This document shows positions 1-57,067 of a stretch of 57,067 bases of DNA, one piece after another. How positions within the stretch are numbered: position 1 is the first letter of the stretch; every line of letters begins with the position of its first letter. The stretch is from Vitrella brassicaformis CCMP3155. Its lineage: Eukaryota > Protista > Chromerida. The stretch is from the NCBI GenBank assembly GCA_001179505.1, contig CDMY01000530.1, positions 1 to 57,067 of the forward strand. The letters are read 5' to 3'. Position numbers and translations under genes: made by a program. The notes beneath the pieces were generated by a model. That model was not told the origin of the DNA. It worked only from the letters and a program-made list of their open reading frames with translations, and did not search any database.

Positions 1-457
1 AGGGCCACCCGGTAGCCTGGCTTGCCGATGAGGCGCTCGGCGCTCTTCTCGGTGAGCCACACGTGGCGGTGCTCTGGCTTGGCGGTCATGTCGGTGGGGT
101 CGGCCAGCGACTGCGAGTGACTGCGGTCGATCTCGATGGCATCCCAGTGCTCCTCAAGGCGATACAGAAGGGACTCGGGCGTGAAGGGCGGATCAGCTGC
201 ATCAGAAACACAGCATGCCCTCGCACTGCAGTGCATGCGACTGGATCTGTTTGGCTTACTACTCATGGCGACGCGCTGGCGACGGCCGGACAGCACACCA
301 AGGGATGTGTAGCACACGCTTCTGTGACATTCCTACCGCGGCAATGCCAGGGGATCCTCCGCCCCAAGCCATAATGGCACTGCGAGCCAGAACTGCGAAT
401 CTTGAGCGAGAGATGGCTCGAAGAGGCCTCCCCGTGTTCCACTGCCACCTTGGCATG
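1..457 (-). CDS. 5' part of an unknown gene running off the left edge
   Basis: Open exon 196..1 (DPPFTPESLLYRLEEHWDAIEIDRSHSQSLADPTDMTAKPEHRHVWLTEKSAERLIGKPGYRVA) follows a cag acceptor at 199-197. An upstream donor lies at 336. The start codon is unresolved. Confidence 0.5.
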
Positions 458-651
458 GTGCCTCCCTGGGAGTGTGCCACAGTCACCCAGATCTTGTCAT
501 CTTGCTGTGGGTCGTGGGCGAGTTGAAGAGAGATCTGCAGCAACACAGCAGCCACAGAGAGAGGTTTCAAGCTTCCGCGGTTCCGGGGGGTGCGGAGCAA
601 GCGAGAGCGAGCTTGTATTCGACCATTCGAGATTCATCATTTCGCGTCCCG

Positions 652-3141
652 ATGGCTGGCACTGACTCACAGGTGGGGCGCTGTGTTGCCTTACATGGCC
701 TTTTCTGCCTGATCTTTGTGTTTGCTTATGTGATTCAGAGTGCTTGGATGAGAGAGGCCGCGCCAGTCAACGAGCATCATGACGGCAACCAAACACAAGT
801 ACGTGAAGCACCTGTGCAGATCCATGATGAGTCAGTGCTGCAGTATGATCCCGTGTCTGTTGTTGGTCAGGCTGGCCTGTCACTCACTGCCGCCCCTGCA
901 GATGAGTCACATGAGCAGCAAGAGGGATCACCCGTCGGGCCTGCAAGTGAGTCGACAAGATGCCGATCGCGTTTCGCTTCGGACGATCTGTTGACTGATC
1001 CACCACCACTAGTGCGCACTGGCTTGCAAGTAGGCAGACTTCAGAGGCGTCGACGACATGCATGCGTCTGCCTTCCTGGTGCTGTCGTTCACTTCAGCCC
1101 TCTAGTGGTGATTTTTCATTGCCGGTGCCATCAGCAGCTCCTGGCCCGCCCGCTCCGGCCGTCGGGCAGCCAGGAACAGCGCAGGTGAGGCAACAAGCTC
1201 CAGTCTTTTGTCCTGTGTGAGTACATAGAAGGCCTTCTTTCCGCTCTGTGTATATGTGTCTGTCAGTATCCTTCCGCCTCCCCACTTCCTCGTGCCATGC
1301 CACACATCGGTCATGGGATAGTCATCACGCAGTGGTCGTCACGCAATCGCCTTCAGTCCCTCCCGCCATCACAGCCTACAACACCAACGACAGCGCCGTC
1401 CTCACATATGGTATGAACCGACAGACGTACGCACACTTCGTCGAATCATCGCACTCTTGTGTTTGTCCAGGTGACGACTGGGAGGGCGGGGGAGGTGTGC
1501 CTTGGAGAGCGGCTGCAGGTGGTGGAGGAATTCAATCGACGCAAGCAGAGCGGGGAGAAGATCTCGATGCCTCAGTTCGCACAAGAGAAGGGCGTGACCC
1601 TCGACCAACTGAAGAAATGGTGCTCTAAGGTGAAAAAGCAGAGGGAGTCGGGCGAGCATGTGATGGACCTCAGAATGAAGCGCACCAGACCCCCAAAGTA
1701 TCCGCAGATCGAGGATGAGATGAGGAAGTGGATGGCGGGCCTGGATGATCCTGCGAGTGTCCGCACGAAGGACATCCAGGCTAAGGCGCTGGAAATTGCC
1801 CTTCGGCTGGGGATCAGCGACTTTACGGCAAGCGATCCCTGGGTCAGGAGCTTCAAGGAGCGATATCAGCAGGTAGGGTGCGGGATGAGGTATATGATTG
1901 TCTCTCATTCTCTTTTGCTGTTTGTCGTCTTCGCCGAGTCTTCCTTTTCCGCATCAGCCCGCCCTTCCAACGCCCATGGCCTTCACTTGCCAGTCAACAG
2001 CAGCATACACACCCGCGAGCGGATTGCACGAGTCGAGTCTGCAGCCGCCTGCACAGGCGAGGCATACGCACACAAAGACATCGAATGCTTATCCCTCATC
2101 CGTTTTCTGTTGCCCGCTGCTTGCCTGCGTTTCCAGAGCCCGTATTTGTCACCCGATCCACCTGCTGCCGCCGCCGCCGCTGCTGCTGCTGCTGCTGCTG
2201 ATGCCGCCCTCTCTGCTGATGAGAGAAGTCCGCTCGACCCATCATGTCACGTACCGATCAGAGAGGACGGGATGCAGCCGTCAGATGTAGGAGAAGGGCA
2301 ACTACACGACTGCTGGTTTCGTCGTACACACATTGTCTGTGTGCTTTGTGTGCAGGCGCTGGATTGGCTCAAGACTTACTTGCGTGAAGCCATCCAGAAG
2401 TCAGTGCGCGAGGAGGACATCGCCCACAGACTGATGTGCACTCAGGTGTAAAAGACTCAAAGGATCATGTGTCATGGATAGATCTCTGTGCGGTCGATCA
2501 CCAGGTCGTTGGGGCGCTGCTCGACCAATTTGATGTATTGAGTGTCGATGAGTCTGAGAGCGATGAAGTACGCCTGCATGCTGTTGTCACCAATGCCTGT
2601 TGCTCACTCTTTCTACTTCACACAGGTCCGTCTCCTTGCTGGGCGCGTCAGCGAGCACCTGCAAGAGCTCTGTTGTCAAAGTGAGCACCAATGTCACGTC
2701 AGGGCCATCCACGAAATACGGTGTGTCTGGTGTCCTGTTATGTGTTTTAGTGGATTGGCCAATCAACGTCACGGCGCCTCAGCAGACTGTCCCCAGGCCG
2801 TCACCCGCCCCACCTCCTGCTGCTGCTGCTGCACCTGCTGTGGGAGTGGGTCAGGGGCCGCATGGTGTGACTGACAGGTCCACCGAGCCTCGTCTGGCCC
2901 AAGATATGTCCACACACAGAGAACAGGTCCTCCATTTTCCACATACATAACGGCCTCACACGCATATCGCGTGTTGTGTGTGTGTCTGATATCAGAGTTT
3001 ACCTCTGGCCGAGTCCGTCCCCCAGCCTCTACATCCCCCTCTACCTCCACCCCTTCATCCCCAAATGCAGCCTGCCCACGTGGGCAGGCCGACACCTCTC
3101 CCTCATCAGGAAACATCACGAGCACCAAGTCAAGCGTCTGA
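652..3141 (+). CDS. Multi-exon protein with CENP-B/pogo-type tandem HTH DNA-binding domain, no DDE domain
   Basis: Exon 1471-1872 encodes ERLQVVEEF...FAQEKGVTLDQLKKW then KYPQIEDEMRKWM...IQAKALEIALRLGISDFTASDPWVRSFKERY, the CENP-B N-terminal HTH plus HTH_Tnp_Tc5 pattern. Flanking exons are low-complexity and phase-compatible from ATG 652. The 3' end is uncertain and may splice into the next gene. Confidence 0.7.
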
Positions 3142-3712
3142 CGAGGAGAGTCACTCTGCATACTTGCGCGCAGCGGATGGCTTCATTGGCTCACTTGAAC
3201 CGAGCATTGACACGGTACAGACAGCACTCACACACCGAAGCAGGCAGAGACCCGGAGGTGAGCTGATTGGTTGCAGGCACCGAGACGTCCAGCAGAGCGT
3301 GAGGCAGCAGCCACTGTCGATCAGCAGTCTGAGCACACAATGAGCGTAAGCAAAAGAGCTGCTTTTGGCACCAAACGGGTGTGTCACGTTTTGTTTGTTC
3401 AGGTGGCAGCATCTGAGAGCGGGCTGACTGGGGTGAGACCGCCGGTGAAGATCCAGAGGAGCGACAAGCGCAGCCATCGGGAGGCTCCACCCTCCGTGGT
3501 CAGTGGAGTTGAAGAGATGAGCACGGATGCAAATGGGCAGCCTTTGTCTCCGCATGTGCAGGTGCTGTCCCGTTCGTGTGCCGAGAGTGTCATCAGCGTC
3601 ACAGCGGATGACTGCCTCAGTGACGGCAGACAGAAGGCAAGACCAAAGAGAGGCAGCAGCTCTGTTGCCAGTCTCATTGTTTGTCTGGCCTTATCACTCT
3701 CGCTATCTGCAG

Positions 3713-4360
3713 GTGATTGCGGGAAGCAGCCTGAGTGCGCCTGAGTGTGTGGCCCTTCACTCCCTATTCGTGGCCGACTCGGCCATATTCGACAAGTGCC
3801 AGTTCACATGCCTGTACAGGTACATACATGGCAAGGCAATAGAGAGGATATCAGGAGGACCACCAGAGGCTGTCTTTGTGACCCCCTTGTCTGACAGGGC
3901 CTCTGTTGACGGCAGCGGCTATGGCGATCTCCTTCGCTGTGTCGGTGATTTGAGCAGCCTCGTGTTTATCCTTCGCAAGAATGGCGATCTTTTCGGCGCT
4001 TATATGGGCAAAGAAATCAAGCTGCCCAACGACTCCGCCCTTGTCAATACTTACGAGTCTGGAGTGTGGCGTTTTTCCCTCGGAGACGCTGCGGTTTATG
4101 ACGACTGGCCGTTTGTGTGCGTGGCTGGCCGCGAGGGGGCTGTGGGCGGAGTGGCAATGATGCAGTTAGGATCTCGTCTTTGCTTGGGCTATGGAGATCG
4201 AGATACTGGCCCTGCTGATGACATGCGCAGCTACGGCCTTTTTGCCGAGCCGGTAGACTCCAGGCTGAGGATGGATGAGCCGTGCGAGTCGTCAGAGGTT
4301 TTCGTCGCTGACGAGCTGGAGGTGCTTCGCGCCGACGCACCAGCAACAAAGCTATCACAG
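3713..4360 (+). CDS. TLDc-like domain exon
   Basis: RASVDGSGYGDLLRCVGDLSSLVFILRKNGDLFGAY...VWRFSL...VAGREG...FVADELEVL matches the TLDc pattern (ASxDG, VFGAY, F..xEIEV). Clean AG/GT ends. Confidence 0.7.
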
Positions 4361-4418
4361 GTCAGAACGACAATGCAGGCCAGGACTGCTCTGACTGCTT
4401 CGTGTGTTTTCTCGACAG

Positions 4419-4824
4419 GACTTCATTGAGAACCTTCGGCGCCGCAATCTCTTCATCTACAACATCCCATCCGACTGGACGGACGATGACCTTGTCAAGG
4501 TTAGACACACAGACAGACAGACAGACAGCCAGACAGCTAGACAGCCAGACAGACAGACAGACAGGCGGGGAGCAGATGACAGCTCTCTTTGTGCGTTTCT
4601 GCAGTTTTTTTCGGAAGTATGGGAATATCGTGTCACCGAAGGTCGTCTGTGATGAGGACACAGGGCGTTCGAAGGGCTACGGCTTTGTATGTTTTGACTC
4701 GCCCGATGCGGCATCAAACGCTATCGACGGCATGGACGGCTCCGTTATCGACGGCAAACGACTCAAAGTCCAGCTAAAGAAGACACGCACGCGCCACTCA
4801 ACCGTGTGGACGCGGGAGAAACAA
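4419..4824 (+). CDS. RRM domain (two exons; frame problem at 4605-4611)
   Basis: RNP2 NLFIYNIP and RNP1 KGYGFVCF, followed by AIDGMDGSVIDGKRLKVQLK. Confidence 0.85.
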
Positions 4825-5788
4825 GGTCAGGTGAAAAATCACCTTCGACAAACCACGTACAGCTGTGTCGTGTTTGTGGGACGGTCCCGTAGATGTGGGA
4901 GACACTCATGACAAGGGTACTCAGCCCACGTCACTCAATGCAGCGCAGCCGCCTCTTCACGCCCATTCTCATCAGGAACCCCAGGAAGGTGAGCACTAAG
5001 TCTCTGCTCGTGTGTATATGTGTGTCTGTGTGTGTATGCAGGTCGCAGCGACAACCCGCCTCGGAGAGGAGGGGACGGCGAGCAGGGGACGTATCCGCCA
5101 GACGTAGGAGAGAGATGCGAACTACACGCCTGCTGATATGTCGCACCCGTTTGGTCTAATGCAGGCGCTGGACGAGCTGAAGTCGTATTTGCGTGAGCTC
5201 GTCCTCGAATTACGGGAGCACAGACTCACCCAGCCGCAGGCAAAGAAGCACCAGTTTTTCACGGCTGATGAATCGGTGAGGACGACTACTGTGTCAGCAC
5301 AAAGATATGGCTGTTGTCCTTGTGTGTCTCGTGTCTTCTCTAGCCCGTGGCTCCCGACCTCCGCCGCATTCGTCAATTCCCAGAATTGCACAAGGTCAAT
5401 TAAGGCATGTGCACAACGGAATTGATTGACCTTATTCGCTTACTGCAGCAAGACGAGTATCGTTGGTCCACTCCGGAAGTGCGGGCGTCTCGGTGGGTGC
5501 GTGACGTGACTCTGAAGCGACATACCCACGTGTGTGCATTTTCAGGCCCTGTTGCAAGACAAAGCTCCCCTTCGCTCACGGCAGGCAAGTCTTCGGACAG
5601 GAGCCAATCGAGGCCAACACATTATCCAATCGAGTCGCACAGAATGACCGTACCAGGGAATCGGAGCGGTCCGGCGTGTTTATTCGTGCTTCGCCGCCAT
5701 CACACCCAATCCCCCAGGCGACAGACAGCCGATTGCAGCTCCCAGCACCGTCACATGATACTCTGCCCAGGGCCTCTGTCAAAGATAA

Positions 5789-6109
5789 CATGTTCTACAA
5801 GACGCAACCCTGCAAGTAAGGGAGAGCGAAGCACACTCGTACAGCCTGCACTGGTCGCCTGTGCTTCAGGTACTGGTCTGAGAATCGTTGCCAGCACGGC
5901 GAGTCTTGTCGGTTCGCGCACGGCCTGCAGGAGCGGCGACCGCTCCCCGACCGTAAGCATTGAGACGCACCGACAAAGTCGCATTACCACACGCATTATC
6001 AGTGAGGTGGTGGCTGTTGTCAGTGAGCAAGACTAAGCTGTGCCGCGACTTTTCGGCGACGGGGAGATGCGACCAAGGGGCATCCTGCCTGTTTGCTCAT
6101 GGCCACCAG
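5789..6109 (+). CDS. Tandem CCCH zinc fingers
   Basis: Spliced FYKTQPCK|YWSENRCQHGESCRFAHG (intron after 5815) and SKTKLCRDFSATGRCDQGASCLFAHG. Confidence 0.85.
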
Positions 6110-6689
6110 GTACATGCAAGACAAGCCAGCGACCAAGCAGATAGTGCGTTGATACTATTTGATGTGCTCAGGAGCTCCGATCGACTCCCAACATCTTCAA
6201 GACTACCCCCTGCAATTTTCATGAGCAGGGCTACTGCAATCTTGGTTCTGCGTGTCGATACGCCCACGGAGTCGACGAGCTTCGACGGCGACCGGGCGAT
6301 GCCTCTAGACTGCCACGGCTGGCTCCGGCGACGTCATCCATGGCGATAGGCATCGGCGGCTCCGCACTTCCGGGCAGGGCGTCACAGCGACAGGTACATG
6401 AGGAAGGGAGAGGTTAGCTTTTTGGCACTTAGTCTGTCCATCTCTCTGTTTGAACACGCAGGCCTCTCCATCTCACTTCAACGGGCCGGGACATTCAACT
6501 AAGGCCTCCCAGCAAGCTGATGATTTGAATCAGCAGCCACACCGGGATGAAGAGGGCGGCAAGGAAGCCGAGACGGGCGGTGCACAGTCCGCTAAACCTT
6601 CCTCACAGCCTGAAGGTGGTCAGGATGAGGGCTATGAGGGAGTCGTCGATGGCCATAGCGGTACGGCTGAGTCAGCCGATGAGGTCTAC

Positions 6690-6903
6690 AACGAGCCACC
6701 CGTCTTGCTCAGGTCAGCCTGCCATATACAGACACAATACGTGACGCCGACCTATATGTACGTAATGCAGATACAAGGACGTCTACGAGTACTACGACAC
6801 TTACACCTCACTGATCGAGGCCGAGGCCGAGGATATAAGGAGCCGCAAAGAGTCGCAAAGACAGGTGGGTGAGTGGGTGGCAACATGCCAGCGCACGCTG
6901 GCG

Positions 6904-6937
<34 letters not shown>

Positions 6938-9684
6938 TTTTATGTGCAGACCAACATCACTGTCCGTTGGGAAGTTGCGTCGAATCGTCGTCGCACGGCC
7001 ATCTTTCTACTTCCCCAGGACGAAAGCAGCATGCGCCCTGTCGTGGGTGATGAACTTGCAATCAAATACACCTACAACGGTAGGCACCTTTCTGCTTAGT
7101 GATTCTGTGTGACATACTGGTGTGGGTGCTGTGTGTTGTGTCAGGTGGTGAGGAATGGAAGCAGGAGGGCCACGTCAAGATGATCACACCTCAGTGGATC
7201 ACGCCACATGAGGAAGTGGTCCTCGAGCTGCGTGGTCCCGTTGGCCAAAACGTACGTGCGTGCAGCACATGGATGGACGGATGGATGGCCACATTTTTGT
7301 CTTGATCAGGGTCCGTGGGAGCACGACATCATACAGCCCTACAGCGTGGAGTTCGTCTCGAAAGCTGTGAATATCGGCCGGTGGGCGGCCCATAGACCCA
7401 CACAGCAATGACCCACACCCACACGCAAAAGACACACACACAAGCCGCCTGCACATTCAGGATGAGGGGTGCCTTGAATTTGCTCGCCCGTGACGAGACC
7501 TCGGTCAGCAACTATCTTTTCTGTAAGCTGCTGGGCAATCTGATTGGCGATGACGAAGTCAAGGAACCTACTATTGAGTATGTCAAGATACGGCTCCAGC
7601 ACACACCTGATGTCATCTGGGTGATGCGAATATGTATCAGGCCGACGCTGCGGGGTGACTTGTCTGTCTCCGGTTTGGCCGAGCTGAACCGTTCGCAGGC
7701 CTTCGCCGTCAAGCAGGCGCTGCAGTTGCCACTGTGCCTCATCCAGGGGCCGCCAGGCACCGGCAAAACCCTCACATCGGCCACGATCGTCTACCACATG
7801 TGCAAACAGGGACAGGTACGTAGCAGCCCACGACACAGCTTTCGTTGCTGTACGCACCGTTTTTGTATTAGGGTCAGGTGTTGGTATGCGCACAATCCAA
7901 TGTCGCTGTGGACAACCTGGCGGAGCGGCTGGATCGAGCACGCCTCAAGGTGACACAGAGAGAAGCTGCACACACGAAGAGACGACGATGCAGCGAGCTA
8001 CCCATCTGCTTATTGCCACCCGCCCATGTGCACTTCCACAGGTGATCCGTTTGTACGCTCGCGGCCGCGAAGACGCGCAGTCGAGTGTGAAGGATCTGGC
8101 CCTCCACAGTCAGATCAGGCGCATTAGCAAGGCTGGTTGGGGTCCCGTGCAGGCAGAAATTGCCATGCTTGAGAGACGGAAGGTACACACACAGAGCCCA
8201 CACGAATTCAATTGCGTCGTTTCTCATTACGCCATCTACCTTCCAATGGAACAACAGGAGGAGAGAGGCGCGTTGCAGAATACGGATGAGTATAGGCTCA
8301 AGAAGCTGCGGGGCAAACTCGAGAAGGAGCTGCTCACTGCCGCCGACGTCATCTGCTGCACATGCATCGTGGCAGGCGACCAACGGCTCGAATGCTTCAG
8401 ATTCAAGCAGGTCAGTGTGTTGGCCTCACTGGCGATATGCGTGTGCATCGATCGGTCTGTCAATCAGGTGCTGATTGATGAGGCAACGCAGGCGATGGAG
8501 CCGGAGTGTCTCGTGCCGATCGTCATGGGCGCCAAGAAGCTGGTACTTGTCGGCGATCAGCGCCAGCTTGGACCTGTGGTGATATGCGAGGCAGTTAAGG
8601 CGGGCCTGTCGCAGTCGCTCTTTGAGCGACTCATCCACCTCGGAAACAAGCCTATCAGACTCGAAGTATGCTGGTCACACACACATGCGCACACAGCGTC
8701 TGATTGTCAATTGATGTGTGACATGTGCAGGTCCAGTACCGAATGCATCCGTGCTTGAGTGCATTTCCCTCTCAGTTCTTCTACGACGGCTCACTGCAGA
8801 ACGGCGTCACGATCAGAGAACGCACCTTTGAGAGCCTTCACTTCCCCTGGCCGAAGTACGCGACAATCAAGCAGAACGATAGACAGACAGACAGACAGAG
8901 GGAGCAATTAGGCTTTTTTTGCATCGATGTGCGGATGCAGCAAGGAGATGCCGATGTTCTTCTACAACTGTACGGGTCCCGAGGAGAAGAGCGGCACGAC
9001 GTTCCTCAACCGCACGGAAGGCGACCACATCAGGGAACTCGTCACTTGTTTCCTCAAATGCGGACTCAAGTAAGCACGCGCACACAAAGCATCGACAAAG
9101 ACGAAAGAGGGACAATCTGTGCTACACGTGCAGGCCGCATCAGATTGCCGTCATCACCCCCTACGAGGGCCAGAGGTCTCATATTGCGGCGGTGCTGGAT
9201 ATGGCCTTAACCTGGGAGGTCTTCAAGGGCATCGAAGTCGCATGTGTCGACGCATTCCAGGGACGAGAGAAGGACTTCGTCATTCTCTCATGTGTCAGAT
9301 CGAACGAAAACCAAGGTCACGCTGACACATTTAACACACTCGCCCATATATCATATGTGCGGCTGCTGGTGTGCAGGCATTGGGTTCTTGAACGATCCTC
9401 GTCGTTTGAATGTGGCTATCACACGCGCGAAGTACGGTCTGGTCATCTGCGGCAATGCCGACGTCTTGGCCGGGGGCAATGTAAGCAAATGATCGACCAA
9501 CGGACCGCACGTATGAAAACGCATGTCAATGCGTCGCTCGTTCTTAGGCACCATGTGGTCTAGCTTGCTGAATCATTTCAAGCAGTACGAGCTGGTGGTG
9601 GACGGCCCGCTGTTCAACCTGAGGCCTTCGTCCATGCCTGTCCCATCACGAAACTGGACCGACGACCGCGCCAATTCACTCAGA
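6690..9684 (+). CDS. UPF1: UPF1-like SF1B RNA helicase core (divergent paralog lacking the CH domain)
   Basis: Spliced exons give PVLLR|YKDVYEY...ESQRQ|[33 protein letters not shown] (motif I), [24 protein letters not shown] (II), [12 protein letters not shown] (III), SLFERL, QYRMHP (IV), [21 protein letters not shown] (V), [20 protein letters not shown] (VI). All are colinear with UPF1. Confidence 0.92.
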
Positions 9685-9986
9685 TGTGGGCGGCATTTGC
9701 GCAATGATTGGTTTTTCTCTCTGTCTCTCTCTCTTGTGTGCGAACACAGATGAGATGTCTGACTATGAGCGCATGCGGCCCGCCGGCCCATTCCAGCCAC
9801 TTGGGTACGCACACCAAACCATCCACGCGACACCTATGCATGTACGTGTGTATGTGTCAGGGGGCCGCCGAAAATGCTCGCTCCTCTCCCGTGCCCCGTG
9901 CCCCGTCAGGACGCATCTCTTCCCCCTGCCCCCAGCAGCAGCATCAGCAACAGGAAGGTGGTGATAGCCGTGGCGGCCGACACGAG

Positions 9987-10198
9987 ACGGCCACGAGCGG
10001 GGGCGGCAAGCGGTTCACACGTGCCGAGCTCTTCGCGTTGGCCAGGCTGCACGAGCAGACGGCCTCGAGCTCATCAACGGGGATCGTCGACAGCAGGAAA
10101 GCGGCAGACGTCAGTGCCGGCGGTGCACTCGGTGTGTGGGGGGCCGCCAAAAGTGAAGCCGAGACAGTCGATGGGAGCAGCACCGAGGCGCCCAACAA
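9987..10198 (+). repeat. Recent ~210 bp duplication (copy 1; copy 2 at 12127-12338)
   Basis: Near-identical sequence acggccacgagc...gaggcgcccaacaat at both positions, with only isolated substitutions. Confidence 0.9.
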
Positions 10199-10559
10199 TG
10201 GAACAGAGGGCCAGGCGAGCGCATCAGCTGCAGAAGCCAAGACGGACCATCCCTCACCGAGCAGACAGTCAGCCACCACACCAACTGCGGGCTCTTCACC
10301 AGCAGTAACGCTTTGCGAGTTGCTCATGCTGGAGTTCATTCAAAGCGCATGTGCCAGTTTCTTTTCGAGACTACCGGTGTCGACTCAGCGCCAGACGAGA
10401 ACAACAGTGGGCAAGACGGAGAGGAGGAGAGTCCAGATGAAGAGCTCGAGATTGAAGAGCTCGAGATGCAGCTGCTGCAGCTTTATCAGCAAAACAGGAG
10501 CACGTGGCCACAGTCGATGCGTCTGCCGGCGGGGGCGACGAGTATGGAGCGACAGGTGC

Positions 10560-11060
10560 AGCAGGGCAGATTTGTGTGCTGCGCCAGGTGTGGCGAGGCG
10601 GGTGCGCACGGGGTCGAGCTGGGCACCTGGGACGAACAAAACTGCCCAGGTAGCACCACAGCGAGAGGCCCCCTTGGTGCTGGTCTAATGGACTGTGGCT
10701 TCTCTTTTGTGTTCAGCCCGTTTGTGTTCTCGCTGCAAAGACTACATCCGGTCGGAGCACACTGACACGGTAACATAACATCAGAGCTGGGACTTGTGTC
10801 GGGTCGGGTCGTGTGGGATGAGGGACTCTGTCTGTGTGTCTGATTTCCCTGGATCAGGTGCAGCATCCAGCGAAACTCGCGCGCAACGAATGGCCAGATC
10901 AGGGCGTCCTGGTCACCTGCATCGACTGCGGCAACCTGGGCCACCTCAACTGCCGCCAGACACCGCAACAAGACAGCCTCACTGCGCCCCGGTGCTGCAA
11001 CTGTGGTGCTTAGGGCCACACGCAGGAGACCTGCATGGAAGCGAGACCTGAGCATTACGT
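10560..11060 (+). CDS. AIR1/2-ZCCHC7-like zinc-knuckle exons with an in-frame TAG
   Basis: CARCGEAGAHG, VTCIDCGNLGHLNC and RCCNCGA*GHTQETC. Exons 10741-10769 and 10858 onward are phase-compatible. The TAG is at 11011-11013. Confidence 0.65.
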
Positions 11061-11256
11061 CGCCGCTCGGTTGGACACAGGCAACCTCAAGGCGAGCGAC
11101 GCGTCTGCCGCTGCCTTCAGGAGACAATGCCACCCGTCACTTGTGCCACGGGTGGGTCAAGCCCTGAGATATCGAGCGCACACCCACACACAAAGGGATC
11201 GAGCAATTGCCCTCACCCATCCCCTCTTTTCCGCTGCCTGCCTGCTTGCCTCCGCA

Positions 11257-12903
11257 GAGCCCGTCCCTGTCATCAGATCCATCTGCCGCTGCCGCTGCTG
11301 CTGTTGCCGTTGCCGAAGCCGCCCTCTCTTCTTCTGACGAGGGAACTCTGCCCGGCCCAGAATGTCACGGACTGACTGAAGAGGGCGGGACGCACACGGC
11401 CGCTGCTGCCGCGCATCTGTCACGACCACCACCAATCATTGAGGATCGCATTCAAGAGATGTTCGGCTATCCGGATGGGAGCCAGGTCACCCACTTCCCT
11501 CTTGCAAATCGTGAGCACACAGGGGATGTCTGCTGGAGACCCTCTCACGTGTTGGGGCTCTGTTGGTGCGATGAATGAATAATGATGCAGGATTAGACAA
11601 GACCGAAATGTCCCCTTACCACCTAGAGGTGTGCGAGAATGAGCGAACAGACAGCACTTATTCATTTGGACGCGTATCATTAGGGTGGTTGCTCGAAGGG
11701 GCACACTGCACCTACGCCCACAGCGACCACGAGCTGGGCGAGATGCCGGGGCCTCCCGCTCCTTCAGTCCGTCCGGTGTTCGGGCACGTGAACGGGGGGA
11801 GAGACGTCCGTTCAGTCGGCACGGCTTTCCATGCTTCGGGTGAGCAGCCGATCAATGGGTGATGGTCAGACATACGTTTGTGCGTGCGTCCACCAGGCAC
11901 GTGTCGCCCCTGTCCACACGAGTGGACGACCGGCTGCGAGAATGGCAGAGACTGCATGTTTTGCCACCATGATAAGGAAACGTTGCCTCGCTGCATCCCG
12001 GAAAAATGTCGTGCGAGTTGGTGCGTTGGTCCAGAGTCCCACGCACCTTTTGAAGAAAGGCTCATCAGACCCACCATGTTCGAATTTTCGGCTGCATCGC
12101 CGTTCGGCAGTCAGCCGACCAGCGCCACGGCCACGAGCGAGGGCGGCAAGCGGTTCACACGTGCCGAGCTCTTCGCGTTGGCCAGGCTGCACGAGCAGAC
12201 GGCCTCGAGCTCATCAACGGGGATCGTCGACAGCAGGAAAGCGGCAGACGTCAGTGCCGGCGGTGAACTCGGTGTGTGGGGGGCCGCCAAAAGTGAAGCC
12301 GAGACAGTCGATGGGAGCAGCACCGAGGCGCCCAACAATAGAGCAGTGGGCCAGGCGAGCGCATCAGCTGCAGAAGGCATCACCGTCGGGGCTCCCACGA
12401 GGGACGAGCGCTTATCATCGGCCGACATCACGTCGACCAGCGAGACCAAGTCAGCCACCGAGAGCTTCCCTGGCCCGGTGCTGAGCCCCGCCTCAGACGC
12501 AAGCACTCCCTTCAGCCCGCCTGTCCCGTTTGATCCCGCCATCGGCGAGAGGACGATCCACCTGCCAATCGACGGCATATCCCCTCTGTCATCGGTCAAG
12601 GGAAGCGACTCTGTTGCAGTTCTTCTCAACCGTCTCAGGCAACACACGGCTTCCCGCAAGGCAGACGGAGGCCCGGTAAGTTCGGATGGCCCTGTTGCTA
12701 CCAAGGCGTCGCAGGATAAAGAAGGTGCAGATGGAGGTGATCCCAAGCGCTGCGATGCAATGAGTGTTGCCTTACCGCCTGCTGCCCTTCCAGCTGCTGT
12801 TGTCCTTTCTCCTTTGGACGGTAGAAGGGCGGTCGGCACATCTCAGGAAGTGAGCAGAGAGAGCGGATCGCAAGGTCCTGATGACGTCACGCAGCCGCCA
12901 GAG
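11257..12903 (+). pseudogene. Mosaic, partly decayed segment: poly-Ala exon, broken CCCH finger, Cys-rich finger, duplicated low-complexity module
   Basis: SPSLSSDPSAAAAAA exon paralogous to 2138-2250; KTEMSPYHLE|GGCSKG(fs)HCTYAHSDHEL; CRPCPHEWTTGCENGRDCMFCHH; GGKRFTRAELFALARL module nearly identical to 9987-10198. Confidence 0.55.
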
Positions 12904-12966
12904 GTAAGGGATAAAGGCTCATTGCACCACTGTTGATGTCTGGATATGAGTGTGCTTCACTGCAGG

Positions 12967-15900
12967 AACAAGTTGTTGACGACGGCCGTCGCATTGACTG
13001 TCCAGGCGACGCCGAGTCACTTGCTGCTGCTGCTGTTGTTGCTGCTGGTGGTGTTGCTGTTGCTGTCGACCAGCCGACGGAGGCCCGCGACACCATGAGC
13101 GTAAGCTACGCTGATGCGCACTAGTTGGCGACAAGTAGAGGTGTCATGCTCTGCTCATCCAGACGGCTTCTTCTGAGAGCTCTCGGCGACCTCCTGTACA
13201 CCAGGTGGATCATGATGCCACAATTGGTGGATCACTACAGGTTACAACAGCAATACAAGGAGTGCTGCTCTCATTTCTTCGCTTTCATTCTACGCGCTTC
13301 ATTCCAGGATTTCATCGAAAATCGCGAAGGGCGTAATCTCTTCATCGGCAACATCCCGTCCAGCTGGACGGACGATGACCTTGTCAAGGTCAGACAGACA
13401 GACAGACAGACAGCCAGACAGACAGACAGGCGGGACGATAGCCACCTTTTCAGGGTCAGGTAGCCAGGCAGTGACCGAATAATTACCTGCCTTCTTCGCT
13501 TGTCTGCAGCATTTTCTGCCATACGGAAGCATCGTCTCAGTGAAGGTTGCCTATGATGAGGCCACTGGCTGCACCAGGGGCTTCGGCTTCGTCTGCTTTG
13601 ACTCGCCCCAAGCAGCATGGGACGCCATCGACGGCATGGACGGCGCCTATGTCGACGGCAGAGGGCTTCGAGTCCAGCTGAAAGAGCATAGGGGTTGGAG
13701 GGCTGACCTGTACGACCGCAGGGACTGTAAGGACGCATCACGTAACGACGACCTTAGCGCGCAGTGTGGCCATGGCAGTAATTCCTTTGTCAGGCAATTT
13801 TGCGTACGACGGAAACAGGGAGAAAGGCGGTTTCTCATTTGGCAGTGTTTCTCACGCTTTGGGTGGGCGAGCCATACAGTGCCTGGAGGTATGATTCACA
13901 TCCTTGCATGTGTATGTTCATCAGGCAAGTGTACTCCCTGCTGGTACAAGTGGACGACGGGCTGCCATAATGGCATTAACTGCGACTTTTGCCATCATGG
14001 TAAGAACCAACTGTGCTACCGAACTTGTGTGTGGCTGGCTGTGTGTCGGTTCACTTGGTTCAGAGTCACACGCACCGTTCAGAGGGGTCCAAGCCGAACC
14101 CAACGAGCCCTTCATCAGTCAGCCGTCCCCTCCGCCCGTCGATTCGCGAGAGAGGGTCATGGCGCTGCTCAGCAAGACCGGCCGCACCGACGTCAGTCAC
14201 AACACGGGCCCGCTTGAAGGCGGCAAGAGGCTCAGCGTTGCTGAGCTCTTCGCCGCGGCCAAGCTGAACGAGCAGACGGCGTCACGTCCATCGGTGGAGA
14301 TCATCGAAGCCGGGCAGGCAGACAACGGTGCCAGTGCCGACACTGTCGACTCGGCCACTGCAGAGGCACCCAAGCAGCAGCAACAGCCACAGCAAGGCAC
14401 GAACGGGGCGGACAGCCAGACGGACGCGCCAACAGCATCAGCATCAGAACCACCAGCATCAGCACCAGCAGTAGAAGCCAAGATGGAACAAGCGCCAGTC
14501 GATCCCAGCGGACAGCACACCACGACCCCACAAGAGGAGGCCAAGCAGCAGCAGCCTAAGGACGCCCAACACCCAGACGCCCGAGAAGCCGTCGACCATT
14601 CGGCACCGTCAGCCATCGCTCTCCCAAGCGAGACCGTCACTTTTGAGGCTCCCACCAGCAACGAGCGCTCATCGTCGGCCAACCTCACATCCAGCACCGA
14701 GGCGGGCAAGTCACCCATCCCGCCTGCCCCGATCGATGTCAGCATCGCCCCCACAACCCCCACCGGCATCGCCACGCCCGAGGGAGATGGCGAGAGGAGC
14801 GTTTGCCGCCCCACAGGCAGCATCCAGCCCCCAGTAGCCGTCCAAAGCAGCGACTTCGGTGCAGCTCACTTCAGGCTCCTCTGCAACATTCCCATGTCGC
14901 CACACGCGCACACCTCATCCGGCGAGGAGAAGGGAGGTCCAGCAGGTTATTCCGAGGCCACAAGTGGAGTGCTGACTACTGGAACAAATGCATCGCATGA
15001 GGAGTATGCTGCAGACGGAGATGGGGGTGAGGCCGGCAAGGGGAAGGGCAGGCCTCGCTCGTCGCGTCTGTCATGTGCGTCTGTATGTATGTCATCAGAT
15101 GAGGGCTCTCAGGCCGCCACACCCACGCATCAACATCCCGGCCTGGACACCATCAGACACCGCGACGAGCTCGGGAATGCAAGGTAGGCGACGAGCCATT
15201 ATTCGGTTTACGTGCGGTCCCTCGCCGTTTATCAGTAGGCGGCAACGGCTGGTGGGCGACCTCGAGTTGCCCAAGATCGACGCGGCCCAAATGGGCATGC
15301 CTAGCGCGCCCTCATATGGACTGCACCAGCAACCTCACATCCAGACCAACGTCGCTGCCCAAACCGGGTGTCTGCACGTCGAGAACAGTCACAACACCGA
15401 CACCACTGAGGCGCCCAAGGATAAAGCGCCGGATCAGGACAACGTACGCGCTGCAGAAGGTACCACCGTCGCGACTCCCACGAAGAGCGTACGCTTATCA
15501 TCGGCCGACATTACGTCGACGAGCAAGGCCAAGTTAGCCACCGAGAGCTCCCCTGTCCCGGCGCTGAGCTCCACCCCAGAAACAAGCACTCCCTTCAGCC
15601 CGCCTGCCCCGACTGGTCTGAGCCTCGCCACCACGCCGCGCAACGGCCTCGCCACGCCCGAGGGAGAGGGCGAGAGCAATGTTTGCCGCCCCACAAGCGG
15701 CATACGGCTTCTATCAACCGTCGAACGCGGCGACTCGGGTGCAACTCTTGTTAGCCTCCTCTCACACACGTCTTCCCGCGAGGAAGAGGGAGGCCCGGCA
15801 TCCTGCACAGAGGGCACCAATGGGTCAGCGGGCACTGCGGCATCCTGCACAGAGGGCACCAATGGGTCAGCGGGCACTGCAGACGGAGAGGAGGGGGAGG

Positions 15901-17049
15901 GCAGGCCTCTGGCGTGTCGGTACACGATCGAGGAGCTCATGAGGATCGGTCAGCTCCCGCAATGCAGAATCAGGCCGCCAAACCTTCACCCATACCTCGA
16001 CAAGTAAGCCGGGCCAAAACCAACACCTCAGTCATTGTTGCGCTGCGTTTGGGTGTGTGTGTGCGTGGTTGTGTAGGGGCTGCAAGCCCCTGCCCAATCG
16101 GCCCTGCAAGTAAGAGAGAGAGGGGGATATTCACTTACCGTTTTCACTCCCTGTCCCACTGGTTGCTTCAGGTATTGGTCACGAAGTCGCCGTTGCCCCG
16201 CTGGCCACGCTTGCCCGTTTAGACACAGCGAGGAAGAGCTGTGGCTCCCCGATTTCCCCCCGATAAGCAAGGCACAGGTGAGCGCTCAAGGATCTGCGAC
16301 TTCGTCCCCTGAGTGCCTCTGTGTTGCACTGCAGGGACAGGTTGCTGACGAGTCGGATGAGGTGCTGATGCCGGGTGGATCCATCGGCCGTGGCCCCCAC
16401 AATGTGGTGAACGAAACCGGCTGACAACACGATAGCAAACGAGACCTCTGTGTGTTTGCCTGGTTGAGTGCAGACCTCCACCGGCCCAGCGGAAACCGAG
16501 TCATCTGCTTCTGACGATCAGCAATCGAGCGGCGAGACTGCCAGCGTAAGCCACGAGAGTTGCTCTTGTCGACAAGCAGACATATCGTTCTTTGTCAATT
16601 CAGATGGCCCCTCCGGACAGCCGCAGCGTCTTTATGCGTGCTTCGCCGCCATCACACCAGATCTCCCAGACGACAGACAGTCAACTGCAGCCCTCTATCA
16701 AAGATAACATGTTCTATAGGACGCAGCCCTGCAAGTAAGGGAAAGCAAGGCTAGCTGGTCTAGGGCCTGCACTGGTCGCCTGTGCTTCAGGTACTGGTCT
16801 GAGAATCGTTACCGCTCTCCTGTCCCCCACCACGGACCCGAGGAGCTTCAACGGCGAGCCAGTGATGCTGATGGCCAAGACGGCTCCGCCCCCCCAGCTG
16901 CACAGGCTGTCGAGGTCACATCCGCAGAGGGCGGCTTGGATTCATCGGCGAAGGCCGATGATTGGTTCGACTGTGATGCCGAGCAGGATGCGCCCGTCCT
17001 CGACCTGACGCACATGAGGAAGACCGACACAAAGATAGGGGGCGGGTGA
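12967..17049 (+). CDS. RRM + Cys-rich finger + low-complexity repeats + eIF4E-binding-like motif + CCCH protein
   Basis: RRM NLFIGNIP / RGFGFVCF at 13309-13690; CTPCWYKWTTGCHNGINCDFCHH at ~13930; RYTIEELMRI at 15918; spliced RPCK|YWSRSRRCPAGHACPFRH (exons 16077-16109, 16172-16277); last exon 16791-17049 ends in TGA. The 5' limit is uncertain. Confidence 0.65.
15797..15880 (+). repeat. In-frame 42-bp tandem duplication (ASCTEGTNGSAGTA x2)
   Basis: ggcatcctgcacagagggcaccaatgggtcagcgggcactgc occurs twice in direct succession. Confidence 0.9.
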
Positions 17050-17439
17050 GGGCCGCGTATGAGACTCAGAGTGTGTGTGCGGCTTGTGTGTGGCTTCCAT
17101 TTTTGTGCTATGTGCTTTGTGCTTTGTGCTTCGTGGTTTGTGTGTGCGTGTGTGCGTGTGTGCGTGTGTGCGTGTGTACGTGTCTACCTGTGATCGACGC
17201 GGCTTTTTTCCCGCATGACAGCCCATAGCCTACGCACCAGCATTTGATGTACGACAGCTGTCGTACGACAATCGTGCGATAGGTCGGTAGAGGGCGCTGT
17301 TGGGGTAGGTAGACGACTTTTTTGGATCGTGAGATGGATGCCGGATGCCTGTAGGGGCAGGGAGGGCAGAGAAGTGAGTGAGAGTTGCGTGCGGATGTGC
17401 ATGCCCGTCGCATTGTGTGTGGTGGTGGGGGGGGGGGGG

Positions 17440-17739
17440 NNNNNNNNNNNNNNNNNNNNNNNNNNNNNNNNNNNNNNNNNNNNNNNNNNNNNNNNNNNNN
17501 NNNNNNNNNNNNNNNNNNNNNNNNNNNNNNNNNNNNNNNNNNNNNNNNNNNNNNNNNNNNNNNNNNNNNNNNNNNNNNNNNNNNNNNNNNNNNNNNNNNN
17601 NNNNNNNNNNNNNNNNNNNNNNNNNNNNNNNNNNNNNNNNNNNNNNNNNNNNNNNNNNNNNNNNNNNNNNNNNNNNNNNNNNNNNNNNNNNNNNNNNNNN
17701 NNNNNNNNNNNNNNNNNNNNNNNNNNNNNNNNNNNNNNN
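17440..17739. other. Assembly gap (300 N) flanked by poly-G
   Basis: Run of N with G homopolymers on both sides. Confidence 0.99.
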
Positions 17740-18258
17740 GGGGGGGGGGGGGCGACTGCCTGCCGTGTACATAAATCCGAAAAGCGTCGATTGAGACTCA
17801 GTGTACTGCGCAGAGAGACGCAGTGCGAGAGGGTCGGATGGAGTACTAAGTCAGTGAGTGTATCTGCGTGATACGGACGGCATCATGTGTGTGTCTATGT
17901 CTGCTTGTGTGAGGGCGACGTTTGCGCAGCAGTGGTGTGCAATAACTGACTGACATCGATCAAACACTGGTGTTAGCACGAGACTTGAAGCCAACTGACA
18001 CAGAAAGTCCGTTTGCCATGCTCCTGAGGAGCAGACGCACACACCGCCCCCCGCCATGCACATGGAAAGACAGACAGAGAGAGGGCGATGATGGTACAGC
18101 AGCAGCAGATAGTCTCACCACACACACATTCACACACGCGCATTCATCCCATCCAGGTTAAACTGACCCCGCCCACTCTGGGCAAAACCAGGCACAGAAC
18201 CAGGCGTTCAGGCACGCAACCAAGCAGAAGGGCAGAAACAATCGCCCCCTGCCCTGCC

Positions 18259-18542
18259 TCACTGTTTGGCCTCTTCTTGTTTGGGTGGTGGCGGGCCGCC
18301 CTTGGAAGTGCCCACCTTGGCCGGCCGCAGCACCCTCTCCTTGATGCGATAACCGCTCTTCAACACGTGAACCACCGTGCCTTTGTGCTGTTTGACAGAA
18401 CATATGCAGACACAGAGGAGAGAGATGGATGAATGGATGGATGGCGTATCAGGGGAGGGGAGGGGTTTGAGCGTGCCTTCGTGGCGTCTTCGACTTCGAA
18501 GAGCGCCTCGTGCTTGGAAGGGTCGAACCTCTCACCCATCTG

Positions 18543-18573
<31 letters not shown>

Positions 18574-19797
18574 ACATACACGCATGTTCATTCCATATGG
18601 GCGCCTTCGTTGACGTACTGGGGTGTATTTCTCGATGTCGAAGTTGTCGAAGGCTTTATGCATCTGCGCCTCGGTCAGCTTGACGCCGTTGTAGATCTGT
18701 TTCAGCTCCTCGTTCGTCCCCTGCTCGCACCACACACACACATACACACACATCCATCCATCTCTCTCTCCCTCTGTGCGTGTGTGCGATTGCGTGGCAT
18801 GGTTACGATTTTGCCTTCGTCGATGTGGTCGGTGGCCAGCTCCAGGCTGTCGGCAACGTCGAGCATGGCCGACGCAAACTTGGAGATGCCATACTTGTTG
18901 GCATTCTCAACCTGTCACACACACACGAGCACACACACACACAACAGACGCCTGATGGATGGATGAGTGAGTGAGTTGGGCGTGTTGCTGCTGCGGCTGT
19001 GCGTACCTCTCTCTGGTATCGGACTCTGGCGTTCTCCTGCTCAGCGAGGCACCTCATGAGTTTGTCCTGGAGCTCCTTGACCTTCTTGGTCGACTCTTTG
19101 GCGGTCTTCTTGAGCTGCAGGTACTCCTCCTCGCTCAGATTCTCGGGGATCTCTTCCTCCTCCTCGGCAGCACCCTCACCCTGACCATGATCAACAGACC
19201 ATCAGCAATGGACACACAACACAGAGTGATGCATGAATCCCTCCCTCACTCTCTCTCTCTCATCCTGATCCATCCATCCATCCATGCACTCCATTGCCCA
19301 CCTGCTCGGCCTTCTTGGTGTCCTCCTCTTTGTCCTTCCCGCCCTCCTTGTCCTTCTCTTTGTTGCCCTTCGACGCATCTGCACACACACACACACACAC
19401 ACAGACAACACACACGCCATGCTGTCGTGTATCTCTTTGCAACCACTGTGTGTATGTGTCTGTCTGTCTGTCTACCATTGGCAAAGAATCTCGCTCCAGC
19501 ACCGACACCACATCTCGCCTGCCATGGCGCGTACGGCGCACTCGGCGCACCCAGCCTCCAATCACCACAGTCAGCAACACGGTGATGCAGCCACCAAGAA
19601 GACACTCGCCTGTCGGCAGCATGGCCGATGGTGCTACTGCAGACGCCTCTCTGCCTCATCAGCACGGCTGCAGCGAGTGTGGGCGACCGCCATCTCATCG
19701 CAGAGGTCGTAGACAGGGAGGGGAGGGAGGGGAGGGGCGCCTGAGGGGGTGGGACGGATGGAGGACGGTGCAGCAGGGATGAACGCATGATGCTCAT
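18259..19797 (-). CDS. grpE: Mitochondrial-type GrpE nucleotide exchange factor
   Basis: Spliced exons KLMRCLAEQENARVRYQRE|VENANKYGISKFASAMLDVADSLELA, FDIEKYTP|MGERFDPSKHEALFEV, GTVVHVLKSGYRIKERVLRPAKVG. The N-terminus is Arg/Ser/Ala-rich, like a presequence. The start could alternatively be ATG 19698. Confidence 0.93.
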
Positions 19798-19973
19798 TCA
19801 CGGGATCTACGCAGGAGCAGAGGGATCGGATTGGACGCGCATTTGCCGGAAAACGACTAGAGCATCGTGGGACGTGAAAGCTCTGCAGACGTGGGGGAGC
19901 TGGTGGTCAGCATCATGTGACGAGCAGCTCTTGATCCATCCATTCGGGATCTGGCTGCTTGCCGTGAGTGAAG

Positions 19974-20385
19974 ATGGCGTCAAATCGTGCCGTGGACACC
20001 GTTCGGGATGCCTTCCACTGGGCGCTGCTCGCGTCAACCATCACGCCAGCAACGCAGGGCGGACTCATGCTGGCGGCTGTTACTATGCCGGTGGCGTACA
20101 TGCGCACAGGTGAATGAGACGACGAGAAGCGAAGATGCGCGTGTGTGTTGTTGCTTGCATGGGTGTGTGTGTGTGTGTTGTGGTTTGGTGTGGGGATGCA
20201 GGCATGTATGGCGTGTACCTGTCGGCGGTGCTATCGGTGATGGCGTCATGGGCTGTGGGATGCTTCCTGGTCACTCGATGCCTCTGTGTCACGAGTACGC
20301 CACATCGACCCGACCGACCAGCCTATCCTTCCCACGTGTGTGTGTCTGTGGGCCATTTCCGTCTGTCTGTGTGTGTGTGTGTGTG

Positions 20386-20426
<41 letters not shown>

Positions 20427-21789
20427 AGCGCTCATATGTCTACGCATTCCCATGGATGGTGACGCAGCTGAGGCGGCGGTTCTTCGTCCCGCTGGCTGTG
20501 GCTGGGTCGTCTCTGCTGGCCGCGTCGTCGGCCATGTGCGCACTCAAGGGCCGGGAGCTCGACGCCTTTGACGCGCTCTTCGCCACATGCATCACGTGGG
20601 CGTCAGAGAAAGAGAGAGAGAGAGAGAGAGAGGGAGAGATGCTTCCAGTCACAGCGCTGTGTGCGTGTGTGTGTGTGTGTGTGTTTGTCAGGCTGTGTTG
20701 CTGCTGCCGGTTCGTGTGTCGCCGTCAGTACTGCATCGTGTGGCCTCCCAATGTGGCGCCCCTCCCCCCTCCCCACGACCTCATCAGACGGGCAAATTGG
20801 CGAACGGCCAAGAACACACAACCGGTGCGCTATTTCGACACTTGACGGCGTGTGTCTGCATTCCTTATGCCCTCTCTCTTTGTGTGGTAGGCGATCGCCG
20901 TGACATTGGTGGCATTGGGGATCTGCGTGTTGGTCGCCCTGCTGCTGGCGATTTTCTCGCGCAGATCCCTCTCTGGGCTCTTCGAAACACTCGCCATGCA
21001 CACGTGGGCGGGCGAGGGAGTGGACGGGGCCACACGCCGACATACAGACACACAGACACACAGACACACAGACATACAGACACATGGATGGCCTGTGTGT
21101 GCGTGTGTGTGTGTGTGTGGGTGTGTGTCTGTGTGTGTGATTGTTAACTAACACAAGTGTGGTCAACTCTTGTCTGAGGGGCGTGCGGCTCGCGCTGACG
21201 GTGGGGTTCCACGGCCACTCGCCGCCCATCTTGCAGCCCCCCACCCCGCAGCCAGAAGCCTTTTCCCTCCTTGCGGCAGCTATCAATTTTCTTGCAAGGT
21301 GGGAGCTTGGGTGGGTCGGTGAGACGCACCCGACGTGTGTGTGTGTGTGTGTGTGTTGTAGGTTGGTGTGTTGCGTGTTGTGTGGGTCGGTGCTGTGCCT
21401 GACGTGCGAGCTGCACACGGATGCCTTGCAAGACGCCATAGGCACTGTCAGTCTGATGGATGGATGGATCGATGGATGGATGGATGGGGCGCATATCTCT
21501 CTCTGTCTGTGCGCTCATGTGTGTGTGCCTGGGTGTGTAGACTCTTGGCATGACGCCATCCATTCTCGCGAGCTATCTGGCGCTGCCGCCCGATGACGTC
21601 GGCAGGGTGGGTGAGCACACAGATTCTTCAGCAGACAGGCAGGCAGACAGACAGACATTGCTCTGTACGTGTGTGTCAGTATCTGGCGGCGAACCTGATG
21701 GTGCGTCTGGTCATGGGCGGCCCCCCATCTCTGCCCAAAAGTCAGCCCATCCCACCACACACACACACACACCAATCAGGCCATCCCTT

Positions 21790-21820
<31 letters not shown>

Positions 21821-23659
21821 ATGCGTCTGGCTCTTTCTCCGAGTACAGACACGCCCGTGTTGCATCACACAAGCCGCCCCACCCTCTTGACCATGACCAA
21901 CACCCACCCAATGGCCGCCCAGTACGTCACTTTCTCGCCCCCACTGAGGCCGCGACCATCGTCCCTGACCTCCGCAGTCATCGACAGCCAATGGTGCCCG
22001 GCAGCCATCCGCTCTCTCTTGCTGGGCTGGGGAGGGGGAGGGGGCGCTGTGACGTGCTACGCGGCCAATGCAGGGCTGGAGGGGGGCTTTGTGCTGAATA
22101 CTTGGGTTTATGACGTCTTCCACCGAGAGAGCAACATGGTGACAGAAAGAGAGAGAGACACACACACGGATGGATGGATGGATGTGTGATGTGCTGTGTT
22201 GTGTTGTGTGGATGCATGTCAGGTGTGGCGGACGTACTCTGAGGGCAGCGTGTCGCTCCTGCGGTCCCTCTACCTCTCCCTGGCCCATCTGCACATCCAC
22301 CTGACGAGCAAACCCAAGCCCCTCCCCCCACCGGCCCCCTACACCCCCAGTCGCCCAGCCACCCCCACAGCCACGCCCTTGCTGTGGGGCATCGGTCTCG
22401 CGGACGTCATCGACATGATCCAGGCGCTTATCGTGATCACGCGAGACGGCCTGTTGGACCTCTGGCGGGCTGTGTACATGCCCCCGACGCCCCCATCTGC
22501 GGTGGTGGGCATGGCGCTTATGGCTGAGGGAGAGAGAGATGGCCGACAAGGACAACAAGAGCAGCAGCCGAGGCCCGCTGCCGGTGGTGGTGGTGTGGAC
22601 CTGGACCCCTTCTTCAAATGCATCGCTCTCTCGGCGGCCCCAGTGAGCGGCAAGGAAGGGCCCGTCCCCCTCCCCTACCCCCACGCAGCCACACACATGA
22701 CCGACACCCATCCCCCCATGCATCTCCATCCCACATCCCTCTCTGCCCCATACAAGCGCCCCACTCAGTCGTCCGACGACCGCCAGAAGCATCGGGTCAC
22801 CCTGACGGCCAGCCGGACGACCACGAGCGCTTCGTCGTCTTACCTGAAGGATGTGGGCGCGAGTGACGACGGCTGTTCTGCTGGTGAGGGGATGGGCTGG
22901 CTGCGGTGGGCGCGACGCAGAGGGCGGCAGGGGGAGTGGAGGCGGGAGACGATGCACATGCAGGTACGTGTGTGTGGGTGGGGGGTGGGGGGGAGGGATG
23001 GATGTGTTGTGTCGTCTGTCGTCTGTCGGGTGGCAGGAGTCGATTGTGGGAACGATTCCCTTGGCCCTGATGCACCTCAGGGGTACGTTGGTTGCTCAGA
23101 TGTATACAAACAAAGTGTCACAAACACACACACAGACAGTGTGTGTGTGTGTGTGTGTGAAGGCATGACAGAGTGGGTGTGTCTGTCGTACGATATCGAC
23201 ACATGTGGCATGGCGCAGCAGCACTCATCCCTGCAGCAACTCGTCGTCGAGAACGTAAGCCACTCACTCCTGACCCCCCCACACAGACATTCCCACTGCA
23301 CACTGTCTGTTGTCCAACTGTCTGTCCCATTCATTTATCAGCTTCGTTTGCTCCGCGCCTGTCACTCCCTGCTGGCGCCCAGCCGCCTGGAGCACCTCGA
23401 CCGCACCACCACCGCACACTGCCGCACACTCCACACAGGTTAATACCTTAACCCCAATGCCCTCCCCTCCCTCCTCTATGTGTATGTGTGTGGGTGTCTG
23501 TGTGCAGAGCTGGAGCTGTGTCTGGGCCGTCTGCTGGCGACGTTTGCTCCCTGTGGGTCGGCGAGGGGCGACAGCGAGTGTTTCTCGTCGATCCCGTGGT
23601 ACCTCATGGACGACTTCGAAGAGGCACGGGCGAACCTGCAGGCATGTCGGCGGCAGTGA
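19974..23659 (+). CDS. Multi-pass membrane protein, probable NDC1-like transmembrane nucleoporin
   Basis: About 14 exons with several N-terminal hydrophobic segments. The soluble C-terminus has LWGIGLADVIDMIQALIVITRD, DIDTCGMAQQHSSLQQLVVENLRLLRA and LHTELELCLGRLLATF, resembling the NDC1 C-terminal motifs (W.I.AL..LV..S..ED.YGVVQ..L..IL..LL.L; L...L.RI...F). Confidence 0.5.
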
Positions 23660-24170
23660 CTGAGGGTGTGCAGTGTGGAGGCAGCCAGCCAGGCAGCCGG
23701 GCCAGGTATCTCTCTCTTCTCGGTATGCCTGTGGGTGGTTGGTGGCTAGGTGGGTGGTCCAATGGACAGATGAGCGCGTGTGCGTGTGCGTCTGTGCGTC
23801 TGTGTCCGTGTGTGTGTCTGTGTGTTTCTGTATTTGTCGGCAGCCATCTGACGGGTGATTAGCTCACATGCAGAGGTGTGTGTGTGTGTGTCTGTGTGTG
23901 TGGATTGAGTGACTTACTACTTGAAGAGCTCTTGCGTGTCCCCAGGCCACACACGGGGGAGGTCATCCACGCATGCAGCCAGCCAGACAGCCAGCCAGCC
24001 AGACTGGAGCTCACACTACTCTAATCCATCCATCCATCCATCAGCAGCTCGAGCTCGAGCAGCAGCTACACATGCATCCTCCATCCCATCTACACGTACC
24101 CGCCGCTACATATGGCCACTTGCTGCAGGCCGTGCTACCACCCCATGTGCGGCAGACATCTATCTATCTT

Positions 24171-24285
24171 TCAGCCGCCCGCCACGCTTTGGTTGCCCTC
24201 GTTTGCACGAGGCTTGTCGCGGTCGCTCTCCTCAGACGGACTGCGCCGCAGCAACGGCCGGATGGTCAAACACGCCAAACTGACA

Positions 24286-24323
<38 letters not shown>

Positions 24324-25118
24324 TAGAGAGAGAGGGGACAGACAAATGACACGTATTTGTGTGGGTGTGTATGTGCGTGGCTGTGGGTGTGGCGAACACT
24401 CACCGCCTGTTGGTGTCCTCCAGCTGCATGACGCGCTGCATGAGTTCATCCTTCTCCTGCTGGTGCTGCTGCTCCATCCGCGCCATCTCGCGACGCAGCA
24501 TGTCCACCAACGCACTTGACATACACACACACACAGAAACACACACACATACACACAGAGAGAGAGATGGGTACTTGCGTATGCGTGTGTCTGTCTGTGT
24601 GGGTAGGTAGCTGCGCACCTCTCACTGGCGGCGGCGTATGCGTCGTCGTGGAAGGAGGGCGGGGGCCGGCAGTAGGCCTCGCCGTAGTACTGGTCCTGGT
24701 ACGAGCCATACCCATACATGTCGCCCCCAAACATGGCCAACGGCCTGCAGCATGGGCATCACACAACACACCAACCAGTAAATGAACTCACAGAGAGAGG
24801 AAGACAGAGGAAGTGGTCACATCTCGTGCTCGTAGCCCGGAGGAGGCGGTGGTGGTGGTGGCGGTGGTGGCGGTGGCGGCATGGGCTGCTGCCCCATCAT
24901 GTGGATGGACGACACGCCAGAATCCGCACACGACAGCCCAATGCCACCCCTGCACGACACACGACACCAAGCCAAAAAAAGGCCATCCATCCATGCATCC
25001 ATCCATCCATCGCACTTACTGTCCAACGAGCGATGGTGCGGCCGACACGGGGCGCGTGCTGCCCCCACACTTGATGATGTCGTCGTATCCCGCCACTATG
25101 TCCATGTATCCCCCCTGC

Positions 25119-25153
<35 letters not shown>

Positions 25154-25938
25154 CTCGTCCGCATCATAGAAGGGGGGCGAGTCGTCCAGGTCCTTGGTGG
25201 TGGGATTTTTGCCGTTGTGGTTGGTGTGGTTGGTGGTGGTGGTGGTGGTGATGGCGCCCTTCTTGACCCAGCCTTGTGTGGCGTTGGTCATGAAGATGGG
25301 CGTGGTCTGCATCAGCTTGGAAGATGACGACACGTCCCGACCGCGCAACTCCTCAACGCCGTGCGCAAAGGCACACTGCAGTCACCGCACCAATGAAGGC
25401 ACACACACACACACACACACACAAAGATGCCATGGGGCGTTTTCCCATCCCTCCGCTGCTCTCTCTCTTTCTCTCTCTGTGTGGATGCTCTGGTGTGGTG
25501 TGGGTGAGGGCATAACACGTACCTTGACCCCGAATCTGCATTTGCCCTCCTGCCAGTTCTGGCACAGCTCCGTCTTGTACATGCTCCCGTACATCCTCGC
25601 CTTCCGCGCGCAACGCCTGCAGCCAGCCATTGACCACACACACACACACACACACACACAAGAAGATCTCTCGAGATCTGTCCTCTGGATGGATGGATGG
25701 ATGGATGGACGGACAGGTGCGATGGCATGGCCAGATGTTCTCGGCAGTAGCTGTTTTCACACACACAATACAACGTACGTGCTGCTGCTGCTCTCGGCTT
25801 TCTCTCTCCTCCTTCTTGAACCAGGTCCGTCAGCAAACATCGTTCATCAGCACCCGCTACGAACCTGTTGGTAGGATCCCAGATGTGACCGCGGGAACAG
25901 GCTATCCTGGCCAACGCGTGTGTGTTTACGTAGGCCAT
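24171..25938 (-). CDS. CCCH zinc-finger protein (TIS11/ZFP36-type finger) with low-complexity and coiled-coil tail
   Basis: Spliced MYKTELCQNWQEGKCRFGVK|CAFAHGVEEL. Later exons are T/G/Y-rich, and ALVDMLRREMARMEQQHQQEKDELMQRVMQLE is a likely coiled coil. Confidence 0.8.
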
Positions 25939-26101
25939 CCCTCTTTTCGAAGGTTATTGAGGTGTTTTTGCGCGAGATCTAAGCGCCTGAGCCCCTCCTA
26001 AGGCCATCTGCAGCTGACGGCAGCCACCCGACAGGCGCATCTCTGTCCACCCCTCCCTCTCTACCCGTGGGCACAAAGGCATCTGTGTTGTGTGTGTGGT
26101 G

Positions 26102-26861
26102 ATGTCGGGCAAAGGCAAGGGCGGCCGCGGCAAGACCGCCGAGAAGACCAAGAAGGTCAGCACGGCAGATGGAGGGATGGATGGATGAATGAATGAATGG
26201 ATGGATGGGTGGATGGATGGATGGGCACCATGGATCTGTTGTGATGTGTGGTGTGATGTGGTGTGGTGTGGTGTGTTGGCGCCCTTCCTTGGTTCGTTCG
26301 TTCTGCAGGTGAGCCAGTCGGTGCGTGCGGGTCTGCAGTTCCCCGTGGCGCGCATCGCCCGCAACCTCAAGAAGGGCCGCTACGCCAAGCGTGTGGCCAA
26401 AGGCGCACCCGTCTACCTCGCCGCCGTGCTCGAGTATCTGTGTGCTGAGGTCCTCGAATTGGCCGGCAACGCCGCCCGCGACCACAAGAAGGTCAGAGGG
26501 GGACAGAGAGGGTGGATGGATGGATGGATGGAGGGATGGAGGGGTGTGAGAGGTGTGTGTGTGTGTGTGTGTCAGAGTCGCATCACGCCCCGCCACCTGA
26601 TGTTGGCCATCAAGAACGACGAGGAGCTCGCCGAGTACATGAAGGGCGTGACCATCTCCATGGGCGGCGTACTGCCCAACATACACTCAGTCCTCCTGCC
26701 CAAGAAGTAAGCACACACACACCACACACAGGGAGATTCATGGGCTGAGGAGACGCACACAAATCGGGGGGTGCCTTCTGTTGTGGTGTGTTTATGTGTG
26801 TGTGTGCAGGTCTAAGGCCAAGGCTAGGAAGGATGCAGAGGCCGCCAACAACGAGGAGTGA
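26102..26861 (+). CDS. H2A: Histone H2A, intron-containing divergent variant
   Basis: Exons 26102-26155, 26309-26491, 26576-26706, 26810-26861 give [11 protein letters not shown]...[11 protein letters not shown]...[38 protein letters not shown]...[31 protein letters not shown]. Confidence 0.95.
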
Positions 26862-26952
26862 ACCGACACACACCACAACACACCACACCACATAATACGA
26901 CACAGTACGAAGACAACACATCACAACGGAACGAGCGGCCTCACCCATACGG

Positions 26953-26985
<33 letters not shown>

Positions 26986-27402
26986 TGGACACACATACAC
27001 GAGCCGGGGGCGGGTAGATCTGTATGTCGGCTGACGGGCTGGCTTTCTCTCTCTCTCTCTCTCTCTTGTCTTGCCTGCGGCCGTGCGGCCACACACACGC
27101 ATACACACAGAGGGGGCGTAGCGGCGATTTTGCTGACAGCCACCGACCCATACACACATACACACATACACACATACACGTGCTCACCTGTACATACCAT
27201 GCATGTGTGTGTGTGTGTGTGTGTGTGGCCGTCGTCCCTCTGGCTGACCTCCTCTCTCTTCCCGCGTCCGGCTGGCTGGCTGGCTGCCCTCTGTATCTCT
27301 CTCCCCCACATTTTTGGTGTTGATGGCCGGTTTTCCCACCCATCGTCCACACATGTCCACACACCTATGAATGCTTCTCTTCTCTCTCCTCCCCTTGAAA
27401 GC

Positions 27403-27433
<31 letters not shown>

Positions 27434-27949
27434 TCCCACATCTGTGCAGCCGACACACGCCATCTTGTTGGCCGGTAGCTCCGTCCTTTCCATGCCACCA
27501 TATTCATGTCTGCATGTTTCCATGGGATGTCTGCATGCATTGTGTCGGTGAGTGAGTGAGTGCATGAGTGTAATTAATCAATTGGTTGTGCAGATGGCTA
27601 TCGGGTGAAGTGCCTAGGTCAATTCCTGTGCTTGTCTGCGTGGATGGATGGATGGATGGACGAATCGCACCGTGACGGACAGCTCCATGTGCGCGTGCAT
27701 GTGTCAGTGTGACTCTTGTGTGTGCCTGCAGTGCATCTTGCATGTTCGTGCGCATGTATGTGTGAGTGTGATCTCGTTGCACGTATTCCAGCAGCCACAG
27801 TTCAATGCACTAATACGCACGCAGTTGGTCGACTGACTCCTTGCATACCACACACACACACACACGCATCCACAGACAGACAGAGAGAGAGGCAGACACA
27901 GACAAGTGATAGCCCCACCCACCCATAGACACAACACGCCCACGACTCA

Positions 27950-28500
27950 GGCACGCAGGCAGTTCCATCGGTCGCCCAGTGCCGCGTTCGGCAGTGTGGC
28001 CGCAGAGCCGAACGCTGTAGACACACGGGAGGAAACAGGGAGGTGAATGGATGGATGTCAGCTGCATTCGTCAGGCTGTCTGCTTCGACTTACGACCGTA
28101 GAGGAGGATGGCGGCCATCGTGATGACGCCATAAGTGGACAGCCATGTTGTGGTACGTCCCACAGACAAACAACACATTGAGGATTGCCAGCAGAGGGCC
28201 TCCCGCTGCAAACAAAGCACCAAACGATGGCAAAGATGGATGGCAACTCACTGCAAAGAGTGTCTTCGCAGCTCGCCTGCTTACCGATGCCGCACATGGC
28301 GACGATGCCGGCACATAAACTGACGTCAGGCATCAGGACAATCACACTCGCTCCCAAGGCCACCATCCATAAACCAGCAAGACTCCACGCACAAACACAA
28401 CAACCAACCATCGCCCCATTTGTTTGCAGCAGCATCTCCCAGTAGAAGCGACCCTTGCCAAACACATCCGGGAGATAAAATCTCAGCAGACAACAAATCA
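27950..28500 (-). pseudogene. Decayed multi-exon membrane-protein gene, unit A copy
   Basis: LWMVALGASVIVLMPDVSLCAGIVAMCGI|AGGPLLAILNVLFVCGTYH, then a ~14-nt deletion and frameshift relative to the unit C copy. Confidence 0.55.
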
Positions 28501-28687
28501 AACTGATCATGTGCCCACCTCCCTCAGTGCTCTACCATACAGAAAAACTACCGCATCCCCTCTATCTATGACAGAAATACTGAGCGAGCCAGAGGCGAAG
28601 TTGGTGAGTGCAAGCAACATTGGCTCGCCACGACTGCCACCTCCCTCACCACTCACTCTATTTATACCCTCAGACATGTCTGTCTGT

Positions 28688-29574
28688 CTATCGTGAGAAG
28701 AGACTGAAGATGATACCCCACGTTACGGCACGCCAGAAACGCTTGGCAGGTGAGTCCTCGTCCTCCGCAGCTGCAGCCACCAGGCAGGCAGGCAGGGAGG
28801 GAGGGAGGCAGGGAGGCAGGGAGGGAGGGAGACAAAGGGGACAGATCAGAACAGCACACAGAAATGCACGCATGAAAGTTACGAGTGCTGGTGTGTTTGT
28901 CATACGTCGTGGCGGTGGTGGGTAGATGATGAAGCGGACCGCCTTCTTGGGGGTCTCTCCCCGACCTGATCAGTGGACATCAGAAATACCAACACACCAA
29001 TCACACACAGTGATTTGTTAACTGACCTCTGACGACCTCCCGGACAGGCCATCTCGGATCAATGTTGCGCTTGAGGGACACCTCAGGGATTATTCTACCC
29101 TGACGCGCCCGCACGTGGCCTTTCACGCTCAACGGGCACCTCTCGTTTGCCACCTCCCCGAACTCGTCCATCGTCATGCCCTCCGTCAGAGGGACGTCGA
29201 ACACGCGGCCGCATTGTGTGCCATCTTGCTCGAAGGCTTGGGCAAACAGGCAGTCCTCTGCAGGGCTCCCCTGCTGATCTTTCTTCGGCTTGCTGCTGGG
29301 GAAGCCTGTGCGGAACTGCTGCATAGCTTGGGAGGTGGCCGGGAGGATGGATGGGTCTTTGAGTTGGGAGAGAGGAAGCTGCAGGCGGCTGGTCGAGGCG
29401 CGACGACGGAGGGAGGGCGGGCTCACCACGAATGACGGAACCTCCCCAGCCTGCATGGCACACACACATGGCACACACACATCACAGTGATGCTACGAAA
29501 TGTGTGCGTCTGATCACCTTGTTGCTGGCGCCCAGGGAAGGCACGAATAGCAGAATAGCCCACATCGACATCAT
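28688..29574 (-). CDS. Small protein with signal peptide + transit-peptide-like leader, possible beta-grasp domain and hydrophobic C-terminus
   Basis: Four phase-compatible exons: MMSMWAILLFVPSLGASNK|AGEVPSFVVSPPSLRRRASTSRLQLPLSQL...RVFDVPLTEGMTMDEFGEVANERC...GRII...|GRGETPKKAVRFIIYPPPPR|PAEDEDSPAKRFWRAVTWGIIFSLFSR*. Confidence 0.65.
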
Positions 29575-29638
29575 CAGGGAATGGTTTGTTGAACCCTGTA
29601 GCCCAGCACAAACCCTTGACCCGACGAGGGCGTGAAGG

Positions 29639-31986
29639 ATGGATGAGCTTTTGCGAGAGTGTGTGCGGCAAGATGTTCTATCTCGCTTGCGCAAGTCTTT
29701 TCCAACCACATTCAAGGTGAGGTTATGAACAGATCAGCTCGAGGCAGATCTTGGCACGGGAGCTCACGATGGGCTGACATTGCCTGTGTCCACAGACTCA
29801 CCTGGGCATCCCTCCCGTCAGCCCCGAATCGTTCAATGCACTCATTTTCGAGGTGCTTGCGCACTCATCGGTCACAGGGGGCAGTGACCGGAATGAAGAG
29901 CTGCTGCCGGGCTATGAGTTGACAGTGGCCGATGACAGCCCTTCACTCAGGAATGCCGTATGGCAGGTATGTGGGACAGCAGGAACTCACTCACATTGAA
30001 TGTCACGTCTGTCACGTCTGTCTGTTGCTCCATGGCGCATCCGGTGTTTTTCAGAGGTGTGCAGAGCGGGAACAAGTCCGTCGATGCATTCCTGGCGGCA
30101 GCCAACGGGTTCCTACAGGATGAGGGGCACATGAAGGAGCTGAGGACGATGATCGATCGTGCCCGACAAAGCGACGCCGCCAATCCGTTGGTAGGACGAC
30201 GGCAGGAGGCAGGAGGTCACACGCACACACACACACACGAACACACACATATGATGTTTTGGCAGCACGTCCATCTCGCCTTCGTCACCCAGCTGGCCGC
30301 CCGACTCACCCGCCTCACAAGAATCACCCTCCAGTACCCTGACGGCTTCATCTGCTGGTGTTTCGACGTCTTTGTGGCCATCATCGAGGGCCACATCGCC
30401 GGCCGACGGGCAGCCAACCTGGGCGGCGGGACGCTGCACACCATCACCATCAAAGAGGGGGTTCGGCTGACCGGCACGGCGAGACTTGCGAGGCTGCATT
30501 CACCCCTCCCCACTCGTCTCGACCCGCCCCCCACTCTTGACGCACTCACCACTGTTGCCGGCCTGTGGAGTGGTACTTACTGTGAGGTGCTGGCCAACCG
30601 ACGCTGGCTGATGCCCTCACTCGCCGTCGTGCGGCAGTGGGGATGGGAAGCCGATAGACTGGGCCGCTTCATCAGCTCGTCCCCCTCCCTGCGGTGCGTG
30701 GACGGCAGCTTTAGGGGTTAGGGGTGGGCAGGTGTGTTTGAGGGCATCCCTGCGGCAGGTGTTGGGCAGCAGGGGGGGCCACTCGCTCAGCTGGAGAGCA
30801 TCGGCACCATCGAGATCGATGACTGGGACCATCGGTCGCGGGAGGGCATCGAGCGGCTTGAGGTGAAGACAAAGGACGCACGTGTGCAGCAGGGCGTGGG
30901 GGTTGGCTCATGATGTCCTTCCTGTATCTGTGTCTTGTTGCCTTCAGGAAGTGCTCGTTGCGCGGGGCTGCCGACAGTCACTCAATCAGCTGCACGTGGA
31001 CCTTCATGGCGCCCACGTCGGCCGCCGCACCTTGCCCGTCTTGCTGGCCCTGGACCGGCTGGTCGGCGCGTGCTGCCGACAGGACGCCCCACTCACCACC
31101 GCCCCTCACTTTACCCCCTTCGACCTCTCTCTCTTCTACGGCAACGAGTTCCCCATCCGCCCGTCGCCCTCATTCAAGACCATGCTGCAGCAGCTGGCCC
31201 GGCAGGCCACATCGGTGGAGTACATCTTCATCCAGGACGGCCTCACCGACCCACACACCAACCCCAGCCCGTCGGCCATCGACATTGCGTCCAGCCTCTC
31301 ATTCGACGAGGCCAGGGTGGTGGAGGTCAAGAATGCCCGTGGCTTCGATCCCCCACTCGACACCCCCTCGCCCCACCCCACCATCATCACCCACCTCAAG
31401 CCGTTCCCGAGAGCCTCAGGACTGCATGTCTGGGACAAATTGGGTGGTGCAGCTGGCCAGCTGCTGGCCAGCAAGATGCCCAAGAAGGTGTGGCGGGTGG
31501 AGATTTACAGGGTGCCGGGTGCTGAGAAGGTGGGCGTGTTGGCCGCGCTGGGGAGGGACAGGGAGAGGGAGGTGGGTGCGGTAGACATGAGGGAGATCGG
31601 GGTCGACCAGCTAGCGGGGGCGGTCGGCAGATTGCCGACGATCAAGACGCTGGAGCTCATCACGACACGTACGTTGAGAAGAGAAGAAGCGTGTCCGTCC
31701 GTCCTCATTTCCGCTTTGTGTGTGTTTCCCCTCTTTAGTGCCCGATGATGCGGAGGATGCGGGCAGCCTCGTCCGCACCGGCCTCTCGTCGGTGATCCCG
31801 CACATCATGCAGTGGCTGAGTGTGAGGGTCCGCGACACCGCCAATGAGCAGCATGATTCCATCATGGCCTCCCTCCCTGACGGCACCAACATCGGTGCCT
31901 TGAGCATCACACGTGTCGGCCGTGCCGGGGGCGACACATGGGTGTCGATGACTGCACTTCCCACTGCCAGAAAGGTGAGGGAATGA
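29639..31986 (+). CDS. Lineage-specific repeat-family protein, copy A (different N-terminus)
   Basis: Exons from MDELLRECVRQDV join to ...ITLQYPDGFICWCFDVFVAIIEGHIAGRRAAN...EVLVARGCRQSL...PSPSFKTMLQQLA...GTNIG, paralogous to copies B and C. Confidence 0.75.
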
Positions 31987-33039
31987 CGCTCATTCACACA
32001 AAGGTCTGATTGTGTGCCCATGTTCGTGTCTCCTCTGCGTGTGTGTATGGCGGTGTCTGTCAGGCTGGCTGCCGTGTGTGGTGGATCATTCATAGCGGAC
32101 GGGCAGTGGGCCATTCTTAGCTGACGACATCCATGAGGTGCTGCCTAGCATAGCCTAGCTAAGTGTGTGTGTGTGTGTGTGTGACTGACTGGGTAGCTGT
32201 ACAGATTGACGGAATGGGGCTGGCTGATGCTGACGTGTGAATGACCGTTGGCAGAGAGAGGGATGACTCACTCACTCAGTCGTCTGCCGAACTGCCTGTC
32301 TGTCTGTCTCGCTCGTTTGTTCCTTTCTGTTGTCTGGGCTCTTCCTCTCCCTCCCTCACTCAGTTCCCCTCATTGGTTGGGATGAGAGGACGGACAGCAC
32401 AGAGGCGAGGCTCACACGGTGGGTGGGCCACTCGGCGAGCCCAAACACAGACAGACAGACAGCCAGACAGACAGCCAGACAGCCGGACAGACAGAGATAG
32501 TATGTGTAGGTATGCTGGATGCATTGGTGACTTGATACACTGTGTGCTGTGGTGTCAATGTCTGTATGTGTGTGGATGACGAAAGAAGCTCAAGTCGGCC
32601 ATTCGCCCACCACCCAAAGACACTATTGAGTCCACGAAAACAAGAAGCGCTCTAGAATACACTGCACCAACGCAGCACAAACACCGTTGCCTAGGTCAGT
32701 TCCCATGACATGATGGACGGCTTCACGTGTGGCTATGAGTGTGTGTGTTTCTGTGTGACTCGTTTTAAAGCGAACTTGGTAGCCACCGCTTGAACCACTT
32801 AAGTACTCACGCAAATGCACCCATGGCATGGTCATCGGACAGACACACGAAGTCAATGCATCCATCGCAAGTCAATGCATCCCGACATGCATCCTCCTCT
32901 ATTTGCCATTGCCGGTAAGAGGCATAGAAAGGCACACAGGCAGGCACACCCACCCTCCCTTTCTACGATTGAGCAGTGCACATGAAGGCATTCGCGACAC
33001 AACGCACCCAGCCAGCCAGGAGGCATCAATGCTCCTCGA

Positions 33040-34440
33040 TCGCATCCACTACGCGACTGAGGGAAGACGACTAAATGAGCAAAAACTGACTGATACGTTC
33101 GTATGCACAGCACACCGACTGACTGACTGACTGACGGCATAGATGCGTGTGTGCAGGAGATGGTGGCTCATGGCGACGATGCCGGCCCATTTGACCTCGC
33201 TCACTCCCCAAGGCCACCAGCCATAACACAGCCAACACAACAAACAAACATCGTTTCTCTGTCTGCTTGGAAGCTCTCCCATTGAGTAACAGCAGTGCCC
33301 AATAGAAGCTCACCTTGGCCGGCACATCAGGGAGATAAACACATCAGCCGACGCCACGGCATCCATCACCGGGTAGCTGCCAGGGAGCTGTGCAATGGCC
33401 TCCTTGTGTCACACCCATCGTCATGGACGCAGGAAGACAGGCTGGGGCTGGGATCCTGGTCGCCGGCAGCAACACACACTCGACGTGGCGGCGGTTGCTG
33501 GGAGGGACACACACAGCCGTCGACGGTGCTGCCTTCGTCCGTGTCGAACGCATGACTAATGACAGATCTCGATGGCATAGCTCTTGTTGGTGCTGATGGG
33601 CGAATGGCAATGTATTATGGCATCGATGCCGTCGAGGGCCGGGGAGGCTGACCGCGGGGCTACCGAGAGGGGCGAGAGGAGGACATGCTGAGGTCTCATC
33701 AGCTAACTGGCCGCAGAGCCGAACGCTGTATGGAAACTGATGAGAAACAGCGAGGTGGCCGGCTGGATGGATTATCGGTCTGCCTGGGTCGACTGACGAG
33801 CGTAGAGCGGGATGACGCCAACTGCACAGCCACGTTTCATACACAACAGCGTGTTTCGCTTTTTGCCTGCCTACCGATGACGATGCCGGCCCATAACTTG
33901 ACGTCAGGCATCAGAACAGTCACTCTCGCTCCTCCCAAGGCCACCATCCATAAACCAGCCAACACTGACGGACAAACACAGCGAACCAAACAAACATCGC
34001 TTCTCTGTCTGCTTGCAGGCTCTCTCTCTGAGTGACTCTAGCACACAGCAGTACCCAATAGAAGCGCGTCTTGGCCGGCACATCAGGGAGATAAACACAT
34101 CAGCCGAAGCTGCCTGCCCCACACGGACGCTGCGTGACGGCCTCCTTGTCACACCCATCGTCATGGACAGGAAGACGGCCTGGAGCTGGGTGGGCAAATG
34201 CTCGGAAGAACACACGAAGCCGTCGATGCCGCTGCTTGAATCCACACCGTTGCTACTGCGTGTGGCCAGGTCGAGCAGATGAATAATGATAGATCTCGAT
34301 GGCATAGCTGCTGTTGATCCTATTGGGCGAATGGCATCGATGCCATCGAGGGCCGGGGAGGCTGGCCTGGGCTGCCGAGAGGGGCGAGAGGAGGACATGC
34401 TGATGCAGATCTCGCCGAGAGATGAACCATAACCTCTCAG
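33040..34440 (-). pseudogene. Two tandem decayed copies of the membrane-protein gene block, unit B
   Basis: Shared blocks gccggcacatcagggagataaacacatcagccga, acacccatcgtcatggac and gatctcgatggcatagct recur at ~33320/34075, ~33410/34150 and ~33565/34270. No reading frame is conserved throughout. Confidence 0.55.
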
Positions 34441-34864
34441 CCGATAATCGGTACTCTCTCAGGCACCCTCCCATGCGGTCCCATCCGCCAAAGACGAAAG
34501 CAGTATTCCGTTGCACTTTTGAGCTCGCACATTCGCGTTGTTGGAAGGCCAGGGGAACGCGAAGCAGCCTTGTGCAGCATCGAGGGGCGGCCGAGCTTCC
34601 TTTCTCCGCCTTCTGCGCCTCAAATCGATGAGTTGACAACTGAGTTGACTGAGAAGCATCCTCGCGTCTGTGCTTCCTGAGGTGCGCCAGAAGGGACAGA
34701 GAGAAGGCCAATTCGCCATCGGTGCCGCCCTCATGTGCTCTGTGTGTTTGTGTGTCAGGAAGGGACCGAGAGCATCGCTTATTAGCTGCGTCCTCAGAGA
34801 AGGCCTTGGAGTTCTCATCGCAGCGGACGGCAGAGAGAGCAGCCGCTGAGTCAGATCTACAGCC

Positions 34865-37092
34865 ATGGAGGACGGTAGACAGGTGAGGCGCATCACAGCG
34901 CCGCTTGCAATCGATGGCGCCTGTCATCTGAGGGGATGTCTGTGTGCGTTGGGTGTGTGGGTGCAGGTCAAGAGGTCTCGCCCTAGGACCGACGTACCGG
35001 CAGCGTCTTCATCGGCTGCAGCTGCTGCGTCTGGTGGTGGTGGTGGTAGTGGTGCTGACAGCGATGAGGAGCGACAGCGTCGGGCTGAGAGGGAAAGACG
35101 CTTCTGGGGGGATGCACCTGTGAGCCAACCACACGCACAAGAGGATACACACCCTGATGGGTATTCACATCTCTTGCCGTCCCGTGTGCCGTGCTGTATG
35201 GCTGTGTGCAGCTCGGTCTCCTTAGCATCGTCATGGCCTTCCTTCCAATCCACCTGCTGATGCAGCTGCAGCTGCCGCCCCTGACGTGGCAGCTCACCGC
35301 CCGCAAACAGCACCACCTCACCATCAGCGCAGAAGACCAAGTCGAGCGGTCGTTTTGGCAGAGGACCACCATCGATTTGGTCAGGGAATGGGCCACATAT
35401 CTCAGGCAGCTCACGTCCATCACCCTCCAATACCCTGACGGCTTCCCGCGCTGGTGTTTCGACGTCTTTGTGGCCATCATCGAGGGCCACATTGCCGGCC
35501 GACGGGCAGCCAACATCCAAGAAGGGACACTGCAGACCATCACCTTCCAAGAGGGGTTTTGGCTGACCGGCGCGGCGATGCAGACCCTCTCGAGGACAGA
35601 TCCGCCCCTCCCCGCTCTTCTCGACCCGCCCCCCACCCTCGACGCACTCGAGACCATCGCCGGCCTGACCAACGACCATCGGCAGTTGGCCGACCGACGC
35701 TGGCGGATGCCCTCACTCGCCACCGTGCGGCAGTGTGGGTGTTGGCAGTGCGGGTGCTGGAACGCTGACAGATTGGGCCAGTTCATCAGCTCGTCCCGCT
35801 CCCTGCGGCGTGTGGAAGGCAGCTTTGAGGGTGATGAGTGGGCGGATGTATTCGAGCACGTCCCTGCGGCACCTGCTGGGCAGCAGGGAGAGCTACTTAG
35901 CAACTTGGAGGGCATCGGCACCATCCTGGTCGAAGGCGACGATCCAGAGGGCATCGAGCGGCTTCAGGTGACTACAACGCACACATGTGTACAGCAGCGC
36001 CTGTGGGTTGGTTCATGATGCCCTTCCTGTATATGTGTGTGTTCTTGCCTTCAGGAAGTGCTCGTTGCGCGGGGCTGCCGACAGTCACTCAAGCAGCTGC
36101 ACGTGGACTTTGGTGTCTCCTATTACATCTTGCGCCTCAACTTGCCCGTGCTGCTGGCCCTGGACCGACTGCTCGGCACATGCTGCCGACCAGACGCCGA
36201 CCTCAACTTCGAGTCCCCACACGCTTCATTTGACCTCTCCATCTTCTACCACCCCGACTTCCCCACCCACCCGTCACCCTCATTCAAGACCATGATCCAG
36301 CAGCTGGCACAGCAGGCCAGATCGGTGAAGTACATCTTCACCCAGGACGGTCTCGCCGACCCGCACACCGACCCGAGCCAATCGGCCATCGACATTGCGT
36401 CCAGCCTCTCATTCGACGAAGCCGTGTGGGCTGAGGTCGAAGCCTACTTCGACCCCCCGGCCGACACCCCATCGCCCCACCCGGCCATCATTACCCACCT
36501 ACAGCCCTTCCCAACCGAGATCTCAGGGCTGAATGTCTGGAGCAAATTGGGTGGTGCAGCCGGGCGGCTGCTGGCCGTCAAGATGCCCAAGAAGGTGCCG
36601 GTGGTGTACATCTACGATGTGTCGGGTGCTGAGGAGAGGTTGGGCATGTTGGCGGCGCTGGGGAGGGAGAGGGAGGTGGGTACTGTGCACATGAGGCAGG
36701 TCGGGATCGACCAGCTGGTGGGGGCGGCCGACGAATTGCCGACGATCCAGGCACTAAAGTTCATCACGACACGTACGCCGAGAGAAGAGGACATTGTGTT
36801 CATCCGTCCTCATTTTTGCCTTGTGTGTGTTCCCTCCCCTTCAGTGCCCGATGATGTGGAGGATGCCGGCAGCTTCGTCCGCGCCGGCCTCTCATCGGCT
36901 GTCCCGCACATCAGGGGCCTCCAGGGCGTGACTCTGACGGTCGACAGGACGACAGCTGAACAGCATGATTCCATCCTCGCCTCCGTTCCTGACGGCACCA
37001 ACATCGAGGGCTTCAGCGTTACATGCATCAGACGTGATGGCTATGGGGCCACATACACGTATGTGACACTAACTGCAGCGCTCAATGCGTGA
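34865..37092 (+). CDS. Lineage-specific repeat-family protein, copy B
   Basis: Five exons MEDGRQ|VKRSR...RRFWGDAP|LGLLSIVMAFLPIHLL...|EVLVARGCRQSL...|PDDVEDAGSFVRAGL...TAALNA*. The N-terminal motif is F-box-like and is followed by degenerate LxxL repeats. Confidence 0.85.
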
Positions 37093-38025
37093 AGAGGAGG
37101 TAATAGCACTCATTCATTCACGCAAAGCTCGGTCTCATTGTGTGACCCATCGTGTGTAGCAGATCAAAGCAGACTAGCTGACGACATTCATCACATCAGT
37201 GCATGGAACCCCCTCTGTGTGTGCATGGCGTCTTCACTAAGTCAATTCATATTCACGTATCGAAAAAAAATCACACAACTCACCGACACACCCAGGCCTG
37301 GCCATTAATGACGCGCTCCTCACCTACTCAATCTATCAGCCTGCGTCAGAGAGTCTCGCACTCACCAAGAAATAAGTCAATGCACGACACCTCCATCCAT
37401 CCATCCACAAGCACTGGTACTCACACCCTTCCTCCCTCCCTCATTTTATCTCTCGGTCTGCTCGCCGCCCTAGTAGTGCGTGGCTATTACGGCAGGGGCG
37501 TTCGTCTTACGGTATGGGGGATGGGAAACAAATGGGTGTGTGAGTGAGCGATTTGGGCTCTACACATCCATCCGAATCCCGCACGTCGGCTGCATTGCAT
37601 TCATGAGTCTCCTTTCTGTGCGTATCAGTGCAGCCAGCTGCAGAGCGTCTTGTCATGAGCAGTGCATTCACATGCTCTGTTTATTTGCGCAACACAACAC
37701 TCCCACAACGCACCCACCCAGCCAGGCATGAACGCTCATTGAAGACGACCATTTGAGCAAAAACTGACTGATACGTTCGTTTGCACAGCACACCGACTGA
37801 CTGACTGACTGACTGAAGGCATAGCTGCAGAGTGCGGCATCCACACATTTAGGACACGCACACACACACGATCAGCCCATGCCCAATGGGAAAACATACA
37901 CACTCGCCTTCACTGCACCGCCCCATCAATAAAGACATCAGACAAATGACTGCTCCCAAGTCCCCGAAAACGACACGCTGCCATCCTGATCAGTGGACAC
38001 CCCGGCGGGGTGGGAATGACGATCG

Positions 38026-39130
38026 TCAAGGTGTCGATGGGCATCTCGAGCAGGGATGCCGCAGTGTGCGCCCTTCCTGATGCGGCCGTAGCAATAGCCG
38101 CCGACAGCAAACAGGTCCCACAGCCTCTCGAGCATATTCTCGTTCGGGAAAAGCCTTGGCTGGGCCACACGAGAGCAGACCAGGGTGAGCAGAGTGCGGT
38201 TCCCACACACACGAGCAGCATATGGCCGCATAGCCGAAGGCTGCACACACACGGGAGGAAACACAGGAGGGCCGGACGACAAAAGTATCCGTCTACCTGC
38301 GTCGACTTACGAGCGTAGAGGAGGATGGCGGCCATCGTGATGACGCCATACTTGCACGCCACAAGCTGCAAAGCTATGCTGTGGTACGTCCCACAGACAA
38401 ACAGCACATTGAGGATTGCCAGCAGAGGGCCTCCCGCTGCAAACAAAGCACCAAACGATGGCAGAGATGGGATGGCAACTCACTGCAAAGAGTGTCTTCG
38501 CAGCTCGCCTGCTTACCGATGCCGCACATGGCGACGATGCCGGCACATAAATTGACGTCAGGCATCAGGACAATCACACTCGCTCCCAAGGCCGCTTTCC
38601 ATCAAAGAGCCAAGACTGCAAGCACCAACACACCGAACAACCATCGCCCCTCTGCTTGCAGCAGCATCTCCCATTGGCTGACTCTCTTACACAGCAGTGC
38701 CCAGTAGAAGCGCACCTTGGCCGGCACATCAGGGAGATAAACACATCAGCCGACGCTGCTTGCCCCACACTCAAGGTCCGCCACAAGACTCATCACCAGG
38801 TAGCTGCCAGGGAGCTGTGTAATGGCCTCCCTGTCACACCCATCGTCATGCACGCAGGAAGACAGACTGGGGCTGGAGGCTTGGTCGCCGGCAGCAACAC
38901 ACACTCGACAGGACAGCGGTTGCTGGGAGGGACACACACAGCCGTCGACGGCGCTACCTTGCTGCTGCAGGCCAAGTCGAGCACATGAATAATGACAGAT
39001 CTCGATGGCATAGCTCTTGTTGATGATGAGGGCGAATGGCATCGATGCCGTCGAGGGCCGGGGAGGCTGGCCGGGGCTGCCGAGAGGCGAGAAGAGAGAC
39101 GTGCTGAGATCTCATTCAGAAGATGAACAA
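38026..39130 (-). pseudogene. Decayed membrane-protein gene, unit C copy
   Basis: LAL*WKAALGASVIVLMPDVNLCAGIVAMCGI|AGGPLLAILNVLFVCGTYHSIALQLVACKYGVITMAAILLYA. The in-frame TGA at 38602-38604 corresponds to TTA in unit A. Confidence 0.55.
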
Positions 39131-39580
39131 TAACATCTCAGCCGATAATGGCGCGTCTAATATGCACCCTCCCGTCCACCCCTTTCGTCCCCAGTTTCAC
39201 CAGCCTTTAAATTTTGAGCTCGCAGATCGCCCGCTGCTGCTACAGAGAGAAGAAGGGGAACGCAGGCAGCCTTGTGCATCATCGAGGGGCGGCCGAGGTT
39301 GCTTTCTGCGCCTTCGACGCCTCAAATCGATGAGTTGACAACTGAGTTGACTGAGAAGCATCCTGGCGTCTGTCCTTCCTGAGGTACGCCAGGGAGAGAG
39401 GGAGAGGGCCAATTGGCCATCGGTGCCGCCCTCATGTGCTGTGTGTGTTTGTATGTCAGGAAGGGATCAACGTGAGCACTGGTCAAGTAGCGGCCTCAGA
39501 GAAGGCCTTGGAGAGTTCTCATCGCAACGGAGGGCAGAGAGATCAGCCCTAGGATCAGCCGCTGAGTCAGATCTACAGCC

Positions 39581-41801
39581 ATGGAGGACGGTAGACAGGT
39601 GAGGCGCATCACAGCACCGCTTGCAATCGATGGCGCCTGTCATCTGAGGGGATGTCTGTGTGCGTTGGGTGTGTGGGTGCAGGTTAAGAGGTCTCGCTTT
39701 AGGACCGACGCACCGGCAGCGTCTTCATCGGCTGCAGCTGCTGCGTCTGGTGGTGGCGGCGGCGGTGGTGGTGGTGGTGAGAGCGATGAGGAGCGGCAGC
39801 GAGGGGCAGAGAGGGATAGACGCTTCTGGGGGAATGCACCTGTGAGCCAACGACACGCACAAGAGGATACACACCCTGATGGGTATTCACATCTCTTGCC
39901 GTCCCGTGTGCCGTGCTGTGTGGCTGTGTGCAGCTCGGTCTCCTTAGCATCGTCATGGCCTTCCTTCCAATCCACCTGCTGATGCAGCTGCAGCTGCCGC
40001 CCCTGACGTGGCAGCTCACCGCCCGCAAACAGCACCACTTCACCATCAGCGCCGCCGACAAAGACGAGCGGTCGTTTTGGCAGAGGACCACCATCGACCT
40101 CGTCAAGGAATGGGCCACATACCTGAGAAAGCTGACGTGTGTCGTTCTTCACTGCCCCATCGGCTTTCCCCGCTGGTGTTTCGACGTCTTCGTGGCCGTC
40201 ATCGAGGGCCACATTGCCGGCCGACGGGCAGCCAACCTCACCGGAGGGACACTGCACACCATCGCCATCAAAGAGCGGGTTCGGCTGACCGGCGCGGCTG
40301 GGCAGGCCGTCGCACGAACATACCCGCCCCTCCCAGCTCGTCTCAACCCGCCCCCAACCCTCGACGCACTCGAGACCATCGCCGGCCTGTGTGGCGGCCA
40401 TTGGCAGTTGGCCTACCGACGCTGGGTGATGCCCTCACTCGCCACTGTGCAGCAGCACGAGGCATGGGGTGCCGACAGCCTGGGCCAGTTCATCAGCTCG
40501 TCCCGCTCCCTGCGGAGTGTGGACTCTGCCAGCTTTAGGGGTGAGGGGTGGGCGAGTGTGTTTGAGGGCATCCCTGCGGCAGGTGTTGGGCAGCAGGGAG
40601 GGCCACTCGCCCAGCTGGAGAGCATCGGCACCATCGTTCTCGAAGACGAGAATCATCGGGCGCGGGCGGGCATCGAGCGGCTTCAGGTAAACACAACGCA
40701 CACACATGACAGGAGGGTGTGTGGGTTAGCTCATGATGTCCTTCCTGTATGTGCGTGTGTTCTTGCCTTCAGGAAGTGCTCGTGTCGCGGGGCTGTCGAC
40801 AGTCACTCAAGCAGCTGCACGTGGAATTTGGTCCCTTCTACCGCATCGACCGCCGCATGTTGCCCGTGCTGCTGGCCCTGGACCGATTGGTCGGCACGTG
40901 CTGCCGACCAGACGCCCCTCTCACGCTCACCGCCACCAGCAATTTCGGCTTCGACCTCGCCATCTTCTACTGCACCGACTTCCCCACCCACCCGTCACCC
41001 TCATTCAAGACCATGCTCAAGCAGCTGGCGCAGCAGGCCACGTCGGTGAAGTACATCTTCACTCAGGACGGCCTCGCGGACCCGCACACCACCCCCATCC
41101 AATCGGCCATCGAGCTCGCATCCACACTCTCATTCGACAAAACCGAGACGGTGGAGGTCAAGGATTTCGGTGACTTCCACCCCACGGCCAACGCCCCATC
41201 GCCCCACCCCGCCATCATCAGCCACTTGCAGCCGTTCCCGAAAGCCTCAGAGCTGAATTTCGAGACCAGCCTGGGTGGTACTGCTGGCCAGCTGCTGGCC
41301 AGCAAGATGCCCAAGGAGCTGGGGAGGGTAAACATCTACGAGGTGTCGGGTGCTGAGGAGAAGGTGGGCATGTTGGCGGCGCTGGGGAGGGAGAGGGAGG
41401 TGGGTACGGTGTGGATGGGGGACATCGGTGTCGACCAGCTGGAGGGGGCGGCCGACGAGTTGCCGACGATCGGGAGACTACACTTCGCGCTGACACGTAC
41501 GCCGAGAGGGCATTAGTATCCTTCGCCCTCATTGCTGCCTTGTCTGTGTCCTTCTTCAGTGCCCGCTGGTGTGCAGGATGCCGGCAGCTTCGTCCGCACC
41601 GGCCTCTCGTCGGTGACCCCGCACATCAGGGGCCTCCAGCGTGTGATTCTGACGGTCGACACGACGACAGCTGAGCAGCACGATTTCATCGAGGCCTTCG
41701 TCCCTGTCGGCACCAACATCGAGGGCTTCACAATCATATGCATCAGCCGTGTCTTCTGGGGGGGCACACAGGTGGAAATTGCTGCACCTTCCGATGCCTG
41801 A
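39581..41801 (+). CDS. Lineage-specific repeat-family protein, copy C
   Basis: Same five-exon structure as copy B, with near-identical first three exons. Confidence 0.85.
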
Positions 41802-42365
41802 AGGTGAGAGAACGGCACTGTGTATGCGAGGGTTTGTATGATCACGCGTGACCGTGCTCCTGTCTGCTCTGTGTGTGTGCGATGGTGTTGGTGTTTGTCA
41901 GGCCGGCTGTTGTGTGTGGTGGATCATTCATAGAAGCGGGGCGGTGGCAAGGCAGTGTGGCCATGCTTAGCTGACGACATTCGTGCGCTGCAGAGCATAG
42001 CTGTATGGGATGCGTGTGTGTATGTGTGTGAATGTTTGTGTCGGTGACTGCCTAGGCAGCTGTACAGAGTTGACGCACGGCGAAGTAATGCTGACAGTGT
42101 GTGTGTGTGTGTTGGTGTTGGTGTCTGGCCGTCTATTGTGTGAGGACGATTCTCAGCTGACGCCATTCATGTGTTGGATAGCATAGCTTGATGTGTGTCT
42201 GTACGAGACTCATCTGCAGTGTGCAGACGAGGCCCTTGTTGGTTGTAAGCTTGCACAAACGTTAACACACTTGTGCATGGCCTCACTGGGTCAATTCACC
42301 CGCAGATCGAACAAATATCGCACAACTCACCGACACACCCACACACGTTCATGACGTCTTCACCC

Positions 42366-42445
42366 TCTCTCTCTCTCTCTCTCTCTCTCTGCGAATGCTG
42401 GCTGGCGTGAGTGTGACTGCGTGCCCATCCATCCATCCATCCATG
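42366..42445. repeat. (CT)n and (CCAT)n microsatellites
   Basis: ctctctctctct... followed by ccatccatccatccatcc. Representative of dozens of intronic and intergenic (CA)/(TG), (GACA), (GGAT) tracts. Confidence 0.9.
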
Positions 42446-42908
42446 CATAGCTCCCCGCACATTGGCCGCGTGCATGAACGTGTGTCTCTATGCGTGTGTC
42501 GCTGTCATGCAGTCAGTTGCGGAGTGTCATGTTGTGTGCGTGCGTGCTAAAGGACGGACTGCTGCATTGAAAGGTGGCGTGTGTGCGTCATTGACACGCT
42601 ACATCTACATGTCTCCTTCTCATACGAGACATAATTAGTGAGTTGTGCATGTCATTGATTGATTGCAGCTTCGGCGTTCGTTCGCGACAAAAAAAAAAAC
42701 AAATGTCTCCATTTCTGTAGGTGTGTGTCCTTCGCCTGTCTTGACTACGGTCGTGCATCAGTACTGACTGCCGCTTCGAGTTCTCGCCTCCAAAAGAAAC
42801 GTGTCATGTTCTGTGTATGTGGGTAATACTGGGTATGTCTGTCTCTCTGTCTGTCTGTCTTTTGTCTGCTCGACTTTAGTCGAGCAGCTCTGGGCCCTCT
42901 TTCAAAAC

Positions 42909-44217
42909 CTAGCGTTTCTTGCACTTTCCTGTACTGCTAGTCAAGAGTGCTTTGAGTGATTTGGAGCAGGAAAGCCCGGGCTTGCACTTGTAGCCTAAGG
43001 TCTCGTCGCAGACATCGCCCTCGACGCCTTCCAGCTGCACCCCCACACACACATATCTACGCGAGCGTGTGTGTATGAGTGTACACTCGGTTACCCTGCA
43101 GATTCCGTGCTTGGGCTCCTCCTCCTTCTTGCCAGGGGCCTTCTTGAAGCACTTGACGCCTGGCTTCTGGTACTCGGCCACGAGGGGAGGCGTGTAGCAG
43201 TCGTCGTGCACGACAGACAGAGACTTGGAGCACTTCTGTCCCATCTTTTTCTTGCCGCTGAGGGGGAGCAGGCTGCGAAGCTCCGTGTCCAGCTCTCTGG
43301 CGTCGTTGTTCCGCCCGCCCGACCATCAGCTCTCCCTTGAGGGGTTTGCACTGCTTGTGGGGGTATCCAGGCATGGAGACACAGGCACACACGAGGGTCC
43401 CCCCCCCCAGTAGCGCCCGCAGTAGCCGTACTGTCGTTCAAAACACACAAAATGAATCAGACATCGTCCTCATCTGACGTGTGTTCAAGGAGGACAAGAG
43501 AAGGCAAGCCGCAGAACACCGGAACGACTCCCTCACCTCGTGTAGGCTGCTGTGGCCCGCGCCTTTAGACGAAGAGGTCTCGAACGACCAATGGATCTCG
43601 CACATGGCCTTCCATCCGTGCGTCGCGCCTCGCCACTCTTGCTGCTCTCTTGGGACCGTATTGGCTTCAGGAAGGTTGACGTATATCTGTTTCTCAATGG
43701 GATCGGAGGCTGTCTGGCCAGGCTCCATCCTGAAGGCACACACACGTGAGTAGAGATGTGATTATGGTCAGTATGAGAGGGGAGGTCACAATGGTGTACC
43801 AGTTTGAAGGTCAGGTTCTTCGGAGGCGTGGCCACCTCCTTCATTATCGTCCGGGCGTCCTTGCCCATGATTTGCTCCCACTGGATCAGATCGCTGTCGT
43901 GGATCACGCAGAAGTCCTCACCGGCCAGCTCGAGCCCGCCATGGATCGTGACGGCCAGCGAGTGATGTGGCGAGACTCCGGCTGCATCATCCACATATGA
44001 GACGGGGCTGCCTCACTGCCTCTCTTGTGCACAGCCCATCGCTCACCGGTGTAATTCAGCCCATAGGAGGGGACGGCAAGGAGCGCCAGAAGCTGCATAT
44101 TGTCAAGCAGAGAAGGACAACATTGTCATTGGAAATCGCCTGTGATGTGTCCCCGTCTCATTGGAGTAGTGTCTGGGAGCAGCCTACCGAGGCAACCGGC
44201 AGGAGAAGGCTCATCAT
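42909..44217 (-). CDS. Secreted cysteine-rich protein, copy 1 (frame-disrupted)
   Basis: Signal peptide MMSLLLPVAS|LLALLAVPSYG; HE|YGYCGR..VCACVS; C-terminal QKCSKSLSVVHDDCYTPPLV...KCFKK...HGICR|LEGVEGDVCDETLGYKCKPGLSC...TGKC. Two opposing frameshifts lie in 43310-43410. Confidence 0.7.
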
Positions 44218-45005
44218 GATGATGGCAAAGGGAACAAGAGTGTGAGCGATACGGGCGGGGACTGTCAAGAGGGACTGCGAACACGAGACGGGGGCCCCGG
44301 GGCGGTTGGCCCCCAGGACGAAACAAAAGGACACTGGTAGCCAAAGGGGTATAGGAGTGGCCCGTCTGCCGTGCACTCACATGCGCACACGTGATGTGTC
44401 TTTGTCTGTTCATGCAGATGGGAGAGGTGAGGCCCGCAGGGCCAACTTGCGCCCAGTTCAATTCAAGGCTTGAGCGAGTTCCCGTAGTTTACCGTAGTTT
44501 GGCGCACAAGTCGCGCCTATTGTGCAGAAGACATACTGGTACAGTACACATACAAGCAATTGGACGCGTCTTATTTCCTCTCGTGAAGTCAACGCTGCAA
44601 TCAAGCTTAGAATAGAATATATTGCCATCCCCCACTCCATGATCCCGCATGTCTCATGGCGCGTTTTGAGATGGACAGGGACCAATTTGAAGGCAAAAAG
44701 CGAGGCTGTTCCTGCATCCTGCATGCTTCTCAGCCGGTGCCTGCATGTAATGGATCTACATGTAGTGTGGTTGATCAATGGGGCTGGGCTAGTGGGCATC
44801 GGTGTGCGCCGCTGATTGCCTGACTCGTGTGTCTGACTCGACCGGGTGCTTTATGGCTTGATGTCTTTCGGGTTATCAGCATTGATTGCAGCTTTGAGTC
44901 CATGGCAAGAAACCAGACGTGTACACGTCAGCCTGCCTGCCTGCCTGTCTGTCTGCCTGTCTGTCTGGCTGGCTGCCTGTCTGGCTGCTTTGCGCTGGTT
45001 CGTCC

Positions 45006-46128
45006 TCACATATATTGTTTGGGTTTGCACTCTCCTGTACCCCCAAATAATGCCGTGAAGCCGCTGCACTCAAATCTCGGCTTGCACACGTGTTTCTTAT
45101 TGTCGCACGGCTCGCCTTCGCCCGCTCGCAGCTGCAACGACCCATACGTATTACACAGACAATGGCTCGCTCGTTGAACGCAGATGAACGTTAATGCGCT
45201 CACCTTGCAGAATCCGTGCGTGGCCTTCTTCTCTCTCTTGAAGCACCTGACGGGCGCTGCATGCCGATTCGACACCAGGGGCGGCGTGTAGCAGTCGTCG
45301 TCCGTGCTGCACTTCTCCCTCCAGCTTTTCTTGTTTGAGCCGGCCGTTGGCAGCAGGCTGGCCAGTTTCGTGCCCAACTGCGTTATCTTCTTGTCCTGCT
45401 CGACCGTCGGCTCTAGTTCAAGGGGCACACATGGCGTCTCGTGGGCATAGTATTGCCAAGACCCGCTGACACAGGCACACACGCGGCCTCCCTGCTGTCT
45501 CCCGCAGTAGCCGTACTCGGCCAACTGAGGGCGGTGAATCAGCGACCCGAATCCGGTCAGCTGGACCTGGTATCTGATCGAACAGGCACTGAAGTTCTGG
45601 GCCTCCTTGTGTGGAGGCAGATCGGCAATGATCTCATCGATTGGCGTTTCAGAGGAAAAGAAATTGCCACGCGTCTTCACTGGCTCCCTCCTGCACTCAC
45701 ACACGGGCAGCTAGAGACGTGTGCACAGAAAGGACCGACGTATGCGAGCGGCGTGTGATTACCAGTTGAATGTCAGGTGCTTCAGAGAGGACGCAGTGTA
45801 GCGTCTGGCGTCCTCTCTGATAATTTGCTCCCACTGTCCCTTCCAGTTGTCGGGCATCAAACAGGGGTCCTCGGCCACCTCAAAGCCGCCATGGTGGCCA
45901 CTGCGGAGCGTGGCGGTCAGCGAATGACGAGATGAGAGTGCGGCTGCATACGGGTGTGAGACATGAAACGGCCTGCTTCTTCAGCACAGCCCATCGCTCA
46001 CCGGTGCGATTCAGCGCATTGGAGGGGACGGCAATGGCAATGAGCACCAGCAGCTGCACACACACGCACACGCACACAGGAGGCAGACACGACAGCAAAA
46101 CCCCGATCATCGATGATGACTGTCTCAT
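45006..46128 (-). CDS. Secreted cysteine-rich protein, copy 2
   Basis: LLVLIAIAVPSNALNRT leader; EYGYCGRQQGGRVCACVS; EKCSTDDDCYTPPLV...RCFKR...HGFCK|LRAGEGEPCDNKKHVCKPRFEC...TGECKP. Paralogous to copy 1. Confidence 0.75.
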
Positions 46129-46398
46129 TGCAGTGGCGTCGGCCATCAGCACGTAGATACCGGGGCAGCGGTCAGGAGAGGCGACCGTTTGATCATGGTG
46201 GGGCACGACGGTCAGACGAGGAAGAAAGAAGCGGGAAGGGGATGAGGCCTGAGACTGGGGGCAGGCTGGGGGCCATTTGCGTCGTCCGGGCATCATCGTG
46301 GCAATATGGAAGATAGTTGCAATGAAAGGGTCGGTGCACTATCCGAGCAGTAGAGCTGTCAGTCAGATACCGTGAGATGGAAGAGAACGCGTCGCGGG

Positions 46399-47793
46399 AT
46401 GGAAGAAGAGGACGTCAAGATCTCGGTTGACGAGGTACACACACACATGCGTTATCGCACTCGGACACTCCACTCGAACGGCCACAGCCACAGATCTTCA
46501 AAGATCCATGTGTTCGCTCCTGCAGCTGGGCTCCCTCCTCTCCGCCCGACGGCCAATGCACGCAGATCCATCGCCCGATACCTCCCCTTCCACCCACCCG
46601 AAGCGGCCCAGATGCCTGCTAGCAGAAGAGGATGATAACGGTGCCGCAAACACAGAGAAAGACGGCGCTTCGCTGAGTGATCAGGAGAGTGGCGAGGTAG
46701 AGGCAGAGGGTGTGGTCCCTGGCCACCTGGCGGCAGTGAGGGAGCGCCTGAGGGAGATAGGGGACTCATGCAGCCAGGTAACTGATGGATGGATGGATGG
46801 CATTTATCCATAGATGTGCATTTGCATGTGTGTCTGTGTGTGCAGGACTTGCGGCGTCTTCAGACCTTGATGCAGAAGCGACCCGTCAGTAGTAGCAGCA
46901 GCTGCAGGGTCTGCAAACAGGCGGAAGGACAATCCATTGTCGCGTGCACAAACAGGTGCCTGTCCTTGTCTTTCACGCAGGAATCGCATATCGCGTACGT
47001 GGCTTCTTCCCAACAAGGGTGAGCAATACGAATATATGGCATTCACTCGGCACGTACACAACCATCTGCTGGTCCTCTTCACGTGTCAGCAGCATCGCTC
47101 TCGATGTGACTGCTGAGGATCGGACTTCACCGAAAGACCCAAGAGAAGACCACTCGTCGCTGCACGATCGGATGGGTGAGACCAACACCCCTCCCCCTCC
47201 CACACACACAATCCAAAACGAACACACCTAAGCTCATCTCAACATGTATCTTGGTCCATGCAGGCCGCATCGAGCAGTGCGCAGTGCGCGCCCTGCTGTC
47301 ATGTGACAACCCCAGTAGCAGCAGCATGGAGAGCAGCGACCCGATAGCCAATCGGAAGATCGTGGCGCTGCAGGCCGCCCTGGCCGAGCAGCGACGGCAG
47401 ATGGGCGAGGTCGTGGCCCAACACGACGCATGGAAGCATAGGTGTGGGGGGAGAGATGGTGGGAGAGAGAGGGAATGCACAAAGGCGATATGGTGGGTGG
47501 CTGTTGGATCGTGTTAGGTGTGCGGAGTTGAGGGAAGAGCTGGCAAGGGCGGAGAATGAGCTCATCCAGTGAGCTAGCTGACTATGGACACACACCATGT
47601 CTGCATATCGACGTGTGTGTGTATGTGTATTTGTGTGTATGTGTGTGTGCAGCGTTCGTTCCGTGTGCGCGTCTCAAGTGGGTCGGCTGGAGTACATGCT
47701 GGCGGCCGCCAACGCCAAGATCGAGGGCGGCCTCATGACGGCCGAAGACATACACACCAAAGCGTATGTGGCAACACAAACACACACACACAG

Positions 47794-47824
<31 letters not shown>

Positions 47825-49539
47825 TCCGCACCTTCCTCCATTTGTATGTCTGTCTTTGTGCATCTGTGCAGGGCGGAGGCCATCACGCATTTCCAATCGC
47901 AGGTGGACAGATACCACCCACCCAGCCGACACACACACACTCACCACTGCGCTGTCACTGCTGTCTCGTCAGTTGCTGTATTGGCAGGAGCGTTACGGCA
48001 CTGCTGTCAATGCCTCCCCGCCCCTCTCCGTCGTCGCACTCGACCGGCAAATGGCCAAAATGGAGGAGAGAATCCGACACCAACAACACGCCATCAACCA
48101 CCTGCACGTGAGCAGGAGACACACTCGTCTGTGTGTGTGGATGGATGGATGGATGCAGAGGGACTCGGCGCTTTGTGCGGAGGCGGTTGCCCGTTTCTGC
48201 AGCAGCGACGTCGAGCCCCAGCAGCAGCAACCCTCATCCGACGGCAACGCACCACCGCCTGGCAGATGGGTCCACTCTCTCTACGCCGAGGTAAGCCGAC
48301 ACATATCTCCCGATCGTATCATTTTTCCGGTGTCTGTATGTCAGCTGAGCCCTCACGGCCGGCAGCTTCTCCGCACGGCCCTGCAGCCCCCCCAACAACA
48401 GCAACAGCACCAAAAGAAACAACCTATCGACTCGACAGCCAAGTCCCGCTACTTCCCCCCCTGGGCCCTTCTCTTCGGCACGCCCGAGGCCACACAGCAG
48501 CAGCAGCAGCAGCAGCAGCAACAAGGCAACAGCACATCAGACGAGGAATGGCCCCCTCTGCGGACCAGCGGTCGTCTGCGGCCGTTCCGTGTCAAGAGGA
48601 GGAAAGACAAGGGAAGGGCCGCTCGGCTGGCGGCGACGCGCAGAAGGGCCAGGAGGGGAGGGCGCGGGGGAGGGGGAGCCGGCAAACCATCAGCACCACG
48701 ACCACCAGCAGCAGCAGGTGCTGTCCCACACTCCACGGCACTCCATGCCATCCCTGACCCTTTTCGCGTCACGTGGCCGGACGGTGCGCAGAGACACGAA
48801 GGTGCCGACACCAGCGGTAGCAGACGAGAAGACGGCGGGGCGAGCAGTGAGGCCAGGGATGGTGTGCAGAGAGGGTCGTCGGAGAAGGGCAGCCTAGCGG
48901 AGTGCGTGACGACCCTGTCGATAGAGGAGGCAGCTGGCGATAGGGAGAGTTGGAGTGGGAGTCTGGCAATGGTGGGGGATGAGGGCATAGAGCGGGAGAG
49001 GACGGCAGTGACATCGCTTGTCAAGGTGGTGGCCAACACGACACACGCTGCGGCAGAGAGAGGGAGCGGATGGAAGGTTCTCTGCTCTCTGTCTGTGTGC
49101 GTTGTGTGCGTGTGTGTCAGAGTGAGGCGCGGCTCGTGGCCGAGTGGGTGATGGGCGACATTGGCGGCGACACGCACCCCAACCCTCCCCCTCATGCGAC
49201 CCTACTCAAAGAGATCTTCAAAGCCGCTGCAAATGGTACGCCCATACATCAGACATTCCACCACTCACCGAACACACTTTTTCTGTCCGTTAGCCGATTT
49301 GGCGTCGCTAGATGTGCTCCTGCGCGTGTGCCCCTCTCCCTCTGCCCTCCCCAACGCCCCATGCCAGTGGTGCCCCCTGCACGCAGCGGCCTTCTTCTCC
49401 CCAACAGCAGCAGCAGCAGCAGCAGGTGGTGGTGATCGTCTGGGTGTGGTGGAGCGGCTGCTGGCCAAGAGCTGGCCGGTCGACCACAGCTCGGCAGGGG
49501 GAATGACGGCACTGCACATGGCAGCACTCACTGGTGGGA

Positions 49540-49575
<36 letters not shown>

Positions 49576-52500
49576 TGCCCACCATGTGTTGGTTCGTGCG
49601 TCAGGGAGAGATGAGTGTGTGGGGTCCCTCATGGGCGCTGGGGCGGATGTGACGGCCGTCGACAGTCGGGGCAACACCGCTCTCCATCTCGCGTGCACAC
49701 AGGTGGGCATATGTCATCGGTGGGGAGAAGGTCCATTCCATCCATCCATCCGTCCGTCCGTCCATCTGTTTTCTCGTCTCAATTCGTTGTAGGGGTGCAT
49801 CCGGTCTCTGCTCGAGCATGGTGCGGCTGCCGACGCAGCCAACAACACCGGACACACGCCGTCCCTTGTAGCATTCTTCAGCCCCACAGCAGCAGCAGAG
49901 GCACACACACCGCCAAATTCTCGAGAGGCCGCGGCCGATGGCTCCTCGGTACGCATACACACACGCACACGCAGAAGGCTTGTGAGACTCTCTCTCTGTC
50001 TCTCTCTGTCTCTCTCTGTCTCGTGTGTGTGTGTGTGTGTGTGTGCAGACGGTGGAGGGTGTAGCGTACCGAGTTGTCGGCACGAGCCAATGGCAGACCT
50101 TCCACAGCACACAGCAGAAGGCGAGATAACCAGAAAGAGACAAAGAGAGAGAGGGAGAAAGAGAGAGGCACGAACACCCACCCGACTCAACCTCTCTGTA
50201 TCCATCAGGGCATATCTATAGCAACTGTGGTTCGCGAGAGCGTCATGCGCGTGATGGCCGACCTGGGCACTCACGCCGCCGACAGCAGCGACTACGCCCA
50301 CTTCGCACAGTGGCCAAAGGGCAGATACCTTCTCGAGCTCACCAAGCACGAGACACGATACGGTCAGCACATCACACCCACAAAAGTCTCTCCATCTGTG
50401 TGCGCATTGGGTGGTGTGTGTGGGTGTGTGGATGGATGTGTGTGTGTGTGTGTGCAGGGATATGGTCGGACTACGTGTGCAACTTCACGGCGTCGAGCCT
50501 GGCTGACGCCGTGTCGGTGGGGCTCATGTCGGCGCACATGCCGGGACACACCATAGAGGAGCTGCAGAAACAGGTGGGTGTATGCATACATACGCTCGCT
50601 CCCAGATGCACCTCTCTCTCGCTCTGTGTCTGTGTGTCAGGTGTTGGTCGTGACGTCGCATCGTATGGCGTTCATCCACGTGGGCACCGCCTCGCTCGCG
50701 CGGCTCGTGGCCATCCAAGACATACAGGCGCGCACACACCACGCCACACTTGCCGACATTGCTGCATTCCTGTCTGTATGTGTCTGTGTCCGTGCAGGCC
50801 CTAGTTGTGCCGTCGTGGTCGAGCGTGCTGCTGCTGATACGGCCGAAGAGCGGGCCAGACATCCTCATAGACACGCCAAAGCGGACACGTACGCATGTCT
50901 CTGTGTGTGTGTCGGCCTTTCATCTCGCCGTTGGTATATCAGAGTTGGTGTACCTTCTTCGCCAGAACGGCACCAATCTCACCCGCAGAGGCACTCCGTG
51001 CGATGCGGTCGAGGTGCCCCCCGCCCCCACCCCTCCCCCGCCCCCCTTCCCCACTGCACACCGCCCACACCCATGTCAGCAACAGGCAGCCGAGCCCACA
51101 CCCACACACACACCGGCCCTTGCTCCCACCAACACCGCCTTCGATCCCTCTGTGGCTACACCACTGCAGCAGGTGGGCTGGGAGGGTGGGTGAACAAATG
51201 GGTGGGTGGATGGATGGATGCCTGTCTGTCTGTGTGTGTCGAATGTGTGTAGCCACAGAGATCGGGTGATGATCTGGGCGAGCAAGAAGGCCATGAAGGG
51301 ACCATCGGCTCCCTCATCTTCGGGCCCATCCTCCGCGCAGCAGCATCAGCATCAGCAGCACCGCAGTACTCAGCCACACCCACAGCTACGAGGGAAGCGC
51401 AGCCGGGCACTCTGTCGTCTGTATCTTTCATGCGCGACATCAAGGGCATCGTGGCCAACGTCATGGGCGGCGTGAGGTGGGCGGCTGCTGCTGCTGCTGG
51501 TGAGCAGGGAGAGGAGGGCGACTGGCACGGTGACTGTGGTGACGAGTGCATCGACGAGGAGGAAGGAGGGCTCACGACAATCGTCCAGCAAGACGGTACG
51601 GTCGGCTGTGCACCAGCCAAGAGAGAACAAAACACGGAAGGAGACCAAAGGCCTCTCTGTGGGTTTGCCTTGTGCAGGTTTCTCTCATCCGGCATTGTTT
51701 CTCACGTCGGAGGCCATCCTGCCGTTGCGTGACGGCCCCACAACAGCCACACAGCAGCGGGCCGTGGATGTGGTGTGTGTGCGGCCTGAGGTCTTCCTGC
51801 TGGTCGCGGCGTCGCCCATGTCCATCATCCACCGAGGGCCGTCGTCATCCACACCGCCGCCGCTCTACTTCTCCTTTCTGGCCTTCTGGACGGCCCCGCT
51901 GGTCAGCCGACAGTCAGCTCCAGAAGAGGTTCCGCGCACACGAGCTGTGTGTTTCGTGTGTGTGTGTGTGTCTGTCGATCGGTCCTGCAGGGCGAGGGCC
52001 TTTCTCCCTGGTGTGATGGCTACGAGGACGGCTTGGCGGTCGCGGGCAGCGATCCTTATCGGCCGCTGTGGGAGCTCAACTTCGCCGTGCTCAAGAAGCA
52101 CATGGAAGGTGCAGACAGACAGACAGACAGAGGCACATGATGATAGGGAGAGGGGGTGTGTATGTCTCTGCGTGTGTTGCGATTTTGTAGGTAGCGGCGT
52201 GTTGGAGTGGTCGCGGCGTCCCGGCGAGACGGCCGACAAGATGATAGGGCGGCTCAGCTGCCGCCACATACGGGAGGTAGGCAGGCACACAATCAGACAG
52301 CTGTATTGATTGCCTGCGTGTGTGTGTGTGTGTGTGACAGTTGACGGTGCTGGACAGCCCCGATGGCCATCCGTGCCTCCTCATCGACCTCGTCACCGAC
52401 ACACCTGGTCAGTGAGTGAGCTCTCTCTTCATCTCCACGTGTGGATCCATCAATGCCATTCACTAATGGCAGATGGGCCTTTGGCGCGTGTGCGCTATCT

Positions 52501-52642
52501 GGTGCGCGCCGAGACCGACGCCAACCGCAGACAGTGGGTGTCAGCCCTGCAGGCCGTGTGCTGCTCGATGGCCAGCAGCCGGCCAGTGGTAGTGCGAAAT
52601 GCGGTTGGTGTGACTGACAGCAGGTCTCTTCTCGTGCAGTAG
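46399..52642 (+). CDS. Large multi-exon protein: coiled coil, ankyrin repeats, myosin-I TH1-like domain, C-terminal PH domain (could be two genes)
   Basis: Coiled coil IVALQAALAEQRRQM..AELREELARAENEL; ankyrin GMTALHMAALTG, GADVTAVDSRGNTALHLAC; TH1-like VLVVTSHRMAFIHVG..LARLVAIQDIQ|ALVVPSWSSVLLLIRPKSGPDILID..ELVYLL; PH-like GVLEWSRR..KMIGRLS..YLVRAETDANRRQWVSALQ then TAG. Confidence 0.65.
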
Positions 52643-52865
52643 AGGGAGGGCAGAGAGGAGACTGGCGTGGATGGATGGATGGACATGTATGTGGACGGGC
52701 TTGTGTGTGTGTGTGGTCAATATCTCCGTCGACTCACGCAGTCACGAGCATTGGATATCAGTCGATGAGGTCTTACGTCTACACACACCACACACGACAC
52801 ACACTACACACACCACACGCACTACCGCCGACAGACGAATCCGCCAATGAGTTGGGGCTGTCTGT

Positions 52866-55593
52866 CTACGAGGGCCATATGATGACCACAATATCCTCAC
52901 TGTGTTGGCCGTCGCCTCCCGCGGCCTCCATGACCCTGCTGCCGGTCACACGCTTGAGCCTGAAGCCCTTGACGCCGAGGGCCTTGGCTATCAAATGGAA
53001 ATTCAACGCCGCCTGACAGACACAGCGGCATGAGCCAGCCTGCATGTCTGCGTGTCTGTGAGACTCACTGTGGCGTATTTGTGTTTCTTGTCTTCGTTGT
53101 CCGTGAGGTAGTTCTCGTCCTTCTTGATTCGCTTCTCGGTCGTGGCCAGTTGGGCATCGAGCTGCTGCGCCTGCTCGGCCAGGCTGGCCTTCTCGGACTG
53201 AGAGAGCGCACCCTGACGGACACACACAGGCACACACAAAGGGCCGGGAAGTGCACCCAGACAGAGACACACACGCTCACGCACGCACCTGTCGGTAGAT
53301 GGCTACTGATCTCATGTTGTCCATATCCTTGTCTGTCATGAATATGCGGTGCGTCGTGTGGGTGACGTCAGACACATACGCGAGCTCATACACCTGGCCG
53401 GCTCGGGCGGCTCCGACCAGACTACTGCAGCAACACACAAGCAGAGATGCCTTGTCTGTGTCTCCCTCTCTCTCATTCTCTCTCTGTGTCTCTCTGTGTG
53501 TGCCCACGTGCCTTAGCTTGACTGCATCCTGCGGCCACACCATCATCACAACGTCGCTGTGGCCCTGCTGGCTCGCGTTGATAAGGCCGACTCGTCGACA
53601 CCCCTCTTTTTGAAGCCGCTGCTGCTGAGGGCCTTGGCGATCGCATGGAAGCTCAACACAGCCTGCCCACACACACACAGAAACCAAAACATACATAGGA
53701 GAGATGTGTGCAGACAGGAAATGTGAGACACGTGTTGGGTACCGAGGCGTATTTGCGTTTGTCAGTTTCGTTGTCATCGAGGTATCTTGGGTCCGCCTTG
53801 ATGCGCTTCTCGGTCTTGGCCAGCTTGGCATCGAGCCTCTGCGCCTGCTCGGCCAACACGGCCTTGTCCGACTGGGACAGCGGTCTACCCTGAGCGACAA
53901 ACACAAGGGACCGACATGTGCACACACACACACACACACACATCCACCCTTCGTTCTTCCTTGCTGTGCGCACGTGTATGTCGACAGCCACTGATGTGAG
54001 CTCTTTCATGTCCGTCGCGTCGATGAGTGTGCGGTGGGTCTTGTGTGTGATGTCAGACACATACGACACCTCATACACCTGGCCGGCAGCGGCAAGACGA
54101 CGCATCGCCTCCACACCCAGACTGAACACACCCACCCACACACAGCAACACAGCAGAGGACATGAGGTATCAAACGTCTTTGTGTGCGTTCCATCCATCC
54201 ATCCATCCATCTCGCCTGTATGCGATGTCCGCCCCATCCGAGAAAGCGCTCTGCCGCTCTGGTTCTGGCTCTGGCTCTTGGTCGGGCTCCTCCTGCACAC
54301 TTGAAGAGGGGCTGGCCTTTTGGGGCTTGGCCGCGGGGTGAGGCTGCCCCCCTGTCGCTTGCTTTGGTTGTGTCTTCTCGTTCTTCTTGCCACTGGTCTG
54401 CGTGGTCTGTGTGTGCTGTGGTGCTCTGGGCGGCTGCTTGGGAGGGGCAGGGGGAGGGGGCATCTGTGGCATCTGTGGCATCTGTGGCATGGGTGGCACC
54501 GGTGCGATTTGCTGCTGCATCCATGTCTTCTGCTGCTGGCTTCTGTGGCTGCTCGGCTGGTACACGGGTGGAGCAGGGTGGGGGTGATGGTGATGCACTG
54601 GGGCAGAGGGAGCCGAATGGTGAACCCTGCACACACCACCACACACAGCAGGCAGAGACAAATGAATCGATACACTGCAATGCATCCTGTGCATTTCTCT
54701 TCTCCCTACACAACAGTCACACGCGACAGCTCATCGAGCGCAGTCCCCACAGTCGCGACGAGCACCGTAGCCATGCCGCAGCAAACGAAGAACACAGCCG
54801 CCAGGGCGGCCAAAAACACTGCACACCACACGCCACAGACAACACGCAAAGACGAACAGTCGCCACGGATTCTGATTTCTGTCCGGTGCTTTCCGTCCGT
54901 ACCATAAAAGCCGTCAGATTCGTCAACCTGTTTGTTGCTCTTGCGGCTGCGTCGAGGACTGGTCTCTCCTCTCGCATCCGTGCACACAGGGGCGGAGGGA
55001 GGGAGGTCCTCGCGGGGCGGCAGGGGGACCGGCCGCTCCATCCGATACGGTGCAAAGGGTGGGATGGGAGGAATGGGGGGAATTGGTGGGAGGGGTGGGG
55101 TCGGCTGCATCGGTGGTGTCATCGGTGGCGTCATCGGGGGCGTCATGTTCTTGCGTCGGCGGCTGCTCTGCCGGCGCACACAGACGGGAGTGATGGTGGT
55201 AGATCTCTTCGTTGACCGCCCGCCACAGCCCATCCCCTTCTGCCCCTCCCATGAGCCCTTCAGCACCGTCCCACGACTACCGGGCTGGATTTCGTTCATC
55301 ACACCCTGGATGTCCTTCATCACACCAATACTCCTGGGGGGAGCGGCACTGCGAGCATCATGATGCGATGCATCCTTCTCATGACGTCGCCCAGCGGCCA
55401 CACGAGAGATCTCCTTCATGGCGTCCGAACGGCTGGGCGGGCTGGGTGGATCATTGCGAGCGGCGCAGATGCTGCGCAGAACGGCGCCTCTGGTGGGTGC
55501 GGGAACGTCATCGTCATCGTCATCTTCGTCGATGTCGAAACGTGGGTAGGCGGTCTTGCCGCAGGGCGGGGAAGACTTCTCGTCATAGAACAT
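52866..55593 (-). CDS. Pro/Gln-rich protein with a tandemly duplicated ~150-aa three-exon domain of unknown function
   Basis: ATG 55593; TPPM and PPIP repeats; PQM repeats; then two copies of AGQVYE..YVSD.TH.THR | LSQS.KA.LAEQAQ.LDA.LA.TEKRIK.D..YL.DNE..K.KYA | A.L.FH.IAKAL...GF. There is an apparent frameshift near 53601-53611. Confidence 0.6.
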
Positions 55594-55798
55594 GGCGCCG
55601 CACTAGGTAAGACGCGGTTTCGACAAGAGGTAAACGGAACTCCCTGGCCGGGAGCGGCCAGGTGGCAGATACGGGAGTCAGAAAAGAGGGAAGACACGCC
55701 AGCAAATCACATGTACACATGGCATTCGTCCATTTTTGCAAACACGTGTATGCACACGCTGTGCACATGCTGCGAGCCCGCCAGTGGATGGCCGGCAC

Positions 55799-56946
55799 TC
55801 AGAATGGCTTCCTACAGAAGGCGCACTTCGGCCTCGGCTCCTCCTCGAATTCCTCATCTTCATCACCGCCATCATCTGCTCTCTCAGGCGGGCCCGACAG
55901 CACACGGCGGTAGCACTCCTCACAAAAACACACGCATCCTACCCCCACACAACCAGACACATTCAAACATTTCCACAGAGAGAAATGAATGTCAGCCCAT
56001 CCCCCGCCTCTCTCTCTTCCTCACTGACCGCAGGGGAGTGCGACGGTCCGTTCTCTCGTCTGGCAGGCCACACACATGCGGTCGCTCTCGTCCTCCTCCT
56101 TCTCCCTCTGGTCGTGCTGCGCCTCAGCGCGCCGCTTGAAGCCCGCCAGCCGCACCATCTCCTCTCCCGCCCGCGCCGCTATGCTTTTGATCTCAGCCGC
56201 AGACCCACACTGGTGGAGTCGGTCGTCGGTGAGGCGCTCCTTCTCGAGCGTGGCATTCTGCTGCTCGAGCCGGTCGATGCGCGTGTGGTGAGCGGCGATC
56301 TCTTGCTTGAGCTGTGTGATGCTGTCGTCCTTGACGGTAAGGAGGGCGCTGTGGCGCTGCAGTTGGCTGTCCTTCACCCTGCACATGCCGACAAGAGAAG
56401 CGATGAACGGATAAATGGAGTCGACCCCCTTTCTCACCGAATGGTTTGGTTGAGCTGGGCAACAGTGGAGTCGTGTGCCTGTTTGATCTCCTGTGCCTTC
56501 AGAAGTTCCTGATGGAAAGATGAATGCGCCACACGGCACAGCACACCACAGCAGGGCACGATGATGGAACTGATGCCATGGCCCATTTATATAACCACCA
56601 CCTGCCTGATTGAGTTGCTCTAATAGGTCGAACACAGCCCCCCTGCCTGTCCTGATGGCTGCCAACTGCCTCTGCGCCCGCCGCACCGATGAAACACTCC
56701 CAAAGTCATCTACTGAAGCTAGAATGGACGCTGCTTGGTCGGCCGCGGCGGGCGAGATGCGCGACAGCCGCTCGCGCACCTCCACCACGCCACGATAGAC
56801 GTCCACCTGCTGCACCTTGTTCTCTCGGCGGATGGCGAACAAGCCCAGGAGCGGCTGCTCGCTCACACCGCCCACCGATACGATCTGCAACACCTGTGTA
56901 AAGAAAGACACGCTGTGTGCGGTAGCACCATATAGGCGCATTCCAT
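55799..56946 (-). CDS. Coiled-coil RING-finger protein (putative E3 ligase)
   Basis: Coiled coil ITQLKQEIAAHHTRIDRLEQQNATLEKERL; spliced CVACQTRERTVALPCG|CVCFCEECYRRVL...PKCAFCRKPF*. The start is uncertain and may lie outside the window. Confidence 0.75.
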
Positions 56947-57067
56947 TTTGTGATTGCTTTCTCTCTCTCTCTCTGTGTGCATGGGGTTAACGAAAAGCGC
57001 ATCGGCACGAGGAGTCCATCAAGAATGCAAACTAAGAACTAGCTAGCTGTCCCTTCAATTCAATCAC

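What the first reader, a model, noticed from the sequence alone, without database searches (positions are those of the whole stretch)
652..17049. 16.5 kb exon-shuffled mosaic built from RNA-surveillance and translation-control parts
Seen: the same modules recur in different combinations. ALD.LK.YLRE exon at 2356 and 5164; SP.LS.DP-polyAla exon at 2138 and 11257; ..VD...HT/DT-MS|gtaagc exon ends at 3345 and 13101; RRM exons at 4419 and 13309 with the same (GACA)n intron; KDNMFY(K/R)TQPCK|YWSENR exons at 5780/5870 and 16700/16791; KR(F/L).xAELF module at 9987, 12127 and ~14215; a Ser/Thr module at ~12380, 14630 and 15470. One duplicate is nearly identical, so shuffling is recent. Inference: a locus generating chimeric RNA-binding regulators (RRM, CCCH, helicase, knuckle, 4E-binding), some intact and some decaying.
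Basis: partly seen in the sequence, partly recalled or inferred. Interest (0 to 1): 0.75.

Follow-up and report, generated by a model that had tools for sequence, protein, structure and literature searches.

The report
Reshuffled RNA-binding gene pair in Vitrella
Two neighbouring genes of the alga Vitrella brassicaformis are assembled from copied pieces of other genes, including the RNA-quality-control helicase UPF1, which makes a clear but mechanistically ordinary case of new genes arising by duplication and exon reuse.

Summary
The window is a whole scaffold of Vitrella brassicaformis CCMP3155.

I read 1.4-17.05 kb as two same-strand, intron-rich genes with decayed fragments between them.
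- **Gene alpha (about 1.4-10.3 kb, hand-curated):** pogo/CENP-B-type HTH, polyAla, TLDc, RRM, three CCCH fingers, then a UPF1-type helicase core that lacks the CH domain, and a tail with an F-x4-L-F motif.
- **Gene beta (annotated CEM20487.1, 12.08-17.05 kb):** a partial paralogue of alpha. Five anchors lie in the same order at 72-74% DNA identity, and intron positions are shared. Beta lost TLDc and gained three copies of a zinc-finger, KRFxxAELF and Ser/Thr unit.

Donor loci exist elsewhere in the genome.
- The canonical UPF1, with the genome's only CH domain, is on contig C732.
- An intact zinc-knuckle gene is on contig C553.

Paralogous loci on C451, C878 and C336 carry the same modules in other orders. 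Some pieces are broken: a knuckle with an in-frame stop, a CCCH finger with Cys replaced by Tyr, and a possible frameshift in RRM1.

The 98% duplicate is a 253-bp patch with sharp borders, most likely gene conversion. So this is a mosaic made by DNA-level segmental duplication, not a special shuffling machine. No transcript evidence was available. The scan had already noted the TLDc expansion elsewhere in this genome.

The parts
1..334 (-). Start of a divergently oriented neighbour gene. It continues on scaffold C451 from position 16424.
   Evidence: w1-43 is 100% identical to C451:16423-16381 at the edge of an N gap. The open frame runs across the junction exactly as in the paralogous copy at C451:1610-3000.
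735..1466 (+). Non-coding 'head' of the duplicated unit (promoter or 5' UTR of gene alpha). A candidate start codon at 1408-1410 is followed directly by a GT donor.
   Evidence: 88-92% identical to C451:1-827. Mismatches show no codon periodicity and the indels are 2 nt long. Sequence read.
1471..1872 (+). Gene alpha: CENP-B/pogo-type double HTH exon (HTH_Tnp_Tc5).
   Evidence: Pfam PF03221, E 1.8e-9. The same exon has 42 matches in the genome with the same borders and almost all frames open. dN/dS is 0.15 against C878.
2137..2445 (+). Gene alpha: polyAla exon (2137-2286) and ALD..LK.YLRE exon (2356-2445).
   Evidence: Splice sites and phase 0 read. Paralogous blocks at 11227-11394 and 5080-5196.
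2505..3561 (+). Gene alpha: small exons. They include a diverged 'GRGP' exon (about 2751-2890), the MS exon (3277-3345) and the SES exon (3403-3561).
   Evidence: Hand-curated GT-AG introns of 55-62 nt. Homologous to C451:13476-12736 and C878:120477-120761.
3713..4360 (+). Gene alpha: TLDc-family exon.
   Evidence: The window's own Pfam TLD score is 13.6 bits, below the 24.5-bit cut-off. However, 14 of 16 aligned genomic paralogues match TLD, best E 8.6e-8. At least 150 copies in the genome. A 58-nt phase-0 intron leads to the RRM exon.
4419..4824 (+). Gene alpha: RRM1 in two exons (4419-4499, and 4605 or 4618 to about 4824) with a (GACA)n intron. A T7 run at 4605-4611 is one base longer than in three paralogues.
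   Evidence: Pfam RRM_1, E 1.3e-14. Four-way alignment. Sequence: with the conserved acceptor the intron is 105 nt, where a length of 1 mod 3 is needed.
5164..5275 (+). Gene alpha: second ALD..LK.YLRE exon (ALD').
5780..6392 (+). Gene alpha: three intact CCCH zinc fingers. The first is split by a phase-2 intron after 'PCK'.
   Evidence: Pfam zf-CCCH, E 1e-7 and 2e-8. Sequence and splice phases read.
6462..9840 (+). Gene alpha: linker exon (6462-6712) and UPF1-type SF1 helicase core with the 1B barrel, RecA1, RecA2 and C-terminal region. There is no CH domain.
   Evidence: AAA_11 and AAA_12. Best solved relatives are UPF1/NAM7 at E 7.6e-37, against 5e-9 for the next helicase family. 52-78% amino-acid identity across most exon-level matches to C732, with the same intron position and phase at the first core exon. 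The CH domain is found only on C732.
9861..10304 (+). Tail exon with KRFTRAELF (copy A). The 253-bp tract 9987-10239 is 97.6% identical to copy B.
   Evidence: Whether it belongs to alpha is inferred only.
10370..11050 (+). Decayed copy of a zinc-knuckle gene. It has an internal deletion of about 240 nt and an in-frame TAG at 11011-11013 inside a CCHC knuckle.
   Evidence: 74-78% identical to three segments of C553:39075-40049, where the frame is open, the codon is GAG and a bona fide zf-CCHC is present.
11227..11860 (+). Copy of the polyAla exon (11257-11510) and a degenerate CCCH-like exon (about 11591-11839). It may be the untranslated or decayed 5' part of gene beta.
   Evidence: Not included in the public model CEM20487.1.
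11863..12675 (+). Unit B: alveolate-type finger (C-x2-C...GC-x-NG-x2-C-x-FCHH, 11872-11960), KRFTRAELF, and a Ser/Thr-rich part. The public gene beta starts at Met 12076.
   Evidence: The GT donor after the finger that is present in unit C is GA in B. Relatives of the finger are P0002-P0009.
12966..13726 (+). Gene beta: MS' exon, SES' exon and RRM2 (13308-13388, and 13510 or 13546 to 13726).
13794..15026 (+). Gene beta, unit C: three exons, all of phase 1-1. They carry a short exon, the finger, then KRLSVAELF plus a Ser/Thr-rich part.
15099..16003 (+). Gene beta: unit D (Ser/Thr-rich) ending in RYTIEELMRI. A perfect 42-bp tandem duplication lies at 15796-15879.
   Evidence: The motif is conserved in C451 as RYTIEELLRI.
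16077..17046 (+). Gene beta: one intact CCCH finger (16077-16277), the GRGP exon (16335-16406), a further exon, then a dead CCCH finger and the gene end. In the dead finger, TAC replaces TGC at 16810-16812 and 9 nt are deleted.
   Evidence: An independent JGI gene model (P0001) covers 15.2-17.05 kb.

Best explanation
The stretch holds two adjacent genes on the same strand of Vitrella brassicaformis. They are partial paralogues, built by repeated DNA-level (intron-containing) segmental duplication inside a lineage-specific, fast-turning-over gene family.

**Gene alpha.** It joins the front of a common Vitrella 'HTH-TLDc' gene type to an RRM, three CCCH fingers and a copy of the UPF1 helicase. 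That helicase copy begins just after the CH (UPF2-binding) domain.

**Gene beta.** It arose when the polyAla-to-CCCH part of an alpha-like gene was copied downstream. The copy lost TLDc. It then gained three copies of a finger, KR[FL]xxAELF and Ser/Thr unit, one of them as a block of 1-1 phase exons inside the phase-1 intron after the RRM.

**Other events.** A fragment of a zinc-knuckle gene landed between the two genes and decayed. Gene conversion later homogenised 253 bp between motif copies A and B.

**Function (inferred, not shown).** The products are RNA-binding proteins. Alpha would bring an ATP-dependent UPF1-type helicase to RNAs chosen by its RRM and CCCH parts, without UPF2 control. 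Beta would be an RRM and CCCH adaptor whose Y/F-x4-L-hydrophobic motifs may contact eIF4E.
For: **Shown**
- Five colinear anchors at 72-74% identity, including intron sequence.
- Short (55-75 nt), phase-compatible GT-AG introns link HTH to polyAla, TLDc to RRM, CCCH3 to the linker, and the linker to the helicase.
- The helicase is nearest to UPF1. The genome's only CH domain sits on C732, next to a helicase with 52-78% amino-acid identity across most exon-level matches and the same intron position and phase.
- C553 holds the intact knuckle gene.
- The public model CEM20487.1 joins units B, C and D, RRM2 and the CCCH exons into one 1235-aa protein.
- Unit C exons are all phase 1-1, and the RRM exon ends in phase 1.
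- Folded modules have dN/dS of 0.14-0.38.
- C451, C878 and C336 carry the same modules in other orders.
- The HTH exon has at least 40 copies and TLDc at least 150. At least 17 HTH copies have TLDc 1-4 kb downstream on the same strand.
- The A/B tract has sharp borders.
Against: - There is no transcript evidence.
- My crude exon-chaining script can thread an open path through almost anything in this GC-rich DNA, so it proves little.
- RRM1 may be frameshifted.
- Window-versus-C451 comparisons give dN/dS of 0.26-0.94, so recent copies may be under weak constraint.
- The scaffold breaks exactly at repeated units, so the large-scale order of units is uncertain.
Confidence: 0.7

Rival explanations
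1. Alpha is not one gene. The region holds three or more ordinary neighbouring genes (an HTH-TLDc gene, an RRM-CCCH gene and a CH-less UPF1 paralogue) that merely lie close together. The duplication history stays the same, but there is no giant chimeric protein.
For: Vitrella genes are densely packed. Alpha's chain is hand-curated. C451 has X followed directly by the helicase, with CCCH after it. This shows the RRM-CCCH block can be absent from that position. RRM1 has a possible frameshift.
Against: - The TLDc exon ends at a GT donor 58 nt before the RRM acceptor, in phase.
- CCCH3 to linker and linker to helicase introns are 68 and 59 nt, in phase.
- The helicase part starts mid-protein with no upstream start of its own, and its linker exon keeps the UPF1-like 3' end.
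Confidence: 0.2
2. Transposon-mediated capture of gene fragments. A pogo/Tc5-like or other element picked up exons of host genes (UPF1, knuckle gene, RRM gene) and spread them, as Pack-MULEs or Helitrons do in plants.
For: The HTH_Tnp_Tc5 domain has at least 40 copies. Fragments of UPF1 and of the C553 gene occur away from their source.
Against: - No inverted repeats of 30 nt or more in 1-18 kb.
- Only one DDE_1 transposase locus in the genome, on another contig.
- HTH exons are spliced, have conserved borders, and are under purifying selection.
- Copied pieces keep their introns.
Confidence: 0.07
3. Assembly artefact. Collapsed or mis-joined repeat copies create an apparent mosaic.
For: The window starts with 43 nt identical to the edge of an N gap in C451. 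N gaps bracket the region at 17440-17739 here and at C451:16081-16380. One base in a T7 homopolymer looks like a possible read error.
Against: - 1-17439 has no N.
- The copies differ by 19-33%, far too much for an assembler to confuse them.
- The 98% tract is only 253 bp, and both copies have their own flanks on both sides.
- An independent JGI gene model reproduces 15.2-17.05 kb apart from one 14-residue repeat.
Confidence: 0.05
4. The similarity only reflects common domain families (any RRM resembles any RRM), with no specific duplication history.
For: RRM and CCCH are very common domains.
Against: The similarity extends into introns and splice sites, and is colinear. The partners are each other's best matches in the genome apart from C451.
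Confidence: 0.02

Closest known systems
UPF1 (RENT1/NAM7), the nonsense-mediated-decay helicase
   Same: The SF1 helicase core with the 1B barrel, all conserved motifs read by eye, and the C-terminal region. It shows 52-78% amino-acid identity across most exon-level matches to Vitrella's own UPF1 on C732, with a shared intron position and phase.
   Different: There is no CH zinc-binding domain, the UPF2 docking and autoinhibition module. Its place is taken by HTH, TLDc, RRM and three CCCH fingers. Regulation through UPF2 is therefore not expected (inference from established UPF1 biology).
HELZ and MOV10-type UPF1-like helicases (from my own knowledge, not tested here)
   Same: A UPF1-like helicase core combined with RNA-binding or CCCH modules and short linear motifs for translation or decay factors.
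   Different: Alpha is a recent, independent derivative of the organism's own UPF1 (dS about 0.6-0.9), not an orthologue of HELZ or MOV10. It also carries an HTH and a TLDc domain.
Exon shuffling and chimeric gene birth by segmental duplication (classical concept: symmetric exons inserted into same-phase introns)
   Same: Copied blocks keep their introns. The unit C exons are 1-1 in a phase-1 intron. Donor genes persist elsewhere. Some copies decay.
   Different: Most of the pattern in the window is one colinear partial gene duplication plus tandem repeats. The UPF1 breakpoint lies inside an exon (only the last 10 or so codons of the linker exon are alike), not neatly in an intron.
Vitrella's expanded TLDc families (BTB-BTB-TLDc, secreted TLDc), noted earlier in this scan
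   Same: The same TLDc module family with at least 150 copies, and the same habit of swapping halves between copies (notes s1-201659 and s1-248714).
   Different: Here TLDc is preceded by a pogo-type HTH exon and followed by RNA-binding parts and a helicase. The notes I saw do not list this combination.
eIF4E-binding proteins (4E-BP, eIF4G, 4E-T) with the Y-x4-L-hydrophobic motif (from my own knowledge)
   Same: RYTIEELMRI fits the motif and is conserved in the C451 paralogue.
   Different: The three KR[FL]xxAELF copies have Phe or Leu in place of the defining Tyr. No binding has been shown, and the rest of the protein is unrelated.

Membership tests
UPF1 (RENT1/NAM7) | SF1B helicase core (AAA_11 and AAA_12, Walker [14 protein letters not shown], motif VI) | tested here: met
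   Best PDB matches are UPF1/NAM7 at E 7.6e-37.
UPF1 (RENT1/NAM7) | 1B barrel region directly after the CH domain (RY.D.YEY...NITVRW...) | tested here: met
   w6772-7252 aligns exon by exon with C732:17796-17271, with the same intron position and phase.
UPF1 (RENT1/NAM7) | N-terminal CH domain (Pfam UPF1_Zn_bind) | tested here: not met
   A PF09416 search of the whole genome hits only C732:18097-18871. Upstream of the core the window has CCCH fingers and an acidic linker.
pogo/Tc5 transposon | HTH_Tnp_Tc5 DNA-binding domain | tested here: met
   PF03221, 37.9 bits against a cut-off of 22.2.
pogo/Tc5 transposon | DDE_1 transposase domain next to the HTH | tested here: not met
   Only one DDE_1 locus in the genome (C458), and none near any HTH copy.
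pogo/Tc5 transposon | Terminal inverted repeats | tested here: not met
   No inverted repeat of 30 nt or more in 1-18 kb.
TLDc domain | Match to Pfam TLD above the curated cut-off | tested here: inconclusive
   The window copy scores 13.6 bits against a cut-off of 24.5. However, 14 of 16 aligned paralogues match, best E 8.6e-8. A profile search of PDB sequences found nothing.
RRM | Pfam RRM_1 with RNP1 (GFGFVCF) and RNP2 | tested here: met
   E 1.3e-14 and 4.6e-11. RRM1 has a possible +1 frameshift at the start of its second exon.
CCCH zinc finger | C-x7-9-C-x5-C-x3-H with all four ligands | tested here: met
   Met at about 5810-5921 (first finger, split by the intron after 'PCK'), 6035-6109, 6172-6290 and 16077-16277. 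Not met at 16791-16850, where the second Cys is Tyr and 9 nt are deleted.
CCHC zinc knuckle | C-x2-C-x4-H-x4-C in an open frame | tested here: not met
   The window copy has TAG at 11011-11013 inside the knuckle. The donor gene on C553 passes Pfam zf-CCHC at 24.1 bits against a cut-off of 20.8.
eIF4E-binding motif | Y-x4-L-hydrophobic | tested here: inconclusive
   YTIEELM at about 15921-15941 fits. Copies A, B and C have F, F and L in place of Y. There are four coding-frame hits to a related pattern against 0.43 expected.
eIF4E-binding motif | Binding to eIF4E | not testable with these tools
   Needs a pull-down or a co-fold with Vitrella eIF4E.
Exon shuffling (phase rule) | Inserted module made of symmetric exons in an intron of the same phase | tested here: met
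   Exons 13794-13862, 13925-13999 and 14064-15026 are all 1-1, and the RRM exon before them ends in phase 1. The phases rest on the public gene model.
Exon shuffling (phase rule) | Donor genes identifiable elsewhere | tested here: met
   UPF1 on C732 and the knuckle gene on C553.

The most novel reading that the evidence does not exclude
Alpha is a working, UPF2-independent offshoot of UPF1 whose targeting is hard-wired by an RRM, three CCCH fingers and an HTH. It sits in a diversifying family that includes the hypervariable TLDc repertoire of this alga. On this reading the locus is part of a rapidly evolving RNA-directed defence or surveillance system against viruses or mobile elements, and ongoing module exchange between the copies (window, C451, C878, C336) is what generates new specificities.
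Probability: 0.15. Interest if true: 0.7.

Novelty: new variant of a known kind. Interest (0 to 1): 0.45.

Why it matters
If the gene models hold, this is a clean case, caught in progress, of new multidomain RNA-binding genes being assembled from parts of existing ones. The donors (UPF1 and a zinc-knuckle gene), the intermediates (C451, C878) and the decaying leftovers are all still visible in one genome. It also gives a natural experiment on UPF1: a copy stripped of its regulatory CH domain and given its own RNA-binding modules. It adds an RNA-binding and helicase branch to the unusual TLDc and HTH expansions of Vitrella. It does not reveal a new mechanism.

Tried and rejected
- **Word-based protein searches.** I searched with unit B and with CEM20487.1, whole and residues 1-110. 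These gave nothing useful, so I could not recover the public model of alpha.
- **Large protein search with unit B.** It found only the window's own gene and alveolate proteins sharing the finger motif.
- **My exon-chaining script.** It skipped real CCCH exons and threaded an open path to 12.1 kb, so I judged it too permissive and did not use it for gene borders.
- **'All 15 introns of beta are phase 0'.** This idea of mine was wrong. After placing GT-AG exactly, the phases are 0,0,0,0,1,1,1,1,2,2,2,0,0,0,2.
- **Profile search of PDB sequences for the TLDc module.** No hits.
- **Rfam.** Nothing in 1-17.4 kb.
- **Literature.** Nothing on this locus, or on UPF1 paralogues or exon shuffling in Vitrella.
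- **Transposon capture.** Rejected for lack of inverted repeats and transposase.
- **Tandem continuation after beta.** Rejected, because w17-30 kb has no match to C451.

Full report
**Source and context.** The window is scaffold C530 of a 72.7-Mb, 1064-contig genome. A protein encoded in it, CEM20487.1, is annotated as Vitrella brassicaformis CCMP3155 and lies on a 57,067-nt contig. GC content is 56-63%. Positions 1-17439 contain no N, and a 300-N gap follows at 17440-17739.

**Are the repeats real?** Yes.
- polyAla exon: 2103-2276 / 11227-11394, 73.6%.
- RRM exons with their intron: 4443-4780 / 13332-13685, 72%.
- Split CCCH exon pair: 5674-5892 / 16626-16813, 74%.
- KRFxxAELF module: 9987-10239 / 12127-12379 at 97.6%, and both against 14203-14332 at 72-74%.
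- Ser/Thr module: 12318-12528 / 15401-15611 at 81%, and 14716-14882 / 15596-15762 at 77%.
- ALD exon: 2263-2387 / 5080-5196 at 67%, including the upstream intron.
- 'MS|gtaagc' pair: only 17 nt, weak.

I also found a repeated finger (C-x2-C...GC-x-NG-x2-C-x-FCHH) at 11872 and 13900. A repeated 'GRGP' exon lies at 16335-16406, with a diverged counterpart near 2751-2890.

**Domains.** Pfam gives the following.
- HTH_Tnp_Tc5 within the open frame 1417-2448 (exon 1471-1872).
- RRM_1 at 4312-4908 and 13483-14214.
- zf-CCCH at 5957-6346 and 6163-6414.
- A weaker CCCH at 16077-16421.
- AAA_11 and AAA_12 at 7396-9560.

The 3713-4360 exon is a diverged TLDc. Its own score is below the cut-off, but 14 of 16 aligned genomic paralogues match Pfam TLD, best E 8.6e-8.

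**Gene beta.** The public model CEM20487.1 (1235 aa) maps to 16 exons from 12076 to 17046, with introns of 52-290 nt. It joins unit B, the MS' and SES' exons, RRM2, unit C, unit D with RYTIEELMRI, an intact CCCH finger, the GRGP exon and a dead CCCH finger.

The model skips the first 12 codons of the second RRM exon. The acceptor conserved in four paralogues, at 13509, would restore them. An independent JGI model (P0001) reproduces the last third of the gene.

**Gene alpha (hand-curated; exons searched one at a time, no joined protein built or searched).** Reading the three frames gives a chain with GT-AG introns of mostly 55-75 nt and matching phases.
- ATG 1408-1410.
- HTH 1471-1872.
- polyAla 2137-2286.
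- ALD 2356-2445.
- Small exons, then MS 3277-3345 and SES 3403-3561.
- TLDc 3713-4360.
- RRM1 4419-4499 plus its second exon.
- ALD' 5164-5275.
- Three CCCH fingers, 5780-6392.
- Linker 6462-6712.
- Helicase from 6772.

The key joins are in phase: TLDc to RRM (58 nt), CCCH3 to linker (68 nt) and linker to helicase (59 nt). One blemish remains. The second RRM1 exon begins with a T7 run, one base longer than in three paralogues. With the conserved acceptor the frame breaks. An AAG acceptor 13 nt downstream would rescue it at the cost of four residues, or the extra T is a read error.

**The helicase is a copy of UPF1 without its CH domain.** Solved-structure relatives are UPF1/NAM7 at E 7.6e-37, against 5e-9 for the next family. 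A Pfam UPF1_Zn_bind search of the whole genome hits only C732:18097-18871, immediately upstream of a helicase with 52-78% amino-acid identity across most exon-level matches to the window's.

The first core exon (RYKDVYEY...) starts after a phase-2 intron at the same place in both genes. Only the last ten or so codons of the preceding exon are alike: NEPPVLLR in the window against NEPQPVSLK on C732. The C451 copy keeps the same junction. So C732 is the canonical UPF1 and the donor.

**Colinearity.** Between 2.1-6.3 kb and 11.2-16.9 kb the anchors run in the same order: 2103, 3335, 4443, 5674, 6264 map to 11227, 13090, 13332, 16626, 16830. Their identities are similar, which fits one duplication of the polyAla-to-CCCH part. 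Relative to alpha, beta lacks TLDc and has extra blocks.
- Unit B lies between the polyAla' and MS' exons.
- Unit C lies after RRM2.
- Unit D lies before the CCCH exons.

Unit C's three exons are all phase 1-1, and the RRM exon before them ends in phase 1. This is the classical condition for inserting a module into an intron.

Two modules are out of order: ALD', and the GRGP exon, which is upstream of MS in alpha, C451 and C878 but downstream of CCCH in beta.

**Other loci.** A DNA search of the genome with 600-17100 gave 69 matches.
- **C451:1-16080 (minus strand, 67-92% identity)** has, in order: HTH, ALD block, GRGP exon, X exons, helicase, CCCH fingers, a Ser/Thr block, the finger block, unit D, the YTIEELL and CCCH block, RRM, and then the head of another unit. 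It has no TLDc. Its CCCH fingers follow the helicase instead of preceding it.
- **C878:118.6-122.7 kb** has HTH, GRGP exon, X exons, TLDc, only the C-terminal half of the helicase, then an RRM.
- **C336** has Ser/Thr and KRL-type pieces.

The modules therefore do recur in different orders once other loci are included.

**A third donor.** w10454-11048 matches three segments of a gene at C553:39075-40049 at 74-78%. In C553 the frame is open and includes a bona fide CCHC knuckle. In the window about 240 nt are missing and a knuckle codon, GAG in C553, is TAG at 11011-11013. This piece is a decaying fragment.

**Other decay.**
- The last CCCH finger has TAC for TGC at 16810-16812 and a 9-nt deletion.
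- The CCCH-like exon at about 11640-11740 lacks a cysteine.
- Unit B has lost the GT donor after its finger.

**Selection and timing.**

| Comparison | dN/dS | dS |
|---|---|---|
| HTH vs C878 | 0.15 | about 1.5 |
| TLDc vs C878 | 0.28 | about 1.4 |
| RRM1 vs RRM2 | 0.14-0.36 | about 1.0 |
| Helicase vs UPF1 (C732) | 0.17-0.26 | 0.6-0.9 |
| Finger, unit B vs unit C | 0.38 | about 1.1 |
| Ser/Thr blocks | 0.5-0.8 | 0.4-0.7 |
| Window vs C451 | 0.26-0.94 | 0.1-0.9 |

The folded parts have been kept by selection. The C451 copy is mostly recent (dS 0.1-0.33 for seven of the eight exon comparisons).

**The near-identical pair.** Copies A and B are identical at 247 of 253 positions, and both flanks are unalignable. 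Copy C aligns to both through the tract and to A a little beyond it. The tract occurs nowhere else in the genome. Gene conversion between old paralogues fits better than a fresh duplication.

**Family background.**
- The HTH exon has 42 genomic matches with the same borders, nearly all open.
- At least 17 of them have TLDc-like exons 1-4 kb downstream on the same strand.
- TLDc-like exons number at least 150.
- Only one DDE_1 transposase locus exists, and no inverted repeats bound the blocks. The HTH is therefore a domesticated DNA-binding exon, not a live transposon.

Earlier notes of this scan had already reported the TLDc expansion and the swapping of halves in other Vitrella loci, and a domesticated Tc5-type gene.

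**Motifs.** A pattern covering KRFTRAELF (A and B), KRLSVAELF (C) and RYTIEELM has four coding-frame hits in the window, against 0.43 expected in shuffles. C451 keeps RYTIEELL. Only the last copy has the Tyr that defines eIF4E-binding motifs. Binding is untested.

**Assembly.** w1-43 equals C451:16423-16381 at the edge of C451's gap. The minus-strand open frame at w1-334 continues into C451:16424 onward exactly as in the paralogue at C451:1610-3000. The two scaffolds therefore abut at a repeat-induced break, and the number and order of whole units need long reads. The internal structure of 1-17.4 kb is not in doubt, because its repeats are 19-33% diverged.

**Verdict.** The stretch is a mosaic of RNA-surveillance and RNA-binding parts with intact and decaying members. 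It was made by ordinary segmental duplication, tandem duplication, fragment insertion and gene conversion in a fast-evolving family. Most of the in-window repeats reflect one colinear partial gene duplication. Function and transcript structure are inferred only.

Noticed in passing
window 28000-42100: Three tandem copies of a unit of about 4.7 kb. 33879-37036 matches 38533-41751 at 80%. 30323-32211 matches 35419-37036 and 40161-42075 at about 77%. A further paralogue lies at C451:25987-29327 (77-79%), in the opposite relative orientation to the 1-17 kb homology.
   Followed up: no
window 1-334 (minus strand) and C451:16381-17600: A neighbour gene is cut by the scaffold end. There is a 43-nt exact overlap with C451, and the open frame continues across it. 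A paralogue lies at C451:1610-3000. Scaffolds C530 and C451 abut here.
   Followed up: partly
window 15796-15879: A perfect 42-bp tandem duplication (14 residues, twice) in gene beta. An independent JGI gene model (P0001) has only one copy, so this is either a polymorphism or an assembly difference.
   Followed up: partly
window 4605-4611: A T7 homopolymer at the start of the second RRM1 exon is one base longer than in three paralogues. This is either a real frameshift or a homopolymer read error.
   Followed up: partly
genome-wide (e.g. C268, C646, C718, C908, C260, C238, C282): A family of at least 40 spliced CENP-B/Tc5-type HTH exons. At least 17 are followed by one to three TLDc exons on the same strand. 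Only one DDE_1 transposase exists in the genome.
   Followed up: partly
L006 (C878:118600-122700): An alpha-like gene that keeps only the C-terminal (RecA2) half of the UPF1-type helicase, placed directly after TLDc and followed by an RRM. It is probably a truncated or decaying relative.
   Followed up: partly
C592:101994-102256: Another isolated copy (72%) of the UPF1 1B-barrel exons (w6914-7176).
   Followed up: no
window 13389-13545: The public model CEM20487.1 uses an acceptor at 13545 and drops 12 codons of RRM2. The acceptor conserved in four paralogues is at 13509.
   Followed up: partly
proteins P0002-P0009: Proteins with two or three repeats of the finger C-x-PC-x3-W-x3-GC-x2-G-x2-C-x-(F/H/R)CH-x-C, each repeat followed in some by a basic stretch. 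This is the same finger as at 11872 and 13900. It has no Pfam family above cut-off.
   Followed up: no
window 4503-4564, 8862-8907, 13391-13429, 27404, 32445, 44932: (GACA)n microsatellites recur in introns across the window. Their presence in both RRM introns is inherited, but the motif itself is common here.
   Followed up: no
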